DNA of 64,000 bases from Phyllosticta citribraziliensis (taxonomy: Eukaryota): contig NW_027117348.1 of assembly GCF_038025025.1 (NCBI RefSeq), forward strand, positions 620,001 to 684,000. The letters run 5' to 3'. Positions 1-64,000 of the stretch are shown here, in pieces. The notes under the pieces are model-generated. The model was not told the origin of the DNA. It searched no databases and worked only from the letters and a program-made list of their open reading frames with translations. How positions within the stretch are numbered: position 1 is the stretch's first letter; every line of letters starts with the position of its first letter. The position numbers and the translations under genes were made by a program.

Positions 1-222
1 GCGAGGAAGCTCGCCAAGAAGAGGGTACGTCTGGACACTCCCACCACCACCACCACTGCCGCCGCCGCCACCGCCGACGCGAGCACGCCGCTCCACACAC
101 ATTCCCACCCACTCGTTCGAATACTAACTGCGCAATTGTAGCTCGGAACCTTCGGCCGTGCCAAGAGAAAGGTCGACGAGATGACCAAGGTCATCGCCGA
201 GGCCAGGAGGGCCGGCCACTAA
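1..222 (+). CDS. RPL36: 60S ribosomal protein L36 (eL36), 3' part only; exons ..1-24 and 142-222
   Basis: Manual splice gives ARKLAKKR | intron 25-141 (GTACGT..CTAAC..TAG) | LGTFGRAKRKVDEMTKVIAEARRAGH*, matching the eL36 C-terminus. Confidence 0.93.
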
Positions 223-1128
223 GCGGGAGGATGTCACGAAAAGCACAATCCGGACTTTTTCTTCCTCTTTGCTTCAGCAGCGGTTGGCGTGAATGGGGGG
301 GATCGTCGCTCTGCGCTGGGAAAATCAATCAAGACGGAGAGACAAATCATCATGAGAAAAGACGGGACTGGGCCGGAAACTAAACTTGCTCTTTTTTTCG
401 GAATGATGGGGTGTTGCTGGTCCGAGAGTCTTGCAGTAGTCTCGATTACACGAATATCCATGAAAAAGCGGCACCTCGCCTCCTGATATCCCCTTCCAAC
501 TTTGGATGGCTTGCGTTTCTTGGGCTGTGAATTTGGGCGCTACTACTAAACTTCACAGTACGGCTTCACAGTGAGGAAGAATATCGAAGCCTCATCGACA
601 CAAAACACGACCGCCACAGATGGAATCCTCGTCGAACCGACACTGCTGAGAGCACACGGCTATTCCGTCTCAGCACGACAACACGCCACTCCAAAACACC
701 CTTTCGACCACCGATTCTGCCTTCGAGAGCACGCCAGAATATCAGCTATCCAGTTCCCAACCTCAGCCCGATACAAAGCGGCAAACGCACTTCTGCAATT
801 GCCCTGTTCTCTTCCCCGCCACCAGTGACACAGCCTCACATCTCGGCCCATTGCACCCATTGAATGAACTGCATTTTGTGCCCTGTTCCCCTTGCCCTCT
901 TGCTGGATCCAGGCACTACACCACAAACAGCAACGCTCTCAACGCTCCCAACGCTGGATTGTTCCATGTCATTGCTCATCTCATCTCGTCCTATCCAGAT
1001 CCATCCATCCATCCATGCATACACGCACGCAGCTGCTACTTGGTCTGCCTTCCCCTCGCTCACCACGACAAATGAAATGCATCTATCAGTCGAAACCGCT
1101 CTGCTCTACTCCACACCAGTCACTCAGC

Positions 1129-2784
1129 CTATTTCTTCTTCCCGAACAAGCCCTTGCCCAAAATACCCCTCAGCTTGCTCTCCTTCTCCTCGGCACTCCT
1201 CGGCACCTTCCTACTCTTCTTCTCATCCGCATCCCCGTCCGCAGCACCGGCAGCACCCAGCGCGTGTCCCCCAGCACTGCTAGCAGCCTCGGCGGCCGGA
1301 TCCTTGACCTTCAACTCGGTGGCCCTGCGCGCCCACTTGTCCGCGAGCACCGGCGCGCGCCTGACCGCGACGCTCGCGCCGTCGTCCCAGGTCATGGTCA
1401 TGAGCACGCGGCCCTCGAGGCCCAAGTCGCGGACGAGCGTGACGGCGGCGTCGGGGAGCGTGACGAGGCGCGCGTTCTCCGGGGTGTTGTAGCGCACGAC
1501 GAAGCGCGCGCCCTCGTCGGCGCTGCTGGCCAGCAGGCCGCGCACCCAAGAGTACAGGTCTTTGCCCGTCTCGTCCCGGCCGAAGCGGCTCTCGAGCTGG
1601 TGTCCGTCGGGCAAGCGAACTCGCACCGTGACGCCTGCAATGGCAGCCCGGTGGGCCGCTGCGGCTTCGGCGCGTGCCGCAAGCTCGGCGTCCGATGCGA
1701 GGCGCTGGTTGCGCGTTGCGCTGGCCAGAGCGGCCTGGTGCGATTTGGCGTGCTCGACTGTGGGAATGTAGTCGGACTCGTCAAAGGTGGCTGAGAGGGC
1801 AGCGGTGGGGGTCGATGAGGAAGGAGGAAAGAAGATGGTCATGGGGCGGGTCGCTGGGTCGGTGATTTGCGGGTTCGAGTTCGAGGATTCTTGTTCGGCG
1901 TGGGGCACGTCCGTGGCTGTGGAGGAGGATGTCGCGACATTGTTGGAGCTGGTGGGTTCGGTCGTCGTGGGGGGCGGAACAGTAGTAGCGGGGGTTGAGG
2001 TCGGGTTTGTTGGAGGAGTGTCCACGTCCATGGTGGAGCTTGGATCCTCTGGTTGAGGCTCATCCACAGCCTTATCCTGCTCTAATGTTGGCGGTGCTTG
2101 TGCTGGCGCCGAAGCAGCATCTCCAGCAGAATCGGCCTGAGAGTTGCCCATCTGCGTGTCCGTTGACTCTTCAGACTCGAGACCCTTGAAGTAGTGTGTT
2201 ATTTCCGTCATGGCTTTCTCGAGAGGTTCGCCACTGTCCTTGAACTGCAGCCTCAGCAGCGCGCTGCCGCCATGAAGTCCCACTTGACCCAGCGTCTTTT
2301 GGAGATCCAAAAATGTGCCCAATTCCCGTCCCATAATGTTTATAGAGGGTATCTCGTAATGGAGTCGACCAGCGCCAGAGCTGCCAGCAGTTTGGACGGC
2401 CCTCCCGCGCTGGGTGAGGTTCACCTTTTGCTCCGCCGGCGCAATCGTCTCAAAGACGCGAAGGACTTGCCATAGTGACGCGTTGCTCGGAAACTTGTGG
2501 GTCAGACGCTGGCCGGGCTGTTCAAGTTGCAGGGCGACATTGACGACGGCGGGAGAGCGAGAGCCCTGTACGAGGTCGAGCTTGGCGCCTTGGGGGAGGT
2601 TGGCCAGGCGGATGGTACGCGATAGGTCGACGGGCTTGTTGTTGTACTTGAGGGTATAATTGTCGGCGCGGATGCCAAACTTGGCGCAGGCTTCTTGCAG
2701 GACGTCGCTGAGGGCCTTTGCCGGAGTGGTCTTGATGGTGGCCCTCCGGGCGGAAGAGTCGACGACTACAAGGTGAGACGCCAT
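1129..2784 (-). CDS. TUG/ASPSCR1-like (Ubx4-type) UBX-domain protein, Cdc48/p97 cofactor, 551 aa, intronless
   Basis: N-terminal ubiquitin-like TUG-UBL1 segment (RRATIKTTPAKALSDVLQEAC..VDLSRTIRLANLPQGAKLDL), DYIPTVEH motif and UBX segment VRVRLPDGHQLESRF. Confidence 0.88.
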   Translation of the reverse strand: MASHLVVVDSSARRATIKTTPAKALSDVLQEACAKFGIRADNYTLKYNNKPVDLSRTIRLANLPQGAKLDLVQGSRSPAVVNVALQLEQPGQRLTHKFPSNASLWQVLRVFETIAPAEQKVNLTQRGRAVQTAGSSGAGRLHYEIPSINIMGRELGTFLDLQKTLGQVGLHGGSALLRLQFKDSGEPLEKAMTEITHYFKGLESEESTDTQMGNSQADSAGDAASAPAQAPPTLEQDKAVDEPQPEDPSSTMDVDTPPTNPTSTPATTVPPPTTTEPTSSNNVATSSSTATDVPHAEQESSNSNPQITDPATRPMTIFFPPSSSTPTAALSATFDESDYIPTVEHAKSHQAALASATRNQRLASDAELAARAEAAAAHRAAIAGVTVRVRLPDGHQLESRFGRDETGKDLYSWVRGLLASSADEGARFVVRYNTPENARLVTLPDAAVTLVRDLGLEGRVLMTMTWDDGASVAVRRAPVLADKWARRATELKVKDPAAEAASSAGGHALGAAGAADGDADEKKSRKVPRSAEEKESKLRGILGKGLFGKKK

Positions 2785-3021
2785 GCTGCGCGCACGACAC
2801 AGAGGGAGCTGACGCCGATGATGGAGTAGTGGAGGAGGTTGAGCAGTCGCGAGTTGGAGCAGTCGGAAGAGTGGCGGCGGCGCGTGTCGCGAATGTTGCG
2901 GGCAGCGATGAGGACGAAGTAGGAATGGGCAAGGATGAGGAGGATGCTCTTTTCTTGCGTGGTAGCAGTGATGCCGGCAAGGTACCGCATTTCAGAGTAA
3001 AGGTTGGGCGCAAGGGTGTGA

Positions 3022-3053
3022 GGACTTGGACTTGGATTTGGACTTGGACTTGG
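3022..3053. repeat. (GGACTT)~5 hexanucleotide microsatellite upstream of the UBX gene
   Basis: ggacttggacttggatttggacttggacttgg seen directly. Confidence 0.85.
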
Positions 3054-3582
3054 TCAGTGGTGACATGGCGGGGCAGGGAACATTACCTAGGCAGGTGGAG
3101 CTCTGGCAGCAGCGGACCTGAGGCACCGGACGGGGAACTGGAATCTCATCGAACCGCCGGTAACCCTGGGTACAATACATTACCTACACGACGACTTTTC
3201 AAGAGTCACGCTGAGCAGCTGTGCATAGCTCAAGGGGTCGGGCTATGCTTGTGGGTTCTTATTTTCCTATAATGGCCTCACTCTATTCGTTTGCAAGACA
3301 AACCAATGGTCCTGTGGAACGACACGGTGTAAAAATCATGCCAAGTCCCATGACAGGGTCGCTTCATCTGCATTCTACACAACAATGTCCGTACATGGAC
3401 CCTAAGGTACATCAGATGTACTTCCATGGTGACAGCAGTCCACGTCCGTCCGTCCAGGTCCCTTTGGCGCTTGCAAGGGTTGACGAATCACGCTGCATCC
3501 GATCTTTTTCCGACCACCACCTCTGACCCGGGCCGCACAACCAACCAACCACCCATCCAACCTTTACACGACCAGCCACACC

Positions 3583-4886
3583 ATGGCTTCTGCACTTTGC
3601 AGGCTTCCGCTCCGCCCTGCACTACGACGGCTTGCTGGAAAATCCCCTGCATCCAAGCTATGGCAATCCAACAAAATGGGCGTTTGGGAACAGGAGTTCC
3701 GCAGTCAGCTGAAAAAATCCACCTCCTTTGACCTCCTCATTGCTCAAGTTCGAGCCGGAAAATATCTTAATCAGAATGCGTCTGGAAGCTCCGACAAGGC
3801 ATCAACAGCAATCGCCAGAGCCCATGTGCAAGCCGTCCAAAATAACATGCTGCCGTATTTGATGCAAATGTCCGACTGTGCCCAAGACGCGCCCAACAGC
3901 GTCTGTGTGGCGGCATACGACGAGGTCTTGAGGCTGCTGAAAAAAGGGAATGGCGTTGTGCAGCCATACCAGCTTCGCAACATCATCAAGGCCATGAAGA
4001 ATATCTCCAATTTAAGGGCACAGCATCGAGCACAACAAGCGTCAGAGTCTTCGCCACAGCAGCTTGCCGCCGCCCAGAAAGCCACCGAACCCTCCTCAGT
4101 CGGGAATCCAAGTCTCGAATCTGCTGCTGTACCAAGCCGTCAAGAAAGAACACGGTCTAAGCGAGCAACGACCACCGCTACCAAAACAGCTTCTTCCTCC
4201 CCAATCTCGCCAATCTCAACTGTCGAGCAACCTGAGCAACGATCACTTGTTTGGCGGGAGGGTCGCTTTGTAGTAAGCTCTTTCCCGCGGTATTGAAAAG
4301 GCAACTGCTTACATACATGCCCTCATTGAAGCCTGTTGAAGACACTGTCGCTACCACTGTGACAACACCAGAACCTTCCAATGGGCAGGTCTCTGCGTTC
4401 ACCCCCACCCCTGCGGCGATATCAGAACCTGCCAATGAAACGCTCGATGTATCCACTCCCACCTCGGAATCTTCCAATGGACAGGTCTCTGTATCCACTT
4501 CTGGCTCTGCTACGACACCAGAGCCTTCTAAGGAAACGGCATCTTCATCAAATTCCACCCCAGAACCTGCCAATGGACAGGTCTCAACTGCTACGACACC
4601 AGAGCCTTCCAATGAAACGGCTTCTTCATCAATATCCACCCCAGAACCCGCCAATGGACAGGTCCCAACTGAAACGGCGCCTTCGTTCACTTCCACCCCA
4701 GAACCTTCCGACGGGCAGGTCTCAACTGCTACGAAACCAGAGCCTTCCAATGAAACGGTCTCTGCTTCCACTTCCACCCCAGAATCTTCTAACGAAAAGG
4801 CTTCTGCACCTCCAAAAACGACCGCCACGGAACCACCACGCTCGAAGACGAGGGGCATAATCGGAAGATTCTTCGGTTCAAATTAA
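3583..4886 (+). CDS. Hypothetical ~414-aa protein (exons 3583-4272, 4332-4886): presequence-like N-terminus, helical domain related to the downstream array, Ser/Thr/Pro/Glu repeat tail
   Basis: Intron 4273-4331 (GTAAGC..CTTAC..AAG) joins ORFs 3583..4296 and 4251..4886 in frame; good start context (CACACCATGG). Confidence 0.65.
4362..4810 (+). repeat. Coding minisatellite: about 10 alternating PEP(S/A)NGQVS and PEPSNET(A/V)S units
   Basis: Recurring ccagaaccttccaatgg(g/a)caggtctc and ccagagccttccaatgaaacgg nucleotide blocks. Confidence 0.9.
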
Positions 4887-5496
4887 ACATCAAGCTTTCT
4901 GGCGCTGATGCTGCTGCTTCTATTTCCGCAACAGATCACTGCGATCGAATCCGCTCGGGCAGACAAGCCGCCTAGCGCCAGGCCCAGGGCTTCTCCAAAG
5001 TCAACTGGCTTTACAGGACGAACAAAGTACATGCGGGCGAGATGCTTGTAGTATGAGCTACACTGCTCGCGTCTTGTTTGAGAAGCAGGAAAGATGTGAA
5101 TCCCGGAAGCTCGGAGGAAGAAAAGCATCCGCGCTGCTGTTTACCTGGCCGCTGTAATCAACAAGATGCTTCAGGAATCAAAAAGTTGTTTATTCATGGG
5201 CTTCAAGATAGATCTGTACGATTCTACAGGAGATTTTTCTTTCTAGGTTTGAGTGTTTGGCGGGAGCGAAAGGGGGTTACAAAAGTCTTGTCAAAAAGTT
5301 TGGACCTACATTGTCTTAGTTCTCGGCGGGAGCATTCTTGCGTCCGCAGCCGCGCAAACAATGGCGTTTGGTGGGAATCACTACTTCCTTCCACTTGAAT
5401 GCCTCCTTGCTCTTTCAAACATACATCTGCCCGCAAGTTTCCCATCACGACAGGTTTTTTTCAACACCAAAACAAGCCGAAAACTCCACGCCCGCC

Positions 5497-5829
5497 ATGA
5501 CCACGTTGAGCAAAACCGCGTCCAACTACCGCTGGCAGCGCAGCAAGACGGCGCCGTTCGAGAAGCTCGCCCGCGACATCTACCTCCGCGAGCCGCCCTT
5601 CGAGCACCTCACCGACGACGAACGCGGCTGTCTGTTCGAGACGCTCGGCACGCTGGCCGTCGAACTGCTTCCCATCGCCAAGGCCACAGGCGTCGACATT
5701 TGCAACGAGATCAACAGCGACGTCAAGAGAGCGGTCGAGTACTGCTGCCGCCTGGCGCTGAGTGGCCGCTTGGAATATCTGAAGGTGGTCATGGGGGGTA
5801 TTGTTGCGGCGGTGAAGGTGATGGATTGA
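5497..5829 (+). CDS. Tandem-array small helical protein, copy 1 (110 aa, MTTLSKTASNYRWQRSK...)
   Basis: GC-rich codon usage, CCCGCCATG start context, shared FExL / ER / Cx5D / GRxxxxKxV motifs with its neighbours. Confidence 0.85.
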   Translation: MTTLSKTASNYRWQRSKTAPFEKLARDIYLREPPFEHLTDDERGCLFETLGTLAVELLPIAKATGVDICNEINSDVKRAVEYCCRLALSGRLEYLKVVMGGIVAAVKVMD

Positions 5830-6097
5830 TGGGAGGGAGGCTGTTTGAGCTTGGTCTGGGAGCGACGCGGCGCTGTGTTTTGGCAAACTGGGCTAGAGAC
5901 TTTGGTTGGAATTTTGGGCTGGCTGGTTGTCGTCACAAACAACGGGCGGGATACATATGCGTCACCGATTCAAGATAAACTGCATTCCCCCCCTCATACC
6001 TCTCGTCTTCAGTATTTTGTCAAGTCGGTTCGAAGTTTCTACTGATTAGCGAAGCGGATTCGTTTTTCTCAACTCCCCATCGAGCCTCTCTGCACCC

Positions 6098-6406
6098 ATG
6101 GATCAAGAAGACGAGTATGCCGAGCGTCGCATCAAGGCGGACATCTTCGAAAACCTAGCTTTCGACATCTACACTGCCACCGGCAGCTTCAAAGACGTCC
6201 ACACGGACGAGCGCAAATGGCTCTTCGAAGAACTCGGCTATCTCACGCACGAAACCGGAAATATCTCGTTCAAGTTGTGTGACAGAATCAAAGACGATGT
6301 CGAAGCCGCTCTCGATCGTGCTCTGACGTCGTGGGGCCACAATCGCTTCGACTACATCAAGATGGTCGTCGGAAACATCTGCGCTGCGGCGAAGAACTTG
6401 GCTTGA
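6098..6406 (+). CDS. Tandem-array small helical protein, copy 2 (102 aa)
   Basis: FENL, DER, CDRIKDD, NRFDYIKMVV motifs; TATA-like TACATATGC at ~5952. Confidence 0.85.
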   Translation: MDQEDEYAERRIKADIFENLAFDIYTATGSFKDVHTDERKWLFEELGYLTHETGNISFKLCDRIKDDVEAALDRALTSWGHNRFDYIKMVVGNICAAAKNLA

Positions 6407-6839
6407 TGATGGGGGTTGCGGAACATCGGAGAGAGACTGGGGGGGTTTGAGCATGAGGGCATGGGGGTTGGGGTTGGGGCTTGCTTGTGGAAGTTGGGTC
6501 GGTGACTGGATGCTTCAGGGGGATTCGTCAAGGCCGGGCTGTGGCAGAATTGAGAAGTCATAGAACAGACAGCACCAATCTTGCATCTTCTGGCTGACCA
6601 AAGTCCTCTGAGTTTGCTTTAAAGTTGGTTTGTGAGAGAATCGTGCTTGCCAAAGGGACTGAAGCTTCTAGTCACCGCACGCATGGCGGCCGTTCGGTGA
6701 GGTACATATATCGCAGACTGAAGAGCACTTCTCCCTGAAAGCTTCATCTTCACAGTCTCCTGCCTGTTTTTCGCTCCCTTGGCCCAGCACCATGCTACAG
6801 CCTGAATCTCAGCTCACAGCGAGCGCGAAAGAAGATTTC

Positions 6840-7148
6840 ATGGATAAAGATACTCAATACGACACCCAACGGGCGAAGGACAAGGCATTTGAAGATCTAG
6901 TCTGCAGCCTCCTGGCTCAAACCTTCCCACTCAGCGGTCTCCACCAAACCGAACGCCAATACATCATTGATCAAGTCAAACTTCTCGCTCGCGACTCTAG
7001 GCCTCTCTCTGTCTCAATGTGCCGGAAAATCGCGTCGGACGTCTCTTCCTCCCTCCAAAAAGCCTCGAAAGCGTCATCCGGCCGATACGATTTCGCGAAG
7101 ATGGTCATGGTCGACATTTCTCTCGCGGTCAAAAGTTTGACGGAGTGA
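6840..7148 (+). CDS. Tandem-array small helical protein, copy 3 (102 aa; alternative upstream ATG at 6792)
   Basis: FEDL, TER, CRKIASD, GRYDFAKMVM motifs; TATA-like TACATATATC at ~6703. Confidence 0.85.
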   Translation: MDKDTQYDTQRAKDKAFEDLVCSLLAQTFPLSGLHQTERQYIIDQVKLLARDSRPLSVSMCRKIASDVSSSLQKASKASSGRYDFAKMVMVDISLAVKSLTE

Positions 7149-7644
7149 CAGTTGGGGGGCACTGAGGGATGTGTACACGTGGGAGCTTGGTAAAGACTGC
7201 GTTGGTCTAAAAGTCTTTGCGCCAGATTCAGACATTCCTTGTCCAAGTCGGATTGTAGCAGAAGCTGGAATCATTTGAGCGCAGATACCACCAATACAGA
7301 GTTTTCTGCGTCTTGATCCAATGCCAGTGTTTGGTCGCAAAGCTGACTTGCTAGTGTGGATATCGGCGCACAATTTCAGCTGATTGATGGGAAACTGATT
7401 GATGTGCTTTCCGTCACCTCAAACCGCAGCACGCAGCCGAATATTTATGCAGCCAAAGGTAACTCTCCCTTCTGTTACTGCACCACCGCCATCTCCTGCC
7501 TTTCTAACCTCCCTCCATAATCTTCTCGGCTCAACACCAATCCAGACACAAAACTTCAAATTACCAGTATTTTCTCCATTTCCCCCCACCCTCTCGGCTC
7601 GATCCACGTCTTAAATCCACCCACGAGAAATAACAAGGGACGAC

Positions 7645-7968
7645 ATGAGCTCCAAAGACGACAAAATCCCGTACGACACCCGACGCGCCAAAGACAAAAT
7701 GTTTGAAGACTTGGTATTCGACCTGCTCCACTTGGGGATGGGAGCCGCAGCACTCTCTTGCAGCGAACGCAAATTCGTCGTCGAACAAATCAGTCTTCTT
7801 AATCGCCAAGTCATGGATCAGCCTCTCTCGGTGTGCGAGAAAATCGCAAACGATGCCAGGATCTCCATTCAGAAAGCAAAGACAATGGCGTCGTCGGAGG
7901 GTCGGCTCGAATACATGGAGATGGTCATGGCCAACATTCTTCTCAGGGCGAAGACCCCCAAGTCGTAA
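7645..7968 (+). CDS. Tandem-array small helical protein, copy 4 (107 aa)
   Basis: FEDL, SER, CEKIAND, GRLEYMEMVM motifs; N-terminus YDTRRAKDK nearly matches copy 3. Confidence 0.85.
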   Translation: MSSKDDKIPYDTRRAKDKMFEDLVFDLLHLGMGAAALSCSERKFVVEQISLLNRQVMDQPLSVCEKIANDARISIQKAKTMASSEGRLEYMEMVMANILLRAKTPKS

Positions 7969-8430
7969 TCGTTACTGTCAGACTGTCCACGCAGAGGAGC
8001 AAGATTCCGCGCCCACCACCTGAGATCAGGTCTGCGAGCTCCTGATTGCGGAGGTGAAAATGGTCGTGGCTTGGGAAACGTAAAGGCTTGGAATTGTATT
8101 GGTGCTCAGTCATGGATTGGTTTAGCCAGAGTCAGATGTCTTTGGTCTAGGGCAGATGGTAGTACCGGCCAGAAGTCTTCTCCAATTCTATGACTTCTGA
8201 ATACTGTGCTAGATCTAGTAACGGTGATTGGGCGCAAAGTCGGTTTCCAAGTGACACTGTTGATGATTGACAGGAGTATGGACTGGGCTTGCAGTCACCA
8301 CAAACAACGACGAAGAGTACTTAACCCTCTGTCGTGCCAGTGCCATTTCCCTTCCTTTCCACCAAGCCCTACAAATCCTCCTGCTCAAAACACCACCCGA
8401 ACAAAAAACCTCAAAACAACACGACCATCC

Positions 8431-8757
8431 ATGGACGCCACAATCCTTCGCGAGTGCCGCTGGCAGCGCACCAAGGCCGCGCGGTTCGAAAACCTCGTCT
8501 ACGACCTCTCCAACCAGCAAGTCCAGGGCCACCAGCTCCCCGCAAGCGAGCACCAGTTCATCGTGGAGCAGCTCGGCCTCATCGCCCGCGAGGCCTGCCA
8601 CCTCCCGCACGAGGCGTGCGACGTGCTCGCGACCGACGTCCAGGCCTGCCTGCTCAAGGCCTCGGCGGCGAAGAGTGGCCGCTTTGACTACGTCAAGCTT
8701 GTCATGGCTGATGTCTTGGAGACGGCGAGGAACTTGAGGAGCTTGAAGAAGGAATAG
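8431..8757 (+). CDS. Tandem-array small helical protein, copy 5 (108 aa, MDATILRECRWQRTK...)
   Basis: FENL, SEH, CDVLATD, GRFDYVKLVM motifs; GC-rich codon usage begins at ATG 8431. Confidence 0.85.
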   Translation: MDATILRECRWQRTKAARFENLVYDLSNQQVQGHQLPASEHQFIVEQLGLIAREACHLPHEACDVLATDVQACLLKASAAKSGRFDYVKLVMADVLETARNLRSLKKE

Positions 8758-9203
8758 TGGGGAGCAGTGGTGGCAACATTTGCGAATACGGTCTGAGATG
8801 CGCTTTACCGTTTGCTTGTGGATATCGCTTCGTCAGTTCCCCAGGGTTCATGTTCAGGATGGGTAGTGGGAGAAATACGACGTATTGGCAGAAGCCCTCA
8901 TGAGGCTTGGGAGCGTTCATCCGCGGCAGACACGAGGAATCTTGAATATTCTGCCCGATCAAAGCCAACGAACTCGCCCATCAACGAAACAAAGGGTCAA
9001 AGCCTGGAAGATAGGAGCAGAAACTACGAAGCGCTTGCTCTTGCGTAGCATTTCTGAAAAGTAGAAGATTCCACCGCTTTCAAACGTGTAGCAAGCAACC
9101 CATTTATATCGCAAAACCGTCACACACTTCCCGTTGACCACTCACTCCCAAACCCCCAACTCACCCACCCATCACTTCCAAACTCAACCGCGCAGACGCC
9201 AAA

Positions 9204-9530
9204 ATGAGCTACACCCTAACATCCTACCGGTATTTCCACTCGCGCGTCGCCCTCTTCGAAGAGCTCGCCATCGAAATGTACTTCGGGCTGCGGCCCTTCG
9301 ACGGCCTGACGCGCGAGGAGCGCTCCTTCATCTTCGAGCAGCTGGGCCAGCTGGCCAACGAGGTCAACCGCGTCGCGCGGCCCCCGCAGCTCGACGCCTG
9401 CGAGGAGCTGGTCGCAGACATCAAGAAGACGTTTGAGAGCTTCCGCGTCTCGGCGCATCATGGGCGGTGGGATCTGATCAAGATGGTCATGGGGAATTTC
9501 TTGGCCGTCTTGAAGCGGATGGAGGAGTGA
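9204..9530 (+). CDS. Tandem-array small helical protein, copy 6 (108 aa)
   Basis: FEEL, EER, CEELVAD, GRWDLIKMVM motifs; TATA-like TTTATATC at ~9103. Confidence 0.85.
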   Translation: MSYTLTSYRYFHSRVALFEELAIEMYFGLRPFDGLTREERSFIFEQLGQLANEVNRVARPPQLDACEELVADIKKTFESFRVSAHHGRWDLIKMVMGNFLAVLKRMEE

Positions 9531-9886
9531 GAGATTGAGGGGCTTGTGGTTGTGCGTGGTGCTACCTGCATTTCTTCTTGAAGGCTGAAGTCACTTGTCA
9601 GTCGAGGCCAGGTGGTCTTGGGAGGGTTGAGGACTTTTGTGGCGGGTCCAGGAGTTGGAATAGCCACTGAAATGTCGCGTGGCTGGTTCGACTAGTTCAA
9701 ATAAATTCATGAGTCGATGGAACAGAACAAGGGAACATGGCTGAGGAGACTTCATCCCAATCAATTCAGCTTTGCGCGTGCCGTCAGAAATCGTATCTGA
9801 GTGTCGTGGTATCCATCCACCATTAACCATAACGCCAACTTTTAGACCCACAAACGCCTTTCCTTGCCCAGAGTTGCTGCTCATGC

Positions 9887-10692
9887 TTAGAATCTCTCCT
9901 TCATCCTGGACGCGACGGTGCGCAGGTTGCCGTACACCTTTCCAGGCGGCGCTCCCAGAATCAGCGACACGACAGCCTCTCTTGCCACGTGAATGTTCTT
10001 GAAACCGCCCAGGATGTGGATCTTCTGGTCTGCAAGCACGATGCGGGTGCGCGATGCATTCTCAATGGCAAACTTCGTCTTGCCGTCCTTTCCAGCAATG
10101 CGGCCAATGGCGCGGCCCAAGTGGTCGCCATTCAATGTCTTGACGTCCTTGATTTCAAACGTCTCGATATAGAGGTCGTCCAGGCGGAGCAGGGCAATGG
10201 CGTCGTCGACGTCAAAGCCGAGCGTAAAGGCCTTGATAAAGTCTTCGCCTTTTTGCAGCGCTCCCGAGTCGTTCGTGTGGCGCGAGTTGCGCAGCTCGAC
10301 CACCTTGTTCTTGATGTTCATGCGCACCTGCAGCTTCAGGTGCTCGACCAGCGGCGGGTAGATTTTGGTCCACGAGGCCTTGAGCGGCGTCATGCGGTGC
10401 GGCGGGACGGGGACCTTGCGGGTTTCGACCTTGAGGATTCGAGGAATGTCTTTGGCTGGGGCAAAGTGTGGGCGGCCTTCGGTGTCGACTTGCATCTCGT
10501 CCGAGGCACTCTGTGCGGGTTCTGCGGGCTCTGCAGTGGCATCGATATCGAGCGGGACGTCGCCTTCTGTATGGCAGGTTAGAAAGGGCCGCAAATTGTT
10601 GACGGAATATTCTTGCCTTGGGGGACATCGGTCATGGCGTTGTCTTCGGCGAGAGCCTCGGGGTTGCGCAAAAGCGCAGTAGGAGCAGGCAT
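9887..10692 (-). CDS. PNO1: Pre-rRNA-processing KH-domain protein Pno1/Dim2; exons 10692-10617 and 10566-9887
   Basis: N-terminus MPAPTAL; RKVPVPPHRMTPLK and KH motif RAIGRIAGKDGKTKFAIENASRTRI; exons joined by a 50-nt GC-AG intron. Confidence 0.95.
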
Positions 10693-11006
10693 GCTGGAGG
10701 ACGCTGGTGTCGCTTTGTATGGAACTGTAGGACAGGATCAGGGCCGGGCGGCGATGTTTGAGTGGAGTCGGGGTTGGCGCTGGAAATCTTTTGAGCGAAG
10801 TGAACGCGGTGAGTAGCGCAAAGTGCTGGGCCGTGCGCCGGCTAGCGCGTGCACAGCGATCTCTTCCCGGCTTTTCGCGCCAGAAGGTCGTCATTAGCTG
10901 AAGTCCACGCCCACCTTTGCCTACAAGTGCCACGCGCGCTTCTCGTCCACTTCGGCGACCCTCACTCACGAACCCTCCAGGCCGTCATGTCCACAAACTC
11001 CCGATA

Positions 11007-13188
11007 ATGAGTCGCCATGTAGCCGCTCGGGTCGGCGGAAGAACCTCGCTTTCCATCGTCGACCTGCTCCGCAGTGCTCACTCACCATGTGCTGCGCGAC
11101 CGTTTACCCAGATCCTCCCGCCCTGGACATTCTCCGCTAGATCACTCTCGTCGAGACCTTTTGCTGCCTCATGGCGCCTGCAACACGCGCCTCGGCTCAC
11201 ACTCTCGCGTCCCTCGACGACGTCATTAGAAGGAACCGGACGCGTTCCGCCAACTTTGGCCAACCAGCCACACAAATCTCGACAAGACTCGAGGATAGCC
11301 CAAATTGCAGCCAAGGCATGGACCAGGTCTGCCTCCAGCACTGCGCGACGGCGAAGAGGCGTCTTCAACCGCCGGAACAAGAGCTCCGTCAGCGATGGGA
11401 ACCAACCCAAAGGCAATCCCGTTCAACAGGGACCCCAGCAAAAGCTGTCGCAGGACGGGAAGGTGAAAAAGACTTCCGAAGAAGCTGGCGCTCACTCCAG
11501 TAAACAGCTGCTGGATCGTCTGCCGCATCTGCCGCATCGCCCTAGCAAGGAGGAACTCCTCGCCGCTGCTAACGGAGCATGGTCCAGGTTCAAGGTGCAT
11601 TTCAAGTGGTTTTCCATCCGGAGCGGGCGAAAATTCAACATGGACGACATTAGTGCATTCTTCTCATGGATTCTCTTGGGCCACCTGGCGTGGGTCATCA
11701 TTGGAACCACCACCTTCTTTTCCCTGATCATCTTCTTGGTGAACACTGTGTTTGCGCAAGAGACTCTAGCCCGGTGGATAGGAAACTACCTCACCAAGTC
11801 GTCTGGCATCAAGGTCGTCTTCGAGTCGGCCATTGTTCCCAGATGGGGAGATGGCGTAATTTCCTTCAAAAATGTCTTTGTGTCGAGACGACCAGGACAA
11901 GGCCAGGCCCAAGTCAGCAAGGGATCGTCAGAGCAAGCAGCCGCAGCCGCTGCCGCTGCAGCTAAAGAGCGCTTCGGTGAAGAGTCAACCGAAAAAGACG
12001 ACGGAAACTACACCCAGTTTGACGTCTCCATGGAAACTGTGAATGTGACGCTGTCATTTACCAAGTGGTTCAATGGCAAGGGACTTCTCCGAGACGTGGA
12101 GATCAAGGGCGTTCGTGGCGTTGTTGACCGCACTCACCTCAAGGCACCCGAGCAATACATCGACCCGCGGACATACAAGCACGAGCACAACCCTGGTGAC
12201 TTTGAATTGGACTCGTTCAAGATGGAAGATTTGCTCGTCACCATCTACCAGCCGAATGACTTTCGGCCATTCCCAGTCAGCATCTACTCCTGCGACTTGC
12301 CCCAACTGCGCAAGCAATGGCTATTCTACGACTTTCTGGCAGCCAACAACATGTCGGGATCGTTTGACAATTCGCTCTTCACAATCCATCCACGACAGAC
12401 GCACAACTATGCCAGCGGCCAGCTCGTCTCAAGCACCGAGTCAGAAGGTGGGCCGAACCAGTGGAAAAAGCACAGCCGAATCAGGATTGACGCCCTCAAC
12501 ATTGACCACCTGAATCGTGGTGTCGCGGGTCCTTTTGGTTGGATCCACGAGGGCAACGTTGACATTGTGTCGGACATCATGTTTCCCACCGACAATGACG
12601 AAAGCATTGCCAAAGTCATGTCCGATTTCTACGACCGCATGGAGGCCACCGTCACTGCTCCTCGCAATGCCACCGACTCACTAGACCCCCAAGGAACCGA
12701 AGACCAGCCCCAGAAGAAAGTGTTGCCCAGCATTGAGCAGGCATTGACCGAAGACGACAAGCGGTTCATCGTCATGGACATACGGGTGCAGCTCAATGAC
12801 GTGCGCGCTGCCGTCCCCCTCTTCACAAACGACATTTCGTACATCAACAACGCCCTCACCCGCCCCATTGTCGCATACATCAACTCCAAGCGCACGTTTA
12901 TCCCGGTCAACTGTCGCGTCGTGAAGCGCGTCAGTGAATTCGATGGCTCCTGGACCATTTACGACAGCGGGCTTATGGACGACCTGTCGAGAGAGGTAAG
13001 CAGCCTGTTCCCTTATTGCCTTTGAAACGGTGCTGACTTTGAATTCAAAATAGGTCTACGAAGCGTTCGTCCGCGACATCAATGACGACCACCAGACACG
13101 CAAGCGCCGCTTCAAAAAGGTCGGCATCTGGACGCTTCAACTCGCTGCCCAGGCCCTCTTTATCGGGCTGGCGGGTAACATTGCGTGA
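11007..13188 (+). CDS. MDM31: Mitochondrial distribution and morphology protein Mdm31 (inner membrane); intron 12996-13053
   Basis: Arg-rich presequence; FKWFSIRS..FNMDDISAFFSW, LVNTVFAQE, DGNYTQFD, CDLPQLRKQWLFYDF motifs; last exon RRFKKVGIWTLQL. Confidence 0.92.
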
Positions 13189-13547
13189 GCGCTTGAACCG
13201 AGTCGACGAATCTTCTTCCCGGCATATGGCGGTGAAAACCAACCTGGCGAGATGCATGATACCATCCGGCCGGCGGCTGGCTTCCCTACACCCTACGATG
13301 TGCCGCCCGATCACCCCTTCTCATCTAACTCTCCTCCCTTTCCACAACTCACCCTCATACCTCCAACCCCAATCTCGAACCTCCGACCACCTACCACCTA
13401 CTCAACCAACCGATGTATTACAAAAGTGCTCTTTGTTCCTTTTCTTTCCTCCCCTTTCTCTCTTTTTCACTTTCTCTCCAGCGATGGCGTTACAGGCACC
13501 TTGGGGGCTTTCTTGGGGTGAGGAATCAAATCACCCTCACGGATGAA

Positions 13548-13570
13548 CGGACGGACGGACGGACGGACGG
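13548..13570. repeat. (CGGA)n tetranucleotide microsatellite
   Basis: cggacggacggacggacggacgg; a similar tract lies at ~58256-58277. Confidence 0.85.
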
Positions 13571-13867
13571 GATAGACTAAACAGCGGCGAAAGCGCAAAT
13601 GTACAAATGCATGCTTGCATTCTGGAACCATGAGGTGCCGATCAAGTGGTAGTGTGGGTGATTGAGTATGTGTCAGCTGAACAGTGCCAGAAGGAAGGAA
13701 GACGACGCGAGAGGCTACTCGCGCAAACAGACCAAACCGTGGCTAATGCGAACGAGAAATGACAGAAGAGGAGGGAGGAAGGGAAGCGGGCCTAGCCAAG
13801 GAAGGTAAAGAAATATAACCTGTTGCAACCGCTAATCCGCTATACAGCGCACCACGCAAACGTTTAT

Positions 13868-13953
13868 GGATTGGTGGCGTAGTGGTAACGCATGTCGCTG
13901 GTCCAAACGTTCGCATCCACGGCAAGTCCCAGGTTCAAGTCCTGGCCAATCTG
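13868..13953 (+). tRNA. tRNA or tRNA-like gene with a ~15-nt insertion in the anticodon loop; isotype uncertain (GGT/Thr if the intron is at the canonical position)
   Basis: Acceptor GGATTGG/CCAATCT, D arm GCGT-AGTGGTA-ACGC, anticodon stem TGTCG/CGGCA, T arm CCAGG-TTCAAGT-CCTGG, downstream oligo-T runs. Confidence 0.8.
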
Positions 13954-14611
13954 ACCTTTAGCGCTGCTCTCTTTTTGCCCTTTTCTTTTTGACTTACCTG
14001 CTGATGGGATGGTGGTGTTGAGTGGTAGCGAGGGGTCTGTGTCGGTGCCCTGATCCACGGTTGGCTGGTTGGCTGGCTGGTGGTGGTCATGGGCGTGTAT
14101 GTGCCTGAGGCTTAGGACGCATCGCTTGGCAGACGTGACCAATGGCAGCATTCACGTACGCGAGTAAGCAAGCAAAGAAGCAATGGAAGGAGGTAGGAAA
14201 GAGGAGAGAAGAAGAAGAGTGGGGCATGGGAGGAAAGAAAGGGAGACGGATCAAAGAGGAGTTGGCGTTCGTCATCTACTACTGAGCACACTGCCCACGC
14301 ACTCACCCACCTCCTCCACGAGCAGCACAACCAGATCAGTTGATTCACCATGTTTACACTCGAATGTATTCTGGAGATGATGTCTAAACCTCCTTTTGGC
14401 TCGACACACTGGTGAAAACAAGGGTTAATGAAGGATGCATATGGGCTGGGTAGAAACAGAGTGGGATTTGGGACTATGGGTATGTTGGAAGAAGATGGAG
14501 ATTTGCCACGCTGAGAATAAGTTTGCATTCCATAGGTGATTGGACATCTAGTCCACCAGGCAGAACGACCAAATGTTCACCCTCCATTGTTTTTCTCGAC
14601 GCAATGCGAGT

Positions 14612-15801
14612 CTAAGCCTTCCAAACGACAATTCTGCCGTCAACGCCACCCGTGCTGAAATTTGCGACGCGGTCACCAGCCTCCTGGTACACCCTGACCG
14701 TGTTTATGCTGTTCTGGTGCGTGGTAAGGAGCTTCGTGTCATCCTTGGCCTTGCCCTTGAGATCCATCTGCTTGAACAGCTGGCGAGCATTCTCCTCGCC
14801 GCCCTCCTCGCCGCCACCGCCCAGTCGGGCAGGCTGCACGGCCTTGGTCTCCAGCGCGCCGGCCAGCGCCCAGCCGCCCTCGTTGCCCTGGAAGCGGTAC
14901 GGCTCGCAGTCGTAGCCGGCGGCGACGATTTCCGATTCGGAGGTCCAGATGAGGCCGACAAAGGGCAGCAGCTGCGTCGTCACGCTCAGCACGGCGCGCG
15001 GCGGCGCGTCCGGCGCAGAAGGGTACACGACCGTGACGGAGCTGTCGTGCGCGGCAAACGCCAGCGCGTTGCCCGATGGCGAGAACGCAACCCCGTGCAC
15101 CCAGCCCGCCGTGTTGTTCAGGAATTCGCCGCACACGGTGTTGAAGGGCAGGCGCTCGCCCCAGGCGCTGGGCTCCGGGCGCTGATCGACGCCCTTGATG
15201 AAGGCGGAGAAGACGCGCGCGTGGCCGTCGGCCGATCCGGCGCCCAGGAGGACCGAGTTGGGGTGCCAGGCGATGCTCGTGATGGTGCTGCGGATGGGCT
15301 TCTTCAGGTGCTTCGACACCCACCAGTCATTTTCTTCCTCAAAGTAGCAAATGGCAATGACGCGCGCTCCGCTGCCGACGGCGAACTTGTCCTCGGACGG
15401 CGACCAGCGCACGCAGGTGGCGGCGCGGTTGATGCGGAGGAGGACGAGGGTGGGCTTCCAACCGGCCGGCGACGGCTCCCAGACGTAGGCATTGCGGTCT
15501 GGTAGGATTGTCGTTAGTTGGGGATTCAGGGATGGCATGGCTGGGGCCTGAATTGGGTCGCGGTGGTGTGGTGCGTACCTTGCGAGCAAGTCACAATCTT
15601 GCCGCTTCTGGGGGCAATGTCGACACCGGTGACGGTCTTGTCGTGACCAACCAGTTCGTCGCTGAGCTGAAAGTTCGAGCCGGAGCGCGTGTACAGCTCA
15701 ACGTTGTTCTGGCGCGTCACGGCGAGGGTCTGGCGGTCGGCGGAGAAGGAGTGGTCGACGATTGAGTGGTGGAAGAGGTGGTGGACTTCGGAGGGAGCCA
15801 T
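14612..15801 (-). CDS. ARC40: Arp2/3 complex WD40 subunit ARPC1/Arc40/Sop2; intron 15578-15499
   Basis: IVTCSQ|DRNAYVW, WKPTLVLLRINRAAT, ENDWWVSKHLKKPIRST, WGERLPFNT motifs. Confidence 0.96.
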
Positions 15802-16477
15802 TGTTTGGGATGGAGCAATAGGAGGAGCTCTCTACTATTGCTGGTGTGATGTGGTGGTTGGTGGACGGAGGGGTGCGGATTAGGAGCAGGCGTCGGGAGT
15901 CTACGATGACGCCTGTTGCGAGGACCTGAGCTAGGCCAAATAAGGCAACTTGCTCGACCGGCCATTCGACTTGGCCTCTCCACTTGACCATTTCATAGAG
16001 CACGACGATGGAAACCTTTGGAAGATGAGATGACAGGAAATTCGAGTCGTTTCAGGAAATAGTGACATGTACAGTGACTTGGGAGGTTTAATCCGTATTG
16101 CCGCCTTCGAATCGAGAGCGAATTGTTTTCCAAGACCCATTTGTCACTGGCATAAATTGACTGAGAAGCTGTTCACAGACATCGAGCAGTAGAAGTCCAG
16201 ATAGAGTGGTTTTCGTACTGGACAGTTTAGTCTGACTTCAGGTTGGAGATGCATAGGTAAAAGCGGGAGTTTCTCAGCAGCGATCCTCCAGCATCGTCGG
16301 AAAAACACCGGCTCCAACGCGCGACGCCGAGCTTCAAGACTCCATCCGTCGAGTCGGATGCTTCGCGTTCCCCTACAACTTTCACGTCCAGCGTATTCGC
16401 GAGCGCCGCCCTCTAATCCTCCGTCAGCTTGCATCCGAAATCTTCAACTTCACGTCGACGCTCCGTACCAGCCCGTC

Positions 16478-17190
16478 ATGTCTCACGTCGAGCGTACAAA
16501 CGCTCTGAACAACTCCAAGGCGGCCAAAAATCCTCCCGCTCAATCGCCTCCCAGTGCTACGTACGTCTTGTTCCCTGCGCAAAGGTCGTGTCATTGAATC
16601 TTCCTGACACCATCGCAGGCTTTACTGCAACAACCTCAACGACAAGCTGCTCAAGAATGACCTCAAGCGCGAGCTGTACATGCTCTTCAGCAACCAAAGC
16701 ACCGTCATCGACGTGGTCACGCTCAAAACTGCAAAAATGCGCGGTCAGGCGCATGTCGTCTTCCAAAATGCGGAGAAGGCGGGCATGGCCATGAAGGCAT
16801 TGCAGGGTTACGAGTTTCACGGGCGCAAGATTGTAAGTCTAAGCCCACGCTCGATCCCGAGCCTGCTAACACGAATAGAACATTGCGTACGCGAGAGGCA
16901 GGTCAAACGTTTTCAACAAGCTCCTCGGAACCTATGTACTGGAACAGCCTGCACAGCAACAGCCCACCGGAACCGCTCTCCAGCAATCAATCTTCAACAA
17001 CCCACACGCCCTCACCACAGCGCCAGCTACCAATGGCGACGCTCACGATGCAGACGACGCGAAGCGGAAGCACGCAGACGAAGAAGCATCTCAACAAGCG
17101 AAGCGGCAGAAGCTCGATGCCCCGCCTGCAGAAGAGGAAGAGGAGCAGGAAGACGACGAGATGGACATGGAGGAGTCTGATGAAGATTAA
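16478..17190 (+). CDS. U2B''/U1A-family snRNP RRM protein; introns 16561-16618 and 16833-16878
   Basis: Spliced RRM: TLYCNNLNDKL..DLKRELYMLFS..VIDVVTLKTAKMRGQAHVVF..IAYARGRS; acidic tail. Confidence 0.9.
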
Positions 17191-18444
17191 TCACGAGCGG
17201 ACGCGCCTCTTGGCAGAGTCAAAGGCGAATTTGTCAAAAATGATGGCAGAGAATCAGGGATAGTATGGATTGGCAGCATATCAACCTCGACTGGGCATGC
17301 TGGACTCTGCAGGAGCCGAGTTTGCGCGCACTGGTCTTGATTGGGAAGGTAGTTACGGAGTCTCTCTTGTTTATGCAATATTCTGATACCCTCAAAGCAG
17401 GACCGCGAGACTCGCGCCGTTTGCTCAAAGGCTTCCACCCTGTGAAGCCAAGGCCAAGGGAAAGTCGAGGCCCACGCACGCACCGACGACCCCAAACCAT
17501 AGCTGGAGGTATTCCAACGGGCTTGGATTGAATGTTGAAGCGGCTGCTTCCAGCGCTTCAGCCGTGTTGCATGGGTGAACGAAAAAAACGGCCATGTCCG
17601 TCACGGGGTGATTCTATGGCGGGTCACTACGGCACTCGATATGTGTTCCCGAACTATGCACTTACCGTCATGCTCACTGCGCCGATAATGCCCACTTTCT
17701 CCATCTGCGATTTGTAATGAGGAGGAATGAGCAGGTCCCCCATCCTGTCAATGGATGTCGTTGCACTACCATCCAAGTCCTGGATGCCAATGTAGAGCAC
17801 TGGCACGCGGTACGAAGGTGAAGGATATATGCTGTATTCTACTTTGGCTTGGGGATTGCTTGGCCGGTATGGGAGAGCTTCCTAGCCAAATGAGCGTAGG
17901 CATAGATAACCAATGATGGCGGACTTGCCTCGTCACTACCGTCCGGTTCAGATGACAGTGCTGGAGCATTTTCCGTGGTGTGCAGGGGAGAATCTATTCG
18001 GCGGACGATTTGTAGCCCAAGCTGCCCTTCTTGCTGCAACAAAGTTAATGACTGGCTGAAGACGATTGGCCAGGCAGACGCACGTCGGTTGTGAGCTTAA
18101 CGCTGTGCCAAGCATGCTGAAGATGGCCATGGTGGTTGAAACAGTCGGCAAGTTTGCGACAGGCTTCAGCAAACACGTCGGGAGACAAATGCGGAAATGT
18201 GACCATGGACATTTCAGTCCGATTGCGAAGACGAGGGTTTCACATTGGGAATCGCCGGGGCCGTCGCAAGTTGCGAGGGAGCAGCGTGGACCCGGCATGC
18301 CGGACGGCGGCGGACTTCGCGCGCGCGCCAAGTGCCTACCTGAGCTAGCACCGCGATGCTTACTGCAACCCTGCCGCGACTCACCACCGCCTTTGGTCTC
18401 CAATCCGCATCTTCTCCTCCCTCCTTCTCCCCTCCCTACTTCCC

Positions 18445-18450
18445 ACGCGT
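18445..18450. promoter_or_regulatory. MCB-like box ACGCGT upstream of the checkpoint kinase gene
   Basis: Exact ACGCGT about 120 bp before the ATG; a single 6-mer in GC-rich DNA, so weak. Confidence 0.25.
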
Positions 18451-18567
18451 CTCTCTTCGCTTCACCTTCGCCTCGCTGTCCTTCCTCACCATTGTCCACC
18501 AGACTCCGCTTCATTGCGCTCAAGTCCGTGTCCATCATTAGTCCAAAAACGGCAACCCGCATTCACC

Positions 18568-20774
18568 ATGGCCGACAAGCAGGCTCCACAACCTGAAAAG
18601 AGTCAATTGAAGCGTGCCTTGGTACGTATTCCTTACCGCAGTAAATCCGCTTCTTGCTGACGTCGCTCCAGCAATCTGCAGGCGAAGAAGAAACCGAGAA
18701 CAAGAAGCTGCGCACGGAACCAGAGACTCGACTTCGTCACGACCCTGCCACACCGCTTAAGACGCAGAATGCCGCCTTTCCCTCACCAGTCACGCACAGA
18801 GGCTCCACGGCCACCGAAGTCGACTACAAGGACGGTACCGCCACTCCTCCGAGCCAGACCCCTCGCCCTTCCACCACAGCCAATGACCGCCCCAAAGACG
18901 ACTCTGCTCCTCAGACTGGCCTGTCCTCACCACCCTCAGACACCCAACCATATTCGCAATTTGTGTACCCCCCTGGCCCATGGTACGAGGTTCAAGATGA
19001 AGAAGGGGAGGGTGTTTGGGGCTACCTGGTTCCCTTGGACACGGTATTCGGAGAGCCATTGGTATTGAAACGGCGTAGCGCATGTCCGATGCCTCATGCT
19101 CCCCCAGCAGTCGCCACAGGCAAGGAAAGCCTGAAGCCAGGAACACTCGAGCGCCAGGAGGAGGAGTACGAAAACAAGAAGAAGGAGGGGGTCCCATCCG
19201 GTGGCTATCTCATCGGCCGGCACGGAGAGTGCGGTAAGTGACTGATTCGGTCCACGCCCGGCCACAGGCTAATACCGAACGCCAGACCGCGTCATCAAAG
19301 CCCCTACCGTGTCGAACCGCCATTGTGTCATCTACATGGAAAACAAGAGCGGAGATACGGTCGCCATTCTCGAAGACCTCTCGGCAAATGGCACCTTTGT
19401 AAACGACGCTCTCCTGGGCCGCAATCAACGACGGGAGTTGCGCGAAGGCGATGAAATTTCCATTGTCAACGAGACAAAGTGCGCCTTTAGATACCCGCGG
19501 AGCACCCGCGCTCCAAACGGCTTCAGGCAAATCTACAGCATACAAGAGCAGCTTGGAAAAGGTCACTTTGCGTCGGTATATCTTTGCATAGAAAAGACGA
19601 CTGGGATTCGGTATGCGGTCAAAAAGTTTGAGAAGCGCAACGGGCCCTCGGAGCGGTCAAGAGTGGAAGGGCTCCAGCAAGAGATCGCTGTGCTCATGTC
19701 CGTCAGCCATCCGTCGCTGCTGTGCTTGAAGGATACTTTTGACGAATCTGACGGCGTCTACCTGGTGCTGGAGCTTGCTGCCGAAGGCGAGCTTTTCAAC
19801 TGGATCGTCATGAAGGGCAAACTCAGCGAGGAAGAGAGCCGGAGAGTGTTTGTCCAGCTGTTCCAGGGAGTCAAGTATCTTGTAAGTTGGCACGTGTGTG
19901 AAGCATGTGTGGTGCTAATTGGCAACAGCATGACCGCAATATTGTGCACCGCGACATCAAGCCAGAAAACATTCTACTTTGCGACAAGAATCTGAAAATC
20001 AAATTGGCCGACTTTGGGCTCGCCAAGATCATTGGAGAAGAGTCCTTCACCTCCACTCTCTGCGGCACACCTAGCTACGTCGCCCCTGAAATCCTCGAGT
20101 CTTCCAACCACCGCAGGTACACCAAAGCTGTCGACGTTTGGTCCCTGGGTGTGGTGCTCTACATTTGCCTCTGTGGCTTCCCACCATTCTCAGACGAGCT
20201 CTACACGCCGGAAAACCCATATACGCTCTCACAGCAGATCAAGATGGGCCGTTTCGACTACCCAAGCCCGTACTGGGACTCTGTCGGAGATCCGGCTCTT
20301 GACTTGATTGACCGCATGCTGACTGTGGATGTCAACAAGCGATACACCGTTGACCAGTGCCTTGAGCACCCCTGGACTCGCAACGACTTTAATCCTGGCG
20401 TGAGCATGGACTCTACAGATGGCCTCACCGGCGCGTTGGACGGGCTCGACTTTTCCAAGCGCAAGGTGGAACGGGAGCGCACCATGCTCAGCGCCATCAA
20501 CGACATCAAGGTCAGCAAGGTTGTGGAGCTGCAAGAAGACGCTGCTCCGCTCAAGATTTACGAAAAGAATGGCTCCTCGCAAACCAATGGCAAAGGTGCG
20601 CACTATGCGACGTCAGCGCATGCCAAGGCCATGGTGGGCAACGGCAACGCGAAAAAGGAAGACACGCCGACCAAATACAGAGCTCCCGAGGAGTTCATGG
20701 AGGCGGGCGGCAAGGGCGACATTCTCCTGTTTGGCGATGAGACGTCCAACTACTCGACCAAAAAGGTTGACTAG
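18568..20774 (+). CDS. CHK2: Chk2/Cds1-family checkpoint kinase (SQ/TQ, FHA, kinase); introns 18622-18671, 19234-19285, 19882-19928
   Basis: FHA motifs YLIGRH..SNRHC..LEDLSANGTFVN; kinase motifs GKGHFA, HRDIKPEN, DFG, CGTPSYVAPE; SQ/TQ sites upstream. Confidence 0.92.
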
Positions 20775-21179
20775 GGTCGTCGGGAACAGATCCGTTTTCA
20801 GTTTCCTGTGGTGCGACTCGAGCTCGAGTGTCAGCAGAGTGGTCCGGGCGCGGCGATGAGGTGTTCGGCTTGTTCCATTGCTATCCTCCGATGCGTGGCT
20901 GATTTGGGGTGAAGTGGCTCGACGATTTGCGATTTGCGATTTTTTGCTTTTTGTTCAAGGTCAAAATTTTGTCCGTTCAAGTTTCTGGAGCAGTTTGCAG
21001 GGACGGAATTGAGGACTTTGAGGGCAAGTTGATTTAGGGCTGGCTAAAGGCGGGAGACACCCTGTTTAGTAGACTGTCTAGTTGTAGCGTGGAATAGCCG
21101 CAAAGGCTCTCGTCGTCGACCCGTTTGTGGCGGAGCATGGCGCCGTTGGGTGCGACTGACTGGAAATGGGCGGGCAGCC

Positions 21180-21243
21180 ATTGGTCGCCTGCGAATTCGA
21201 CAATCGGATCATGGTGAGCCGGCAAATATGAGAATCGTACCAT
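21180..21243 (+). promoter_or_regulatory. Two SRE-like elements (ATCGGATCAT 21203-21212; ATCGTACCAT 21234-21243) plus a reverse CCAAT box in the CYP51 promoter
   Basis: Both fit the ATC(G/A)(T/G)(A/G)(C/T)(G/C)AT pattern proposed for fungal SREBP (SrbA/Sre1); ~400 bp upstream of a sterol biosynthesis gene. Confidence 0.5.
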
Positions 21244-21635
21244 TTCGCCGTGTGCCGTTCGTGGCGTGGGCGACAAAGTGAGGCTGGCGTCCCTGAATTC
21301 AAATGCCGAAGAAGCTTTCCAAGCTCAGAGGTACCTCGCCGAGCTTGACCTCTGGCGTCAGGAACACCATGACGACGCCCTTTGCGCCGCTCGACGCAAG
21401 AGCTGAGGGCGCCCAAGTTGTGACGACGGCAGAGGGCCTGAGCAGATGTTAGTGGCGAGCGTCTTCGGCCACTTGGGCGCGGTGGGGCCTGCACAGCACT
21501 GGTCACCGTTGACCGCCTTGGCGACTTTCCGCCCTGGATTAGCTGTACCTGACCTGACGTTGACCTCCAATAATTACTCCGCCTCCCTACACTTCTCTCC
21601 CGCTCTCCCACCCTCCATCCTCGACGGCCACCACC

Positions 21636-23348
<1,713 letters not shown>

Positions 23349-23789
23349 ACGAAGCACACGAATCCATTTGCATTGGGACCACGGATGGCGATGAAGCTTT
23401 GACGAAGGACGGTCTGATTCTTGGAGCAGGGACAGCGAGCATATGTAGACTTGGGTGCATCTTTGGCGGCCGTCCAAGAGACGACGTCTGTACAGAGTTT
23501 TAATCTTAATGAATGGATACTTCTGCCCTACCCAATCCGCTGGTTGTAGCCACATGGGCGTCTGCATTTCGGGCCTCCATACGTTCAGCTCGAGTCGTCG
23601 TCAGGCTGCGGCAAAAATTCCCGCGGGTCTCGCAAACCTCCGGCGCCATATGGCAAGTTTCCCGATGAAGCAGGTGTTGAACGAGAGAGCGGCGCGGCGC
23701 GGAAGCTGGCCGAGCCGAGGTCTTCCATCTGGATGACGCAGCGCTGCCACTTCAACATCACGGCGTCTCCAAACAATGCTCAGACGGCC

Positions 23790-24935
23790 ATGACGTCCAC
23801 CACGCACTACCCTTTCGCGGCGGCGCCCGACATCATCCGCTCGCACCAAAAAGATGCCTACTTCTCCGCCGTGCTGCTCGAGCAGCTGTCGGCGCTGCTC
23901 CGCAAGCTGCGCGGCGTCCGTGTCGCGCACGCCTGGACCACCGAGACCAAGACGGTCGCCGAGCTGCTGTACCTGGGCCTGACGACCTTCATCGGCAATC
24001 GCACCCTCGGCGAGGAGTACTGCGACATCGTCCAGGTTGAGGACGACACGCTGCGTCTGCCGAGCGTGGCGAGACGCGCGGCGTACATCGTCGCCAGCGT
24101 GCTCGTGCCGTACGGACTCGGGCGTATACTGCCGGCGTTGAGGAGGAGGGTCAGGGCGAAATTGGAAGCAAGACTGCGGCGGGCGGCGAAGAAGAATGCA
24201 AATGGCAATTTGAAAGAGAAGGATGGCAAAGACCAGAACAACAGCATGTCGCTGCGTCTGCAAAAGTACCTCCTCGCCAACCTCGACACCATCACGTCGC
24301 CGGCGCCCGTCTACGCCGTCAGCCTGGCCGTGTTCTACTTTTCCGGCGCCTACTACGAGATCGGCAAGCGGCTGGTTGGGTTGCGCTACGTCTTCACGCG
24401 GCGCATCGACGACGCGCCCGGCGAGCAGCGCGTGGGCTACGAGGTCCTCGGCGTGCTGCTCGTGCTGCAGCTCGCCGTCCAAGGCTACCTACACGTCCAC
24501 AACTCGCTCGTCAGCGTCGCCAATGCGGGCGCGGCCGTCGGCGGCACGGCCGTCCTCGATCACGGCGTCGAAGTCAGCCTCAACGCGGCCGACTACAGCG
24601 CCAACAACGCGCTGCTGTTCGAGACGACCAACGGCGGCTCCTCGTCCTCGTCGTCCGCGGAGCAGCAGACCCGCCGCATCGCGTCGGCGACGAGCACGCC
24701 CGTCCTCAAGACCCCCCGCTACGACCTCGCCAACGCAGACACCATGGCGTGGATCCCTGCCCGCCAGCAGCGCAAGTGCACACTTTGTCTGGAGGAGATG
24801 AAGGATCCGGCCGTCACGACGTGCGGGCACGTCTTTTGCTGGGGCTGCATCGGCGACTGGTGCCGTGAGCGGCCGGACTGTCCGCTTTGTCGGCAGAGTT
24901 GTCTTGCGCAGCATGTGCTGCCTTTGAGGTGCTAG
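23790..24935 (+). CDS. PEX10: Peroxin Pex10, RING E3 ligase, intronless
   Basis: YPFAAAPDIIRSHQKD, GNRTLGEEYCDI, C-terminal RING CTLCLE..CGHVFCWGC..CPLCRQ. Confidence 0.96.
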   Translation: MTSTTHYPFAAAPDIIRSHQKDAYFSAVLLEQLSALLRKLRGVRVAHAWTTETKTVAELLYLGLTTFIGNRTLGEEYCDIVQVEDDTLRLPSVARRAAYIVASVLVPYGLGRILPALRRRVRAKLEARLRRAAKKNANGNLKEKDGKDQNNSMSLRLQKYLLANLDTITSPAPVYAVSLAVFYFSGAYYEIGKRLVGLRYVFTRRIDDAPGEQRVGYEVLGVLLVLQLAVQGYLHVHNSLVSVANAGAAVGGTAVLDHGVEVSLNAADYSANNALLFETTNGGSSSSSSAEQQTRRIASATSTPVLKTPRYDLANADTMAWIPARQQRKCTLCLEEMKDPAVTTCGHVFCWGCIGDWCRERPDCPLCRQSCLAQHVLPLRC

Positions 24936-26474
24936 GGAGCTTTTACTGGTCGGGTGAGACTGTGGAGACTGCTGAGAGGAGAAGAACAAGACACATGAAA
25001 TGTCTGGAGAGCATTGTGGTAAGCCTCAACCTGGTTGGCATGTTCGCGAGCGTCAGACGCGCCGTGCCGTGAGTGCCGTGAGTGCCGCGAGAATCGTCGC
25101 TCGCAGCCTCTCCTCGCCCGGAAGGCCCTCGCTCCACTGCTACTCTCCCTCCTCTCATCCCACCCACAACGACAGAAGCGAAGTCCATCAGCACTCCAAC
25201 AACGCCAATCCACTACACTGCGTAGAAAATTCTCGTCCTCAGCACCGAATACCCCGAATACCCAGGAGATCCACTGACCCTCCCCCGCCAACGCAAGGAC
25301 TCGTTCCTCATCGACGAACCATGAAAGAAAAGGGGCAAGTCGGCTCGGCCTGCTTGGACCGACGACTCATATCGGCGCTAACACGCCACGCCATGTGTAT
25401 GCGCGCGTCTATCTATCCGATGCACCCACCCACCCATCCATCCACCCACCCATCCGTCCATGAACCCATGCTTATCTACTGCGCTGGCTAAGAACAAAGG
25501 ACGAGAATACGAGGTTGGGCGGATACGGCGTATCCGCATTCTCTAGTTTGCGTATACTTGCGTATCATGAGGTTTGCGATTGGACGGAGGGCCGCCCCGG
25601 AAGCTTGTATGCATGCAGGTAGCTCAGTCGGGCGGTTTTTGCGCGTGGGAAAGGTCAGGCAAGGGGTACCCTGGACCCTTTACTCTTTGTGGCTGCCTCG
25701 ACGCGATTTTTGTCCACTCCTGACTTGACTCAATGCACGTACGGCGGTACCGTACCATACCTACCTGATGGTCGGAATTGCTCGTTGGTGCTGTCAAGGG
25801 GTGGTTTGGGATGGGATGTTGTTCGTTCAATGTGCCTGGCTGGCAGGCAAGCCGACATAGCGAGGCATCAATCAATCAATAAACGCAGTCCCTACTCTGC
25901 CGTGCTGCCGTACTGTGAGCGAAACGCAGTAAAAGAAAGACTCAAACAACAACACCTTGGGAACGAGCCTACACATCTAAAAAGGACATGCATGCACTAG
26001 CATTAACCAACCAACTCGTGGCATCCTTGCTTGCTTCACTTTTCCGTCTTCGACTGCCGCCATCGCGTCAGCTCCTCTGCCTCTCTTCGTCTTCACTTCT
26101 CGTCTCGCGACTTCTCTCAGTGCGTCGCGTTGAGAAGACAATGAAAGGCCTCCCTTTCTTGTACCTGCATGCCTCCCATGGCCAACACCACCGCCGCATC
26201 TATTCGTTCGGCTGTTAGGGCTGGCTGCTCCTTTTGAAGCATCTACCTGGGTAGGCATCTAGTGGTGTGAGTGGTGTGAATAAGGCAAGGTTGCATGCGT
26301 GGCACACGCGTGCAGTCAAAGAACACCAAACAGAACAACATGACAGAATCAAAGAACAATCGAAGCAGAATATATTACTAGGTAGGTAGATGAACGCACC
26401 AACCGTCTCCCAACCCGTCTTTTCTCACTCTCCCATCTCCCCTCCCCTCCATTCATACAACACACACAACAACC

Positions 26475-29400
26475 TTACAACACCCGCCCCGCAACACTCG
26501 ACTCACTCCTATCCTTAGTCTGCACCTTCCTCAACCCCCTACCCGCCTGAATCTGTCCCAGCAACGCGCCGCGATCGCCCGCGCCGGCCGGCGGCGCCGC
26601 CGGCGGCCCATTGCTCGAAGCGGCGGGCATGGGCGGGGGAGGCGGCGGGGCAGCAGGGGCACCCGCACCAGGCATGGGGGGAGGAGGCGGCGGAGGTGCG
26701 CCAGGTGCGCCAGCGCCGGGCATCGGGGGCGGAGGCGGCGGAGCAGGAGGCGCGGCGGCGGACGGCGAGCCAGCGGTGCCCGCGGCGGGGCTCTGGACGC
26801 GCGAGCCGGGGCCGCCCGTGCCCGTGGGCGAGTCCTTGTTGTCCATGGACGACAGAGGGCGAGGGGGTCCCATGGTGCCGAAGAGGATCGAGGCGAGCTG
26901 TTTGGCGGAGCCGCCGCCGGGGCGCTCATCGTCGGACGAGTCCGAGTCCGAGTCCGAGTCGACGACGGACCAGTCGTCTTCTTCGGCGGCTGGACGAGCG
27001 CGGGTGCGGGCGGGCGCGGCAGCGGGCTCGGGGAGAGCTTGCTTGTTGGAGCTGTCTTGCTGGGCCAGACGGTGGAAGGGGTTGGTCGAGACCTCGGTCG
27101 AGGACGCAGGGGTCGAGATGGTAGGAACAGGGGGCGCAGCGGGGGCGCTGGGCTCGCTGGCGGATGACTGAGCCATCTTGCGGAGGAAGGGGTTCTTGGT
27201 CTCTTCGTGGTTGACTGCACCAGGGCTCGTTACTGCAGATGCCTGGGGGCTTGTGACAGACGACGGCGGAGTTGCTTGACGCGCAGACGTGTTGACGGCC
27301 GGTTGGGGCATTGGTGGAGCTGGAGGAGGCGCTGCTTGTTCTGTTGGCAGTTCCTGGCTGGCAGTGGGAGTCGTCTCCTGCGGCGTAATTTCATTAGGAC
27401 CTTCGTCGTCGGACGAAGACGACTCGTCGTCACCCATGCCCTGGAGCTGAAGCTGAAGCTGCCTCTCGCGTTCCTTGGCGGCTTCAATTTCAGCACGCTG
27501 AGCGGCGAGACGGGATTCTCTCTCCTTGGCCTCACGTTGGGCCTCCTTCTTTTTGCGCTTCTCCTCCTCCTTCTTGAGCTTGCCCTGCTTGACCTGCTCT
27601 TCGAGCGCACGCAAGCGTTCTTGCGCAGCCTCGCGTTCTCTTGCCATTGTCTGCTCCTGTCGCCTCTCCTCATCCCTGCAAAAGTCAGCAACGTACTTGG
27701 TGAAGAAGAATTTACATACTCGAGCTCCTTGGTCTCGGCCTCTTGGGCTTCCTGCTGCTCACGCAGAGCCTGCTCGGCCCTCTTGGTATCCTCATCCACG
27801 GCATCTGGCTTGGCCGCCTTGCGCGAAGGTGGCGCCGGCGGCGGTTTCTTGCCGGCAGGCTTCGTGGCGGGGGGAGGAACACCTTGCTCGTCTTGCAACC
27901 TACGCTGCCTTTCCGCCTCGCGGCGAGCATCCTCCTCTTCTGCCTTGCGGCGCTTGTCTTCTCTCTCCTGCTGTTCGCGCTCTGCCCGCTGCTGCGGCGT
28001 CTCGCCCGTCTTGACTGGAGCACGCAGACCGAGCGCGGCCAGACGCTCAGCCATACGCTGCTCAGCCTGCTGCTTGATAAAGGCCGCGCGCTCCTCGGCC
28101 GTCTTGTACGACGAGTACGACACACCGCCGGACGAAGAAGCCGGACGAGCAGTCTCCTCGCGCGGCGGCTCAAGTGTTCTCGCACTGCTTGGTCTAGCAG
28201 GCTCCTCAAAGCGAGGTGCTTCGCGGGGCCTTTCTCTACCCCTGTCTTCCTTGCGGACTCTTGCAGAGCGACTCTGCCTCTGCAGATCATAGATGAATTC
28301 CTTGACCTCATCCTCAACACCGAGGCCATCCTCCCACCTGCGACGCTCGTGCTCAGTGGTGTCTCCCGAAGTGCCCTCCTTGAGACTAGCCTCGAGCGAC
28401 TTGCTAAACTCGGTGACGCTCTCCTCAACGTCCTGGACCATGCGCTCATTGTTTTCTTTCTCGGTGCGGATGCGTTGAGTCTCTTCCTCGAGACGCTTTG
28501 CGGCATCGCCCGAATCGTCAGCGGAAGCTGGAGCCGGCTTGCCCGTCAGAGCGGCCGAACGAGCTTGCATCATGGCCTTGGCGCGTGCCTTGAGGCGGTC
28601 AGACTCGGTGATGGCGCCACCAGGACCGGTTCCAACAATTGAACCAGCTGATCCAGGGTGCTCCTTTGCGTCCTTGAGACGGAAAAGCTCCATCTTGGCA
28701 TCGGCAATAGCACGCTCAGTCTTGCGTACATGCGAAGCAAGCTCGGGCAAGCGGTCAGTGAGACGACGAAGCTCGCGTGAAAGTGCCCTTCTCTCCGCAT
28801 CAGAGCCTCCACCAAGGACATGTGCACTGGGATGGCTGTCAATGTCTTCTTGAATGTTCCTGATACGGCGGTACAAGTCTTCAGCGTCCCTGCGATCCTT
28901 GCGATCCAACACCTCGTCTTGCTCAGCCTGGTTCTCGTCCCGAAAGTCCATAGCATCGAGGAGAACCTGCTTTTCTTTAATCTCCTTCTTCAGCTGGTCG
29001 ATCGACTTTTCGCCAAAAGAGCTGTCTGATGCCGGCGAGGAAGGCTGAGCAGGCGATGGCGAGCGACCCCCATTGCCAATGCGTCGGCGAGCGCTCGACC
29101 TGTAGCCAACTTCCTCATCGTTGAACTTGTAGACCGTAGCATCCTTGCGGCCGTCCGAGACCGGGCTAGCACCGCGGAAAGAGTGAGACTTGAGGTAGCT
29201 GACACCAGTCCTTTGGGGTTGGAGGAAAGCAGAAGATCCCTTGCGTTCCTCGGCGTCTCGCGAAATGAGACCCTTCATGGTGCTGATAGAGTCGTTCAAG
29301 TTCCTCGTCGAAGGAGGAATAAGCTCCGGAGGAAGCCTATTTGGCACGGGGTAGCCATTGAGGCGACGGTAAATCAAGTGCATGGCTACCGCAAACTCAT

Positions 29401-31012
29401 CCATGTTCAGGCGACCCCTGTCGTTGGAGTCGGCAAGCGTCCAAATCTTTTCAAGATCCTGCTTGTCCAGACCGCTTTGACCAAAGATTTCAATGGCTTG
29501 TTCACCAGTAATGTATCCCTTGCCAAAACCATCCCACGCCTTGAACAGGTCGTCGTAGATCTTCTTTTCATCCTTGGTGACAGCCCAGGGTACAACTGCG
29601 TTTCCGCGAAGTCCTGTGGAGCTAAAGCCACCTTCTCGTCCCGGCTGAGGCATCATCTGTTGCCTAAGATTCTGGATGTTGGGAAGACCAGTGGCGGGAG
29701 TGTTGACGAGACCCCACTGTCCAGGCATGCCGGTGGGCTGCGCGTTCAGAGGGGCTGCCATTCCGAATCCAGTTGGTTGAGGCTGCAGTCCAGTGGGAAT
29801 GGGAGGGACGGGCGGAATCGTCGAGTTGTTCTGGTTCATGCCAAATCCAGTAGGCTGGGGTTGGAGGCCTTGTTGGCCAGGGAAGCCCGTCATTTGCGGC
29901 TGCAAACCACCTGGTTGTTGCAGGCCAGTCGGCTGAGGTTGAAAGCCCGTGGGCTGAGGCTGGAAGCCCGTCGGCTGCGGTTGGAAGCCAGTGGGTTGCG
30001 GTTGGAAGCCAGTGGGTTGCGATTGCAAGCTGGAAAGTAGCTGCGAATTCGAGGGCTGCTGTGGTTGAGGCGCCTGTATCGTGGGGACGGACGGTTTGGG
30101 AGCCCCGTTATCTGCTACGTTGAACGAAATTATGTCCACCATGCTCGAAACCTCGTTCCTGATGCGTTCCGGAAGATCGTGCGGCAGGTCCTTGCCAACC
30201 ATCTTGAGGTTGCAGAGATACATGGCCAGGGCAAACTCGGGAAACAGAAGCTGGCCCGATTTGGTCGTGTCCGCCAGCGTCCTATGACAGTCAACATCCA
30301 GCGCCGTCTCTCAAACACACAATTCTTACCAAATCTGCGCCAATGCATCGCCGTTGAGCTTCGAACGCAGCAAAATATCCCTGGCCTGCTCTCCGTTCAT
30401 GGCCTGTCCATTTCCAACCGCAGACTTGAACAGCTGCTCAAACTTGGCCTGATCCTGAGCCGTGATGAAGCTCAGTCTGATGCTCGGAATCTTGGAGCTG
30501 GCAGTCGAGGGCTGTGGAGCCTGAGGTTGCGAACCAGGCCCTCGAAAAGAGTCGGCCATTTGTGACGACGTCATGCCGGTAGGTTGGGGTTGCTGGGGCT
30601 GTGCCGGCGGCGGCGGAGGTTGCTGCTGCTGCGGCTGCTGGAAGCCCGTCGGCTGAGGTTGGAAGCCTGTCGGCTGGGGCTGCTGCTGGAATTGCTGCTG
30701 CGGCTGTCCGGGAAAGCCGGTATACTGAGGTTGAAGCTGTTGCGGCGGTTGCTGCTGCTGGAAGCCCGATTGCTGTTGCTGGAAGCCCGTGGGTTGGGGC
30801 TGGAAGCCCGTAGGCTGCGGTTGCTGCTGGCCTGGGTATCCGGTGAATTGGGGTTGCAGAGGAGCACCTCCAAAGCCCGTGGGCTGGGGTTGGAGACCAC
30901 CGAAGCCGCCCATGGGCTGTTGTTGCTGGCCATATTGCTGCTGCTGAGGCTGGCCTGGACCGCCGCGAGCGGAGTTGGCTCCCCCTAAAAAGGAACTTGA
31001 GCCCGAGAACAT
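26475..31012 (-). CDS. PAN1: Actin/endocytosis scaffold Pan1 (EH domains, QPTG repeats, coiled coil, Pro-rich and WH2 tail); introns 30329-30282 and 27719-27676
   Basis: [22 protein letters not shown] (EH1), [12 protein letters not shown] (EH2), NPF motifs, terminal [21 protein letters not shown]. Confidence 0.96.
29920..30020 (-). repeat. Coding 21-nt tandem repeat (QPTGFQP)n within PAN1; similar degenerate repeats at ~30570-30900
   Basis: Repeated ggaagcc(a/c)gt(g/c)gg(c/t)tg(c/a)gg(t/c)t units. Confidence 0.9.
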
Positions 31013-31292
31013 GGCGGGGGAGTGGGCGCGAGAGGTCTCGCGCGGGTGGAGGTTGGATCAAGGTTGAAGGAGGGGGTCGCGTGTAACGCAAGGAAAGGAG
31101 TGGATGTGGTGTCGAGAAGCACGGAGCTGGAGATGGTGGAGGGTGAGGTGTTGGTAGCCCACCGCAGGCAGGTGGGCCGCCGGGATGCTTGGGTCAGCGA
31201 ATCGAATCTCCGTGCGGCGCGCCGTCGTCATCGCCTGGCTCTCTCCGACCTAACCTTAACCCACCTCAAACCTCGCCCAAACACCATCCGAC

Positions 31293-31618
31293 ATGGCCGC
31301 CCAGCAGAACGGACACGGCCAGAAAAAGCCCTCGGGCGACACCGACCTGGCCCAGGTATTTCTCCATGTATCGTCGACGATTCAGAAGACTCATGGCGCC
31401 TTGTCCAGGCATTCCAAGACCTTGCCCGAGGCGAGCAAACGGCCGCGGCACTGGAAACCCATCTCGACAAGATTGAGAAACAAATTGAAGCGCTCCTGGC
31501 CGCCGCAGACGAAGCTCGAGAATCTCCAAAGCAGCAAGGAGACGCCAGTGGATCGTCACAGGGCGGTCAAGGCTCGAGTAACCCCGAAGCAAACCAGGGT
31601 CCCAACAGCTTCGACTAG
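31293..31618 (+). CDS. Small (~90 aa) coiled-coil protein of unknown function; intron 31356-31408
   Basis: Spliced DLAQ|AFQDLARGEQTAAALETHLDKIEKQIEALLAAA, heptad pattern; canonical GT..CAG splice in frame. Confidence 0.75.
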
Positions 31619-31844
31619 CAGTGGACGTTGGACGCAAAGATACCCTTTTCCCTTCTACCTGTCATCGCAATTTCTACTTTCCCTGTTGAGACGGAAATCC
31701 TGTCTAGAGAGTCGCACCATCTTCAGACTGCCCAGCTCGAATGCCTGGTGTTTAAGCTCTCTACAAGTTCAAGACGATCGTCATTCACGACCGCATTCGC
31801 TAAGCAATTTCGAAATGAAAGCCTTCTTCAATACTCTCCGCTGT

Positions 31845-33053
31845 CTACTGATTGAACACCTTTTCCATCCTGAAAACGCCGTCAGCATCCTTTTCCACCA
31901 CGCCCACCTCGGTGATGACGCCGTCAATCAACTCCGCCGGCGTAACGTCGAAAGCCGGATTCCACACATCAATGCCCTCGGCCGCCGTGCTCACCGTCTC
32001 GACCTGCTCCAAGTCGAGCTTGCCAGCATCAAACCTCGGGCCCTTGGCCAGCGTCACCTCCTGCGGCGCGCGCTGCTCAATGACAATGTCGTCGCCCGAC
32101 TTGGTCTGCAGATCGACGGTGGTGCGCGGCGCGGCAACCAGGAACTTGACGCCATGATGGCGCGCGTTGATGGCGAGCGCGTACGTGCCAATCTTGTTTG
32201 CCGTGTCGCCATTAGCGGCAACGCGGTCTGCGCCGACGACGATGGCGGCAATGTTTTGCTCGGGGCCCTTGAGCTTGAGCAGTGCCGCCGCCATGGAGTC
32301 GGTGATCAAGGTCGACGGGATGGAGTCATGGACGAGCTCGTAGGCCGTCAAGCGTGAGCCTTGGTTGTAGGGCCGCGTCTCGGTGCAAAAGGCGTGTTGG
32401 AGGTCGCCAGCGGCGTGGAGCGAGCGGATCACGCCCAGCGCGGTGCCATAGCCGGCCGTGGCCAGGGAGCTGTCAAGCCGTCCGTCAGCTGCTCTCTGGT
32501 CCCCTCAAGTCGCAGCCAGTACATACCCAGTGTTGCAGTGCGTGACGACGCTGACCTTGCCTTTGCTGCCCGCTTGCGTCTTTTCCTTGATCCACCGCGC
32601 GCCGTGTGCCCCAATGGCCTCATTATCGCTGACATCGTCGACCAGCATTTTCTCAGCAGCCTTGACGTATGCCTCTTTGACGCTCTCGCCCGTTGCGCCG
32701 TCGCGCGCCGCCTCGGTTTCGACCACGCTCTTCAGCTTCCTCGCCGCGTCGGCCAAGTTCACAGCGGTCGGGCGGCTCGTCACCAGGTACGCCAGCTTCT
32801 CGTCGACAAAGGCTGCAACTTCAATGGCGGCGGCAGAAAGTTCGCTGCGCGCCGCCAGACCGTCGAGCTCGACAGCCAATGACAGGGCCGCGACAATGGC
32901 GATGGCAGGCGCACCGCGCGTCCGCATGGCCTTGATCGCATGCCAGGCGTCGGTAGATGTGGCAATCGGGTCATATACGGTGGCGTGCGGCAGCTTGAGC
33001 TGGTCGAGGATGGACAGCGTGCCCCGCGTGTACTTGATGGCTTCGAGGACCAT
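31845..33053 (-). CDS. MRI1: Methylthioribose-1-phosphate isomerase; intron 32526-32470
   Basis: [83 protein letters not shown]. Confidence 0.97.
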
Positions 33054-34750
33054 GATGGTGGAGGGCGGGAGCGGTCGGTTGCGACGGACGGCGGAGGCTG
33101 GTGCTCGGGTACCTTGCAGGGCAGCAAAGGGGCGCGGACAGGTCGCAGAGGAGACGAGAAACTTGTCGTCCTGAAATGTCGAGGTTGGAAGAGAGTCTAC
33201 GATGGCGTGCGCCGCAGAGTCGAGTGGAACTTTTGAGCGGAGCTTGGGCCGCATCTTCTCCGCGCATCCCGTCGAGCACGGCAGCGCCACAACGACCTGA
33301 GGTGAAGAGCCCCGCGCCCACCACCACTGCGACGCCACCCCGCCACGTTTGCAGTGTTTGCAGCCCAGACATACAACCCAACCACCAACCACCACGACCC
33401 TTTTGATCTCGCCCGTGCCTGGCAGCGGTGGCGCCCATGTGGCAAATTGCCCGACCTTTCTATTCCAGACGCAACACAACGCCTGACAATCTCTGCACTT
33501 ACTGCTGACCTTACCTCAGGCACCGCACGCAGTCCGCGAACATGACGAGCACGCGGACCGCGCCTCGACGCGTCAGTTCTGGTCCAGCGTGCCCAACGCG
33601 ACTCATCCATCACATCTGGAAGGATGCGCCGCGCCTCTAGACCGGAAAACCACTTGCGCCGCGGCGCCGCCACCACCGACCAACTCGTCTCCCTCCATCA
33701 TCATGTCGGCGACCAGCAGCTGCCTGACTTTGTGACCGGACGACTGTGACCAAGTCAGATGCCCGTCCATCCCGCCTTCGCCTCTGCCCGCCTCCATTTT
33801 GTTCAGCTCGCGCACACCTGGGTATCCACTTACGCCCGTACTCCATGTCTTTTTGCAGGCTGCCTGTGGTGGGTAGGTAAGTAGCTACCAAACTTGTGTT
33901 TCGTCTCACGTTTTCACGGCCTCCCCGCTCGCCGGCGGAGACGTGAGACTGGCGCAGAGTTTGAGCAGCCGAAGACAGTTGAGGACGCTGCTGTTTTGTG
34001 ATTTGCCTTGAGTTTCGTTCGGTGTCCGCTCGTCGTCCCTCGGTCCATTTGCAGTGCACTGGCCGGAAGCAATGTGGTCTGATCAAGGGGTAGACTTCTT
34101 CTCCCAGATCAGTCGTCTGGCAGTGGTTGTTGCCTCGTTGACATGTATGCAAAGAAACAAGGAAGTGTTCGAGAGCCGTTTTGATGGGAGAAGTTGTTGG
34201 GCAAATCTTGAGTTAATTTGAGAGCTTCTATGTAGAGTAATGTGGTAAAGGAGTACAGCCATCCTCTCGCGTGCAGCAGAAGAGGGAGAGAAATAGCGCC
34301 GACGACCCCAAGCCCCTCTTTTTGACAACGACAAACTACCGCAATCCCATCCAACGACAGTCCGAACACACAGACTGACAACGAGTCCATCTCCTACATT
34401 CCATATTCACAGACAACCTCTTCCCCAAACCAAACAGCCAGTCTAGCGATGATACAAAACTGCTCCCAACTCTCTCCAGTCTTTCTTTCCGTCTTTATAC
34501 ATCACTCATTCGCACCCGCGTTAAACATTAGACATCTCAGATGTGTGAAGGGGATGAGGAAACAAGCGGGCCACAACAACCATCAAACAACGAGCTCATC
34601 TCTCACCAATAGATAGGACCCTTGCGAATCCCGTAAGCTGACACCAAAAGTCTTTGGACCAAACACTCGCGAGAGCAGAAACAAAACGCCGGTCATATGC
34701 ATCGTTCGCGAGAAAAATAATTTAGATCAGAGGATTGCCGAGCGCGCAGG

Positions 34751-36799
34751 TCAATCTCTCATGGCAATGGCGCCGTTGACGCCCAGGTTGACGCGCTTGC
34801 GCAGCCCCGAGTCAATCTGGTCGACGACGACTCCCGACGTGAAGGTGCCCCACGCCGTGCACGTGTTCTTGATGGCGTCGGGGATCTGGAGCGCCTGGAT
34901 CGCGGCCGGGTTCTCGAGCGCCAGCAGGTTGAAGCCTGCGCTGTTGTGCCAGGACTGCGGAGGTCCAACGTTAGCAAGTCACGTCCTCCTAAATGAGAGG
35001 GGACAGAATGGGAGGAAGCTTACAATGTGGCAATGGAACGGGTTGATCTGCGCGTGGTCCAGGTTGTACTGAATCACAATGTACGAGGGCACGCCGTCCG
35101 TTCCGCCCTGCACAATCTGCGTGTCACGCAGCTGGGGGTTCTGCGGGTTCACCACGGTCCCATCCCAGTGTCCCTTGCCCTCAGCGAGCACCCAGAAATC
35201 ATGACCGTGTAAATGCATCGGATGCGGCATTGCGTTGTGGTTGTAGACGACGAGGCGGACGGAGGAGTTGGTGCCGTAGTTGTGGACGTTGGCGTCGGGG
35301 GGGAAGCTAAAGTCGCCCTCGTTTGCCTGCAGCAGCAGCGCCGTGTTGTAGTCGGCGCGGAAGGTGGCGCCGCCAAAGTAGAAGAGGTTGTGCGTGCCGT
35401 TGTTGAGGGCTTGGATGGGCACGTCGACGGTCATGTCCGGGGTCGGCGGCGCGCTGGGGTTGAGGGGGGTCGTCTGCGACAGGGGGTCGTTGCCACAATC
35501 CGTCTGCATGGAATCCGGCTGGGCAGTCGACGTGGGCACGCTCGAGGTGTCGGCGCTCTCGTAGTAGATGATGCCGAAGGCTGTCTGAGCATTGGGGTTG
35601 TTGTCGTTGCATCCGCCTGCCTTGCGACCCGGTCCAATGTTGGACCGCACCCAGAATGCACCGTCAGAGCCTTGGTTCGCGGTGACAATGACATCGGTGC
35701 GCTGGCCAACGCCAATCGTCACAGCAGTGGCGGTATACGGGTTGATGGGAATGTAGTCGTTGGCAATGACCGTCATGGTGTGCCCGTCAATCGAAAACGT
35801 CTGCGTTGCGTCCGAGCCAGAGTTGATCAAGCGGATACGGTACGAAGTACCAGACTGGAACTTGAACTTGGGGACGCCGGCATTGGGAGTGCAAGGCAGG
35901 TCAGTCTGAGAGCAGTCAAAGGTGCCCATTCCATTCATGATGTTGTTGTCCGAGACTGGAGGAGGAACGTGCTGAACGGCAGGAGCCATCGTCTGCTCCA
36001 CCAAGTCGTAGTAAGACTGGTGGTACCAGTCGGAGAGCATGATTGGGCCGAGGTCGACATCGTACTGCGTGTTCTGCGTGGTGTTTGGCCCGTAGATGAT
36101 CATAGGTCCCACGGCGCCCCCAGAATATTGAGCGGAATAGTGACTGTGATACCAGGACGTGCCGTACTGATCCGCTCGGAACAGGTAGGTCAGGCTTTGA
36201 CCGGGAACAATCGGACATTGCGTCACACCGGGCACGCCGTCCATCCACGGCGTCTCCTTTTGCAAAATGCCGTGCCAATGAACGGATGTTCCTTCGTTCT
36301 TGGCACCCAGTTCGTTGTGGACGGTAACTGAAATCCAATCACCCCTGGGACGTGTCAGAAGGCGACTACCGTACGAGAGGCTAGTCAACTCACCAGTTGG
36401 CTTCTATCAGCGGACCCGGGTATTGTCCATTGAAGACGATGCCTTCTCTTTGCACTCCATCAGGGGCAATGTTTTGGTAAGAGACGGTCAGGTCGTAGTA
36501 GCGCGTCACGCCCGTGTCGGGCATATCGTTGTAGTCGACACCTCTGGCCATGAGCCTCGACCCAGCTTCGCCGTCGAGGTGGGATGGCAGGTGCGGCGCG
36601 TTAAACGTGCCAAGAAGACTGCCGCCTGGAGCCAAATCAGTTTCGAATTCCACGAGGTCCTGAACGTAAGTGACGTACCGTTTATGTCTGCAGAAGACAG
36701 ACCCGCATCAGTCTTGCCGACTGCAGACCACAGCTCTGGACCACCAGCGGCATGGCTTGCAGCCAGACTGCGCACCACTGACCGGGCAAGAAACGACAT
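34751..36799 (-). CDS. Laccase / multicopper oxidase (AA1); introns 36678-36626, 36393-36345, 35023-34955
   Basis: Copper-binding motifs HWHG, WYHSH, HPMHLHGH, HCHI|SWH; C-terminal IDSGL. Confidence 0.94.
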
Positions 36800-39700
36800 T
36801 TTTCAAACGTCTGGCTAACACCTGTCAGTCTCTCAAAGGTCCACAGCTGGATCAGAGGATGAAAGGGTAGGTGAGGGAATATGAGGAGGTTTGAGATGGT
36901 GTCGAAACCATGGCACAGGCTACCATTATAAACGGCGACCTAAGAACAGGCGCACGGTGCAGGACCGGATATGTCCATCCGTTGCTCCCCAAGTTCTCGA
37001 TGGTCGATACCCATCCTGGAACCGTTAGTAGCCTGAATGTGAGATCTTGACAGTGTTGGAAACCCAGGCCATGGAGCCCAGGGAGCACGCGTAGGGTCAG
37101 AGGTACGAGTGACCGTGACAGCGGCGCTCTCTGCAGGGCAACTGCCGATTCCTGGCTGACAAGCAGGATCTGGTGCAAGCTGATCCCGTCAGATGCGATA
37201 TTGGGCATTGGGATTTCGCCGTGGGCAGGTAGTAGACCATGGATGCCGTGGCTTGAGATGGATTGTCTGCGGCGCTAGGCGGGGAGCCGGAGACCTGGTC
37301 GAGCCAAGCAACGGCGCGCTCCGTCCTCACAATTTCGTAGTGATAACCTGGGGGAGGCGTCTCGTGCTGGCGCCATGTCTCTTGATTTTGGTCGAGTTTG
37401 CACTAGCGACAACATGTCTCTAACGGCGTAGGGCAATTTCGGTGGTGCCTTCCAGCCGTTGCCGCTCAGCAGTGCTACAGTGTAGCTAGTCGCCAGCCAA
37501 CCGTCGGCCGGGACGACCGAGGCGACAAGAGTTGGACCAGATCCCCCAATAGCATCGCTGCGCCGCAACCAAAGCCCGCTCAGCTCAGCACCCAATCCCG
37601 TAGATGGAAGAAGAGGGAGGCGAATCTGGGCACCATTCGGGCACGGGACTCGGCGCGCAGTCACGAGTCGAGTCACGGTGCTGGTTGCTGTGACGCGTTG
37701 AGCAAATGGTGGAGGCGGGATCTCGACAGCCGTTGTGGTGTTGAGGTGGTTGGACGGACCGGGATCGAGGCTGCGGTTGGTCCCGAGCATGTCCAGCATC
37801 AACGACGTCGACCCTCGCCGCCCAAGATGGCCTTGCAAGAGTCAAGAACCACCGAAGAAATTTGGCAATGTCTTGTCCGCTGCCCAAAGTCTTCGTCGAC
37901 GTGTGCCTGAAAAGTCGCCGACGCTGCCAGACAAGCTTTTTGTCAAAGTTCTGACACTGCGTGGTGGTTGTTATTTTGAGATTGGGCCTTTGAGCGGCAA
38001 CAACTTCAGTAGCGCTGATGTTGCTGGCAACTCGCGCCCAAGTCCCTGGGTATCCCTTTTTGCGCCTCGTGGCTGGGTGATCTCCATTGATTCTTCATGA
38101 TCATCGCTATGCGCCTGAGGTCGTGATAGCTTCGGTAGAGCCGTTTGTTACCAGCCTCCAACCTCAAGGTGGCAGAGAAATTGCGCCTCGTCATTGCCGA
38201 CCACTTTACCAAGATTTTGACGATGTGAAGATTTCTGCGCGACTTGGGCAGCAAGAAAACACCTCTCCGGCACCATCTCTTCAAGACGCGTCCAAGGTCT
38301 CATCCACGGCTATACCAGACTGGCAAAGGAACAGTTCGTCGGTGACGTTGCAAAATGCTGCAAGTGCCTCGGTGCTGGCTTGCAGTATGCAGCCTGTTGC
38401 GCCGCTCCTGTCACCAGCAACACGTCTCTTTAGCCGCATAACACCAAGATTTAGCACTGCATAATGTATGCAGCAACATTAAGTCGGTACCGCACCAGCT
38501 CAACCACCTTTGTCTTTGACGTCAGCAGTTCTGCACAAGTCTTGAGCCATTTCTTCTCATCTTGGGTTTGCGTGCTTCGAATCTAGTGGGGATTGCTGGA
38601 AGTCGCTGCAAAGGTCGTATAGTTCATTTTCCGACACTCTTTTTCGGCAGTGCCTTCTGGCAACCTCTGTCGATCGAGTACATGAAAGCGTCATGACAGC
38701 GGTGGCTAGACGCTAGCTACAAAGGGTCGGATTGCGCAATACCCATGGCCGCGACGTCTGGACGTTCCACGGAAACTCGGCAGTGCGACAGCCGTCTTAT
38801 TTGAGGTGCCATCTCCACGCGGCGTCCTGTTTTTCCGGTTCTATTTTGACGGGTAGTAGATTCTAGGTCGAAACGTATGGTGGCCCGGTCCAAGGGTTCC
38901 TGTGGACGTGTGGCGACAAGGCAATTGAGTAGTTCAGCGCGGCGCGTCGGGGAATTTCCGAATGCGTCATTGGCTGCTCAGCATTTGACGTGGCACATCA
39001 GCCAATGGGGATATCGGTTGTCATCTTGTACCTGCATACACCGTCCGCATGTTGGCAGAATAATCTCCTAGCGCGCGTTGAAAGATGCAACGAACTCGTA
39101 ATCCGGATTTGATGATGGGTTCGCGCGGTGTGGTTATTTCAGGCTTCGGGTCAGCGCCACGACGCTTGTCCTTGTTGCAAACGTCAGAAAATCGCAGACC
39201 TCGGAGGAGTCCAAATAAGTACGCTCCTACCACCGCATATTTCGCTCAGTAGAGTTCGGCCTCTGTTTGTACGGCATGTTGAGCAGCACAAATTCATCTT
39301 GCAAACTCTCATGGTGCCGGCTTTCGTCCGGCCAATGAATTCGTTTCGTGTCAACGCCAAGCCAAAGCCGGATTTGTGAAGTTGTGAATATACTTTCTGG
39401 TCCAGTATCAAACAGCTCGGTGCTTACAGTCCAATCAAGAGGTCGGCCGAGCGGTGAGAGGTGTTATTTTCAAGCCGGCAAAGGCGGCAAAGGGGCCGAA
39501 AATGGTAAATTTCGATGGTCTCTGAATTTGACGACAAGTTGAAAATAGATTTGACACGAGTGGATGTGGATGGAAAGCGCTGACCTGGCAATAGAGACGA
39601 CACAGCGCGACGGTTCAGCCACGAACCGTCCGGAAGATTGCCACCCGGTGTTGAACGAATTCTGACATTTTGAACATTTTCGCGACGCGAACTCGCCTTG

Positions 39701-39821
39701 GGGCTCCAGAGGCGCCTCCATTCGAAGATTGATTTTTGCCATCACACCAACGCCATTCCAATGCTGCCAAAAGCCGTCCCATACTCCGAGCGCCGACCTG
39801 TAATCACTTTTCTTGATCTCT

Positions 39822-40517
39822 TTACGCGCCCTTCTTCCTGGCCCTGGCCTCGTTGGCCCTCTGTTTCCGCTCGTTTCTCTTGACGCGCTCGATCCTCTCC
39901 TTCCTGCCGACTGACCTCGGGTTGTCGGCTTCACCCGTCGCAGCCTCTTTGTTCGCATCGACCTCAACCAGCCATTGGTCATCGAGGTCCTTGTTCTTGC
40001 CCTTGTAGCCCCACTTTGGCACCCACTCGCCAGAAGCTTCGTCGTAAACCATCTTGGTGTCCCTCTTCTTGTCCTTGATGCCCTTCTTCTTCGCAAACAG
40101 CTCCCACTTGGTCGGTGCCTTGGGCTGCGGCACGAATTTTTCGCGGGGAAGAGGCGTGGTCGCAGTCGGAAGTTGAAGGAGCACACCTTCGGGGGTGGAG
40201 GTTATGGGGCAGGTTGAGAGGAGCTGGTTGAGCAAGCCTTGGGCGCAGTCGCGTGCTGCCGCACGGAGGGTGTCTTCATCGTGAGACTCGGGGAGAGGAT
40301 TGGCATCATTGCAAAGGAGGTTTCCAAGGTCGAAAGTGTATGGGATAGGCTTGTTGACGGTGACTGGCCTAGCAAAAGTTGTCAGTATTGGAGCTGCCGA
40401 AAAGTGCGCCCAGGGTGCTTACATGCGCTGCTTTGCGGTGCCAGCTTCATTCGAGTCCACATCCATCATATCAGTGTCTCCGTGATTTGCGACGTCGACT
40501 GTTTTGTTGGTGCTCAT
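39822..40517 (-). CDS. RRS1: Ribosome biogenesis regulator Rrs1; intron 40422-40369
   Basis: PIPYTFDLGNLL, RDCAQGLLNQLL, LPREK..PTKWELFAKKKGI, WVPKWGYKG. Confidence 0.95.
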
Positions 40518-40678
40518 TTTGCGCGAGCGTGTGGTGCAGAATGCGGAGGTTTGCGACGAGCAAGTCCTCCGCCCCAAAAAATTCGTCGGCGTTGGAAAAT
40601 TCCGGCCTCCGCGGATTGATGCGCGCATCACCGAGCAACACCTACAGCTCCATTCGCGCATCCCATCACACCAGAGCT

Positions 40679-42171
40679 ATGCCTCCACGAGCTGGCCTGG
40701 GGCAATTGCCTCTCAGGCCGTCCAATCTCTTCAAACCGACTGCATCTCGCCAACCCGCCGCCAGCGTCGCTCCATTCACAACCTTCGCTCCCCTCCTCGC
40801 GCTACCAGGCGCAAAGAAGTCGGTTTCGAGGGCTGGCCCGCCCGAAAAGGGCAAACGTATGACGGTCGTAAAGAAGAAAGCTCCATCCTCTTCACAGACT
40901 GTTCGCCCACCAAATGTTGGAGAGCGCAAGGCTCTGCGCAAACGCATCGTACTCAGCAACGACAACGCGCTAGATGTGCCATGGGTGACGGACTTGGAAG
41001 CGTCCTCGCTCGAAAAGGATGCCATTGATGAACTGTATGGCAAGGTTCTTGGAATACCAATGGAGACGGTGGATCAGCTTCGTGCGGTAGAAGCATTCAA
41101 GACCAACCAAGGATGGAGTCTGTACCGGAGACCGGCTATGCTGATGAGAAAAGAGACTGTGGAGTTGGCCAAGCTGCTTTTGCAGGCGCAAGAAGAGAAG
41201 GATACATTCAGAAGAATCATTCACGGCGATAGGGCAAGCGGGAAGACGACATTATTGCTGCAGGCTATGGCCATGTCTTTTGCCAAGGGTGTTTTGGTGA
41301 TAAATTTCCCGGATGGTGCGTTTACATCTGCTTATGCGGCTGCTGCAATATGCTAACACCTGCCGCTCCAGCCAAGGAGTTTGTCCTCAGCCACAGCCAC
41401 TACGCGCCTCTCGAGGGCACCAATCCCACGCAATACGTCCAAAAGACTAGAATCTCAGAGGTTTTGAAGAAGATTGGTGAAGCCAATGCAGCAATCCTCA
41501 AGGAGCTGCGTGTAGCCCAAAAGTACCCCGTCGTCCGGGGAGAAGCAACACTATTAGACTTGGTCCAGATCGGTGCCAATGACGCCGACTTGGCCTGGCC
41601 GGCGATGAAGGCCTTTTGGACGGAGATCAATTTGCCTTCGAACAAGAACGACCCGGCCCTTTCTCGTCCACCCGTCTTGTTTTGCGTCGACAATGTGTCA
41701 TACATTATGAACAAGTCCGAATACGATGACCGCAACGTCCAAAAGATTCACGCACACGACCTGGCGATTGTCAGGCAGCTTACTGACCTCCTTTCCGGCG
41801 CGAGCAAGTTCAGAAACGGCGGCTTGGTCTTGGCCGCCACGTCTGGAAGCGATTCGCCCAAGTCAGAAACCATGGACTTTGCCATCCAGCTCAACGGAGC
41901 CAAAAAGGCCGGTGTGCCCGAGGAAGAGTTGCCACAGTGGAGCCCCTTCAAGAAGATTGACGAGCACACGTTCAGGGCTTTGAGAGACGTGGAGCCGCTA
42001 GAGATGACTGGCTTGAGCAAGGAGGAGGCGCGCACCGTCATGGAGTACTACGCTGCCAGCGGCCTAGTGAGGAGAGCAGTGGATTATAAGCTGGTTGGCG
42101 AGAAGTGGACGCTGTCTGGCGGAGGTATCATTGGTGAGCTCGAGAGGGCTTGTGTGAGGCAGAGGATGTGA
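40679..42171 (+). CDS. RSM23: Mitochondrial small-subunit ribosomal protein mS29 (Rsm23/DAP3); intron 41316-41370
   Basis: GERKALRKRIVLSN, LRAVEAFK..QGW, P-loop GDRASGKT, MEYYAASG, EKWTLSGGGIIGELER. Confidence 0.9.
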
Positions 42172-43401
42172 AGAGAAATCCGAAAGCAGCACGTCAGGCA
42201 ATGTATTCTAACGTCCTTGGTGGACAGCTGGTCCAAAAATGTTTCAGACGCTCCAAATGAGACCCTGTCACTGCTCCAGGCCAGGTATCACAACATGCGC
42301 ATTAACCTGCTGATGGAATGTAGGCATTTTAAACGGTGATTGTCAACTGACATTTCCCACAGCCTGATTCAGTGCCTGCCACTGATTCCCACCACATCAC
42401 GTAAGCTCGTCTATCCGAGCTATCGAATCATGGGGGCCATTCAGGTTTCAAGAGACTTTTTGTCGAAACCTTCCATCTCAGCTCGTGGGAAGGCGAGCTT
42501 CAAACATGTCGGCGCCGGTCGGACGACAGATGGCAGTTCTGATTTGACGGTCCTCACCAAGGTTCGCTGTCCGACATACTTCCACCTTGGCGGAGCGTTG
42601 GCGCACGCGCCAAGCCAGGCGTCCGCCACTATACCACCTCAACTCGCTCCGGTCTCGAGATCTGTGGTGGCTATGCTGCATCGTCCGTAGAAGAGCTGAA
42701 CGCTTCCGCCTTTTCAGTCGAAACGTGCCCGGTCTCTGCTTTTCATTCGCGAGAAAACATCTCTTCGCCCGATCCGCCACATAAGCTTGGCCTTCTGGGG
42801 CGCAATACATTTACTTACAAACTCTTTGAGTTGACTCCCAGGCCACTCCACCTTCCCCATCCAGTGTCCTTGCCGTTATTTACAATCGGTTAGGCTCTCT
42901 CAGCGAGGCTGAATGTGCGGAAACTCCCTCCAAACAGGCAAACGGCCGTACGACTTTGCTTAGCCGCGCAACATTGGCTTGGCCAGTCGAACCAACATGT
43001 TCCGCTGCGCCTTGGCGGGCGGGGTGCCCTCGCTGCATGCTTGGGAGGCTTGGCTCAGTCCGCCCTCTGATGAACCATCCGCCCACGTGCGAAAACTACT
43101 TGTTGCGTTTGGTCTCTCTCTTCTGACTTGGGGGCGGGAGTCATGGCGAGATCAAGCTCCAGAGTAACGCCGCTCCCTCGTTTGCGTCGCCTTCGGGGAC
43201 GTCAATATGCGACAAGAGGATAAAGACCACGGCTGCTCCTTGTCCGCCGAGGGCTAGCACTGGACCATGCAGCTTGTTTGTGCGCGTCTGCAAAAATCCT
43301 TGTCATCTTTTTGAGTCTATTCTCTTGGGATTTTTCACAAAAGGCAGCAGCCCGTCTGTTTACTCCTCCAATTCACCAGCCGCCTTTTGCAAACCGCCGC
43401 G

Positions 43402-45221
43402 ATGCCGGGAGTGATCGCTTCACTCAAGGAGAGTTGGTACCTCTTCTCTCCGTCCGAGAAAAAGAACATCGCCCTGTACATAATTGGTATTATGCTGTAC
43501 AAGTTCGGTATGGAAAAATTCATGGATTCCAAAGAGAGGCAAAGAGGAAGGAAGGAAGAAAAAGAGAAGGATCTCTGGCATCACATTGACTAACAGCTTC
43601 TTTAGGACTTGAGGCTTTCAACGGTTCAATTACAGCACTGGCAACAAATCGCTACGACTGGGAAGCAGAACAAGCCGGAGTACGGGCAAAAACCTTTCAG
43701 AGAGTCGGACTGCTCCAGGGACTCAACCAGGCGTTCCAATGTGTTGGCGCCATCCTGATTGCGCCTCTGATCAAGCGCTGGCCCACCAGGCTAGTTCTGT
43801 CTGCCGCAATCGTCGTCTTTGGTGTCTTGACGGCACTACTCCTGGTCATCGACGCGTCGACTGGAGGAAAGATACGGCCGTCGAGCGTGACAGATGACGA
43901 CGACTACAGCTACTACGGTATGTGACCCCGAACTTTCGGAAAATATTTCTCTAACTCCGGGCAGGGGATTACAACACCGACGGAATGATTCCCGTTTACA
44001 CCATTGCCGGTATCGCATATGGCATGGTGGAACTCATCAGAAGAGTCATCCCTCGTGACATTGTTGGCGGCAATGTACAGAAGCTGCGGCGAATGGGTAA
44101 GTGCACACGCACATCCAAGATTGAGAGCCAAAACTGATTTTGTAGACGCTTTGGTCCACATTTTCTACGAAATTAGTGGAACATCAGGTGCCTTTTGCAC
44201 CGCGCTGGGACTAATTCCCAATCTCGGCAACAACATGGCCTTCATTATTACACCGATTTGCTTTACCCTCGCCGCCGTATCCTGGTACTTCGTTTCCAAC
44301 CTCAACTTCGTCTCGAGTCTCGAAGACATGGACAACGCCAACTACTTCACGAGCGTCTGGACCGGCACAATCCTATTCTTCAAGTCCGTATGGACTGGCG
44401 GCAAAATCATCTTCTCCTCGCGCAAGACCATCTGGCTGCTCCCAGGATACACAGTGGCCCTTTATGGCCATCGATACCTCGAGAACGGCATTGCTCCAGC
44501 CGTTGCTAAGCGTTACCTCAAGAACTCGGCGTGGTCGCAAATCATGGTCGGCGGTAGCAACTTTGGCGAGCTCTTCGGCGCCCTCTTCGTCTTCCTCTTC
44601 ACCAACCTCATCACCACGCCCATCCCGTGGCTGCGGCTCGACGCTCTGTTCCTCCTCATCGTATGGTACCTACCGTACTGGTACCCACCGGCGAACCAGG
44701 TCAACCAGGCCTGGATTGTCGCAGCGACCTTCCTGCCCGTTTCGTTCGGCTGGGCGGCTGGAGATGTGTCCCTGGCAGCCTACATTCAAGCCACGCTCGC
44801 CCGGAAAGAGGACGAGAACAAAGATGTGTCCGCTCTCGGCGCCGTCATGGCCTTTTTGTACAGCTCGTACATCGTCATTTACGCCATTGCCAACCCACTC
44901 CTCGGAGACTACATCGACAGCGTTTACGCGAAGACCGGAGGCAGCAACGGCGGCAACATCCACGAAGCTATCCGCAACGTGGCCGGCGTGCAGTTTACCC
45001 TCATCTGCGTCATTGTGCTTAGCGCGTCGCTTATCCCTAGGGGTGCGATTGCGTTCAACCCGAAGATGCTGTACGGCGAGAGCTTGGAGCGCGAACTCGA
45101 CGAGGAGTCGACGGGTTCGCTCAACAAGAAGAATGCCGAAGTCGTGGACGGCGAGAAGGACACCACGCAGATTGAGGAAGAGACGATCAGGGGCGATAGC
45201 CACTCGCCTCCGAGGGCGTAG
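43402..45221 (+). CDS. MFS-like multi-pass membrane protein; three introns (~43508-43606, ~43918-43964, ~44097-44145)
   Basis: Spliced IGIMLYKFG|LEAFNGSI..GLNQAFQCVGAILIAPLIKRW..ELIRRVIPRDIVGG..RRMD|ALVHIFYE; many hydrophobic helices. Confidence 0.8.
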
Positions 45222-47402
45222 GGTGGTTGCGCGCTTTTCATCTTGGTTCGGTTGGGTGGGGTTTGTCTAGACTGGTTGACTTGCGTCTGATGATAATGAC
45301 CAGGGGGATATCTATTTGCTTTTTTGTTACCTCACGTTCTTTGTCTATAGATTGATTTCATCAAGTTCCTGCGGAACTTTGGTTGTAGTTGAAGTAATGG
45401 CGATGCCGCCCCCTGTATTGGCGCCTCTGTCTCCTTTTGTCTTCCTGTTGTTTCTCCTCCGTCCTCAACATCTGTATGCGCCTTTGAATGCTCCATGTAC
45501 GTCTTACTTTCCGCCCACATACTTTTCTCCATCATTCAGCACCATTGTTGAGGAACAATATTGTCTCATTCTGCTGAACTTTGAGAACAGATAATGACAG
45601 TCCCCGTCTCTCACACTCCACGCACTTCTCGCAAAGAAAATGACAGCAAACCACCACGCACACACACAGTCGACTTGGGAGTAAGCCCGTACTCCACAGT
45701 ACCTCCTTGAGGCGTTGAGTGAAGCAGCCACATCTTGAAGGTGCTGTGGACGCCGACTTGAGGGACTGGCGGCGTACCTTTATATCTCCTATGCGCGCAC
45801 AGCCCTTTCCTACACGTGCTAGCGAAGCAGATGTCAGGAGTCTCGTGGACAGGTGTGATGGCGCCGTGTCTTTCACATGATGGTCGAGAAGCTTCTGCCA
45901 CATGTGCAGGCAAACCGCGCGCCCTGAGAGCCTTTGCACGCAAGCGCACGTGTTGGACAGTGCAACAAGGGCAAGTTTGCATGTGTTGAGATTACTGCAG
46001 TCCAAAAGTGAAAGAATGGCACAGGAGGCAATCCTCTTGAGCGGATATTTGTGCATTGTGAATTTGAGGATCAATCACCTTTTTTGACCCGCAAGAAAAC
46101 CCCGTTGGCGGGCCCAGCTCTACCATCAGACTACACTGTCCTTCCTTAATCTCAGTCACTTCACGTTCACCCTTCTCAGAGCACCATGGCAACCATCCTG
46201 GAGGAGAAGAAAGCTCACTACCGCAAACAAATCCGCGAGGCTACGGACGCCTTGGCCAGACTGGAGCGTCTTGAGAAGGTCTCTTCGCCTGCACTGTTCT
46301 GATTGAGGCTCTGCTAACACATAAGCCCAGAACTTTATCGCAATGGTGGATTCCTTCGAGACGCACGAAGACCTCGAGTGGGCTCTGGCCTCATTGATCA
46401 ACAGTAGGGCTGTCCTAAAGCGAGAGAGACTTTATTTGACCAGTCTAGGCGCTGTTGAACACGGCATGCCCCTGGGCGAAGGATTCGATTGGTGACAGCT
46501 CATGGAAAAGTACAAGAAGAGCGCGCTCAGATGCCCTTGCGGAAAACACAGCGGCAAGGCAGCTGTATCATCACGCGGCTCTGGACAGACATCTGGATCC
46601 GGTTCAAAAACAACGGGTTAGTCTTTGGCGCCTCAAGTCTCCGAGTGGGAAGGAAGGGAGACCCTCGGGAATTCAGTGAGTCTATCCGAACAGATGGTCC
46701 TGGAAGCGGCACTAACGAGAAGTGCGAGCATGATGCGTGGAAGCCCACAAAACGAGCCTGTCCTCTGTCCGTCGTCTTCGATCACGCGTAATGGAGCCAT
46801 GTGGGTGTGGTCATCGGACACCCAAACAGAGTGAGCCAACAAAAGCGGGGAAGTTCATGAACGACGGGCAGGAAGAGATTGGGCTTGGAAGCAAATTGGG
46901 GGATCTGATGGGGAAGAGATCGGTGAATGCATGAGAAGCCCTTTTGCAAATGCGGGCGCAAAGAGATTGAGAAATTCTTCGAGCCTGAGGGTGTATGGCA
47001 ATAGTCACGGCACGCAAACCTGCACCTCCAAGTTGGAGCTTATGATTGCTCCTGGTTGCCATCTCTCAGATACTTGAATCTTGCGAGTAATTCAGCTTGG
47101 ATGCTCCCTGTGAATCACCTGTCAAAGTGAATGAATACTCCCAACTGCACTCTTTTCGCCGCGTGTGTCGCGAATTCTGTCACCAAGTCTGTCGCTGCGG
47201 CGACACTGCCAAAACATGCATTCACCTCCAAAACCCACACTCGACCCAACTGACGACAAGAATCCCCCGACCCTGATCCGTTTCGCTCATAGCACCACAA
47301 AGCATTTTCTGGCGTCTCTCTCACCAGAGGACGCCACTCGTTTCCTGCCGCTTCTTTACACACCCAACAAACTCCACTGGCGTTCGCCCGCATCACTTCA
47401 AC

Positions 47403-48565
47403 ATGGCTGATGCAGCGAGCATGGAACGCTTTATCCAAGCCATTCTCAGCAATGATGCGGAGCCTGACACCGGCAGTGAAAGCTCTTACTCGGAGGTAAG
47501 CTGATCCTCTTACTCTTCTACCGTTCGCAGTCCTTCGGCTAACCGCTTTGCTGTCCATCGTGTCTGATGACGACCATGGGACCTCAAGCACCGCAGCCGA
47601 CGACACGACGTTTCCCGAATCCCATGTCTCCTTCCGCGACAACGGCGCCAGCATCTCGGAGCTGGGCAACGCGGCCTTTGAGAAACTAGCCGCGAGGCAG
47701 GCTGCTGAGCAGAAGGAAGACGCCGACGTCGAATGGGCGAGGAATTGGCTGGTATTTGTCTGCAAGGTCTTTGGAGACCCGGGTCTCCGCTCGCTCAAGC
47801 GGACGACGGACCTGCTGCGCTCCGGCAGAAGCAAAAGCCCGCCGCAGCAGCAGCACGTGCCGGCCGCAATTCAGGAATTCCTCGACAACATCTGCGCTCT
47901 CCATCATCACATCGTTACATTGGATAATGAAGCGTATGTGAAGTGCAAGGCTGATGCAGATGTCGCGCGATCCTGGCAGCCCTTCAAGACGCGCCTGGAC
48001 GCGAACGACGCAGAGCTATTGGGGTTCATCGAGAACAGCCAGGACATCCAGAGGCTTAAGCAGCGTAAGCCGGACGGCACCAACGAGGACCTGTGCAAGG
48101 GATGGCTGGCGCTCAAGGCTTACACCACCGCGTACGAAGAGGGATCGCTGGACGGAGACAAGTTGGACGAGGCCTGGCAAAACATCAGCCACACGATTGC
48201 CGTCGGCGAGCACCTCCTGCTCTTCGAGCATCACTTCGGAAGCGCGGTCTTCTTGCTCTTCGTCAAGGGCTGGGAGTCTCTGTAAGTTTCGTCCCGGCAT
48301 CGATGACTTTTGCATTCGTCCTGACAACGACGCCAGGTTCCAAGAGGGCCACCTAGAGATGACCAGAGAGATGATAGAGGACTTTCTTCTTGGCAGCTGC
48401 CCACGTCTTCCTACGCTCGTCAAAAACCTCGATCCGATCGCCCTCCACGTCGACAATGATGGAGGCGCTCTGCCGCGTTATGGATTTGAAGCGCCGGGAG
48501 CGTTGAAGGACGGCAACCGATCGTTGGAGGCTCTGCTGAGTATCACCGATGGTGGAGAGACTTGA
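47403..48565 (+). CDS. Hypothetical protein, probably lineage-specific; 5' exon structure uncertain, intron 48282-48337
   Basis: Coding-like ORF 47548-48285 continues in frame after a GTAAGT..CTGAC..CAG intron; an upstream ATG exon 47403-47495 ends at GTAAGC but its acceptor is unclear. Confidence 0.55.
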
Positions 48566-49917
48566 TGAAAGGAGAGGGGCGGCTCCTGCAAGCGCGAGAC
48601 CGTGCGACTAGATGGTCGTTTTCTTGGGCGTATCCTTGGCTATGGGCCAAAAAGAAAGGAAGGAACAGGAAGGAGAGGAAACGGAAAGGATAGGGGCCGG
48701 ACGATCACGCCTCGTAGCAATACCACCAACACCAAGGGGTTGAGTTGAAGAGCCAAAAGACTTGACACACAGATTGCAGATAAATCAAAAGATGGATAAA
48801 GAGAGACTCAACCGCGATTCTTGCGGGTAGATACCTGTTTTGGCGTCAGGCCAATGGTGAAATGACAGCGGCGATGGCAGCGAGCCGGCGACATCAACAC
48901 CTCGACGGCAACGATGACGGCGGCGACAAGTAGCAACGTGGTCCCTGAGCTGCAGAACTTCTCAGTAGACGAGGGAAAGTAAAACAGAACAGGGCGATTG
49001 CTCGCAGCGCTGTTTGTGGTGAAGTGACGAGTGTGGTGGTGGTAAGTGACTGAGAGACCATTGTCACGCAGGGGACGCATCATCCCAGGCATCCAGGGGA
49101 GTCGAGAGACCAAACTGCGGTGGTCGACAGGAGACATGTTGGTCAATGTGCAATCGCGCGCACACCTGACATCCAAAGCACGTGAGGTGACAGCAGAGAT
49201 TCAACCTAACTCACCGCCGCCGAAGCTCGTGACGAAGACACTGAGTTGGAAAATGATGGATTTATCATATCTTTTGATTTCGCCATTGTCCCGAATACGT
49301 AGGTTGTCATTTTGAGTAAAGGAAAGATTCAGAGCAGGTGGAGCCGCCGTGATGACAATGAAAGCCTCGCCGTCGCCTCAGAGAGCCAGAAAAGGAACAA
49401 CAAGATGGCGTGATAGTTCTAGAAAGTAACAGAGAGGGGCGATATGGATGAGAGGCAGCGTCAAAATGAGATTTTTGAGTAAACATGAAATCGGACGTCT
49501 GTCTTTTGCGTCGATGAGTCTTCGGGGAGGATAGAGAGTGGGTATAGATGGGGTATTTTGGGGGGTTGGGGTATAGGAAATCGCAAAGCGTCGTGTCGTG
49601 TCGTATAATTTCGGGTGGAGGTGTTGGGAAAAACGTATGCTGGAGTTGGTTTCGACAAACAAAACCGCGACCGACCAGGATCTTTCCCTAAAAACGGAAA
49701 AATGACAGGAACTCAAAGACGGCACAGTGGGTGTCGTGAGAAACAAAACTCCTTTCATGTGGCTGTCAGGCGCAACTGTGGCAGCAGATGAATGCTCCCC
49801 AGATGCAGCTGTAGCCCTTCTTGACACCCACTGTGACGGCCTTGCATAGGACCTGCAAGTCATGCCACATTCCAGGCCACAACCACTTGTGTGACCATTT
49901 TAAACAACCTATGCAGG

Positions 49918-50379
49918 TCAAACAAAATACCTGGCCAGCTTAGCCAAGCTCATCAAGCTCTGGAAATTCAAGCCCTCGCTGCCGTATTCCCTACCATAGC
50001 CGGTGCTGCCATAGTAGCCGGTGCTGTAGCTCCGCGATCCGTAGTTGCTGAGACCGGGACCTCCGAGGACGCCGTTCAATGCCCGCGGCAAGCTGATGCC
50101 GTACTGCCGCAAGATTCCATGGAGCGCGCCGCTGCTCAGGAGCGGCCCGAGGACCATGAAGAAGAGCTTGACCGGGTGGCGCCGCGCATAGTCGTAGAGC
50201 TCGCGCAGCAGGCGCCGAAGCTGGTGAAGGAGGCGCTGAATGTAGCCATCGCGCGGGCGCCGCTTGTAGTATGAGGACGAGTGCGAATGGGAGGAATAGT
50301 GGCTGGCGGGCCCGCGCGAGTACGAGGGACGGTAGGTCGAGTGGGAAGAGTATGGAGAACGAGAATTGAACCAGCCCAT
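49918..50379 (-). CDS. Small hypothetical protein (153 aa; Ser/Tyr/Gly-rich ends, central amphipathic and hydrophobic helices)
   Basis: MGWF.. start with good context; YKRRPRDGYIQRLLHQLRRLLRELYDYARRHPVKLFFMVLGPLLSSGAL; GC-rich codons. Confidence 0.75.
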   Translation of the reverse strand: MGWFNSRSPYSSHSTYRPSYSRGPASHYSSHSHSSSYYKRRPRDGYIQRLLHQLRRLLRELYDYARRHPVKLFFMVLGPLLSSGALHGILRQYGISLPRALNGVLGGPGLSNYGSRSYSTGYYGSTGYGREYGSEGLNFQSLMSLAKLARYFV

Positions 50380-51578
50380 GGTTGAATGAGGATGATGGCT
50401 GGGGCGCACAACGCGGTAGCGACGAATGGTGGCCGTGGTTGCGGTTGAAGCGGTTTTATGCCCAACGGCGCGGCAGGGTATCTGGCGACGGACAAGGTCG
50501 AAACAGGCCGACGAGGCGAGTTGGATGGACAGCGAAGAGGGTGAAGATTGAATATCAGCGAATGGCGCGGGAGATGTGAGCGAATCCGTCTATTTGCGGC
50601 GGTCGTGTTGTAAAAAGGGCCGACGTCAGGCACGAGGTGAGGCGGATCCCGGACGGCAAGTGGAGACTTTCACAACTGTCAATTGCGAATTCGACGAGGT
50701 GCAGCAGTCGTCGAAACCGGTGAGAGCAAAAGGGAAGAGTGGTGGAGGAATCGAGTTGAAGAAAGGTGTGGAGTCGACAGCGCTGGGGAGTCGGGACTAG
50801 AGATGCAAGGCGCCCGGGAGGTCAAGGGCACGAATGAGAGGGGCTGAGGATGCCGCGCCATGGCTCAACCCAAACGCCACCGAGTTGGCGATGTTGGAGC
50901 GGAGGATAGATGCGGAGCGTGGTTGAGATGGCGCAGAGACAGTTGCACAACGTCTGGCTGGGCTCGACTGTTGTCGAGAGAGGTCAAAGGTCATGGTTGC
51001 AGGATGCGGGTTTTTGACTGATCATCTGAGAAATCTGATCCTTGCAGCGTCGCGGATGCAGCTTCAGCCTCCGCTGCCGCAAACAGTGGGGCTACGTAGC
51101 TCTCAGAGGAACCGAAGCCTTTCTTCTTCGTGGTGTTGACTGCACAGACGGGGAGGTTCCCTGATGTGGAGACGGGGCGGACCGGCTGTGCGTGCTGTGA
51201 GCGGGCGGGGTGGTCGAGGCTTTGCTCGTGGTCCATGCAGCTTGCAGAGGTTCAGTAGATGGATGGAGGCGTACAGGATGCGAGGGAGCAGCTTGTGTTG
51301 GACGAATGAGGAATTCCGGCGTCGTGGACGGCGAGAAGAATGGAGGAATGGAATGCCTCAGGCACCACAGCTTTCCCCAGCACGTGCTGGGAGACCCTGG
51401 GCTGGCTGTGCCAAAGCGGCGGCGACGTCATTCCTTGCTGCTGGCCTCTGCTGCGACGGGATCCGCGCGACTCAACTGTACCTATCTTGTTCACGTCGCC
51501 TCTCCTACACTACGAGTAGCCCAACACCACCTCCCTACCCGCCCGAGCTGCTAAACCCTCGCACAAGTCCAAGCCGAC

Positions 51579-52414
51579 ATGTCTAGTAAGCCCGTCTCTC
51601 CAGAGTACCGCAAGCACAAAGCTGACCTTCCCAGCTCCAGATTATTGTAAGGCAACAACGAACCCATCGCGAAACGTCCCTAACCGCCATGCCAGACAAG
51701 ATCCTCGACGTCTCGCCGACCGCATCGCAGCAGCAGATTCGCGATGCCTATAAAAAGGCTGCCCTGAAGCACCATCCCGACCGTGTGCCCGCCGACTCGC
51801 CGGACCGCGCCTCTCGCACCAAGCGATTCCAGCTTATCAACGATGCATACTATACTCTATGCGATCCTCAGCGCCGACGCGACTACGATTCCGCACGGAA
51901 GTACAACACCTACAGCGGAGGTTTCGAAGACAGCGACCCCGAAGAGGAGATACCGCAGGCCAACGCCAGTGGCCAACAAGGACAAGGTGGCGCGGGCGCA
52001 AGCGCAGGCTTTGGAGGTTTCCCGTGGTCATCTTTCTTTGGCGGCGGCTCCAACGCCAACGCCAACACCAACACCAACCCCGGCCCTGCTCCTGATGCGC
52101 GCAGCAACGAGCAGTTTGGCAACGTGTTTGAGGAAATGCTGCGCGAGGAGGGCATGGCCGAGGGCGAGCGGGCGCAACCCACGGGCAAGTTTTGGAGCAT
52201 GGTCGGTGGCCTCAGTGGAGGAGCCATGGGCTTCATCATTGCCAATTTTGCAGGCGCCGTGGCAGGCGTGGTCGCCGGCAGCAAGCTGGGGGCGGTGCGA
52301 GATGCCAGGGGGAAGAGCGTCTATGCCGTTTTCCAGGAGTTGCCGCAGGCGGACAAGGCGAGGATGCTCAGCGACCTTGCCAGCAAAGTCTTTGCTCACG
52401 CCGTGGGTTCATGA
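51579..52414 (+). CDS. DnaJ-domain (type C) protein; coding exons 51579-51585, 51635-51646, 51696-52414
   Basis: Spliced MSTPDYYKILDVS..AYKKAALKHHPDR..FQLINDAYYTL..RRRDYD; C-terminal glycine-zipper-like hydrophobic segment. Confidence 0.9.
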
Positions 52415-52904
52415 TTTACGACGAATGATTTGTGATATCCCTTTTCGGCGTTGGACATGGGTTAGCGAACATGAGGGTTGGGTGGCCGACGCAGTAATGC
52501 AGAAAAGTCATGTCGGCGACGCGTTGTTTGATATTTAGGTTGAAATGAACATGGACATGTCTGGAAAAGGTGGCTGTTTCGAGTCTTTTCATGAATCAGC
52601 GTGCTGCAGGAACCGAGCTCTGTCCGAGGCGGCCCGCGTCATATCGACGAGGGTCTAGCGGTAGTCCACCCACAGCAGCTACACATTTCCACCCCATCTC
52701 TCTCAACTCACACAACCAACGCTCCCCAGGCCTTCACCTGCGCCACCCTGCCCGTGGCCTGCGGGAAACCATCCCGTCTCCGTAGCTAGGCTGTCAGCTG
52801 CACGGCCCCCGTCTCTTTTCCGCCGCTCTCTTGCAAACGCTCCAGCACTTTAGACCATCCAGCCTTGTACTCTCTGCCCACGCTTCTTTTCGCAAACCAC
52901 CACC

Positions 52905-54782
52905 ATGTCCAACAAGACGCGCATAGCGTACATGTACGATCCAGACATTGGCTGTTACGATTATGAGCCCGGCCATTGTATGAAACCCTTTCGCATCCGC
53001 ATGACCCACGATCTGGTCATGTCCTATGGGCTCTATCGCAACATGGAGGTCTACGTACGTGGAAGCTCCCACGCAACGCTGCACAAAGTCCCCTCTAGTA
53101 ATGCCATTTCTAGCGCGCCAAACCTGCCACCGATCTGGAAATGACCCAATTTCATACCGACGAGTATATTGAGTTTCTCAAGCGCGTCACTCCCGATACC
53201 ATCGGCAACTGCCAACAGGAAGCCCTCAAGTACGACATTAGCGGCGACTGTCCCGTATTTGATGGCCTTTTCGAGTTCTGCTCCATCAGCGCAGGTGGTT
53301 CGATGGAAGGAGCCGCGCGCCTCAACCGTGGACGATGCGACATTGCGGTAAACTGGGCCGGCGGTCTTCACCACGCGAAAAAGGGCCAGGCCGGCGGTTT
53401 CTGTTACGTCAATGGTGTGTTCCACGTGTCGCCAACGCGGGCAACGACTGACAAGCGCAGACATTGTATTGGCGATTCTGGAACTCTTGCGCGTATACCA
53501 ACGGGTGCTTTACATCGACATTGACATCCACCACGGAGACGGCGTCGAGGAGGCCTTTTATACCACCGATCGAGTAATGACTTGCTCATTCCACAAGTTC
53601 GGTGAATTCTACCCTGGAACCGGCCACCTGTCAGACATTGGAATCGGCTCAGGCAAAAAGTACGCCGTCAACGTACCTCTGCGCGATGGTATAGATGACG
53701 CGGCGTACAAGAAGATTTTTGAGTCGGTCATCACCGAAGTTATGAAGTGCTACAGGCCGGAAGCTGTTGTCCTCCAATGTGGCGCTGACAGTCTGTCTGG
53801 AGATCGCCTGGGTAGCTTCAACCTGAGTATGGAAGGCCACGCGAATTGTGTCAAGTTTGTCAAAAGCTTTGGCCTCCCTCTCATGCTCCTTGGTGGCGGC
53901 GGCTACAGCATTCGCAACGTGGCCCGCACGTGGGCCTGTGAGACTGCGTACGCTGTTGGAGACCATGTCAGCAAAGTTCTGCCATTCAGTGACTATTACG
54001 AGGTGAGTTTTCGCTTCCTGGTGGCACAAAGGGTGTCAAAGGAGACAAGAATCCCAGTGCGGATATGTCACTTCGTTGACTCCCACTGTGGTGGTGGAGA
54101 GACTTGCTTGGATTTGGCTGATGCGAAGCAGTACTACTGCCCGGAATATTTGCTGGACGTTCCCAGGTCCAACATGAGCAACGACAACACGCCCGATTAT
54201 CTGAGTAAGATCCAGACCGCTATTTCTGAGCGTTTGCGCACTCTGCCTTTTGCGCCATCGGTCCAAATGCAAGACGTCCCGCGTGAAAGCCTGGGAGGTG
54301 CCGAAGAAGACGACGAAATGCTTGCAGACTTGGATGCCGACGAGAATATGGATGTCAGAATGACGGAGTTGCAGCAAGACAAAACCATCGACCATGACAA
54401 CGAGTTTTACGACAGTGATCTCGATGACGAGAGGAATGAGCATGTAGTAACGAAACCCAAGCATGAGGATGCCTCGGATGAAGACATGGCCGACGCTACC
54501 GAGCTCGACAACGGTGGCAACGCCGAGACGAACGGAACTGCAGACGAAGAAACTCGCGTCCGATCACGAAGCTCCATTGTCCGCCCTAGCGAAACTTCGG
54601 CCGTGGTATTGGAGGACAATGGCATTTCCTCGGGTTCCACGGGAGCTCTGCCTGGAACTGGCAACACGGCCACGCCGCCTCGCAGTCCGCACTCAGATCA
54701 TCCGGCCCTTGAGAGTAACGATGCAGACAGCTCTCGTGGCGATAATGTTCACGGAGTCTCCCCACCGGCAGAAGACAACTAG
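52905..54782 (+). CDS. Class I histone deacetylase, divergent Rpd3/RpdA-like; introns 53055-53113, 53415-53460, 54003-54131
   Basis: [64 protein letters not shown]. Confidence 0.93.
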
Positions 54783-55482
54783 GGGAGCATTTTGGTTTCT
54801 TTGGCGAGCATTAGCAAGCATTTGAGCGCGTGCACGCAAGGCGCTGGGAGTTATGAGGCAGGCATCTGAGTGTCCTGGCGTTGATTGATGGAGCATTCTT
54901 GGACTTGTTATTTTGCTGATTGGGTTCTGATTCGCAGTCTTCGGTTGCCTTTTTAGTGGCATGGTCATCCCCTTTGAGGTCAATCTTATACCCTGTGGTC
55001 AAAGGCACTTCATTAAGCTTGCGGCTTGTTTTCCTTTCAATTCTGACAGCATCTCGGTGAATACAACTTTGTCAACTGTCATCTTTCGCATTGCCCCTGA
55101 AAAAAGCGATACCCCTGAAAGTGGCCTTCCGCTCCAGCAACACCACACCAATGACATCACCCCCTTCAACCCCGGAGTTTCCCCGGGTACTGCCATCCCC
55201 TAACGCGGCAGCAAAGGCGGTGAGCAGCTGTTCAGTCGGATAATCAATCGTCCGCAGGCCTTGGCTTCGTGAGGCCCTCTGAGCCTGGACCAATGGAGCC
55301 ATTGCCGTTCCAAGCTCAAGTGGATTCCAAGCTCACCTTCCTTCATCAGACAGTCCTGACCTTCAATCCTTCCTGGCTGTACCACCTCGCCATGGTCCCG
55401 TGATTGCGCCCGGCAGTACGACTCGAACCGCAACTTTGCCGAACCTGGGAGCTTAGCGTAGCTCAAGCACCTGAAACCCGCC

Positions 55483-58121
55483 ATGTCCCAACCGCCGCCC
55501 TCGACCTCAGCACCGCGGACCGACGAACCCGACCCCAGAAACAGCCTTCGACACGTCCTGGCTGATCCGCCGCCGCCTGAAGCTTCCGACATGCCCACGC
55601 CCGTCAAACCCGAGGCTCCTCCCAGCCAGGCCGACGAGCAAGACACGGTCGACGAATCCAGAGGAAAAGGCAAGGCCCCCGAAGACGGTCCCATGTACAC
55701 TTCAACCACGACCACGACGCGACGCAACGCTAACGGCAGCGTGTCGTCGGTCTACTCAGGGAACAAGATTAGACACCTCAAGAAGGATGACGGCGTGCCG
55801 TTGTGGAGAAAGGACATCCAGTATGACTTTCTCAAGGCCGTCTTCGACGACCAGAAGCGCGTTTTCCACAAGGTGTCGGACGGCACGTCGGGACACACGT
55901 TTGCCGACATCTATCTCGATGCCATGGCGAAGAGCAGCAAGTGCAGCAAGATCTTGAAGGACAAGCTGTTGACGGAGCGGTCGGCGGCCATCAACATGGC
56001 CATGGTCTGCTTGCTAGTCAATGTCGGCAGGATGAACACTACTCTCAACTGTGAGCATGGCGCTTACCGGCTTGGAGACGATTGCTGACCTGCCCAGTCT
56101 TCCCCGAGATGCGTGCACAGCTCCGGACGTACCACTCGATTCCATCTCTTCAAGCGCATCAGGACCCGAACGCATACAAGCAACTGCAAGATGCTCCCCG
56201 CCTCAAGTCGATCCTCAAGGGCGCCACCGAGGACACGCAGCAGCCGAGTACGATTGAAGAAATCAAGGCCACGCCCGTCCCGCGTACGAACCCCGTGAAC
56301 CTCATCTTCGTTCTTGCGCAGTATGCCCCCAAGATTTCCGAGATCCACTTCTTCCCACCGAGAGACTTTTTCGACTTGGTCATGCGGAGCGGGTTAAGCT
56401 CGAAGAGCAGGGCGCGGGCGTTTCTGTGGTTGATGTGGTATTATTTGGAGAGCAACTTCTCGGAGCACGACGCGTTGAACAACCCCTTTGGCGAAGGCAT
56501 GCCGGGCGTCTCGGGAGATGCCACGAATTTCTTGCCGATCAAGACGCCGTGCTTCGACTACTTGACGCCGGAGGAGGAGGCCCTAGAAAACGTAGACACG
56601 GAGGAAGAAAAGGCGTACGGAGAGGAGAAGCGCAAGGAGCGGGCGGCCATTCTTGCCAGCGACACGGCGCCTGTGGTGACGGGCCCGAAGCGAGGCATCA
56701 AAAAAGGCTTCACAAACAACCCCGTCTTTTCCGTGGCCTCCGACGACGGTTCCCTCACACCTGGCCGCGAGCACCATTCACCAGCACCCGGATCGTTCAG
56801 AGCAAGCGGCCGTTCCAAGCCACCGCTCAAGGCATTGCAGGCAGACTACGGCTCCGACACGGACCGCACACGCTCGGCCAGCCCGCCCAGCATCGCCGGC
56901 TACCCTACTCGAATCACCCCTCACATGCGCATCAACAACCTCCTCAACGACGAAGCACCTAGCACTCCTGCTGCACCAACTCCACCTGCCAAAGGACCCG
57001 GTCGTGGCAATTGGGGACCTCGCAACAAGGGCACTCCCTCGACTACTGCAAGCGGCCGCAACGCGTTCAAATCTGCCCTCGACGCATCTGCTGCTCTCGC
57101 AGGCGCTGGTCCTCACGGTTTCTACCTCCCGCTCAACGGCGCCGATCCCAGCATCAATCGCAAGCGTCCTCCCACTGCGCATCAAATGGCCGTGGAACAG
57201 CATCGCAAGAAGCAGGTCGACTACATCCTCGACCGCAAAATCCGTAAGCAGCATGAACAAGCCACGAAGAAGCGCGAGTACGAAGGCGCCATCGCGCGCA
57301 CCTGGAAGCGCCTCAAGATGATGCCTGACGGCTACGACAGCGAGGAGGAGTACTACGGTGCTGCGCTGGCGGCCGCTGAGAATGGCGTGGTTCTCGACTA
57401 CCCAGGCCCCACCCGCAAGCCCGTTCTCGAAGCTCCCAAGTTCGCCGGTCTATACCCTGTCCAGAGCCGCGCTGAACCTGACGACTGCGGTGAGGAAATG
57501 GGCCACTGGGCGCGCGTCTTCCGTCAGACGGGACGTCGTCTCGACCGCTGGGAGGGCAATGGCGAGCCTGCCGTCAAGAAGCAGCGCAAGGACCCCGACG
57601 ACTTTGAAGGCAGCCTCGATAACAGCGCTGGCAACTCGTTTGATCACCAACACCCCTCGGCTCTCCACCGCGCCCCGCATGATCTCGTCTGGGTTGGTGA
57701 AGATGCAGCTGCCGGCGGTCCCACCTCTGGAACTCCCCGCGGCGTCGGACGTGGCCGTGGTCGCCGTAAGAAGGCACCCACCGCCTCTACTCGCGGTGGA
57801 CGTCGTCAGCGCCAGAATGGCTTGCAGGGAGAAGGACGCAGCAACGCTCGCGCCGCCGTCCCGCCACCGATCCAACCCCTGATGCACGACACCGAGGCCG
57901 CCGAGGCCGAGGTCGACAGCCAGCCCGGTGAAAGCAGCGCCGTTGGCGTCGAGGACGTCGACATTGAAGACCACGAGGGAGGCGCCGATGACGACGTCGA
58001 AGACGAAGAGATGGAGGAGGCGGGCGCCGAGGCCGATGTCGAAGGCGAGATGGATGAAGAGGCCGAGGGCGACGATGGCGGAGATGGAAGCTCTGAAGAT
58101 GAGGATATGGAGGGTGCTTGA
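55483..58121 (+). CDS. IES1: INO80 complex subunit Ies1; intron 56051-56097
   Basis: HLKKDDGVPLWRKDIQYDFL, SSKCSKILKDKL, CLLVNVGRMNTTLNF|FPEMRAQLRTYHSIPSLQ, KQLQDAPRLKSILK, ENVDT. Confidence 0.9.
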
Positions 58122-59021
58122 ACGAGTGAGACGTGAGACGTGGTTGACCGGCTGCGGCATGCATACACGGACGGGTGGGTTTTGCTTCTCTTCTTCTTCT
58201 TCGAAGGCAACGACGTTAGGTCTGTCTTCTTTGCTTTGGCATGGCGTGCACGGATGGACGGACGGACGGACGGACGGATGACGAGAGCGCTTGCTTGATC
58301 GACGAACGGGTGGCTTGCTGGGATTGATTGGTGCACTACGGCTGCTGGAATCGCTTGACTGGGCGTGCAACGGGATGGCGTTTTGCTCAAGGGCTTGCTT
58401 GCTTGCTTGCTCGATTGCTTCTTCCCCTTTCTCTTCTCTTCTCCTTCGTCTCCATCATCTTGATCAAAATGGGGTCAAATACCCCTGCCTCTCTCGAGTT
58501 TCTCCTTCGTTGCTTGCTTTACTTTGCGTGCGTGCTTGCGTGCCAGCGTCCTTTCTTTCTTGATTCACCTGTCTTCTTTGCAGTCTGAGCGGGAGCATTC
58601 ATGGCGTGCGTTGCTCGGCACAGCGTTGTTGCTACGTGTAGGAGATGGGGTGCGGTGTTGAGTCGAGTGGCTAAAGATATGATGATGCATGAATCACTAC
58701 ACGTATGTCTTATCTCGTGTCTTTGCGTTGTTCGCCTGTCGCCGTGTCATCAGAAGCAAGCCAAGCAAGCAGCGCGCGTGTGGTTTTGTTTGTTGCTATC
58801 TTTTGTGGTAAGTCTACCTGTGTTCATGACTGGACTCTACTAACGTTGTGCAGGCACTGTTCAGGAAACCAGAGTTTGAAAATCCAAACACCGCATCGTT
58901 TACGCTCGCTGTCGGTCGCTAGCTCGCCCGCTCACTCTTCAATTCAATTCAACACAAAAACATCCCATCTCACTCCAGCCGGCGCTCTTCAGAGAGGAAG
59001 GCAGGAAAGGCAGAAAAGCGT

Positions 59022-60965
59022 CTAGACTTGCGCGCCAGGGCCAAGAGAGAATGGTAGTCGCAGAACATCGTACCGGATCTCTGCAAAGCTTCGGTCTGGT
59101 TCGATGGGCCGGCCGATTCCGGCGGCCAAATGTTGCGTGAGGTGTTCTAACTTTGAATTCCCTTGAGGCTGCCCGTGCCCGCGGTAACCGGTCCCGGTGT
59201 CATCGAGGTGTCGTAGGTCTACTGGGCCACTGGTGATGATGAACATCAAGGTCTCACAAAGCTTTGCAACCTTGGGAACGGAACCAGGCCACCAAATCTT
59301 CAGGCCTGGCCTTTTTGCAAAGGACTCTGGGACTGTGGCAATTCTTCCTGCCGCAATCGGGATGCCGGTCTCGCCTCGACTAGAGATCAAGGCAACTTTG
59401 CCTGTATGACTGATATTGAAGACAGAGACGTAAATTTTGTTGTCGTCGCAGCGATTTTCGATGGACAGGTGAATTTTGTCGCCGTCGCTGACAACGGCAC
59501 TACCATCGATTGGCAGGGCTTCGCCCTCATATAATCCAAATTTGATCTCAACAGGAGCGTCTAATGCCTCTGAGCCACTGCCTTGCTCAAGGGTGAGCAT
59601 ATGATGCCCTCGAGCAAGCGTCTCGGCACTTCCGACGACCTCCGTTATCTCGGTTCTTCCGTCGCTAAGCAGAACTCCTGCTCTGTCGTACGCACGAAGC
59701 TTTCCATGCTCTCGAGCAAATCGCACCAAGGGACTCTCGGGATCCTGTGGGGAACTCGGTCGGAGATATTTCGAGCTCCTGACAAGCGCCTCCACTTCTT
59801 CGTCTTTTTCTGGACACGATGCTGGCCACCGGTACAGAGCTTCGACATCGAGGAAGGCCAACGCTCCACGGTATGGAACAGGCAGCTCATCAGTGAATTC
59901 GACTTGGCTCGAGACAGCATCGATGCTGAGGACCTTGGCTCGACACAGTCGAGCGGTTTCGTCGGGCTGCTCGAAGCCGGGGGGCATGATGATGTAAACG
60001 TTTCCTTCTTTCACGCCCGCGAGCCTCCCAGCTTGAATGGTAGGGCGTTCGTTGATTCCTCTCGCTCCAAGGACCGGGTGAGACACTGCATTGCTGATCT
60101 CTGTTGAGAAGAGAAAGCGCTTGGCAGGGCCTTCGACATGCGGATGCTGCTGCGGAAACTCGGCGTTGACAAGTTCGCGAACTCTGAAAAGAGCGGTCCT
60201 CCACGACACGCTCTGGGCGGCCGGATCTCGAAGGACGCCCATCAATTGTTTTGTCAGGACGCCGACGTACTGTCCTTCCTCGTCCTTGTACTCGAATGCT
60301 GATTCCGCCGTCGCCGCAGCCGCAAGACGCACCGCATGCGGGTTCCCATTGGTGTGCGTTTCTCCCTCGAGCTGGCCCTGCTTCCGAAGGCGATCCACAT
60401 GCTCCTCCAGCCGTTCGTATGTGACCGGAGGCCAGCCTTTTGGTTTGGCATCTGGGTGGAGTGGATCGCGTGCCATGCGGCCTGAGTGGCAGCAATCCAG
60501 GATCACAGTGACGTTGTGAGTCTGCTTCGTGGTTCGGGAGAGGAGATGCGCAATCTGTATGTCCATGATTCCGTTGAAATTGCGCCTTGTGCACTCAAAA
60601 TTGTAGGGAACAAGGTATTGGTACTCGCGCCGGTTGTCCAGGCCGATTTCATCGCGTGCGGTGTCACGACTGCGGGGCGGCGGCTTCACCAGGCCGCCGT
60701 GCCCCGAGAAATATATGACGACCGCCGGCATGTTGACGGTGTTGGTGCTTTGAGCGCCTTCAAGTCTTGAGACGAGCGAGTTCCATGCTCCGAGAATCCC
60801 TTCTTGAGTTGCGGCTTCTCCGTAACATGGGATGATTTCGAATCCCCTGCGCGTTAGCTCACCCTCCACTAGTCGGGCATCGTTCAAAGGTCCTTTCAGG
60901 CCGCCCCACGGACTTGCAATCAACAAGGCAAGTTTGAAAGCGTTTTCCTCGCCGGTGGTCACCAT
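59022..60965 (-). CDS. Caspase-family (peptidase C14) protein with a C-terminal beta-rich extension, 647 aa, intronless
   Basis: ALLIAS..LKGPLNDA, catalytic YFSGHGG and ILDCCHSG, LAAAATAESAFE, GVLTKQL, QHPHVEG; C-terminal DGDKIHLSIEN..IYVSVFNISHTGKV resembles DUF4384-type domains. Confidence 0.92.
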   Translation of the reverse strand: MVTTGEENAFKLALLIASPWGGLKGPLNDARLVEGELTRRGFEIIPCYGEAATQEGILGAWNSLVSRLEGAQSTNTVNMPAVVIYFSGHGGLVKPPPRSRDTARDEIGLDNRREYQYLVPYNFECTRRNFNGIMDIQIAHLLSRTTKQTHNVTVILDCCHSGRMARDPLHPDAKPKGWPPVTYERLEEHVDRLRKQGQLEGETHTNGNPHAVRLAAAATAESAFEYKDEEGQYVGVLTKQLMGVLRDPAAQSVSWRTALFRVRELVNAEFPQQHPHVEGPAKRFLFSTEISNAVSHPVLGARGINERPTIQAGRLAGVKEGNVYIIMPPGFEQPDETARLCRAKVLSIDAVSSQVEFTDELPVPYRGALAFLDVEALYRWPASCPEKDEEVEALVRSSKYLRPSSPQDPESPLVRFAREHGKLRAYDRAGVLLSDGRTEITEVVGSAETLARGHHMLTLEQGSGSEALDAPVEIKFGLYEGEALPIDGSAVVSDGDKIHLSIENRCDDNKIYVSVFNISHTGKVALISSRGETGIPIAAGRIATVPESFAKRPGLKIWWPGSVPKVAKLCETLMFIITSGPVDLRHLDDTGTGYRGHGQPQGNSKLEHLTQHLAAGIGRPIEPDRSFAEIRYDVLRLPFSLGPGAQV

Positions 60966-61545
60966 GATTTCTTCAGAAGATCGAATTGCGAAAACTGACG
61001 TGAAAAAGAGACTGCATGATGAGATTTGAGAATCACGACGTTCAAGGTAGGAGACGGCTCGTCCATTCTGGTGAGACTCTCGCTGACACTTGATGGATGA
61101 CAGTGGCGCAAGCGATTCAATCCACATTCGGGAATGATTGCATTGTGTTACACTGCTGAAGATAGGTTGCGACCGTCGTGCAAGGCTGGCGAATCAGTGA
61201 CTGGCTGATTGTAGCTGAGTGACGGTCCGTCTGAGTAAGTGGCTGATGTAGGAGATAGCTAAATGCCTGGTCAATTGACTTTGACCGGTCTTAACTTGAC
61301 TTCCCTATCCACTTGAACCCTGAAGGTTGTCAAGCGTCGTCAGATCAGGCTGAGACAAGGCAAAGCTTTACTTAATTCCTCCTTGCGCAGCCTTCAGCTC
61401 TACCACATGATCCACAGGCAGCCATGCGATGATCTGGGCCAGTATACCTCAGCTTTGCAAGCTCCCAGCAACACAAGTTCCTCGGAAATTTCGGACATCC
61501 CCCTTCCGTGGAAAACACACTTATACTCAAACCACCCAGGAAACC

Positions 61546-64000
61546 ATGGTATGTCCACCCAACTGCAGCTTTTCCAGCCAACTCACGTCCACAATTAGGC
61601 CTCAATGGAAGAGTTCGAAGACCGGGCCATGGCACTCCTTGTCAAAATCACCACTGTGGACGAGAACGACCACCAGTTACAGCCAATTCTCTACCACGAA
61701 CTTGAACACGTCCGCTGGGAACAGTTCCTCTTGAGCAAAGACGTGGAATATCTGGACGAGGCAATTGCAGCCGTACGGGAAGCGCTGAGAACTGCTCCTT
61801 CTGGCAGTCTACGACGACGAGGATATTCTGCCTGTCTCGCTGGCAAGGTATGCTTCAAGGACTCTCTCGTTGCCATCGCAAGCGAGGAGTCGTCCAAAGG
61901 GGCTTCTATTACTTCTACAACCACCCGTCAGCGACAGACGCAAATTGAAGAGTCAGATGAGCTCTTCCGACGAGTCTCAAAGCCCCGAGTCGTCCGAATT
62001 TCGGCTTGCCCCCCCAAACGACGTCCTATATTCCAAATTGCTGTAGCTCAGTGGCTGTTCCAGCGAAGTATAGAGAGTGGATGTGAACGCATCTTGGACA
62101 AGGCAGCCAGCCTGGCCAGAACCACACTGGAGTCGGCTTCCGGAGAAGAAACCCGCGAATCCCTGGGAATCGTCTACCAGCGAATCCTGACATACAAATA
62201 CTTTCGTTACGGCCCAATGGGCCTATATGACGCAATCACGCTGGGCTACAAACACGCAGAGGCAGTGGCTTGTTACGGTCCGAAATTCGTTGCGGCTCTC
62301 TTCTACGACGGATTGGAAAATGTTAGGCACCTGCAAGAACGGATCACGGTCGTAAAAATACTCGACCGAGGCAATTTGCATCAAAACAAATATACGGCGA
62401 GCGGAGGTCTCGCTATTCTCGACCTCGCAATCAAATCGTACGAGACGATTCCAGATGATGTGTCAGAGGCAAGGCTGTTAGGTTTGAAATGTCAAAGCCT
62501 CGCCATCTGCTACTCACTGCGACATCAAGCCAATGCATGCCGAGGAGATCTCGAGAAGGCGCTAACTATGGGAGCAATGGCCAGAAAGTTGATTCCAAAC
62601 AACGACCCCGAACAGAGTAGGACTCTGTACACTCTCGGGAAATCGCGCGCAATGCTGCACTTTTGTACCAGCAAGGTTGAGCATGTAGACGAAGCAATCA
62701 TACTTTTCGAGGAGGCCGTGAAATTTGAGAAGGCAGATCCTGTTAAGCGAGCATTCTATGCAGGTGGTCTTGCTGGCGCCCTCCGTCTACGATACACTCT
62801 ACTCGATGACACTAAAGACTTGGAGGCTGCGGGAAAATGGGTGATGGAGGCCATGGGTCCGAGTGAAGGCGAATCCGACAATATGTCGATACTTCTGATG
62901 GTGCATGGAACCATTCTGTTCGACCGTCACCGCAAAACCGGCGATATTGACGACCTAAACCTTGCGATACAAAAGATTTCCAGAGCAAAGGAGCTATTTC
63001 CTGAAGGGCACTTTTTGTTTGCTCAGGCTTGTTTAAACTTTGGTTGGCCATACATGTGGAAGTTCCGAAGAACAGGACACGCCGACGACCTCGAAAAAGC
63101 TGTCGAATCGTTTCGACAGGCAGAGAAATCTTCACAGGGAAAAACTGCTCCTGATCCTGAAACATCGTTCGCATTTTCAAAGGGGCTTTTCATACAGTAC
63201 CAGACAACCAAAGACAGTGAGACTCTCGAAGAAAGCATCTCAATTCTACAGGAGGCGATATCGTCGATACCGACAGACTATACTTGGACACCAATTCTGA
63301 TGACCGAGCTTGGACATCGATTTTTCTATCGCTACAAGTCTATGTCTAACCCGTCTGACCTCGATGTAGCAGTTTCATATGCCGAGGGGGGGCTGAAAAT
63401 ATTTGGCAAAACACATTACCATTGGGGGCTCACTGCTCAACTCCTCTCCACCATGCTCTTTCAAAGAGCGGCAATTCTTTCAAGCCACAATGAAGCAGCG
63501 AAGTCCCAGCAGTTAGTACTGGAAATTGCAAAGAACACGGCTGTCCCACCCTGGCTCAGAGTACAAGCTGTAAGCACAGCAATCCACGGGTTTCGGAATT
63601 CAAACAAGCAGTTCCTACAGAGGCACGACGAGCTTGCCCGGCTTGCCCTCGATCTCCTCCCATACGCTTGCAGCCGCGAGCTGAGCCGCGAAGACCAGCA
63701 AGAAGCGGTGAAGCTCATCGAATTCTTTGCTGCCGACAGCTGTTCCTTGGCAATCCGACTCGGAAACTTCCCAGAAGCTCTCCACAGAGTCGAGTACGGC
63801 CGCGGATTGGTCTTGGGTCACTTGATCGACAGGCAAGACGACCTCGCGGACTTGAAGGAGACACACCCAGACCTGGCTCAACGCTACGAGAGACTTCGCC
63901 ACGAATCTACCAGCGAGCTTGAGGCCGAGAAGCTGAGCAAAGAATGGGAATTTCTGATGAAAGACAAGAGAAAGGCTCAAGCGAAGTTGCGGCAGTGCGA
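61546..64000 (+). CDS. TPR-repeat protein of the TPR-CHAT type, 3'-truncated by the window; ATG-only first exon, intron 61549-61598, open frame 61599 to window end
   Basis: Manual translation shows ~800 codons with no stop; repeats such as RKTGDIDDLNLAIQKISRAKELFPEGH and RRTGHADDLEKAVESFRQA; linker ALDLLPYACSRELSREDQ..AADSCSLAI..EALHRVEYGRGLVLGHLIDRQDDLADLKETHPDLAQRYERLR, typical of the region just before CHAT domains. Confidence 0.85.

Follow-up and report, generated by a model that had tools for sequence, protein, structure and literature searches.

The locus considered here shares some of its features with several described systems. Orphan tandem families of filamentous fungi are, like the family described below, small, arranged in tandem, limited to a genus and without a Pfam assignment. 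In contrast to these, the array found in Phyllosticta is apparently non-secreted, intronless, set among housekeeping genes and free of RIP or repeats, its copies are fixed as old orthologues, and a probable full-length relative adjoins it. The genomic logic is also that of the CARD-only and PYD-only proteins, single-domain tandem paralogues located beside a longer caspase-1 gene with the same domain. Their fold differs, however, the death fold (CARD, PYD, DD or DED) being a six-helix Greek-key bundle, as opposed to the four-helix bundle predicted here. HeLo, HeLo-like, MLKL and RPW8 domains do form four-helix bundles of a size comparable to that predicted for our copies, which differ in their polar first helix, in lacking any sequence match, and in lacking an NLR or amyloid partner among the window ORFs scanned. 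In one account, HeLo-type executors expel their N-terminal helix to form a membrane pore (10.1101/2022.03.16.484565). Plasmodium SPECT1 (PDB 4u5a), the best match in fold, is described as a genus-restricted four-helix bundle with an internal hydrophobic cavity (PMC4257719); unlike our copies, it is a host-traversal protein of 180 residues with a hook insertion. As for the genus itself, published comparisons report that of 11,352 orthogroups containing a Phyllosticta gene, 3,764, or about a third, are found in Phyllosticta only (PMC9073689) and that most families contract, with 3 expanded against 165 contracted (PMC12506662).

The window, a 64,000-nucleotide stretch of the genome of the citrus-leaf fungus Phyllosticta citribraziliensis, which like P. 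capitalensis is an endophyte, contains the following features:

1129-2784, minus strand: TUG/UBX-domain gene (PF11470 and PF00789); left flank, housekeeping, context only.
3583-4886, plus strand (exons 3583-4272 and 4332-4886): gene N, 414 aa, between the UBX gene and copy A; absent from the preliminary description.
3583-3672, plus strand: start of N, a basic and acid-free stretch of 30 residues, resembling a mitochondrial presequence in composition.
3664-4041, plus strand: bundle domain of N, a predicted four-helix bundle in the register of the small copies, with a longer link between helices 1 and 2.
4332-4886, plus strand: tail of N, rich in S, T, P and E, carrying eight PE[PS][AS][NDK][GE] repeats and closing with a short segment that is basic and amphipathic.
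5497-5829, plus strand: copy A, 110 aa, predicted four-helix-bundle protein.
6098-6406, plus strand: copy B, 102 aa.
6840-7148, plus strand: copy C, 102 aa (118 aa if started at the in-frame ATG at 6792).
7645-7968, plus strand: copy D, 107 aa; nearest paralogue C (41-42%).
8431-8757, plus strand: copy E, 108 aa, slowly evolving.
9204-9530, plus strand: copy F, 108 aa, slowly evolving.
9887-10692, minus strand: PNO1-type KH gene (PF22891); right flank, context only, convergent with F.

The six copies are intact, intronless reading frames of 102-110 aa, all on the plus strand. The starts given in the preliminary description (5497, 6098, 6840, 7645, 8431 and 9204) were all correct, and the spacing noted there as 600-800 bp was measured, start to start, as 601-805 bp. 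The array had also been placed between UBX and PNO1 genes, which is accurate on the PNO1 side; on the UBX side, the orphan gene N lies before copy A. The whole array occupies about 4 kb between its conserved flanks. In a six-frame profile scan of the 1294 stop-to-stop segments of the window, only the six copies fell below E 1. Third-position GC is 0.86 in A, 0.90 in E and 0.89 in F, compared with an intergenic GC of 0.49-0.54. The longer form of C corresponds to the P. citrichinensis record P0008, and contigs place an intron of the PNO1-type gene at 10567-10616. No RIP signature was found at the array, which is without repeats and embedded among housekeeping genes, and an Rfam scan of positions 1-16000 returned nothing but one tRNA. 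The upstream regions of the six copies show no DNA similarity beyond short common words; one of these, GTCAC, precedes five of the six copies yet occurs 50 times on the plus strand of the window, and no motif is claimed.

Contigs of spliced RNA cover N, A, B and F. Both RNA-type runs yielded contigs over copy A (X2 over 5477-5787 only); B is covered as far as 6390 by a single unspliced X1 contig (4812-6390), and F by contigs of both runs (9002-10336 and 8953-9471). As contigs give neither strand nor starts, part of this cover of A, B and F could be read-through originating in N or PNO1. Copies C, D and E were not covered in the two runs, which are not recorded as RNA in their metadata (no cover in bins 6421-8505, and a depth of 2 at 8506-8922 in one of the runs), and this is no evidence of silence.

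Homology of the six copies, proposed earlier from alignment by eye, withstood comparison with shuffled sequences: pairwise identity is 25-41%, local-alignment z ranges from 12.7 to 38.0, and in 15 of 15 pairs none of 1000 shuffles reached the real score. Eight residues are invariant in all six (F21, E22, L24, E42, C69, D75, R91 and V98 in the numbering of A). The shared FExL residues hold throughout, while the R-x-K of the same motif reads H-x-R in F. The claimed invariance of Cys, Asp and Arg is true within the six; among 18 non-redundant members of the wider family, only the Cys persists in all 18, with Asp in 15 and the helix-4 Arg in 13. The Cys, invariant in 29 of 29 aligned sequences and also present in N, is the only invariant polar-capable residue across the family, where no second conserved Cys or His occurs. 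Hydropathy confirms that transmembrane segments are lacking, the best 19-residue Kyte-Doolittle means being 0.70-1.27. Charged N-termini, the absence of a hydrophobic stretch and a single conserved Cys likewise argue, from composition and hydropathy, against a signal peptide or a Cys-rich effector pattern, and small secreted effectors were rejected as candidates on these grounds.

The family appears to be narrowly distributed. One round of profile searching against 1.84 billion proteins gave 15 matches, 14 of them traced to Phyllosticta, with none between E 1e-10 and 1e-3; since the six-sequence profile also misses N, remote relatives may exist. A word-indexed search with a 27-sequence alignment returned just four members, all already known. 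Neither the six copies nor N matched a Pfam family, and for 27 members the best E was 0.019, with unrelated families matched in at most three of them. Sequence searches of the PDB (best E 0.16-0.2) and scans of metagenomes found no relative. The earlier statements that no recognised family is involved, and that the family is diversified and lineage-restricted, therefore stand. No description of the family was found in the literature, subscription journals and bioRxiv supplements lying outside the scope of that search, nor any paper combining 'Phyllosticta' with 'four-helix bundle'; 12 JGI protein numbers of members matched no Phyllosticta row among those listed in five supplements of PMC9073689.

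Tandem relatives, with consecutive or near-consecutive accessions, occur in five other species. Copy A is 96% identical to its orthologue in P. citrichinensis and 59% to those in P. citricarpa and P. citriasiana; B is 50% identical to that in P. citriasiana; C is 96% identical to P. citrichinensis and 52% to a C-like copy of P. paracitricarpa; D is 97% identical to P. citrichinensis, with no D record among those retrieved from the citricarpa group; E is 96% identical to P. citrichinensis and 82% to P. citricarpa and P. citriasiana; and F is 87% identical to P. citriasiana. In the tree, A, B, E and F fall into starred orthologue clades, as do C and D together with their P. citrichinensis counterparts. 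The orthologue pairs of A, B, E and F across species indicate that the duplications are old and retained, as had been suggested; dN/dS between paralogues is saturated and hence uninformative (pS 0.38-0.77, pN 0.39-0.55). Copy number varies, from six in the window, with an extra copy G in P. paracitricarpa, to eight or nine in P. capitalensis, whose copies lack supported one-to-one orthologues and for which a single clade is not rejected (p-AU 0.168). Ten retrieved public records fuse neighbouring copies. The fused A+B model P0007, whose accession adjoins that of a database relative of the TUG/UBX gene, was rejected, as the X1 contig 4812-6390 crosses it without any joint. Judged from their sequences, the six genes are old copies of an undescribed family of four-helix proteins, so far found in Phyllosticta only.

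The helical character first proposed from the letters is borne out by a confident AlphaFold model of copy F (pLDDT 89, pTM 0.81), a four-helix bundle with helices at 3-26, 37-56, 63-79 and 88-106. Death-fold adaptors, considered as a candidate class, were set aside because the model has four long helices rather than six. Foldseek gave no E below 0.001 on the PDB (models of F and N) or on BFVD (F), and in the ESM Atlas the best value for F was 0.77, under the lead threshold, with no usable match for N. The best structural match, SPECT1, reaches Z 9.3 with copy F and 9.2 with N (rmsd 2.8 and 3.0 over 104 and 103 residues), where the tool asks roughly 13 for helical bundles; its likeness to the family most likely reflects a shared arrangement only. 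Matches at this level are common for helical bundles, so that the fold tells us nothing about function. Core positions, assigned from helical moments rather than coordinates, are 51% identical among the six paralogues, against 27-29% for flank and outer positions. Certain hydrophobic residues are predicted to face outward and are nevertheless conserved: position 42 (Phe in 9 of 18; Phe, Tyr or Trp in 13), 49 (Leu in 11 of 18) and 94 (Met in 11 of 18), flanked by Tyr91 (13 of 18). Between orthologues, 23 of 28 outer positions are kept in E and as many in F, compared with 13 in A, 11 in B and 16 in C.

Gene N is probably a distant seventh and longer member of the array family, a view resting on sequence and model comparison. 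Its GT..AG joint (4272/4332) is present in contigs of both runs, with the reading frame open across it. The first 30 residues hold six R/K and no D/E (the orthologue of P. citriasiana has seven and none there); in P. citrichinensis, model P0017 begins at the second Met. The modelled bundle (pLDDT 84.7; helices 4-30, 44-73, 78-94 and 101-125) has, like the copies, four helices, a Phe-x-x-Leu in helix 1 and a Cys at position 4 of a 17-residue helix 3, F22 and C81 corresponding to F18 and C66 of a small copy. In a block-profile test, designed after the likeness had been noticed, z was 3.8-4.3 for N of the window and 6.3-6.9 for that of P. citriasiana; no more than 2 in 1000 shuffles scored as high, those preserving the hydrophobic pattern included, and N exceeded 183 of 183 window decoys, although scores of 16.5 and 33.6 compare with 86-135 for members. 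Neither HMMER against the family profile (2.0 bits, a score that 285 of 5000 shuffles attained) nor hhalign (P 0.013-0.033; probability 3.3% and 0.8%) gave significance. N adjoins A in three species (the window and the fused models P0017 and P0037).

What the copies do may be read in several ways. We favour, at about even chances, an ancient, Phyllosticta-restricted set of soluble single-domain four-helix bundles acting as putative non-catalytic protein-binding modules. Catalysis is unlikely on the model: thiol enzymes or metal or ligand sites built from Cys, Asp and Arg, as the preliminary description had entertained, would draw on the conservation of the Cys, but this residue belongs to the core stripe of helix 3, deviating by 16 degrees from the moment that points to the core, Asp and Arg vary in the wider family as given above, and structural searches matched no enzyme fold; this reading we regard as very improbable. 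The earlier suggestion that the copies are subunits of one obligate hetero-oligomer gains from their tight clustering, near-equal lengths, conserved outward hydrophobic patches and orthologue retention; a fixed stoichiometry is weakened by the variation of copy number and identity between species, P. capitalensis included, and evolutionary rates differ widely between copies, leaving it scarcely more probable. That the copies are small soluble carriers, or sponges, of hydrophobic ligands or lipids, with a pocket differing per copy, is an unlikely reading to which the cavity of SPECT1, top match of both models, and the high rank of MAPEG proteins among fold matches of N lend something, against a SPECT1 identity of 6-8%, the low Z and a family core filled with conserved large hydrophobic residues.

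An allorecognition or immune adaptor role, in which the bundles would be HeLo-, MLKL- or RPW8-like executors, their guards or antidotes under balancing selection, is weakly supported and somewhat less improbable than the carriers. The 50 fold matches listed include Rx-CC (Z 6.6), the NRG1 CC-R (6.1) and MLKL (6.0), but such values are generic and fall below SPECT1 and designed bundles. None of 27 members matched the HeLo, HeLo-like, Goodbye or SesA Pfam models at E up to 1, in a scan that filters out most matches with E above about 0.1. The first helix has a polar, charged character (mean hydrophobicity -0.20), contrary to a HeLo-type hydrophobic helix and compatible with a charged MLKL-type one, and the 36 window ORFs scanned include no NLR, HET gene or amyloid signalling motif. 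Copy number differs between species, and a divergent haplotype is seen at two P. capitalensis copies in the models of one strain: cap7 differs by 11% (12 of 108 residues, none of them before residue 40) and cap8 by 35% (52 of 80 identical), the latter comparison coming from fused models that may pair paralogues, or P. paracapitalensis with P. capitalensis. Most copies are, however, near-invariant between strains: five others of P. capitalensis are 98-100% identical among the few strains compared, A and B are identical to a second record, and copies are fixed as orthologues. By analogy with CARD-only proteins, the small copies could instead be truncated paralogues, binding N or competing for its partners or import machinery, an idea we consider doubtful but the least improbable of these alternatives. 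The copies are adjacent to N, co-oriented and alike in predicted fold and register, N-A adjacency recurs, and the N domain shares 51% identity with its orthologue in P. citriasiana, a level similar to A, B and C (50-59%). On the other hand, N, placed in the block register, lacks the outward hydrophobic residues of positions 42, 49 and 94, it is far less conserved than E and F, a mitochondrial N and non-mitochondrial copies would meet before import only, and a search for relatives of N within 416-2000 aa gave one match and no P. capitalensis orthologue. A bolder and improbable extension would make the locus a new fungal regulatory or non-self module comprising a mitochondria-directed N, tail-less domain-only copies and a polymorphic youngest array end. 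Six to nine untargeted copies would then modulate, as decoys, inhibitors or antidotes, by homotypic bundle contacts, with balancing selection keeping the youngest end polymorphic in P. capitalensis; if true, the logic of CARD-only proteins would have been repeated with an unrelated fold.

Under the favoured reading of protein-binding modules, the copies might serve as small adaptors, inhibitors or self-associating subunits. We infer that they share an ancestor with the bundle of N and, lacking its presequence-like start and repeat tail, would have multiplied through local duplications that predate the divergence of the citrus-associated species, specialising afterwards. A common core of Phe, Leu, the buried Cys and flanking salt-bridge residues would hold the fold, and the conserved outward hydrophobic positions of helices 2 and 4 would form the putative binding surface. 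E and F may keep a slowly changing partner, and A, B and C may change fast.

These results define an undescribed protein family with a confident predicted fold and a probable parent gene. Public gene models at the locus are often wrong, and their fusion makes orthogroup analyses overlook the family. For the present this is an orphan family, if a well-behaved one, and not a new mechanism. As a family that expanded and was retained in a mostly contracting genus, it may underlie a genus-specific trait.

The preliminary description, made by a model from sequence alone, had proposed six co-oriented, intronless open reading frames beginning at 5497, 6098, 6840, 7645, 8431 and 9204, and all six were recovered on the forward strand with lengths of 102-110 aa:

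5497-5829, forward strand: copy A, intronless open reading frame within the 102-110 aa range
6098-6406, forward strand: copy B, intronless open reading frame within the 102-110 aa range
6840-7148, forward strand: copy C, intronless open reading frame within the 102-110 aa range
7645-7968, forward strand: copy D, intronless open reading frame within the 102-110 aa range
8431-8757, forward strand: copy E, intronless open reading frame within the 102-110 aa range
9204-9530, forward strand: copy F, intronless open reading frame within the 102-110 aa range

The full-length alignment it had claimed was obtained end to end. Pairwise identities span 25-41%, and for each of the 15 pairs all 1000 shuffles stayed below the real score (z 12.7-38.0). 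When all 1294 stop-to-stop segments in the window were scanned with the profile, each copy came back at E <1e-33, with no further member below E 1. Similarity at the DNA level is nearly lost among the copies and the duplications are therefore old, as had been suggested. In A, E and F the GC3 is 0.86-0.90, versus 0.60-0.70 in B, C and D, intergenic GC is 0.49-0.54, and no RIP signature was found at the array.

One round of HMMER with the six-sequence profile against 1.84 billion proteins yielded 15 matches, every one at E <1e-10, with no weaker relatives between E 1e-10 and 1e-3. For 14 of the 15, a member of the cluster carries the name Phyllosticta. Copies A and B and the UBX protein show full identity, across the compared portions, with P. 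citribraziliensis records; this species is an endophyte of citrus (PMC6859488). Metagenome scans gave no matches. The family appears restricted to the genus, at the detection limit of a single search round with a profile that also misses N, the spliced gene upstream of A. Since family accessions are consecutive or nearly so in P. citrichinensis, P. citricarpa, P. paracitricarpa, P. citriasiana and P. capitalensis, and since ten public records (P0007, P0012, P0013, P0015, P0017, P0019, P0020, P0029, P0037 and P0038) use predicted introns to fuse adjacent copies or to fuse N with A, the array is tandem in these five species as well. The locus is widely mis-annotated in public gene models. We found no published description of the family in the literature, where supplements may carry it as an unnamed orthogroup; 12 protein ids of family members had no match in the text covered of five supplements of PMC9073689.

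A tree of 26 domains, built without the degenerate P0039 and without duplicates that were identical or nearly so, groups A, B, E and F into starred orthologue clades that link the window species to the citricarpa/citriasiana group. In it C and D group with their P. citrichinensis counterparts, a C-like copy joining at 88/87 support. Identity across the split from the citricarpa/citriasiana group is 59% for A, 50% for B, 52% for C, 82% for E and 87% for F, figures that describe these copies alone. Average nucleotide identity is 95.98% for P. citriasiana compared with P. citricarpa and 81.19% for P. citriasiana compared with P. capitalensis (PMC6965161). P. paracitricarpa carries an extra copy, G, after F (P0020 residues 63-160), no counterpart of which was found in the window at 9530-9887. 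In P. capitalensis eight copies are clear and one looks degenerate; they are 16-41% identical mutually and at most 36% identical to window copies, with no supported one-to-one orthologues between the two sets; a single clade of P. capitalensis copies is not rejected by the data (p-AU 0.168).

Most family copies are 98-100% identical between strains. One P. capitalensis model is an exception, differing at 12 of 108 residues of copy cap7 (89%), all beyond residue 39, and at 28 of 80 residues of cap8 (65% identity). The divergent stretch starts past cap7 residue 39 and extends into cap8, with adjoining copies at 98-100% (P0019 against P0029, P0032 and P0024). Candidate explanations are a balanced haplotype, a swap of paralogues, a cryptic species and an artefact of the gene model.

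AlphaFold, given 27 sequences, modelled F as a four-helix bundle (pLDDT 89, pTM 0.81; helices 3-26, 37-56, 63-79 and 88-106), for which Foldseek returned no significant match. A wide VIA search placed SPECT1 first (Z 9.3, rmsd 2.8, 104 residues, 6% identity), followed by designed bundles, with Rx-CC, NRG1 CC-R and MLKL at Z 6.0-6.6, all values within the level the tool calls common for helical bundles. The likeness to SPECT1 is probably one of shared arrangement (PMC4257719). Helical moments over 18 non-redundant members, which assign core and outer positions by periodicity rather than coordinates, place the invariant Cys 16 degrees off the direction of the core in helix 3; F18, L21, L47, L50, I69, I73 and I99 likewise point inward. 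Most conserved charged residues sit on flanks or on outer faces, where salt bridges within the molecule could arise. Positions 42, 49 and 94 are hydrophobic and conserved yet point outward, which suggests a candidate interface. Among paralogues identity is 51% in the core and 27-29% elsewhere; orthologues keep 23 of 28 outer positions in E and in F, 13 in A, 11 in B and 16 in C.

A longer gene adjoins the array:

3583-4886, forward strand: gene N, spliced 414-aa orphan between UBX and A, with an RNA joint in contigs

Its residues 28-153 are predicted, from just three aligned N sequences, to form four helices (pLDDT 84.7). Helix 1 stops eight residues beyond the motif Phe, and helix 3, 17 residues long, has the Cys at its position 4, both exactly as in F; SPECT1 is again the top fold match (Z 9.2), and 21 of the top 50 entries are common to the F list. 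Neither standard HMMER (285 of 5000 shuffles as good) nor hhalign (P 0.013 and 0.033) was significant. A four-block profile test permitting N's longer first loop, designed after the likeness was noticed, gave z 3.8-4.3 for the window N, while the orthologue in P. citriasiana had z 6.3-6.9; no more than 2 of 1000 shuffles reached the score, even with the hydrophobic pattern kept. Both sequences outscored all 183 decoys from the window as well as their own reversals. Their scores (16.5 and 33.6) are far under the 86-135 of true members. We consider N probably homologous to A-F. Its first 30 residues are basic and free of acidic residues, here and in P. citriasiana, a start that may resemble a mitochondrial presequence, although another species' model begins later. 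The tail after the bundle is S/T/P/E-rich, with eight PE[PS][AS][NDK][GE] repeats and a basic amphipathic end.

Two sequencing runs, X1 and X2, neither recorded as RNA, contain spliced RNA, because three introns of the region are missing from both. Their contigs extend over N, over A and F in both runs, and over B in X1; they show no strand, start or level, with DNA admixture and read-through from N or PNO1 possible. In X2, A (5477-5787) and F (8953-9471) lie under contigs of their own, and one X1 contig spans A-B without a joint, which speaks against the fused public A-B model. The N contig has a depth of ~850 in X1, one figure per contig that allows no ranking. An intron of PNO1, the right-hand flank (10567-10616, reverse strand), reads CT..GC on the forward strand and is thus GC-AG on the coding strand; it is spliced in both runs, its cut position ambiguous by 2 bases.

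Elsewhere in the window we noted:

13868-13953, forward strand: tRNA gene (Rfam RF00005, 49.9 bits)
34979-36403, reverse strand: multicopper oxidase (laccase-type) gene
43989-45270, 47500-48285 and 56055-58121, forward strand: long open frames (putative genes), no Pfam match at E 0.001
59022-61193, reverse strand: open frame of 723 codons carrying a caspase-like Peptidase_C14 domain (E 6e-13), 50 kb off the array and with no link shown

Homology, tandem layout, retention and predicted fold are established, as is coverage by RNA contigs for four of the seven genes; beyond this, we hold with middling confidence that A-F are soluble, non-catalytic bundles. The outward hydrophobic patch would be their contact surface for other proteins or fellow bundles, and each paralogue would have its own partner or its own stage. 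That they are domain-only regulators of N, on the analogy of CARD-only proteins beside caspase-1, is unlikely, the resemblance of the N bundle to F notwithstanding. It is slightly more doubtful that the array is an allorecognition or cell-death locus. A HET-domain family is expanded in P. capitalensis (PMC6612112). HeLo, MLKL and RPW8 domains, their defining features drawn from 10.1101/2022.03.16.484565, have only the bundle in common with this family, which failed the corresponding sequence test. A death fold and a secreted effector were both rejected for A-F.

Ligand carriage within the bundles is improbable, and so, to the same degree, is a cluster of domain-only regulators grouped about a mitochondrial bundle protein and carrying a balanced haplotype, which would unite the basic N start with the cap7-cap8 divergence. 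A fixed hetero-oligomer, for which long retention might speak while copy number differs among species, is slightly more improbable again, and thiol enzymes, invoking the invariant but core-directed Cys, are highly improbable. The array has a history of slow birth-and-death with long-lived, specialised paralogues, and the family is a real, undescribed, genus-restricted set of four-helix bundles whose genes form an old tandem array next to a probable longer relative.

Follow-up and report, generated by a model that had tools for sequence, protein, structure and literature searches.

In the SAVED-CHAT/PCaspase system, a type III-B CRISPR-CBASS hybrid of Haliangium ochraceum, the CHAT protease cleaves and activates PCaspase, and both proteins are required for the abortive phenotype (Steens et al., bioRxiv 10.1101/2023.06.23.546230). 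In fungi, a TPR-CHAT protein of Podospora cuts a neighboring gasdermin (Clave et al. 2022, PMC8851545). The type III-E Craspase combines Cas7-11 with the TPR-CHAT protease Csx29, which cuts Csx30. Here, we analyzed a window of 64,000 nt from Phyllosticta citribraziliensis (NW_027117348.1:620001-684000), in which a sequence-only reading had noted a caspase-type gene divergent from a putative TPR-CHAT gene and had proposed that they form a module of a sensor protease and an effector protease.

A PCaspase-type protein with an intact dyad

The caspase-like gene (Table 1) encodes a 647-aa protein with a PCaspase-type layout, i.e., an N-terminal Peptidase_C14 domain followed by a 356-aa beta-rich C-terminal region. 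The likely start codon is that of MVTT at 60965, which we favored because P0011, the homologue from Lasiodiplodia, begins at the corresponding place; the 54 additional residues of the longest ORF show no conservation in that protein. The match to Pfam Peptidase_C14 (PF00656; E = 5.8e-13; 49.5 bits versus a cut-off of 21.4) and the presence of SGHG and DCCHSG bear out the early call of a caspase domain with an intact His/Cys dyad. Among 45 caspase relatives, C158 and C159 are invariant, as are G88 and G90, and H89 is retained in at least 90%. The AF2 model of the whole protein (pLDDT 83.8, pTM 0.84) and its Foldseek matches identify a caspase-hemoglobinase fold; the best matches are metacaspases 9 and 4 (E = 2e-9), along with GSU0716 and MALT1 caspase-Ig3, with caspase-1/-11 and MALT1 further down the list. 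The PDB sequence profile matches for the caspase domain are metacaspases.

Type I metacaspases (Mca1/Yca1) carry a Pro/Gln-rich or zinc-finger N-terminal prodomain. The window protein lacks an N-terminal prodomain, its caspase domain beginning at about residue 10, and extends into the 356-aa C-terminal region, so the distinction from Mca1 drawn in the sequence-only reading holds. DCCHSG is followed in the AF2 model by a low-confidence loop (approximately residues 150 to 180; block pLDDT 58 to 65), which we propose as a candidate activation-cleavage region. Modeled alone, the C-terminal region reached a pLDDT of 91.5, and AF2 resolves it into a small beta-barrel, a middle beta segment, a long helix, and an Ig-like/macroglobulin-like beta-sandwich. 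VIA-align on the 356-aa piece gave Z scores of 10.4 (residues 3 to 83) and 8 to 8.9 (residues 175 to 356), and Foldseek returned no match for the region at E ≤ 1e-3. DUF4384 (PF14326), which the sequence-only reading had suggested scanning for, stayed under its cut-off (16.6 versus 27 bits; E = 0.0084; residues 202 to 256 of the piece), and the fold at this stretch is a generic Ig-like sandwich. A profile of the C-terminal region matched 4604 cluster representatives at E ≤ 1e-3, and its position is nearly invariably behind a caspase domain. Fusion to patatin is seen in some of the caspase homologues (P0034 and P0095).

Table 1. Features of the head-to-head gene pair, in window coordinates
Feature	Position	Strand	Description	Basis
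Longest caspase ORF	59022..61127	-	701 aa	
Caspase-like CDS	59022..60965	-	647 aa + stop; intron-free; PCaspase-type	ORF, P0011 start, Pfam, AF2, contigs
Peptidase_C14 domain	60096..60938	-	~residues 10-290	Pfam, Foldseek, PDB sequence profile
SGHG motif	60696..60707	-	catalytic His89	sequence; conservation among 45 relatives
DCCHSG motif	60480..60497	-	catalytic Cys, C158/C159	sequence; conservation among 45 relatives
C-terminal region of caspase protein	59025..60092	-	residues 292-647	AF2, VIA-align
Divergent intergenic region	60966..61545	.		sequence; contig cover
Probable start codon and intron of CHAT gene	61546..61598	+		contig joint and sequence
CHAT-gene ORF within window	61605..63998 (feature to 64000)	+	798 aa/codons, stop-free to window end	ORF, P0001, family alignment

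The divergent gene encodes a CHAT protein and probably contains an intron

The long ORF that runs off the window had been expected to lead into a CHAT domain, and the full-length database protein of this gene (P0001; 1234 aa; 100% identity over the window's 798 aa) confirms it. Pfam CHAT (PF12770) matches residues 921 to 1233 (E = 1.6e-32), past the window edge, where the motifs ILHFACHG and LVYLSACST are found; the dyad residues H1087 and C1140 are invariant in 44 and 42 family sequences, respectively. The 798 residues inside the window matched no Pfam family at E ≤ 0.01, and P0001 matched neither a TPR family nor an NTPase of the NLR/STAND kind (NACHT, NB-ARC, or AAA_16) at E ≤ 1. TPR_10 was found in 22 of 42 aligned relatives, and the Atlas feature lead for the gene points to TPR_10 clusters (score 0.95). 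By family resemblance, the 798-codon part is predicted to be a helical-repeat region of a degenerate TPR_10 type plus a linker, with no TPR match in its own copy. AAA domains are present in some relatives (L011 and L002).

In two runs belonging to separate studies (X1 and X2; not recorded as RNA), contigs bearing splice-like GT..AG joints cover both genes of the pair, as the coexpression expected in the sequence-only reading would have it. Their colinearity with the caspase CDS (X1, 59273 to 60894; X2, 58314 to 60306) supports the earlier description of this gene as intronless. X2 contigs leave a gap over 60786 to 61360, and the contig on the CHAT side begins at 61361. Contigs of both X1 and X2 share a joint (61547>61598, cut +1) that skips 50 nt with GT..AG borders (61549 to 61598; GTATGT..TTAG) right after an in-frame ATG at 61546 to 61548 (context ACCATGG). 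Splicing here would place M-A-S in frame ahead of the annotated Met at 61605; this ATG is the probable true start and, given the skip, the CHAT gene is probably not strictly intronless. The intergenic region, presumably a bidirectional promoter and the 5′ leader of the CHAT gene, contains two further ATGs, an out-of-frame one at 61407 and an in-frame one at 61429. The head-to-head arrangement thus stands as first read, but the 580-bp spacing given with it does not, the start codons being 639 bp and the longest ORFs 478 bp apart.

The pairing recurs in fungi and bacteria

Conservation of the pair, anticipated from the window, was evident in three named fungi, metagenome loci of the fungal clade, and bacteria. 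In Lasiodiplodia theobromae, LTHEOB_779 (caspase) and LTHEOB_780 (CHAT) share one 1,452,024-bp contig; ACHAPT_005535 and ACHAPT_005534 adjoin in Fusarium lateritium, and LA080_015259 and LA080_015261 lie two tags apart in Diaporthe eres. Ten of the 119 listed CHAT relatives come from a contig identical in size to that of one of the 120 listed caspase relatives, and in Aspergillus niger, a CHAT protein and a caspase protein are joined in one gene model (P0191; 1542 aa). A CHAT ORF was present in 8/17 metagenome loci of the fungal clade and in 6/7 of those with at least 5 kb on each side (5/6 without one duplicate). At the remaining well-flanked locus, L002, an AAA-TPR ORF that is built like the AAA-TPR-CHAT ORF of L011 continues past the end of the contig, and TPR ORFs are interrupted by contig ends at L010, L001, and L007; all fungal-clade metagenome loci with enough flank have a CHAT or TPR-type neighbor. 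Two loci carry duplicates, i.e., two CHAT genes at L017 and two caspases at L012. The genes lie head to head, tail to tail, in tandem, or with one gene between them, and this varied orientation and spacing indicate that shared promoter control is not the conserved feature. No CHAT ORF occurs in the flanks present in the sister group of the fungal clade (L049 and L050; sides of 2.1 kb/10 kb).

The related fungal loci scanned revealed no gasdermin, HeLo, or HET partner, effectors that the sequence-only reading had thought might lie nearby. Specifically, no gasdermin family was found at E ≤ 1e-5 in 39 of the 82 longer ORFs from nine related loci, a scan that intron-containing genes and fungal gasdermins may escape, and a gasdermin-like ORF is absent from 55000 to 64000, the other flank of the CHAT gene being beyond the window. 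Likewise, neither in the window nor at related loci does a gene for a cyclic-oligonucleotide synthase, sigma factor, PCi, or kinase adjoin the fungal pair.

Sixty-one of 80 bacterial genome loci have a CHAT ORF; among those fully flanked, 53/61 have it within 10 kb and 8/61 lack one. The nearest CHAT ORF is at most 1.5 kb away at 40 loci, on the same strand in 33 of them, and 40 of the 41 nearest ORFs scanned are Pfam CHAT. By chance, about 3% would be expected per 22 kb (75 CHAT matches in 49.7 Mb of five genomes); in these same genomes, six of the nine places where the C-terminal-region profile matches lie no more than 10 kb from a CHAT match. A C14 gene beside a CHAT gene, as in the PCaspase family, is found in the window and in relatives. 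Three of 49 SAVED-bearing Polyangia genomes contain a match to the C-terminal-region profile 5.5 to 6.6 kb downstream of SAVED, in the order SAVED+CHAT, sigma-70, small ORFs, Pkinase-TPR, and Peptidase_C14, which is the gene set described by Steens et al. BLASTP aligned the window caspase with two of these Polyangia proteins over ~570 to 590 residues at 25 to 26% identity (residues 13 to 579 and 13 to 601; E = 1e-38 and 8e-34). Judged from these alignments to Polyangia clusters, not to the H. ochraceum protein, the caspase protein is homologous end to end, C-terminal region included, to the caspases of SAVED-CHAT clusters.

A candidate two-protease cascade and its alternatives

We consider it reasonably probable, by analogy, that the two genes form one conserved module, equivalent in fungi to the CHAT-to-PCaspase proteolytic cascade of bacteria. 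Its domains, catalytic residues, linkage in fungi and bacteria, caspase homology, and contig cover of both genes are observed; cleavage direction, activation step, trigger, and outcome are modeled on the bacteria of Steens et al. and the fungal TPR-CHAT/gasdermin pair of Clave et al. The CHAT gene product (61546/61605 to past 64000; 1234 aa) would be sensor and initiator, combining ~800 aa of TPR_10-type helical repeats with the C-terminal CHAT (H1087/C1140), and the caspase (59022-60965; 647 aa) would be an executioner zymogen built of Peptidase_C14 (H89/C159), the beta-barrel, and the Ig-like beta-sandwich region. The repeats would keep CHAT inactive until a trigger, probably a non-self or danger cue, is bound or causes oligomerization. 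Active CHAT would then cleave the neighbor-encoded caspase, the most likely site being the disordered loop after the catalytic Cys, and the released caspase would cleave many cell proteins, leading to regulated death or growth arrest of the hyphal compartment.

Horizontal acquisition, raised in the sequence-only reading, would make the pair a recently transferred bacterial island in a fungal chromosome. Bacterial homologues are spread over at least five phyla, the few full-length word-based matches of the repeat region are mostly bacterial (22 to 27% identity), and GC3 values of 0.596 (caspase) and 0.544 (CHAT ORF) are at the low end among the window's genes. The preference for A/T-ending codons noted earlier is real but modest, with Pfam-supported neighbors at 0.604 to 0.870. 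Against such an origin, a FastTree caspase tree (local support values only) gathers the window caspase and all 28 named fungal homologues in one 47-row clade apart from 109 bacterial rows, with the window caspase next to Lasiodiplodia; the CHAT part is 57% identical to a Lasiodiplodia protein, the CHAT gene probably has a spliceosomal-type intron at its 5′ end, and ordinary fungal housekeeping genes flank the pair. Recent transfer is thus very improbable, and any interdomain transfer, in whichever direction, would be ancient. That the two genes are chance neighbors without a functional link is scarcely credible: ascomycetes do have many CHAT genes (330 relatives at E ≤ 1e-3), but the two genes are neighbors again and again in different fungal classes and bacterial phyla, far more often than the ~3% background, and the linkage counts contradict coincidence.

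A true module could be wired otherwise, with the caspase protein acting through its beta-sandwich as a sensor or adaptor that either activates TPR-CHAT or uses it as a scaffold, or with the two proteases working side by side on a third substrate that is not linked to them. The resemblance of the C-terminal region to binding-type domains (Ig/macroglobulin-like, Z 8 to 8.9), the dual role of MALT1, a caspase-Ig fold match, as scaffold and protease, the loci with two CHAT genes or two caspases, and the patatin fusions all fit this wiring, which we nevertheless regard as unlikely: the CHAT protein is upstream in both tested systems (SAVED-CHAT cuts PCaspase, TPR-CHAT cuts gasdermin), the sensor-type repeats belong to it, and the caspase dyad is intact throughout the family. 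The pair might also have been selected as a polymorphic het-type locus that serves in allorecognition (heterokaryon incompatibility) or in development and not in pathogen defense, a proposal about biological role, not mechanism. Known fungal protease/effector pairs were discovered as het loci (HET-Q1/HET-Q2), and the caspase family is patchy and multicopy in fungi; with housekeeping genes surrounding the window locus and bacterial relatives grouped with CBASS and CRISPR-type defense genes (SMODS, HORMA), we hold this role to be quite improbable.

The core of the sequence-only reading, a module of sensor and effector proteases, accordingly stands, the CHAT domain being present, the pairing conserved, both genes covered by contigs, and a bacterial CHAT that activates a neighboring C14 caspase being on record. 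Its observation is confirmed and its interpretation as a whole partly supported. Three outcomes had been named beforehand as speaking against the module (no CHAT domain, no conserved pairing, no coexpression or functional interaction), and none came out that way. Since bacterial pairing of this kind is a proven cell-killing cascade, filamentous fungi probably have one too. More tentatively, and with slightly less than even confidence, we suggest that a true caspase-type cascade of two tiers operates in filamentous ascomycetes and shares ancestry with a bacterial anti-phage module, with TPR-CHAT initiators sensing a cue and activating PCaspase-type executioners by proteolysis. If so, regulated cell death in fungi would have a third executioner arm in addition to gasdermins and HeLo/MLKL-like pore formers, and among eukaryotes, this would be the first cysteine-protease cascade from initiator to executioner other than those of animals; we found no earlier report of a CHAT-caspase pair in fungi.

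Comparison with known systems

The window caspase shares the caspase-hemoglobinase fold and His/Cys dyad with metacaspases (type I, Mca1/Yca1; type II, AtMC4/AtMC9) and the paracaspase MALT1, which provide its best structure and PDB sequence matches, and MALT1 likewise bears an Ig-like domain behind its caspase domain. It differs from them in the absence of a Pro/Gln-rich or zinc-finger prodomain, in its 356-aa C-terminal region, and in its linkage to a CHAT gene. As in the H. ochraceum SAVED-CHAT/PCaspase system, a CHAT gene is linked to a Peptidase_C14 gene, and the catalytic positions reported for PCaspase (H79/C146; Steens et al.) are similar to those of the window protein (H89/C159). Unlike that system, the fungal pair resides in a eukaryote, has a long repeat region of predicted TPR type instead of SAVED as putative sensor, is divergently transcribed in the window rather than arranged in an operon, and lacks the synthase, sigma factor, PCi, and kinase neighbors. 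With Craspase it has in common a protease of the predicted TPR-CHAT type, which in Craspase is activated by sensing and cuts a specific neighbor-encoded protein; no CRISPR effector accompanies the fungal pair and the substrate family is another, so kinship is at the domain-family level only. The fungal TPR-CHAT proteins (HET-Q2-like, Q2L-6) that are clustered with a gasdermin (Q1-6; PMC8851545) have the layout predicted for the window protein, N-terminal TPR and C-terminal CHAT, and a similar size (~1000 to 1200 aa), and these two-gene clusters share with the window the two-gene logic and the fungal subphylum. Here, a caspase-type protease takes the place of the pore-forming gasdermin, so that the predicted output is a second tier of proteolysis instead of a membrane pore.

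Caspase gene and its product

The minus-strand product matched Peptidase_C14 in Pfam (E 5.8e-13; 49.5 bits, cut-off 21.4). Comparison with its closest named relative, LTHEOB_779 of Lasiodiplodia theobromae (54% identity), sets the start of the caspase gene at the Met of MVTT at 60965, giving a protein of 647 aa. The start codons of the caspase and CHAT genes are thus 639 bp apart; the divergent arrangement described in the sequence-only reading holds, but its spacing of 580 bp does not. The His/Cys dyad is intact, as that reading stated, with both motifs present, C158 and C159 invariant and H89 kept in at least 90% of an alignment of 45 family members. The database model of this gene (P0009; 59022-60242) comprises the last 406 aa only and misses the entire caspase domain, probably an annotation error of the source assembly.

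An AlphaFold2 model built with the family alignment reached a pLDDT of 83.8 and a pTM of 0.84. The N-terminal 290 residues resemble metacaspases 9 and 4 (E 2e-9), GSU0716, and MALT1 caspase-Ig3, and a sequence search of the PDB with A1, the profile of the caspase family, returned metacaspases and GSU0716 only, with no PCaspase entry. The protein is without a prodomain and carries a C-terminal region (residues 292-647) behind the caspase domain, which bears out its proposed distinction from Mca1. Residues ~150-180, just past the catalytic Cys, form the main low-confidence loop of the model and are positionally equivalent to the inter-subunit linker of caspases; this loop is the proposed activation site. 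The caspase of one bacterial SAVED-CHAT cluster (L160:7252-9081) has DCCFSE in place of DCCHSG, so bacterial members may differ at the position that follows the catalytic Cys.

Modeled alone, residues 292-647 gave a pLDDT of 91.5 and three elements: a small beta-barrel, a long helix, and an Ig-like macroglobulin-type sandwich. VIA-align returned generic small-barrel or Ig-like matches only (barrel, Z 10.4 over 75 residues; sandwich, Z 8-8.9), giving no indication that the region has the fold of an enzyme or pore former, and Foldseek against the PDB found nothing at E <= 1e-3. DUF4384, suggested as a Pfam check, was discarded as the identity of the region since its match was sub-threshold. A profile of the C-terminal region retrieved 4604 cluster representatives at E <= 1e-3 (642 of them at E <= 1e-30); the match begins nearly always at residue 265-290 of the matched protein, and Peptidase_C14 preceded it in 19 of 20 such proteins scanned. 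Variants in the caspase family include a C-terminally fused patatin-like phospholipase in P0034 and P0095 (Fusarium oxysporum and F. solani), a fusion to TPR_10 repeats (P0313), and a large length class of ~830-860 aa with an additional unannotated C-terminal stretch of ~200 aa.

Features of the locus and arrangement of caspase and CHAT genes in related loci
Feature	Position or loci	Strand or species	Remark
Caspase-gene longest open frame	59022-61127	-	701 aa, ORF call
SGHG motif	60696-60707	-	sequence
DCCHSG motif	60480-60497	-	sequence
CHAT-gene open frame	61605 to window end	+	798 codons, still open at edge
Probable 5' intron of CHAT gene	61549-61598	+	GTATGT..TTAG skip, both runs
Adjacent pair	LTHEOB_779 + _780	Lasiodiplodia theobromae	neighboring tags, same contig
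Adjacent pair	ACHAPT_005535 + _005534	Fusarium lateritium	neighboring tags, same contig
Near pair	LA080_015259 + _015261	Diaporthe eres	neighboring tags, same contig
Head-to-head	window, L008, L012, L014, L058		
Tail-to-tail	L013, L019		
Tandem	L017, A. niger		
One intervening gene	L011, L002		

CHAT gene, transcripts, and genomic setting

The full-length database product of the CHAT gene, P0001 (1234 aa), is 100% identical across the 798 aa encoded in the window. Its residues 921-1233 match Pfam CHAT (E 1.6e-32), with the motifs ILHFACHG and LVYLSACST, and H1087 and C1140 are invariant among 44 relatives. Since P0001 holds the domain and both motifs, the CHAT domain expected beyond the window edge is not absent. 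The description of the ORF as TPR repeats fared less clearly. None of the Pfam TPR models matched the window's copy; nonetheless, over its length this copy can be aligned to relatives, and TPR_10 is present in 22 of 42 of them; a language-model feature lead for the protein also pointed to TPR_10 clusters. The TPR label is a putative one, only indirectly supported.

Contigs were compared from two public sequencing runs of two studies (X1 and X2), neither on record as RNA. They contain three short GT..AG-bounded skips (56050>56098, 61044>61102, and 61547>61598), which are what spliced mRNA would give. The caspase coding sequence is colinear with contigs over 59273-60894 and 58314-60306, as is the CHAT ORF from 61598 up to the window edge. 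In X2, 60786-61360 is uncovered and the CHAT-side contig begins at 61361, consistent with two divergent transcripts. An ATG at 61546 in good context (ACCATGG) lies directly before the probable 5' intron of the CHAT gene, and splicing would join it in phase to the annotated Met (61605), adding M-A-S. The database model begins at 61605, and the leader holds two further ATGs, one out of frame (61407) and one that is in frame once spliced (61429) and would add ~42 residues. The leader ATGs and the intron behind ATG 61546 may reflect translational control or a mis-set start. An X1-only contig (60926-62576) with a second plus-strand GT..AG skip (~61047-61103) overlaps, antisense, the first 40 nt of the caspase coding sequence; it may represent either a CHAT-gene isoform with a long 5' leader or an antisense transcript of its own.

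The neighbors are ordinary fungal housekeeping genes, encoding a histone deacetylase, Pex2/12, Mdm31/32, an EH-domain protein, and a UBX protein. GC3 was 0.596 in the caspase gene and 0.544 in the CHAT ORF, against 0.604-0.870 in Pfam-supported genes of the window; the noted preference for A/T-ending codons in both genes is therefore right in direction but small in effect. Plus-strand ORFs 55483-56088 and 56109-58121 are bridged in both runs by a 47-nt GT..AG skip (56051-56097) and thus make up a single gene, whose product has an acidic C-terminal tail and matched no Pfam family at E <= 1e-5.

Conserved linkage in fungi

Linkage in named fungi was assessed by taking the CHAT part of P0001 and the caspase protein as queries and comparing locus tags and contigs. 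Besides the pairs in the table, 10 of 119 listed CHAT relatives each lie on a contig identical in size to that of one of the 120 listed caspase relatives, including Lindgomyces, Stipitochalara, Neopestalotiopsis, and a second Lasiodiplodia pair. The Aspergillus niger model P0191 consists of a complete CHAT protein running straight into a caspase protein, hence tandem genes in this species. A metagenome scan with the family alignment provided further loci (best 80 of 320 relatives used; 79 loci). In the caspase tree (160 rows; FastTree, local support only), one 47-row clade (support 100) unites the window with the full set of 28 named fungal proteins used and with 14 metagenome loci, set apart from 109 bacterial rows. 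A CHAT ORF was present in 8 of 17 fungal-clade loci and in 6 of the 7 whose two flanks each reach 5 kb or more (5 of 6 minus one duplicate). L002, the exception without a CHAT ORF, has a truncated TPR-linker remnant upstream; its AAA-TPR ORF leaves the contig end and has the architecture of the AAA-TPR-CHAT gene of the syntenic L011. The TPR ORFs of L010, L001, and L007 are likewise interrupted by contig ends. The L019 group, four near-identical loci outside the tree with a TPR-CHAT gene tail-to-tail with the caspase gene, is probably fungal.

Orientation varies among the fungal loci, and it is therefore the linkage that is conserved rather than a shared promoter. Two loci are copy-number variants of the module: in L012:1424-11819 a single CHAT gene faces, head-to-head, two caspase paralogues in tandem, and in L017:9968-20092 a single caspase gene is followed by two TPR-CHAT genes. 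In nine related loci, where 39 of 82 ORFs were scanned, no third partner was found such as a gasdermin, HeLo, HET, or patatin protein, the first three of which had been proposed as nearby effectors. In the caspase tree, the sister group of the fungal clade is a small clade (L049, L050, L065, and P0124) with a GC of 0.52-0.59, which showed no CHAT ORF within the available flanks.

Pairing in bacteria and relation to SAVED-CHAT clusters

Species-representative genomes were scanned for relatives matching over the whole fungal caspase protein, and the best 80 of 337 were used; these span Actinomycetota, Myxococcota, Chloroflexota, Acidobacteriota, Planctomycetota, and Pseudomonadota. Neighboring ORFs no shorter than 200 aa and no farther than 6 kb away were clustered all against all. 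As a first CHAT HMM missed weak bacterial domains, counts were made with an iterated HMM, from which 18 matches to caspase ORFs were removed; the 29 new ORFs were, in Pfam, 22 CHAT, 2 Peptidase_C14, 4 of no family, and 1 Trypsin/AAA/TPR, and unconfirmed ORFs and three short ones were excluded. Among these best 80 of 337, a CHAT ORF occurred in 61 of 80 loci and in 53 of 61 with full flanks. The nearest lay within 1.5 kb in 40 loci, on the same strand in 33 of them, and 40 of 41 nearest ORFs were CHAT in Pfam. Most have a C-terminal CHAT domain behind 500-900 residues that are unannotated or TPR, a predicted architecture that is the same as that of the window's CHAT gene. Background density in five of these genomes was 75 CHAT matches in 49.7 Mb, or ~3% per 22-kb stretch; there, a CHAT match lay within 10 kb of 6 of the 9 C-terminal-region profile matches, and of 5 of the 6 full-length ones. 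The pairing first seen head-to-head is thus kept in fungi, where its orientation varies, and in bacteria.

Other neighbors also recur in bacteria (L045:6511-9615, L138:12740-13879, and relatives): an AAA_16-TPR-GerE (MalT/LuxR-type) gene in 32 loci, an unannotated ~380-aa protein in 21 loci, often separating the caspase gene from the CHAT gene in Micromonospora-type loci, and, more rarely, WD40 and LCAT-like lipase genes. In Dactylosporangium, a 1782-aa frame (L103:3945-9290) with Trypsin_2, a CHAT-like stretch (58 bits), AAA_16/NACHT-like, and TPR_10 adjoins an incomplete copy of the C-terminal region of the caspase; with its two protease domains, the product resembles a STAND-type receptor.

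As given in the available text of Steens et al. (bioRxiv 10.1101/2023.06.23.546230), the Haliangium ochraceum set comprises SAVED-CHAT, a sigma factor, PCi, a Ser/Thr kinase, and PCaspase. Cleavage by CHAT activates PCaspase, which then degrades a sigma factor, an inhibitor, and casein; the abortive phenotype requires both proteases. In our Myxococcota loci, sigma-70 and Pkinase-TPR genes precede the caspase-family member. SAVED was found in 49 of 401 sampled genomes of the class Polyangia, and 3 of these 49 had a match to the C-terminal-region profile 5.5-6.6 kb downstream of SAVED on the same strand. These three loci encode SAVED+CHAT in one ORF, sigma-70/ECF, small ORFs, Pkinase-TPR, and Peptidase_C14 (610-729 aa), beyond which lies a SMODS cyclase in one and a bacterial HORMA gene in another. 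The window's caspase aligned with two SAVED-CHAT-cluster caspases over residues 13-579 and 13-601 (26% and 25% identity; E 1e-38 and 8e-34). Judged by these alignments with cluster caspases, the fungal protein is an end-to-end homologue of PCaspase-type proteins.

Discussion

The existence of caspase-type death cascades in fungi has long been in question; metacaspases have been tied to fungal death only in a loose way, and recently defined death pathways terminate in pore formers. The reading we favor is that of an initiator, made up of a TPR-type repeat sensor and a CHAT protease, which would cut and thereby switch on the executioner caspase encoded next to it. By analogy with the bacterial system, we infer the cleavage direction, trigger, and outcome, and consider this cascade reasonably probable as a whole; a single functional module made up of both genes is much more certain. 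The same module might be wired differently, which we regard as unlikely though conceivable, and a role in allorecognition or development is more doubtful still. Recent horizontal transfer, a possibility raised at the outset, was rejected: the fungal caspases, including that of the window, form one clade, the GC3 shift is small, and the flanks are housekeeping genes, which together make a recent bacterial island very improbable. Mere chance adjacency of the two genes is hardly credible.

The locus offers a concrete, widely conserved pair with the predicted activator adjacent and a bacterial homologue pairing of known biochemistry, making a caspase-type death cascade in fungi directly testable. 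It also suggests a likely role for a large family without a described function, that of the 4604 C-terminal-region cluster representatives. Immune modules common to bacteria and eukaryotes include gasdermins, NLR-like receptors, TIR, and cGAS-STING. If the cascade works in fungi, CHAT-to-PCaspase would join them, and the initiator/executioner logic of animal apoptosis would have an independent, older counterpart.

Prokaryotic CHAT-to-PCaspase and fungal two-gene clusters with TPR-CHAT are both already known. The openly accessible full-text literature yielded no earlier report of a fungal CHAT and C14 pair, nor did the available portions of PMC8851545, PMC12881547, PMC10197012, PMC8195603, and two preprints. 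One later preprint, in its available part, counts PCaspase with the most abundant of the protease-associated effector modules in prokaryotes and makes no mention of fungi; in the available text of fungal cell-death papers and reviews (including PMC8851545), gasdermins are the sole partners described for CHAT. The conserved fungal pair of a TPR-CHAT and a PCaspase-type gene thus appears to be new, not having been found in this literature. The proposed pair would follow the same logic as bacterial SAVED-CHAT/PCaspase, with TPR-type repeats as the fungal sensor. It would likewise share the sensor-protease-to-neighbor logic of TPR-CHAT/gasdermin in Podospora (Clave et al. 2022, PMC8851545), except that the partner here is a caspase, not a gasdermin.
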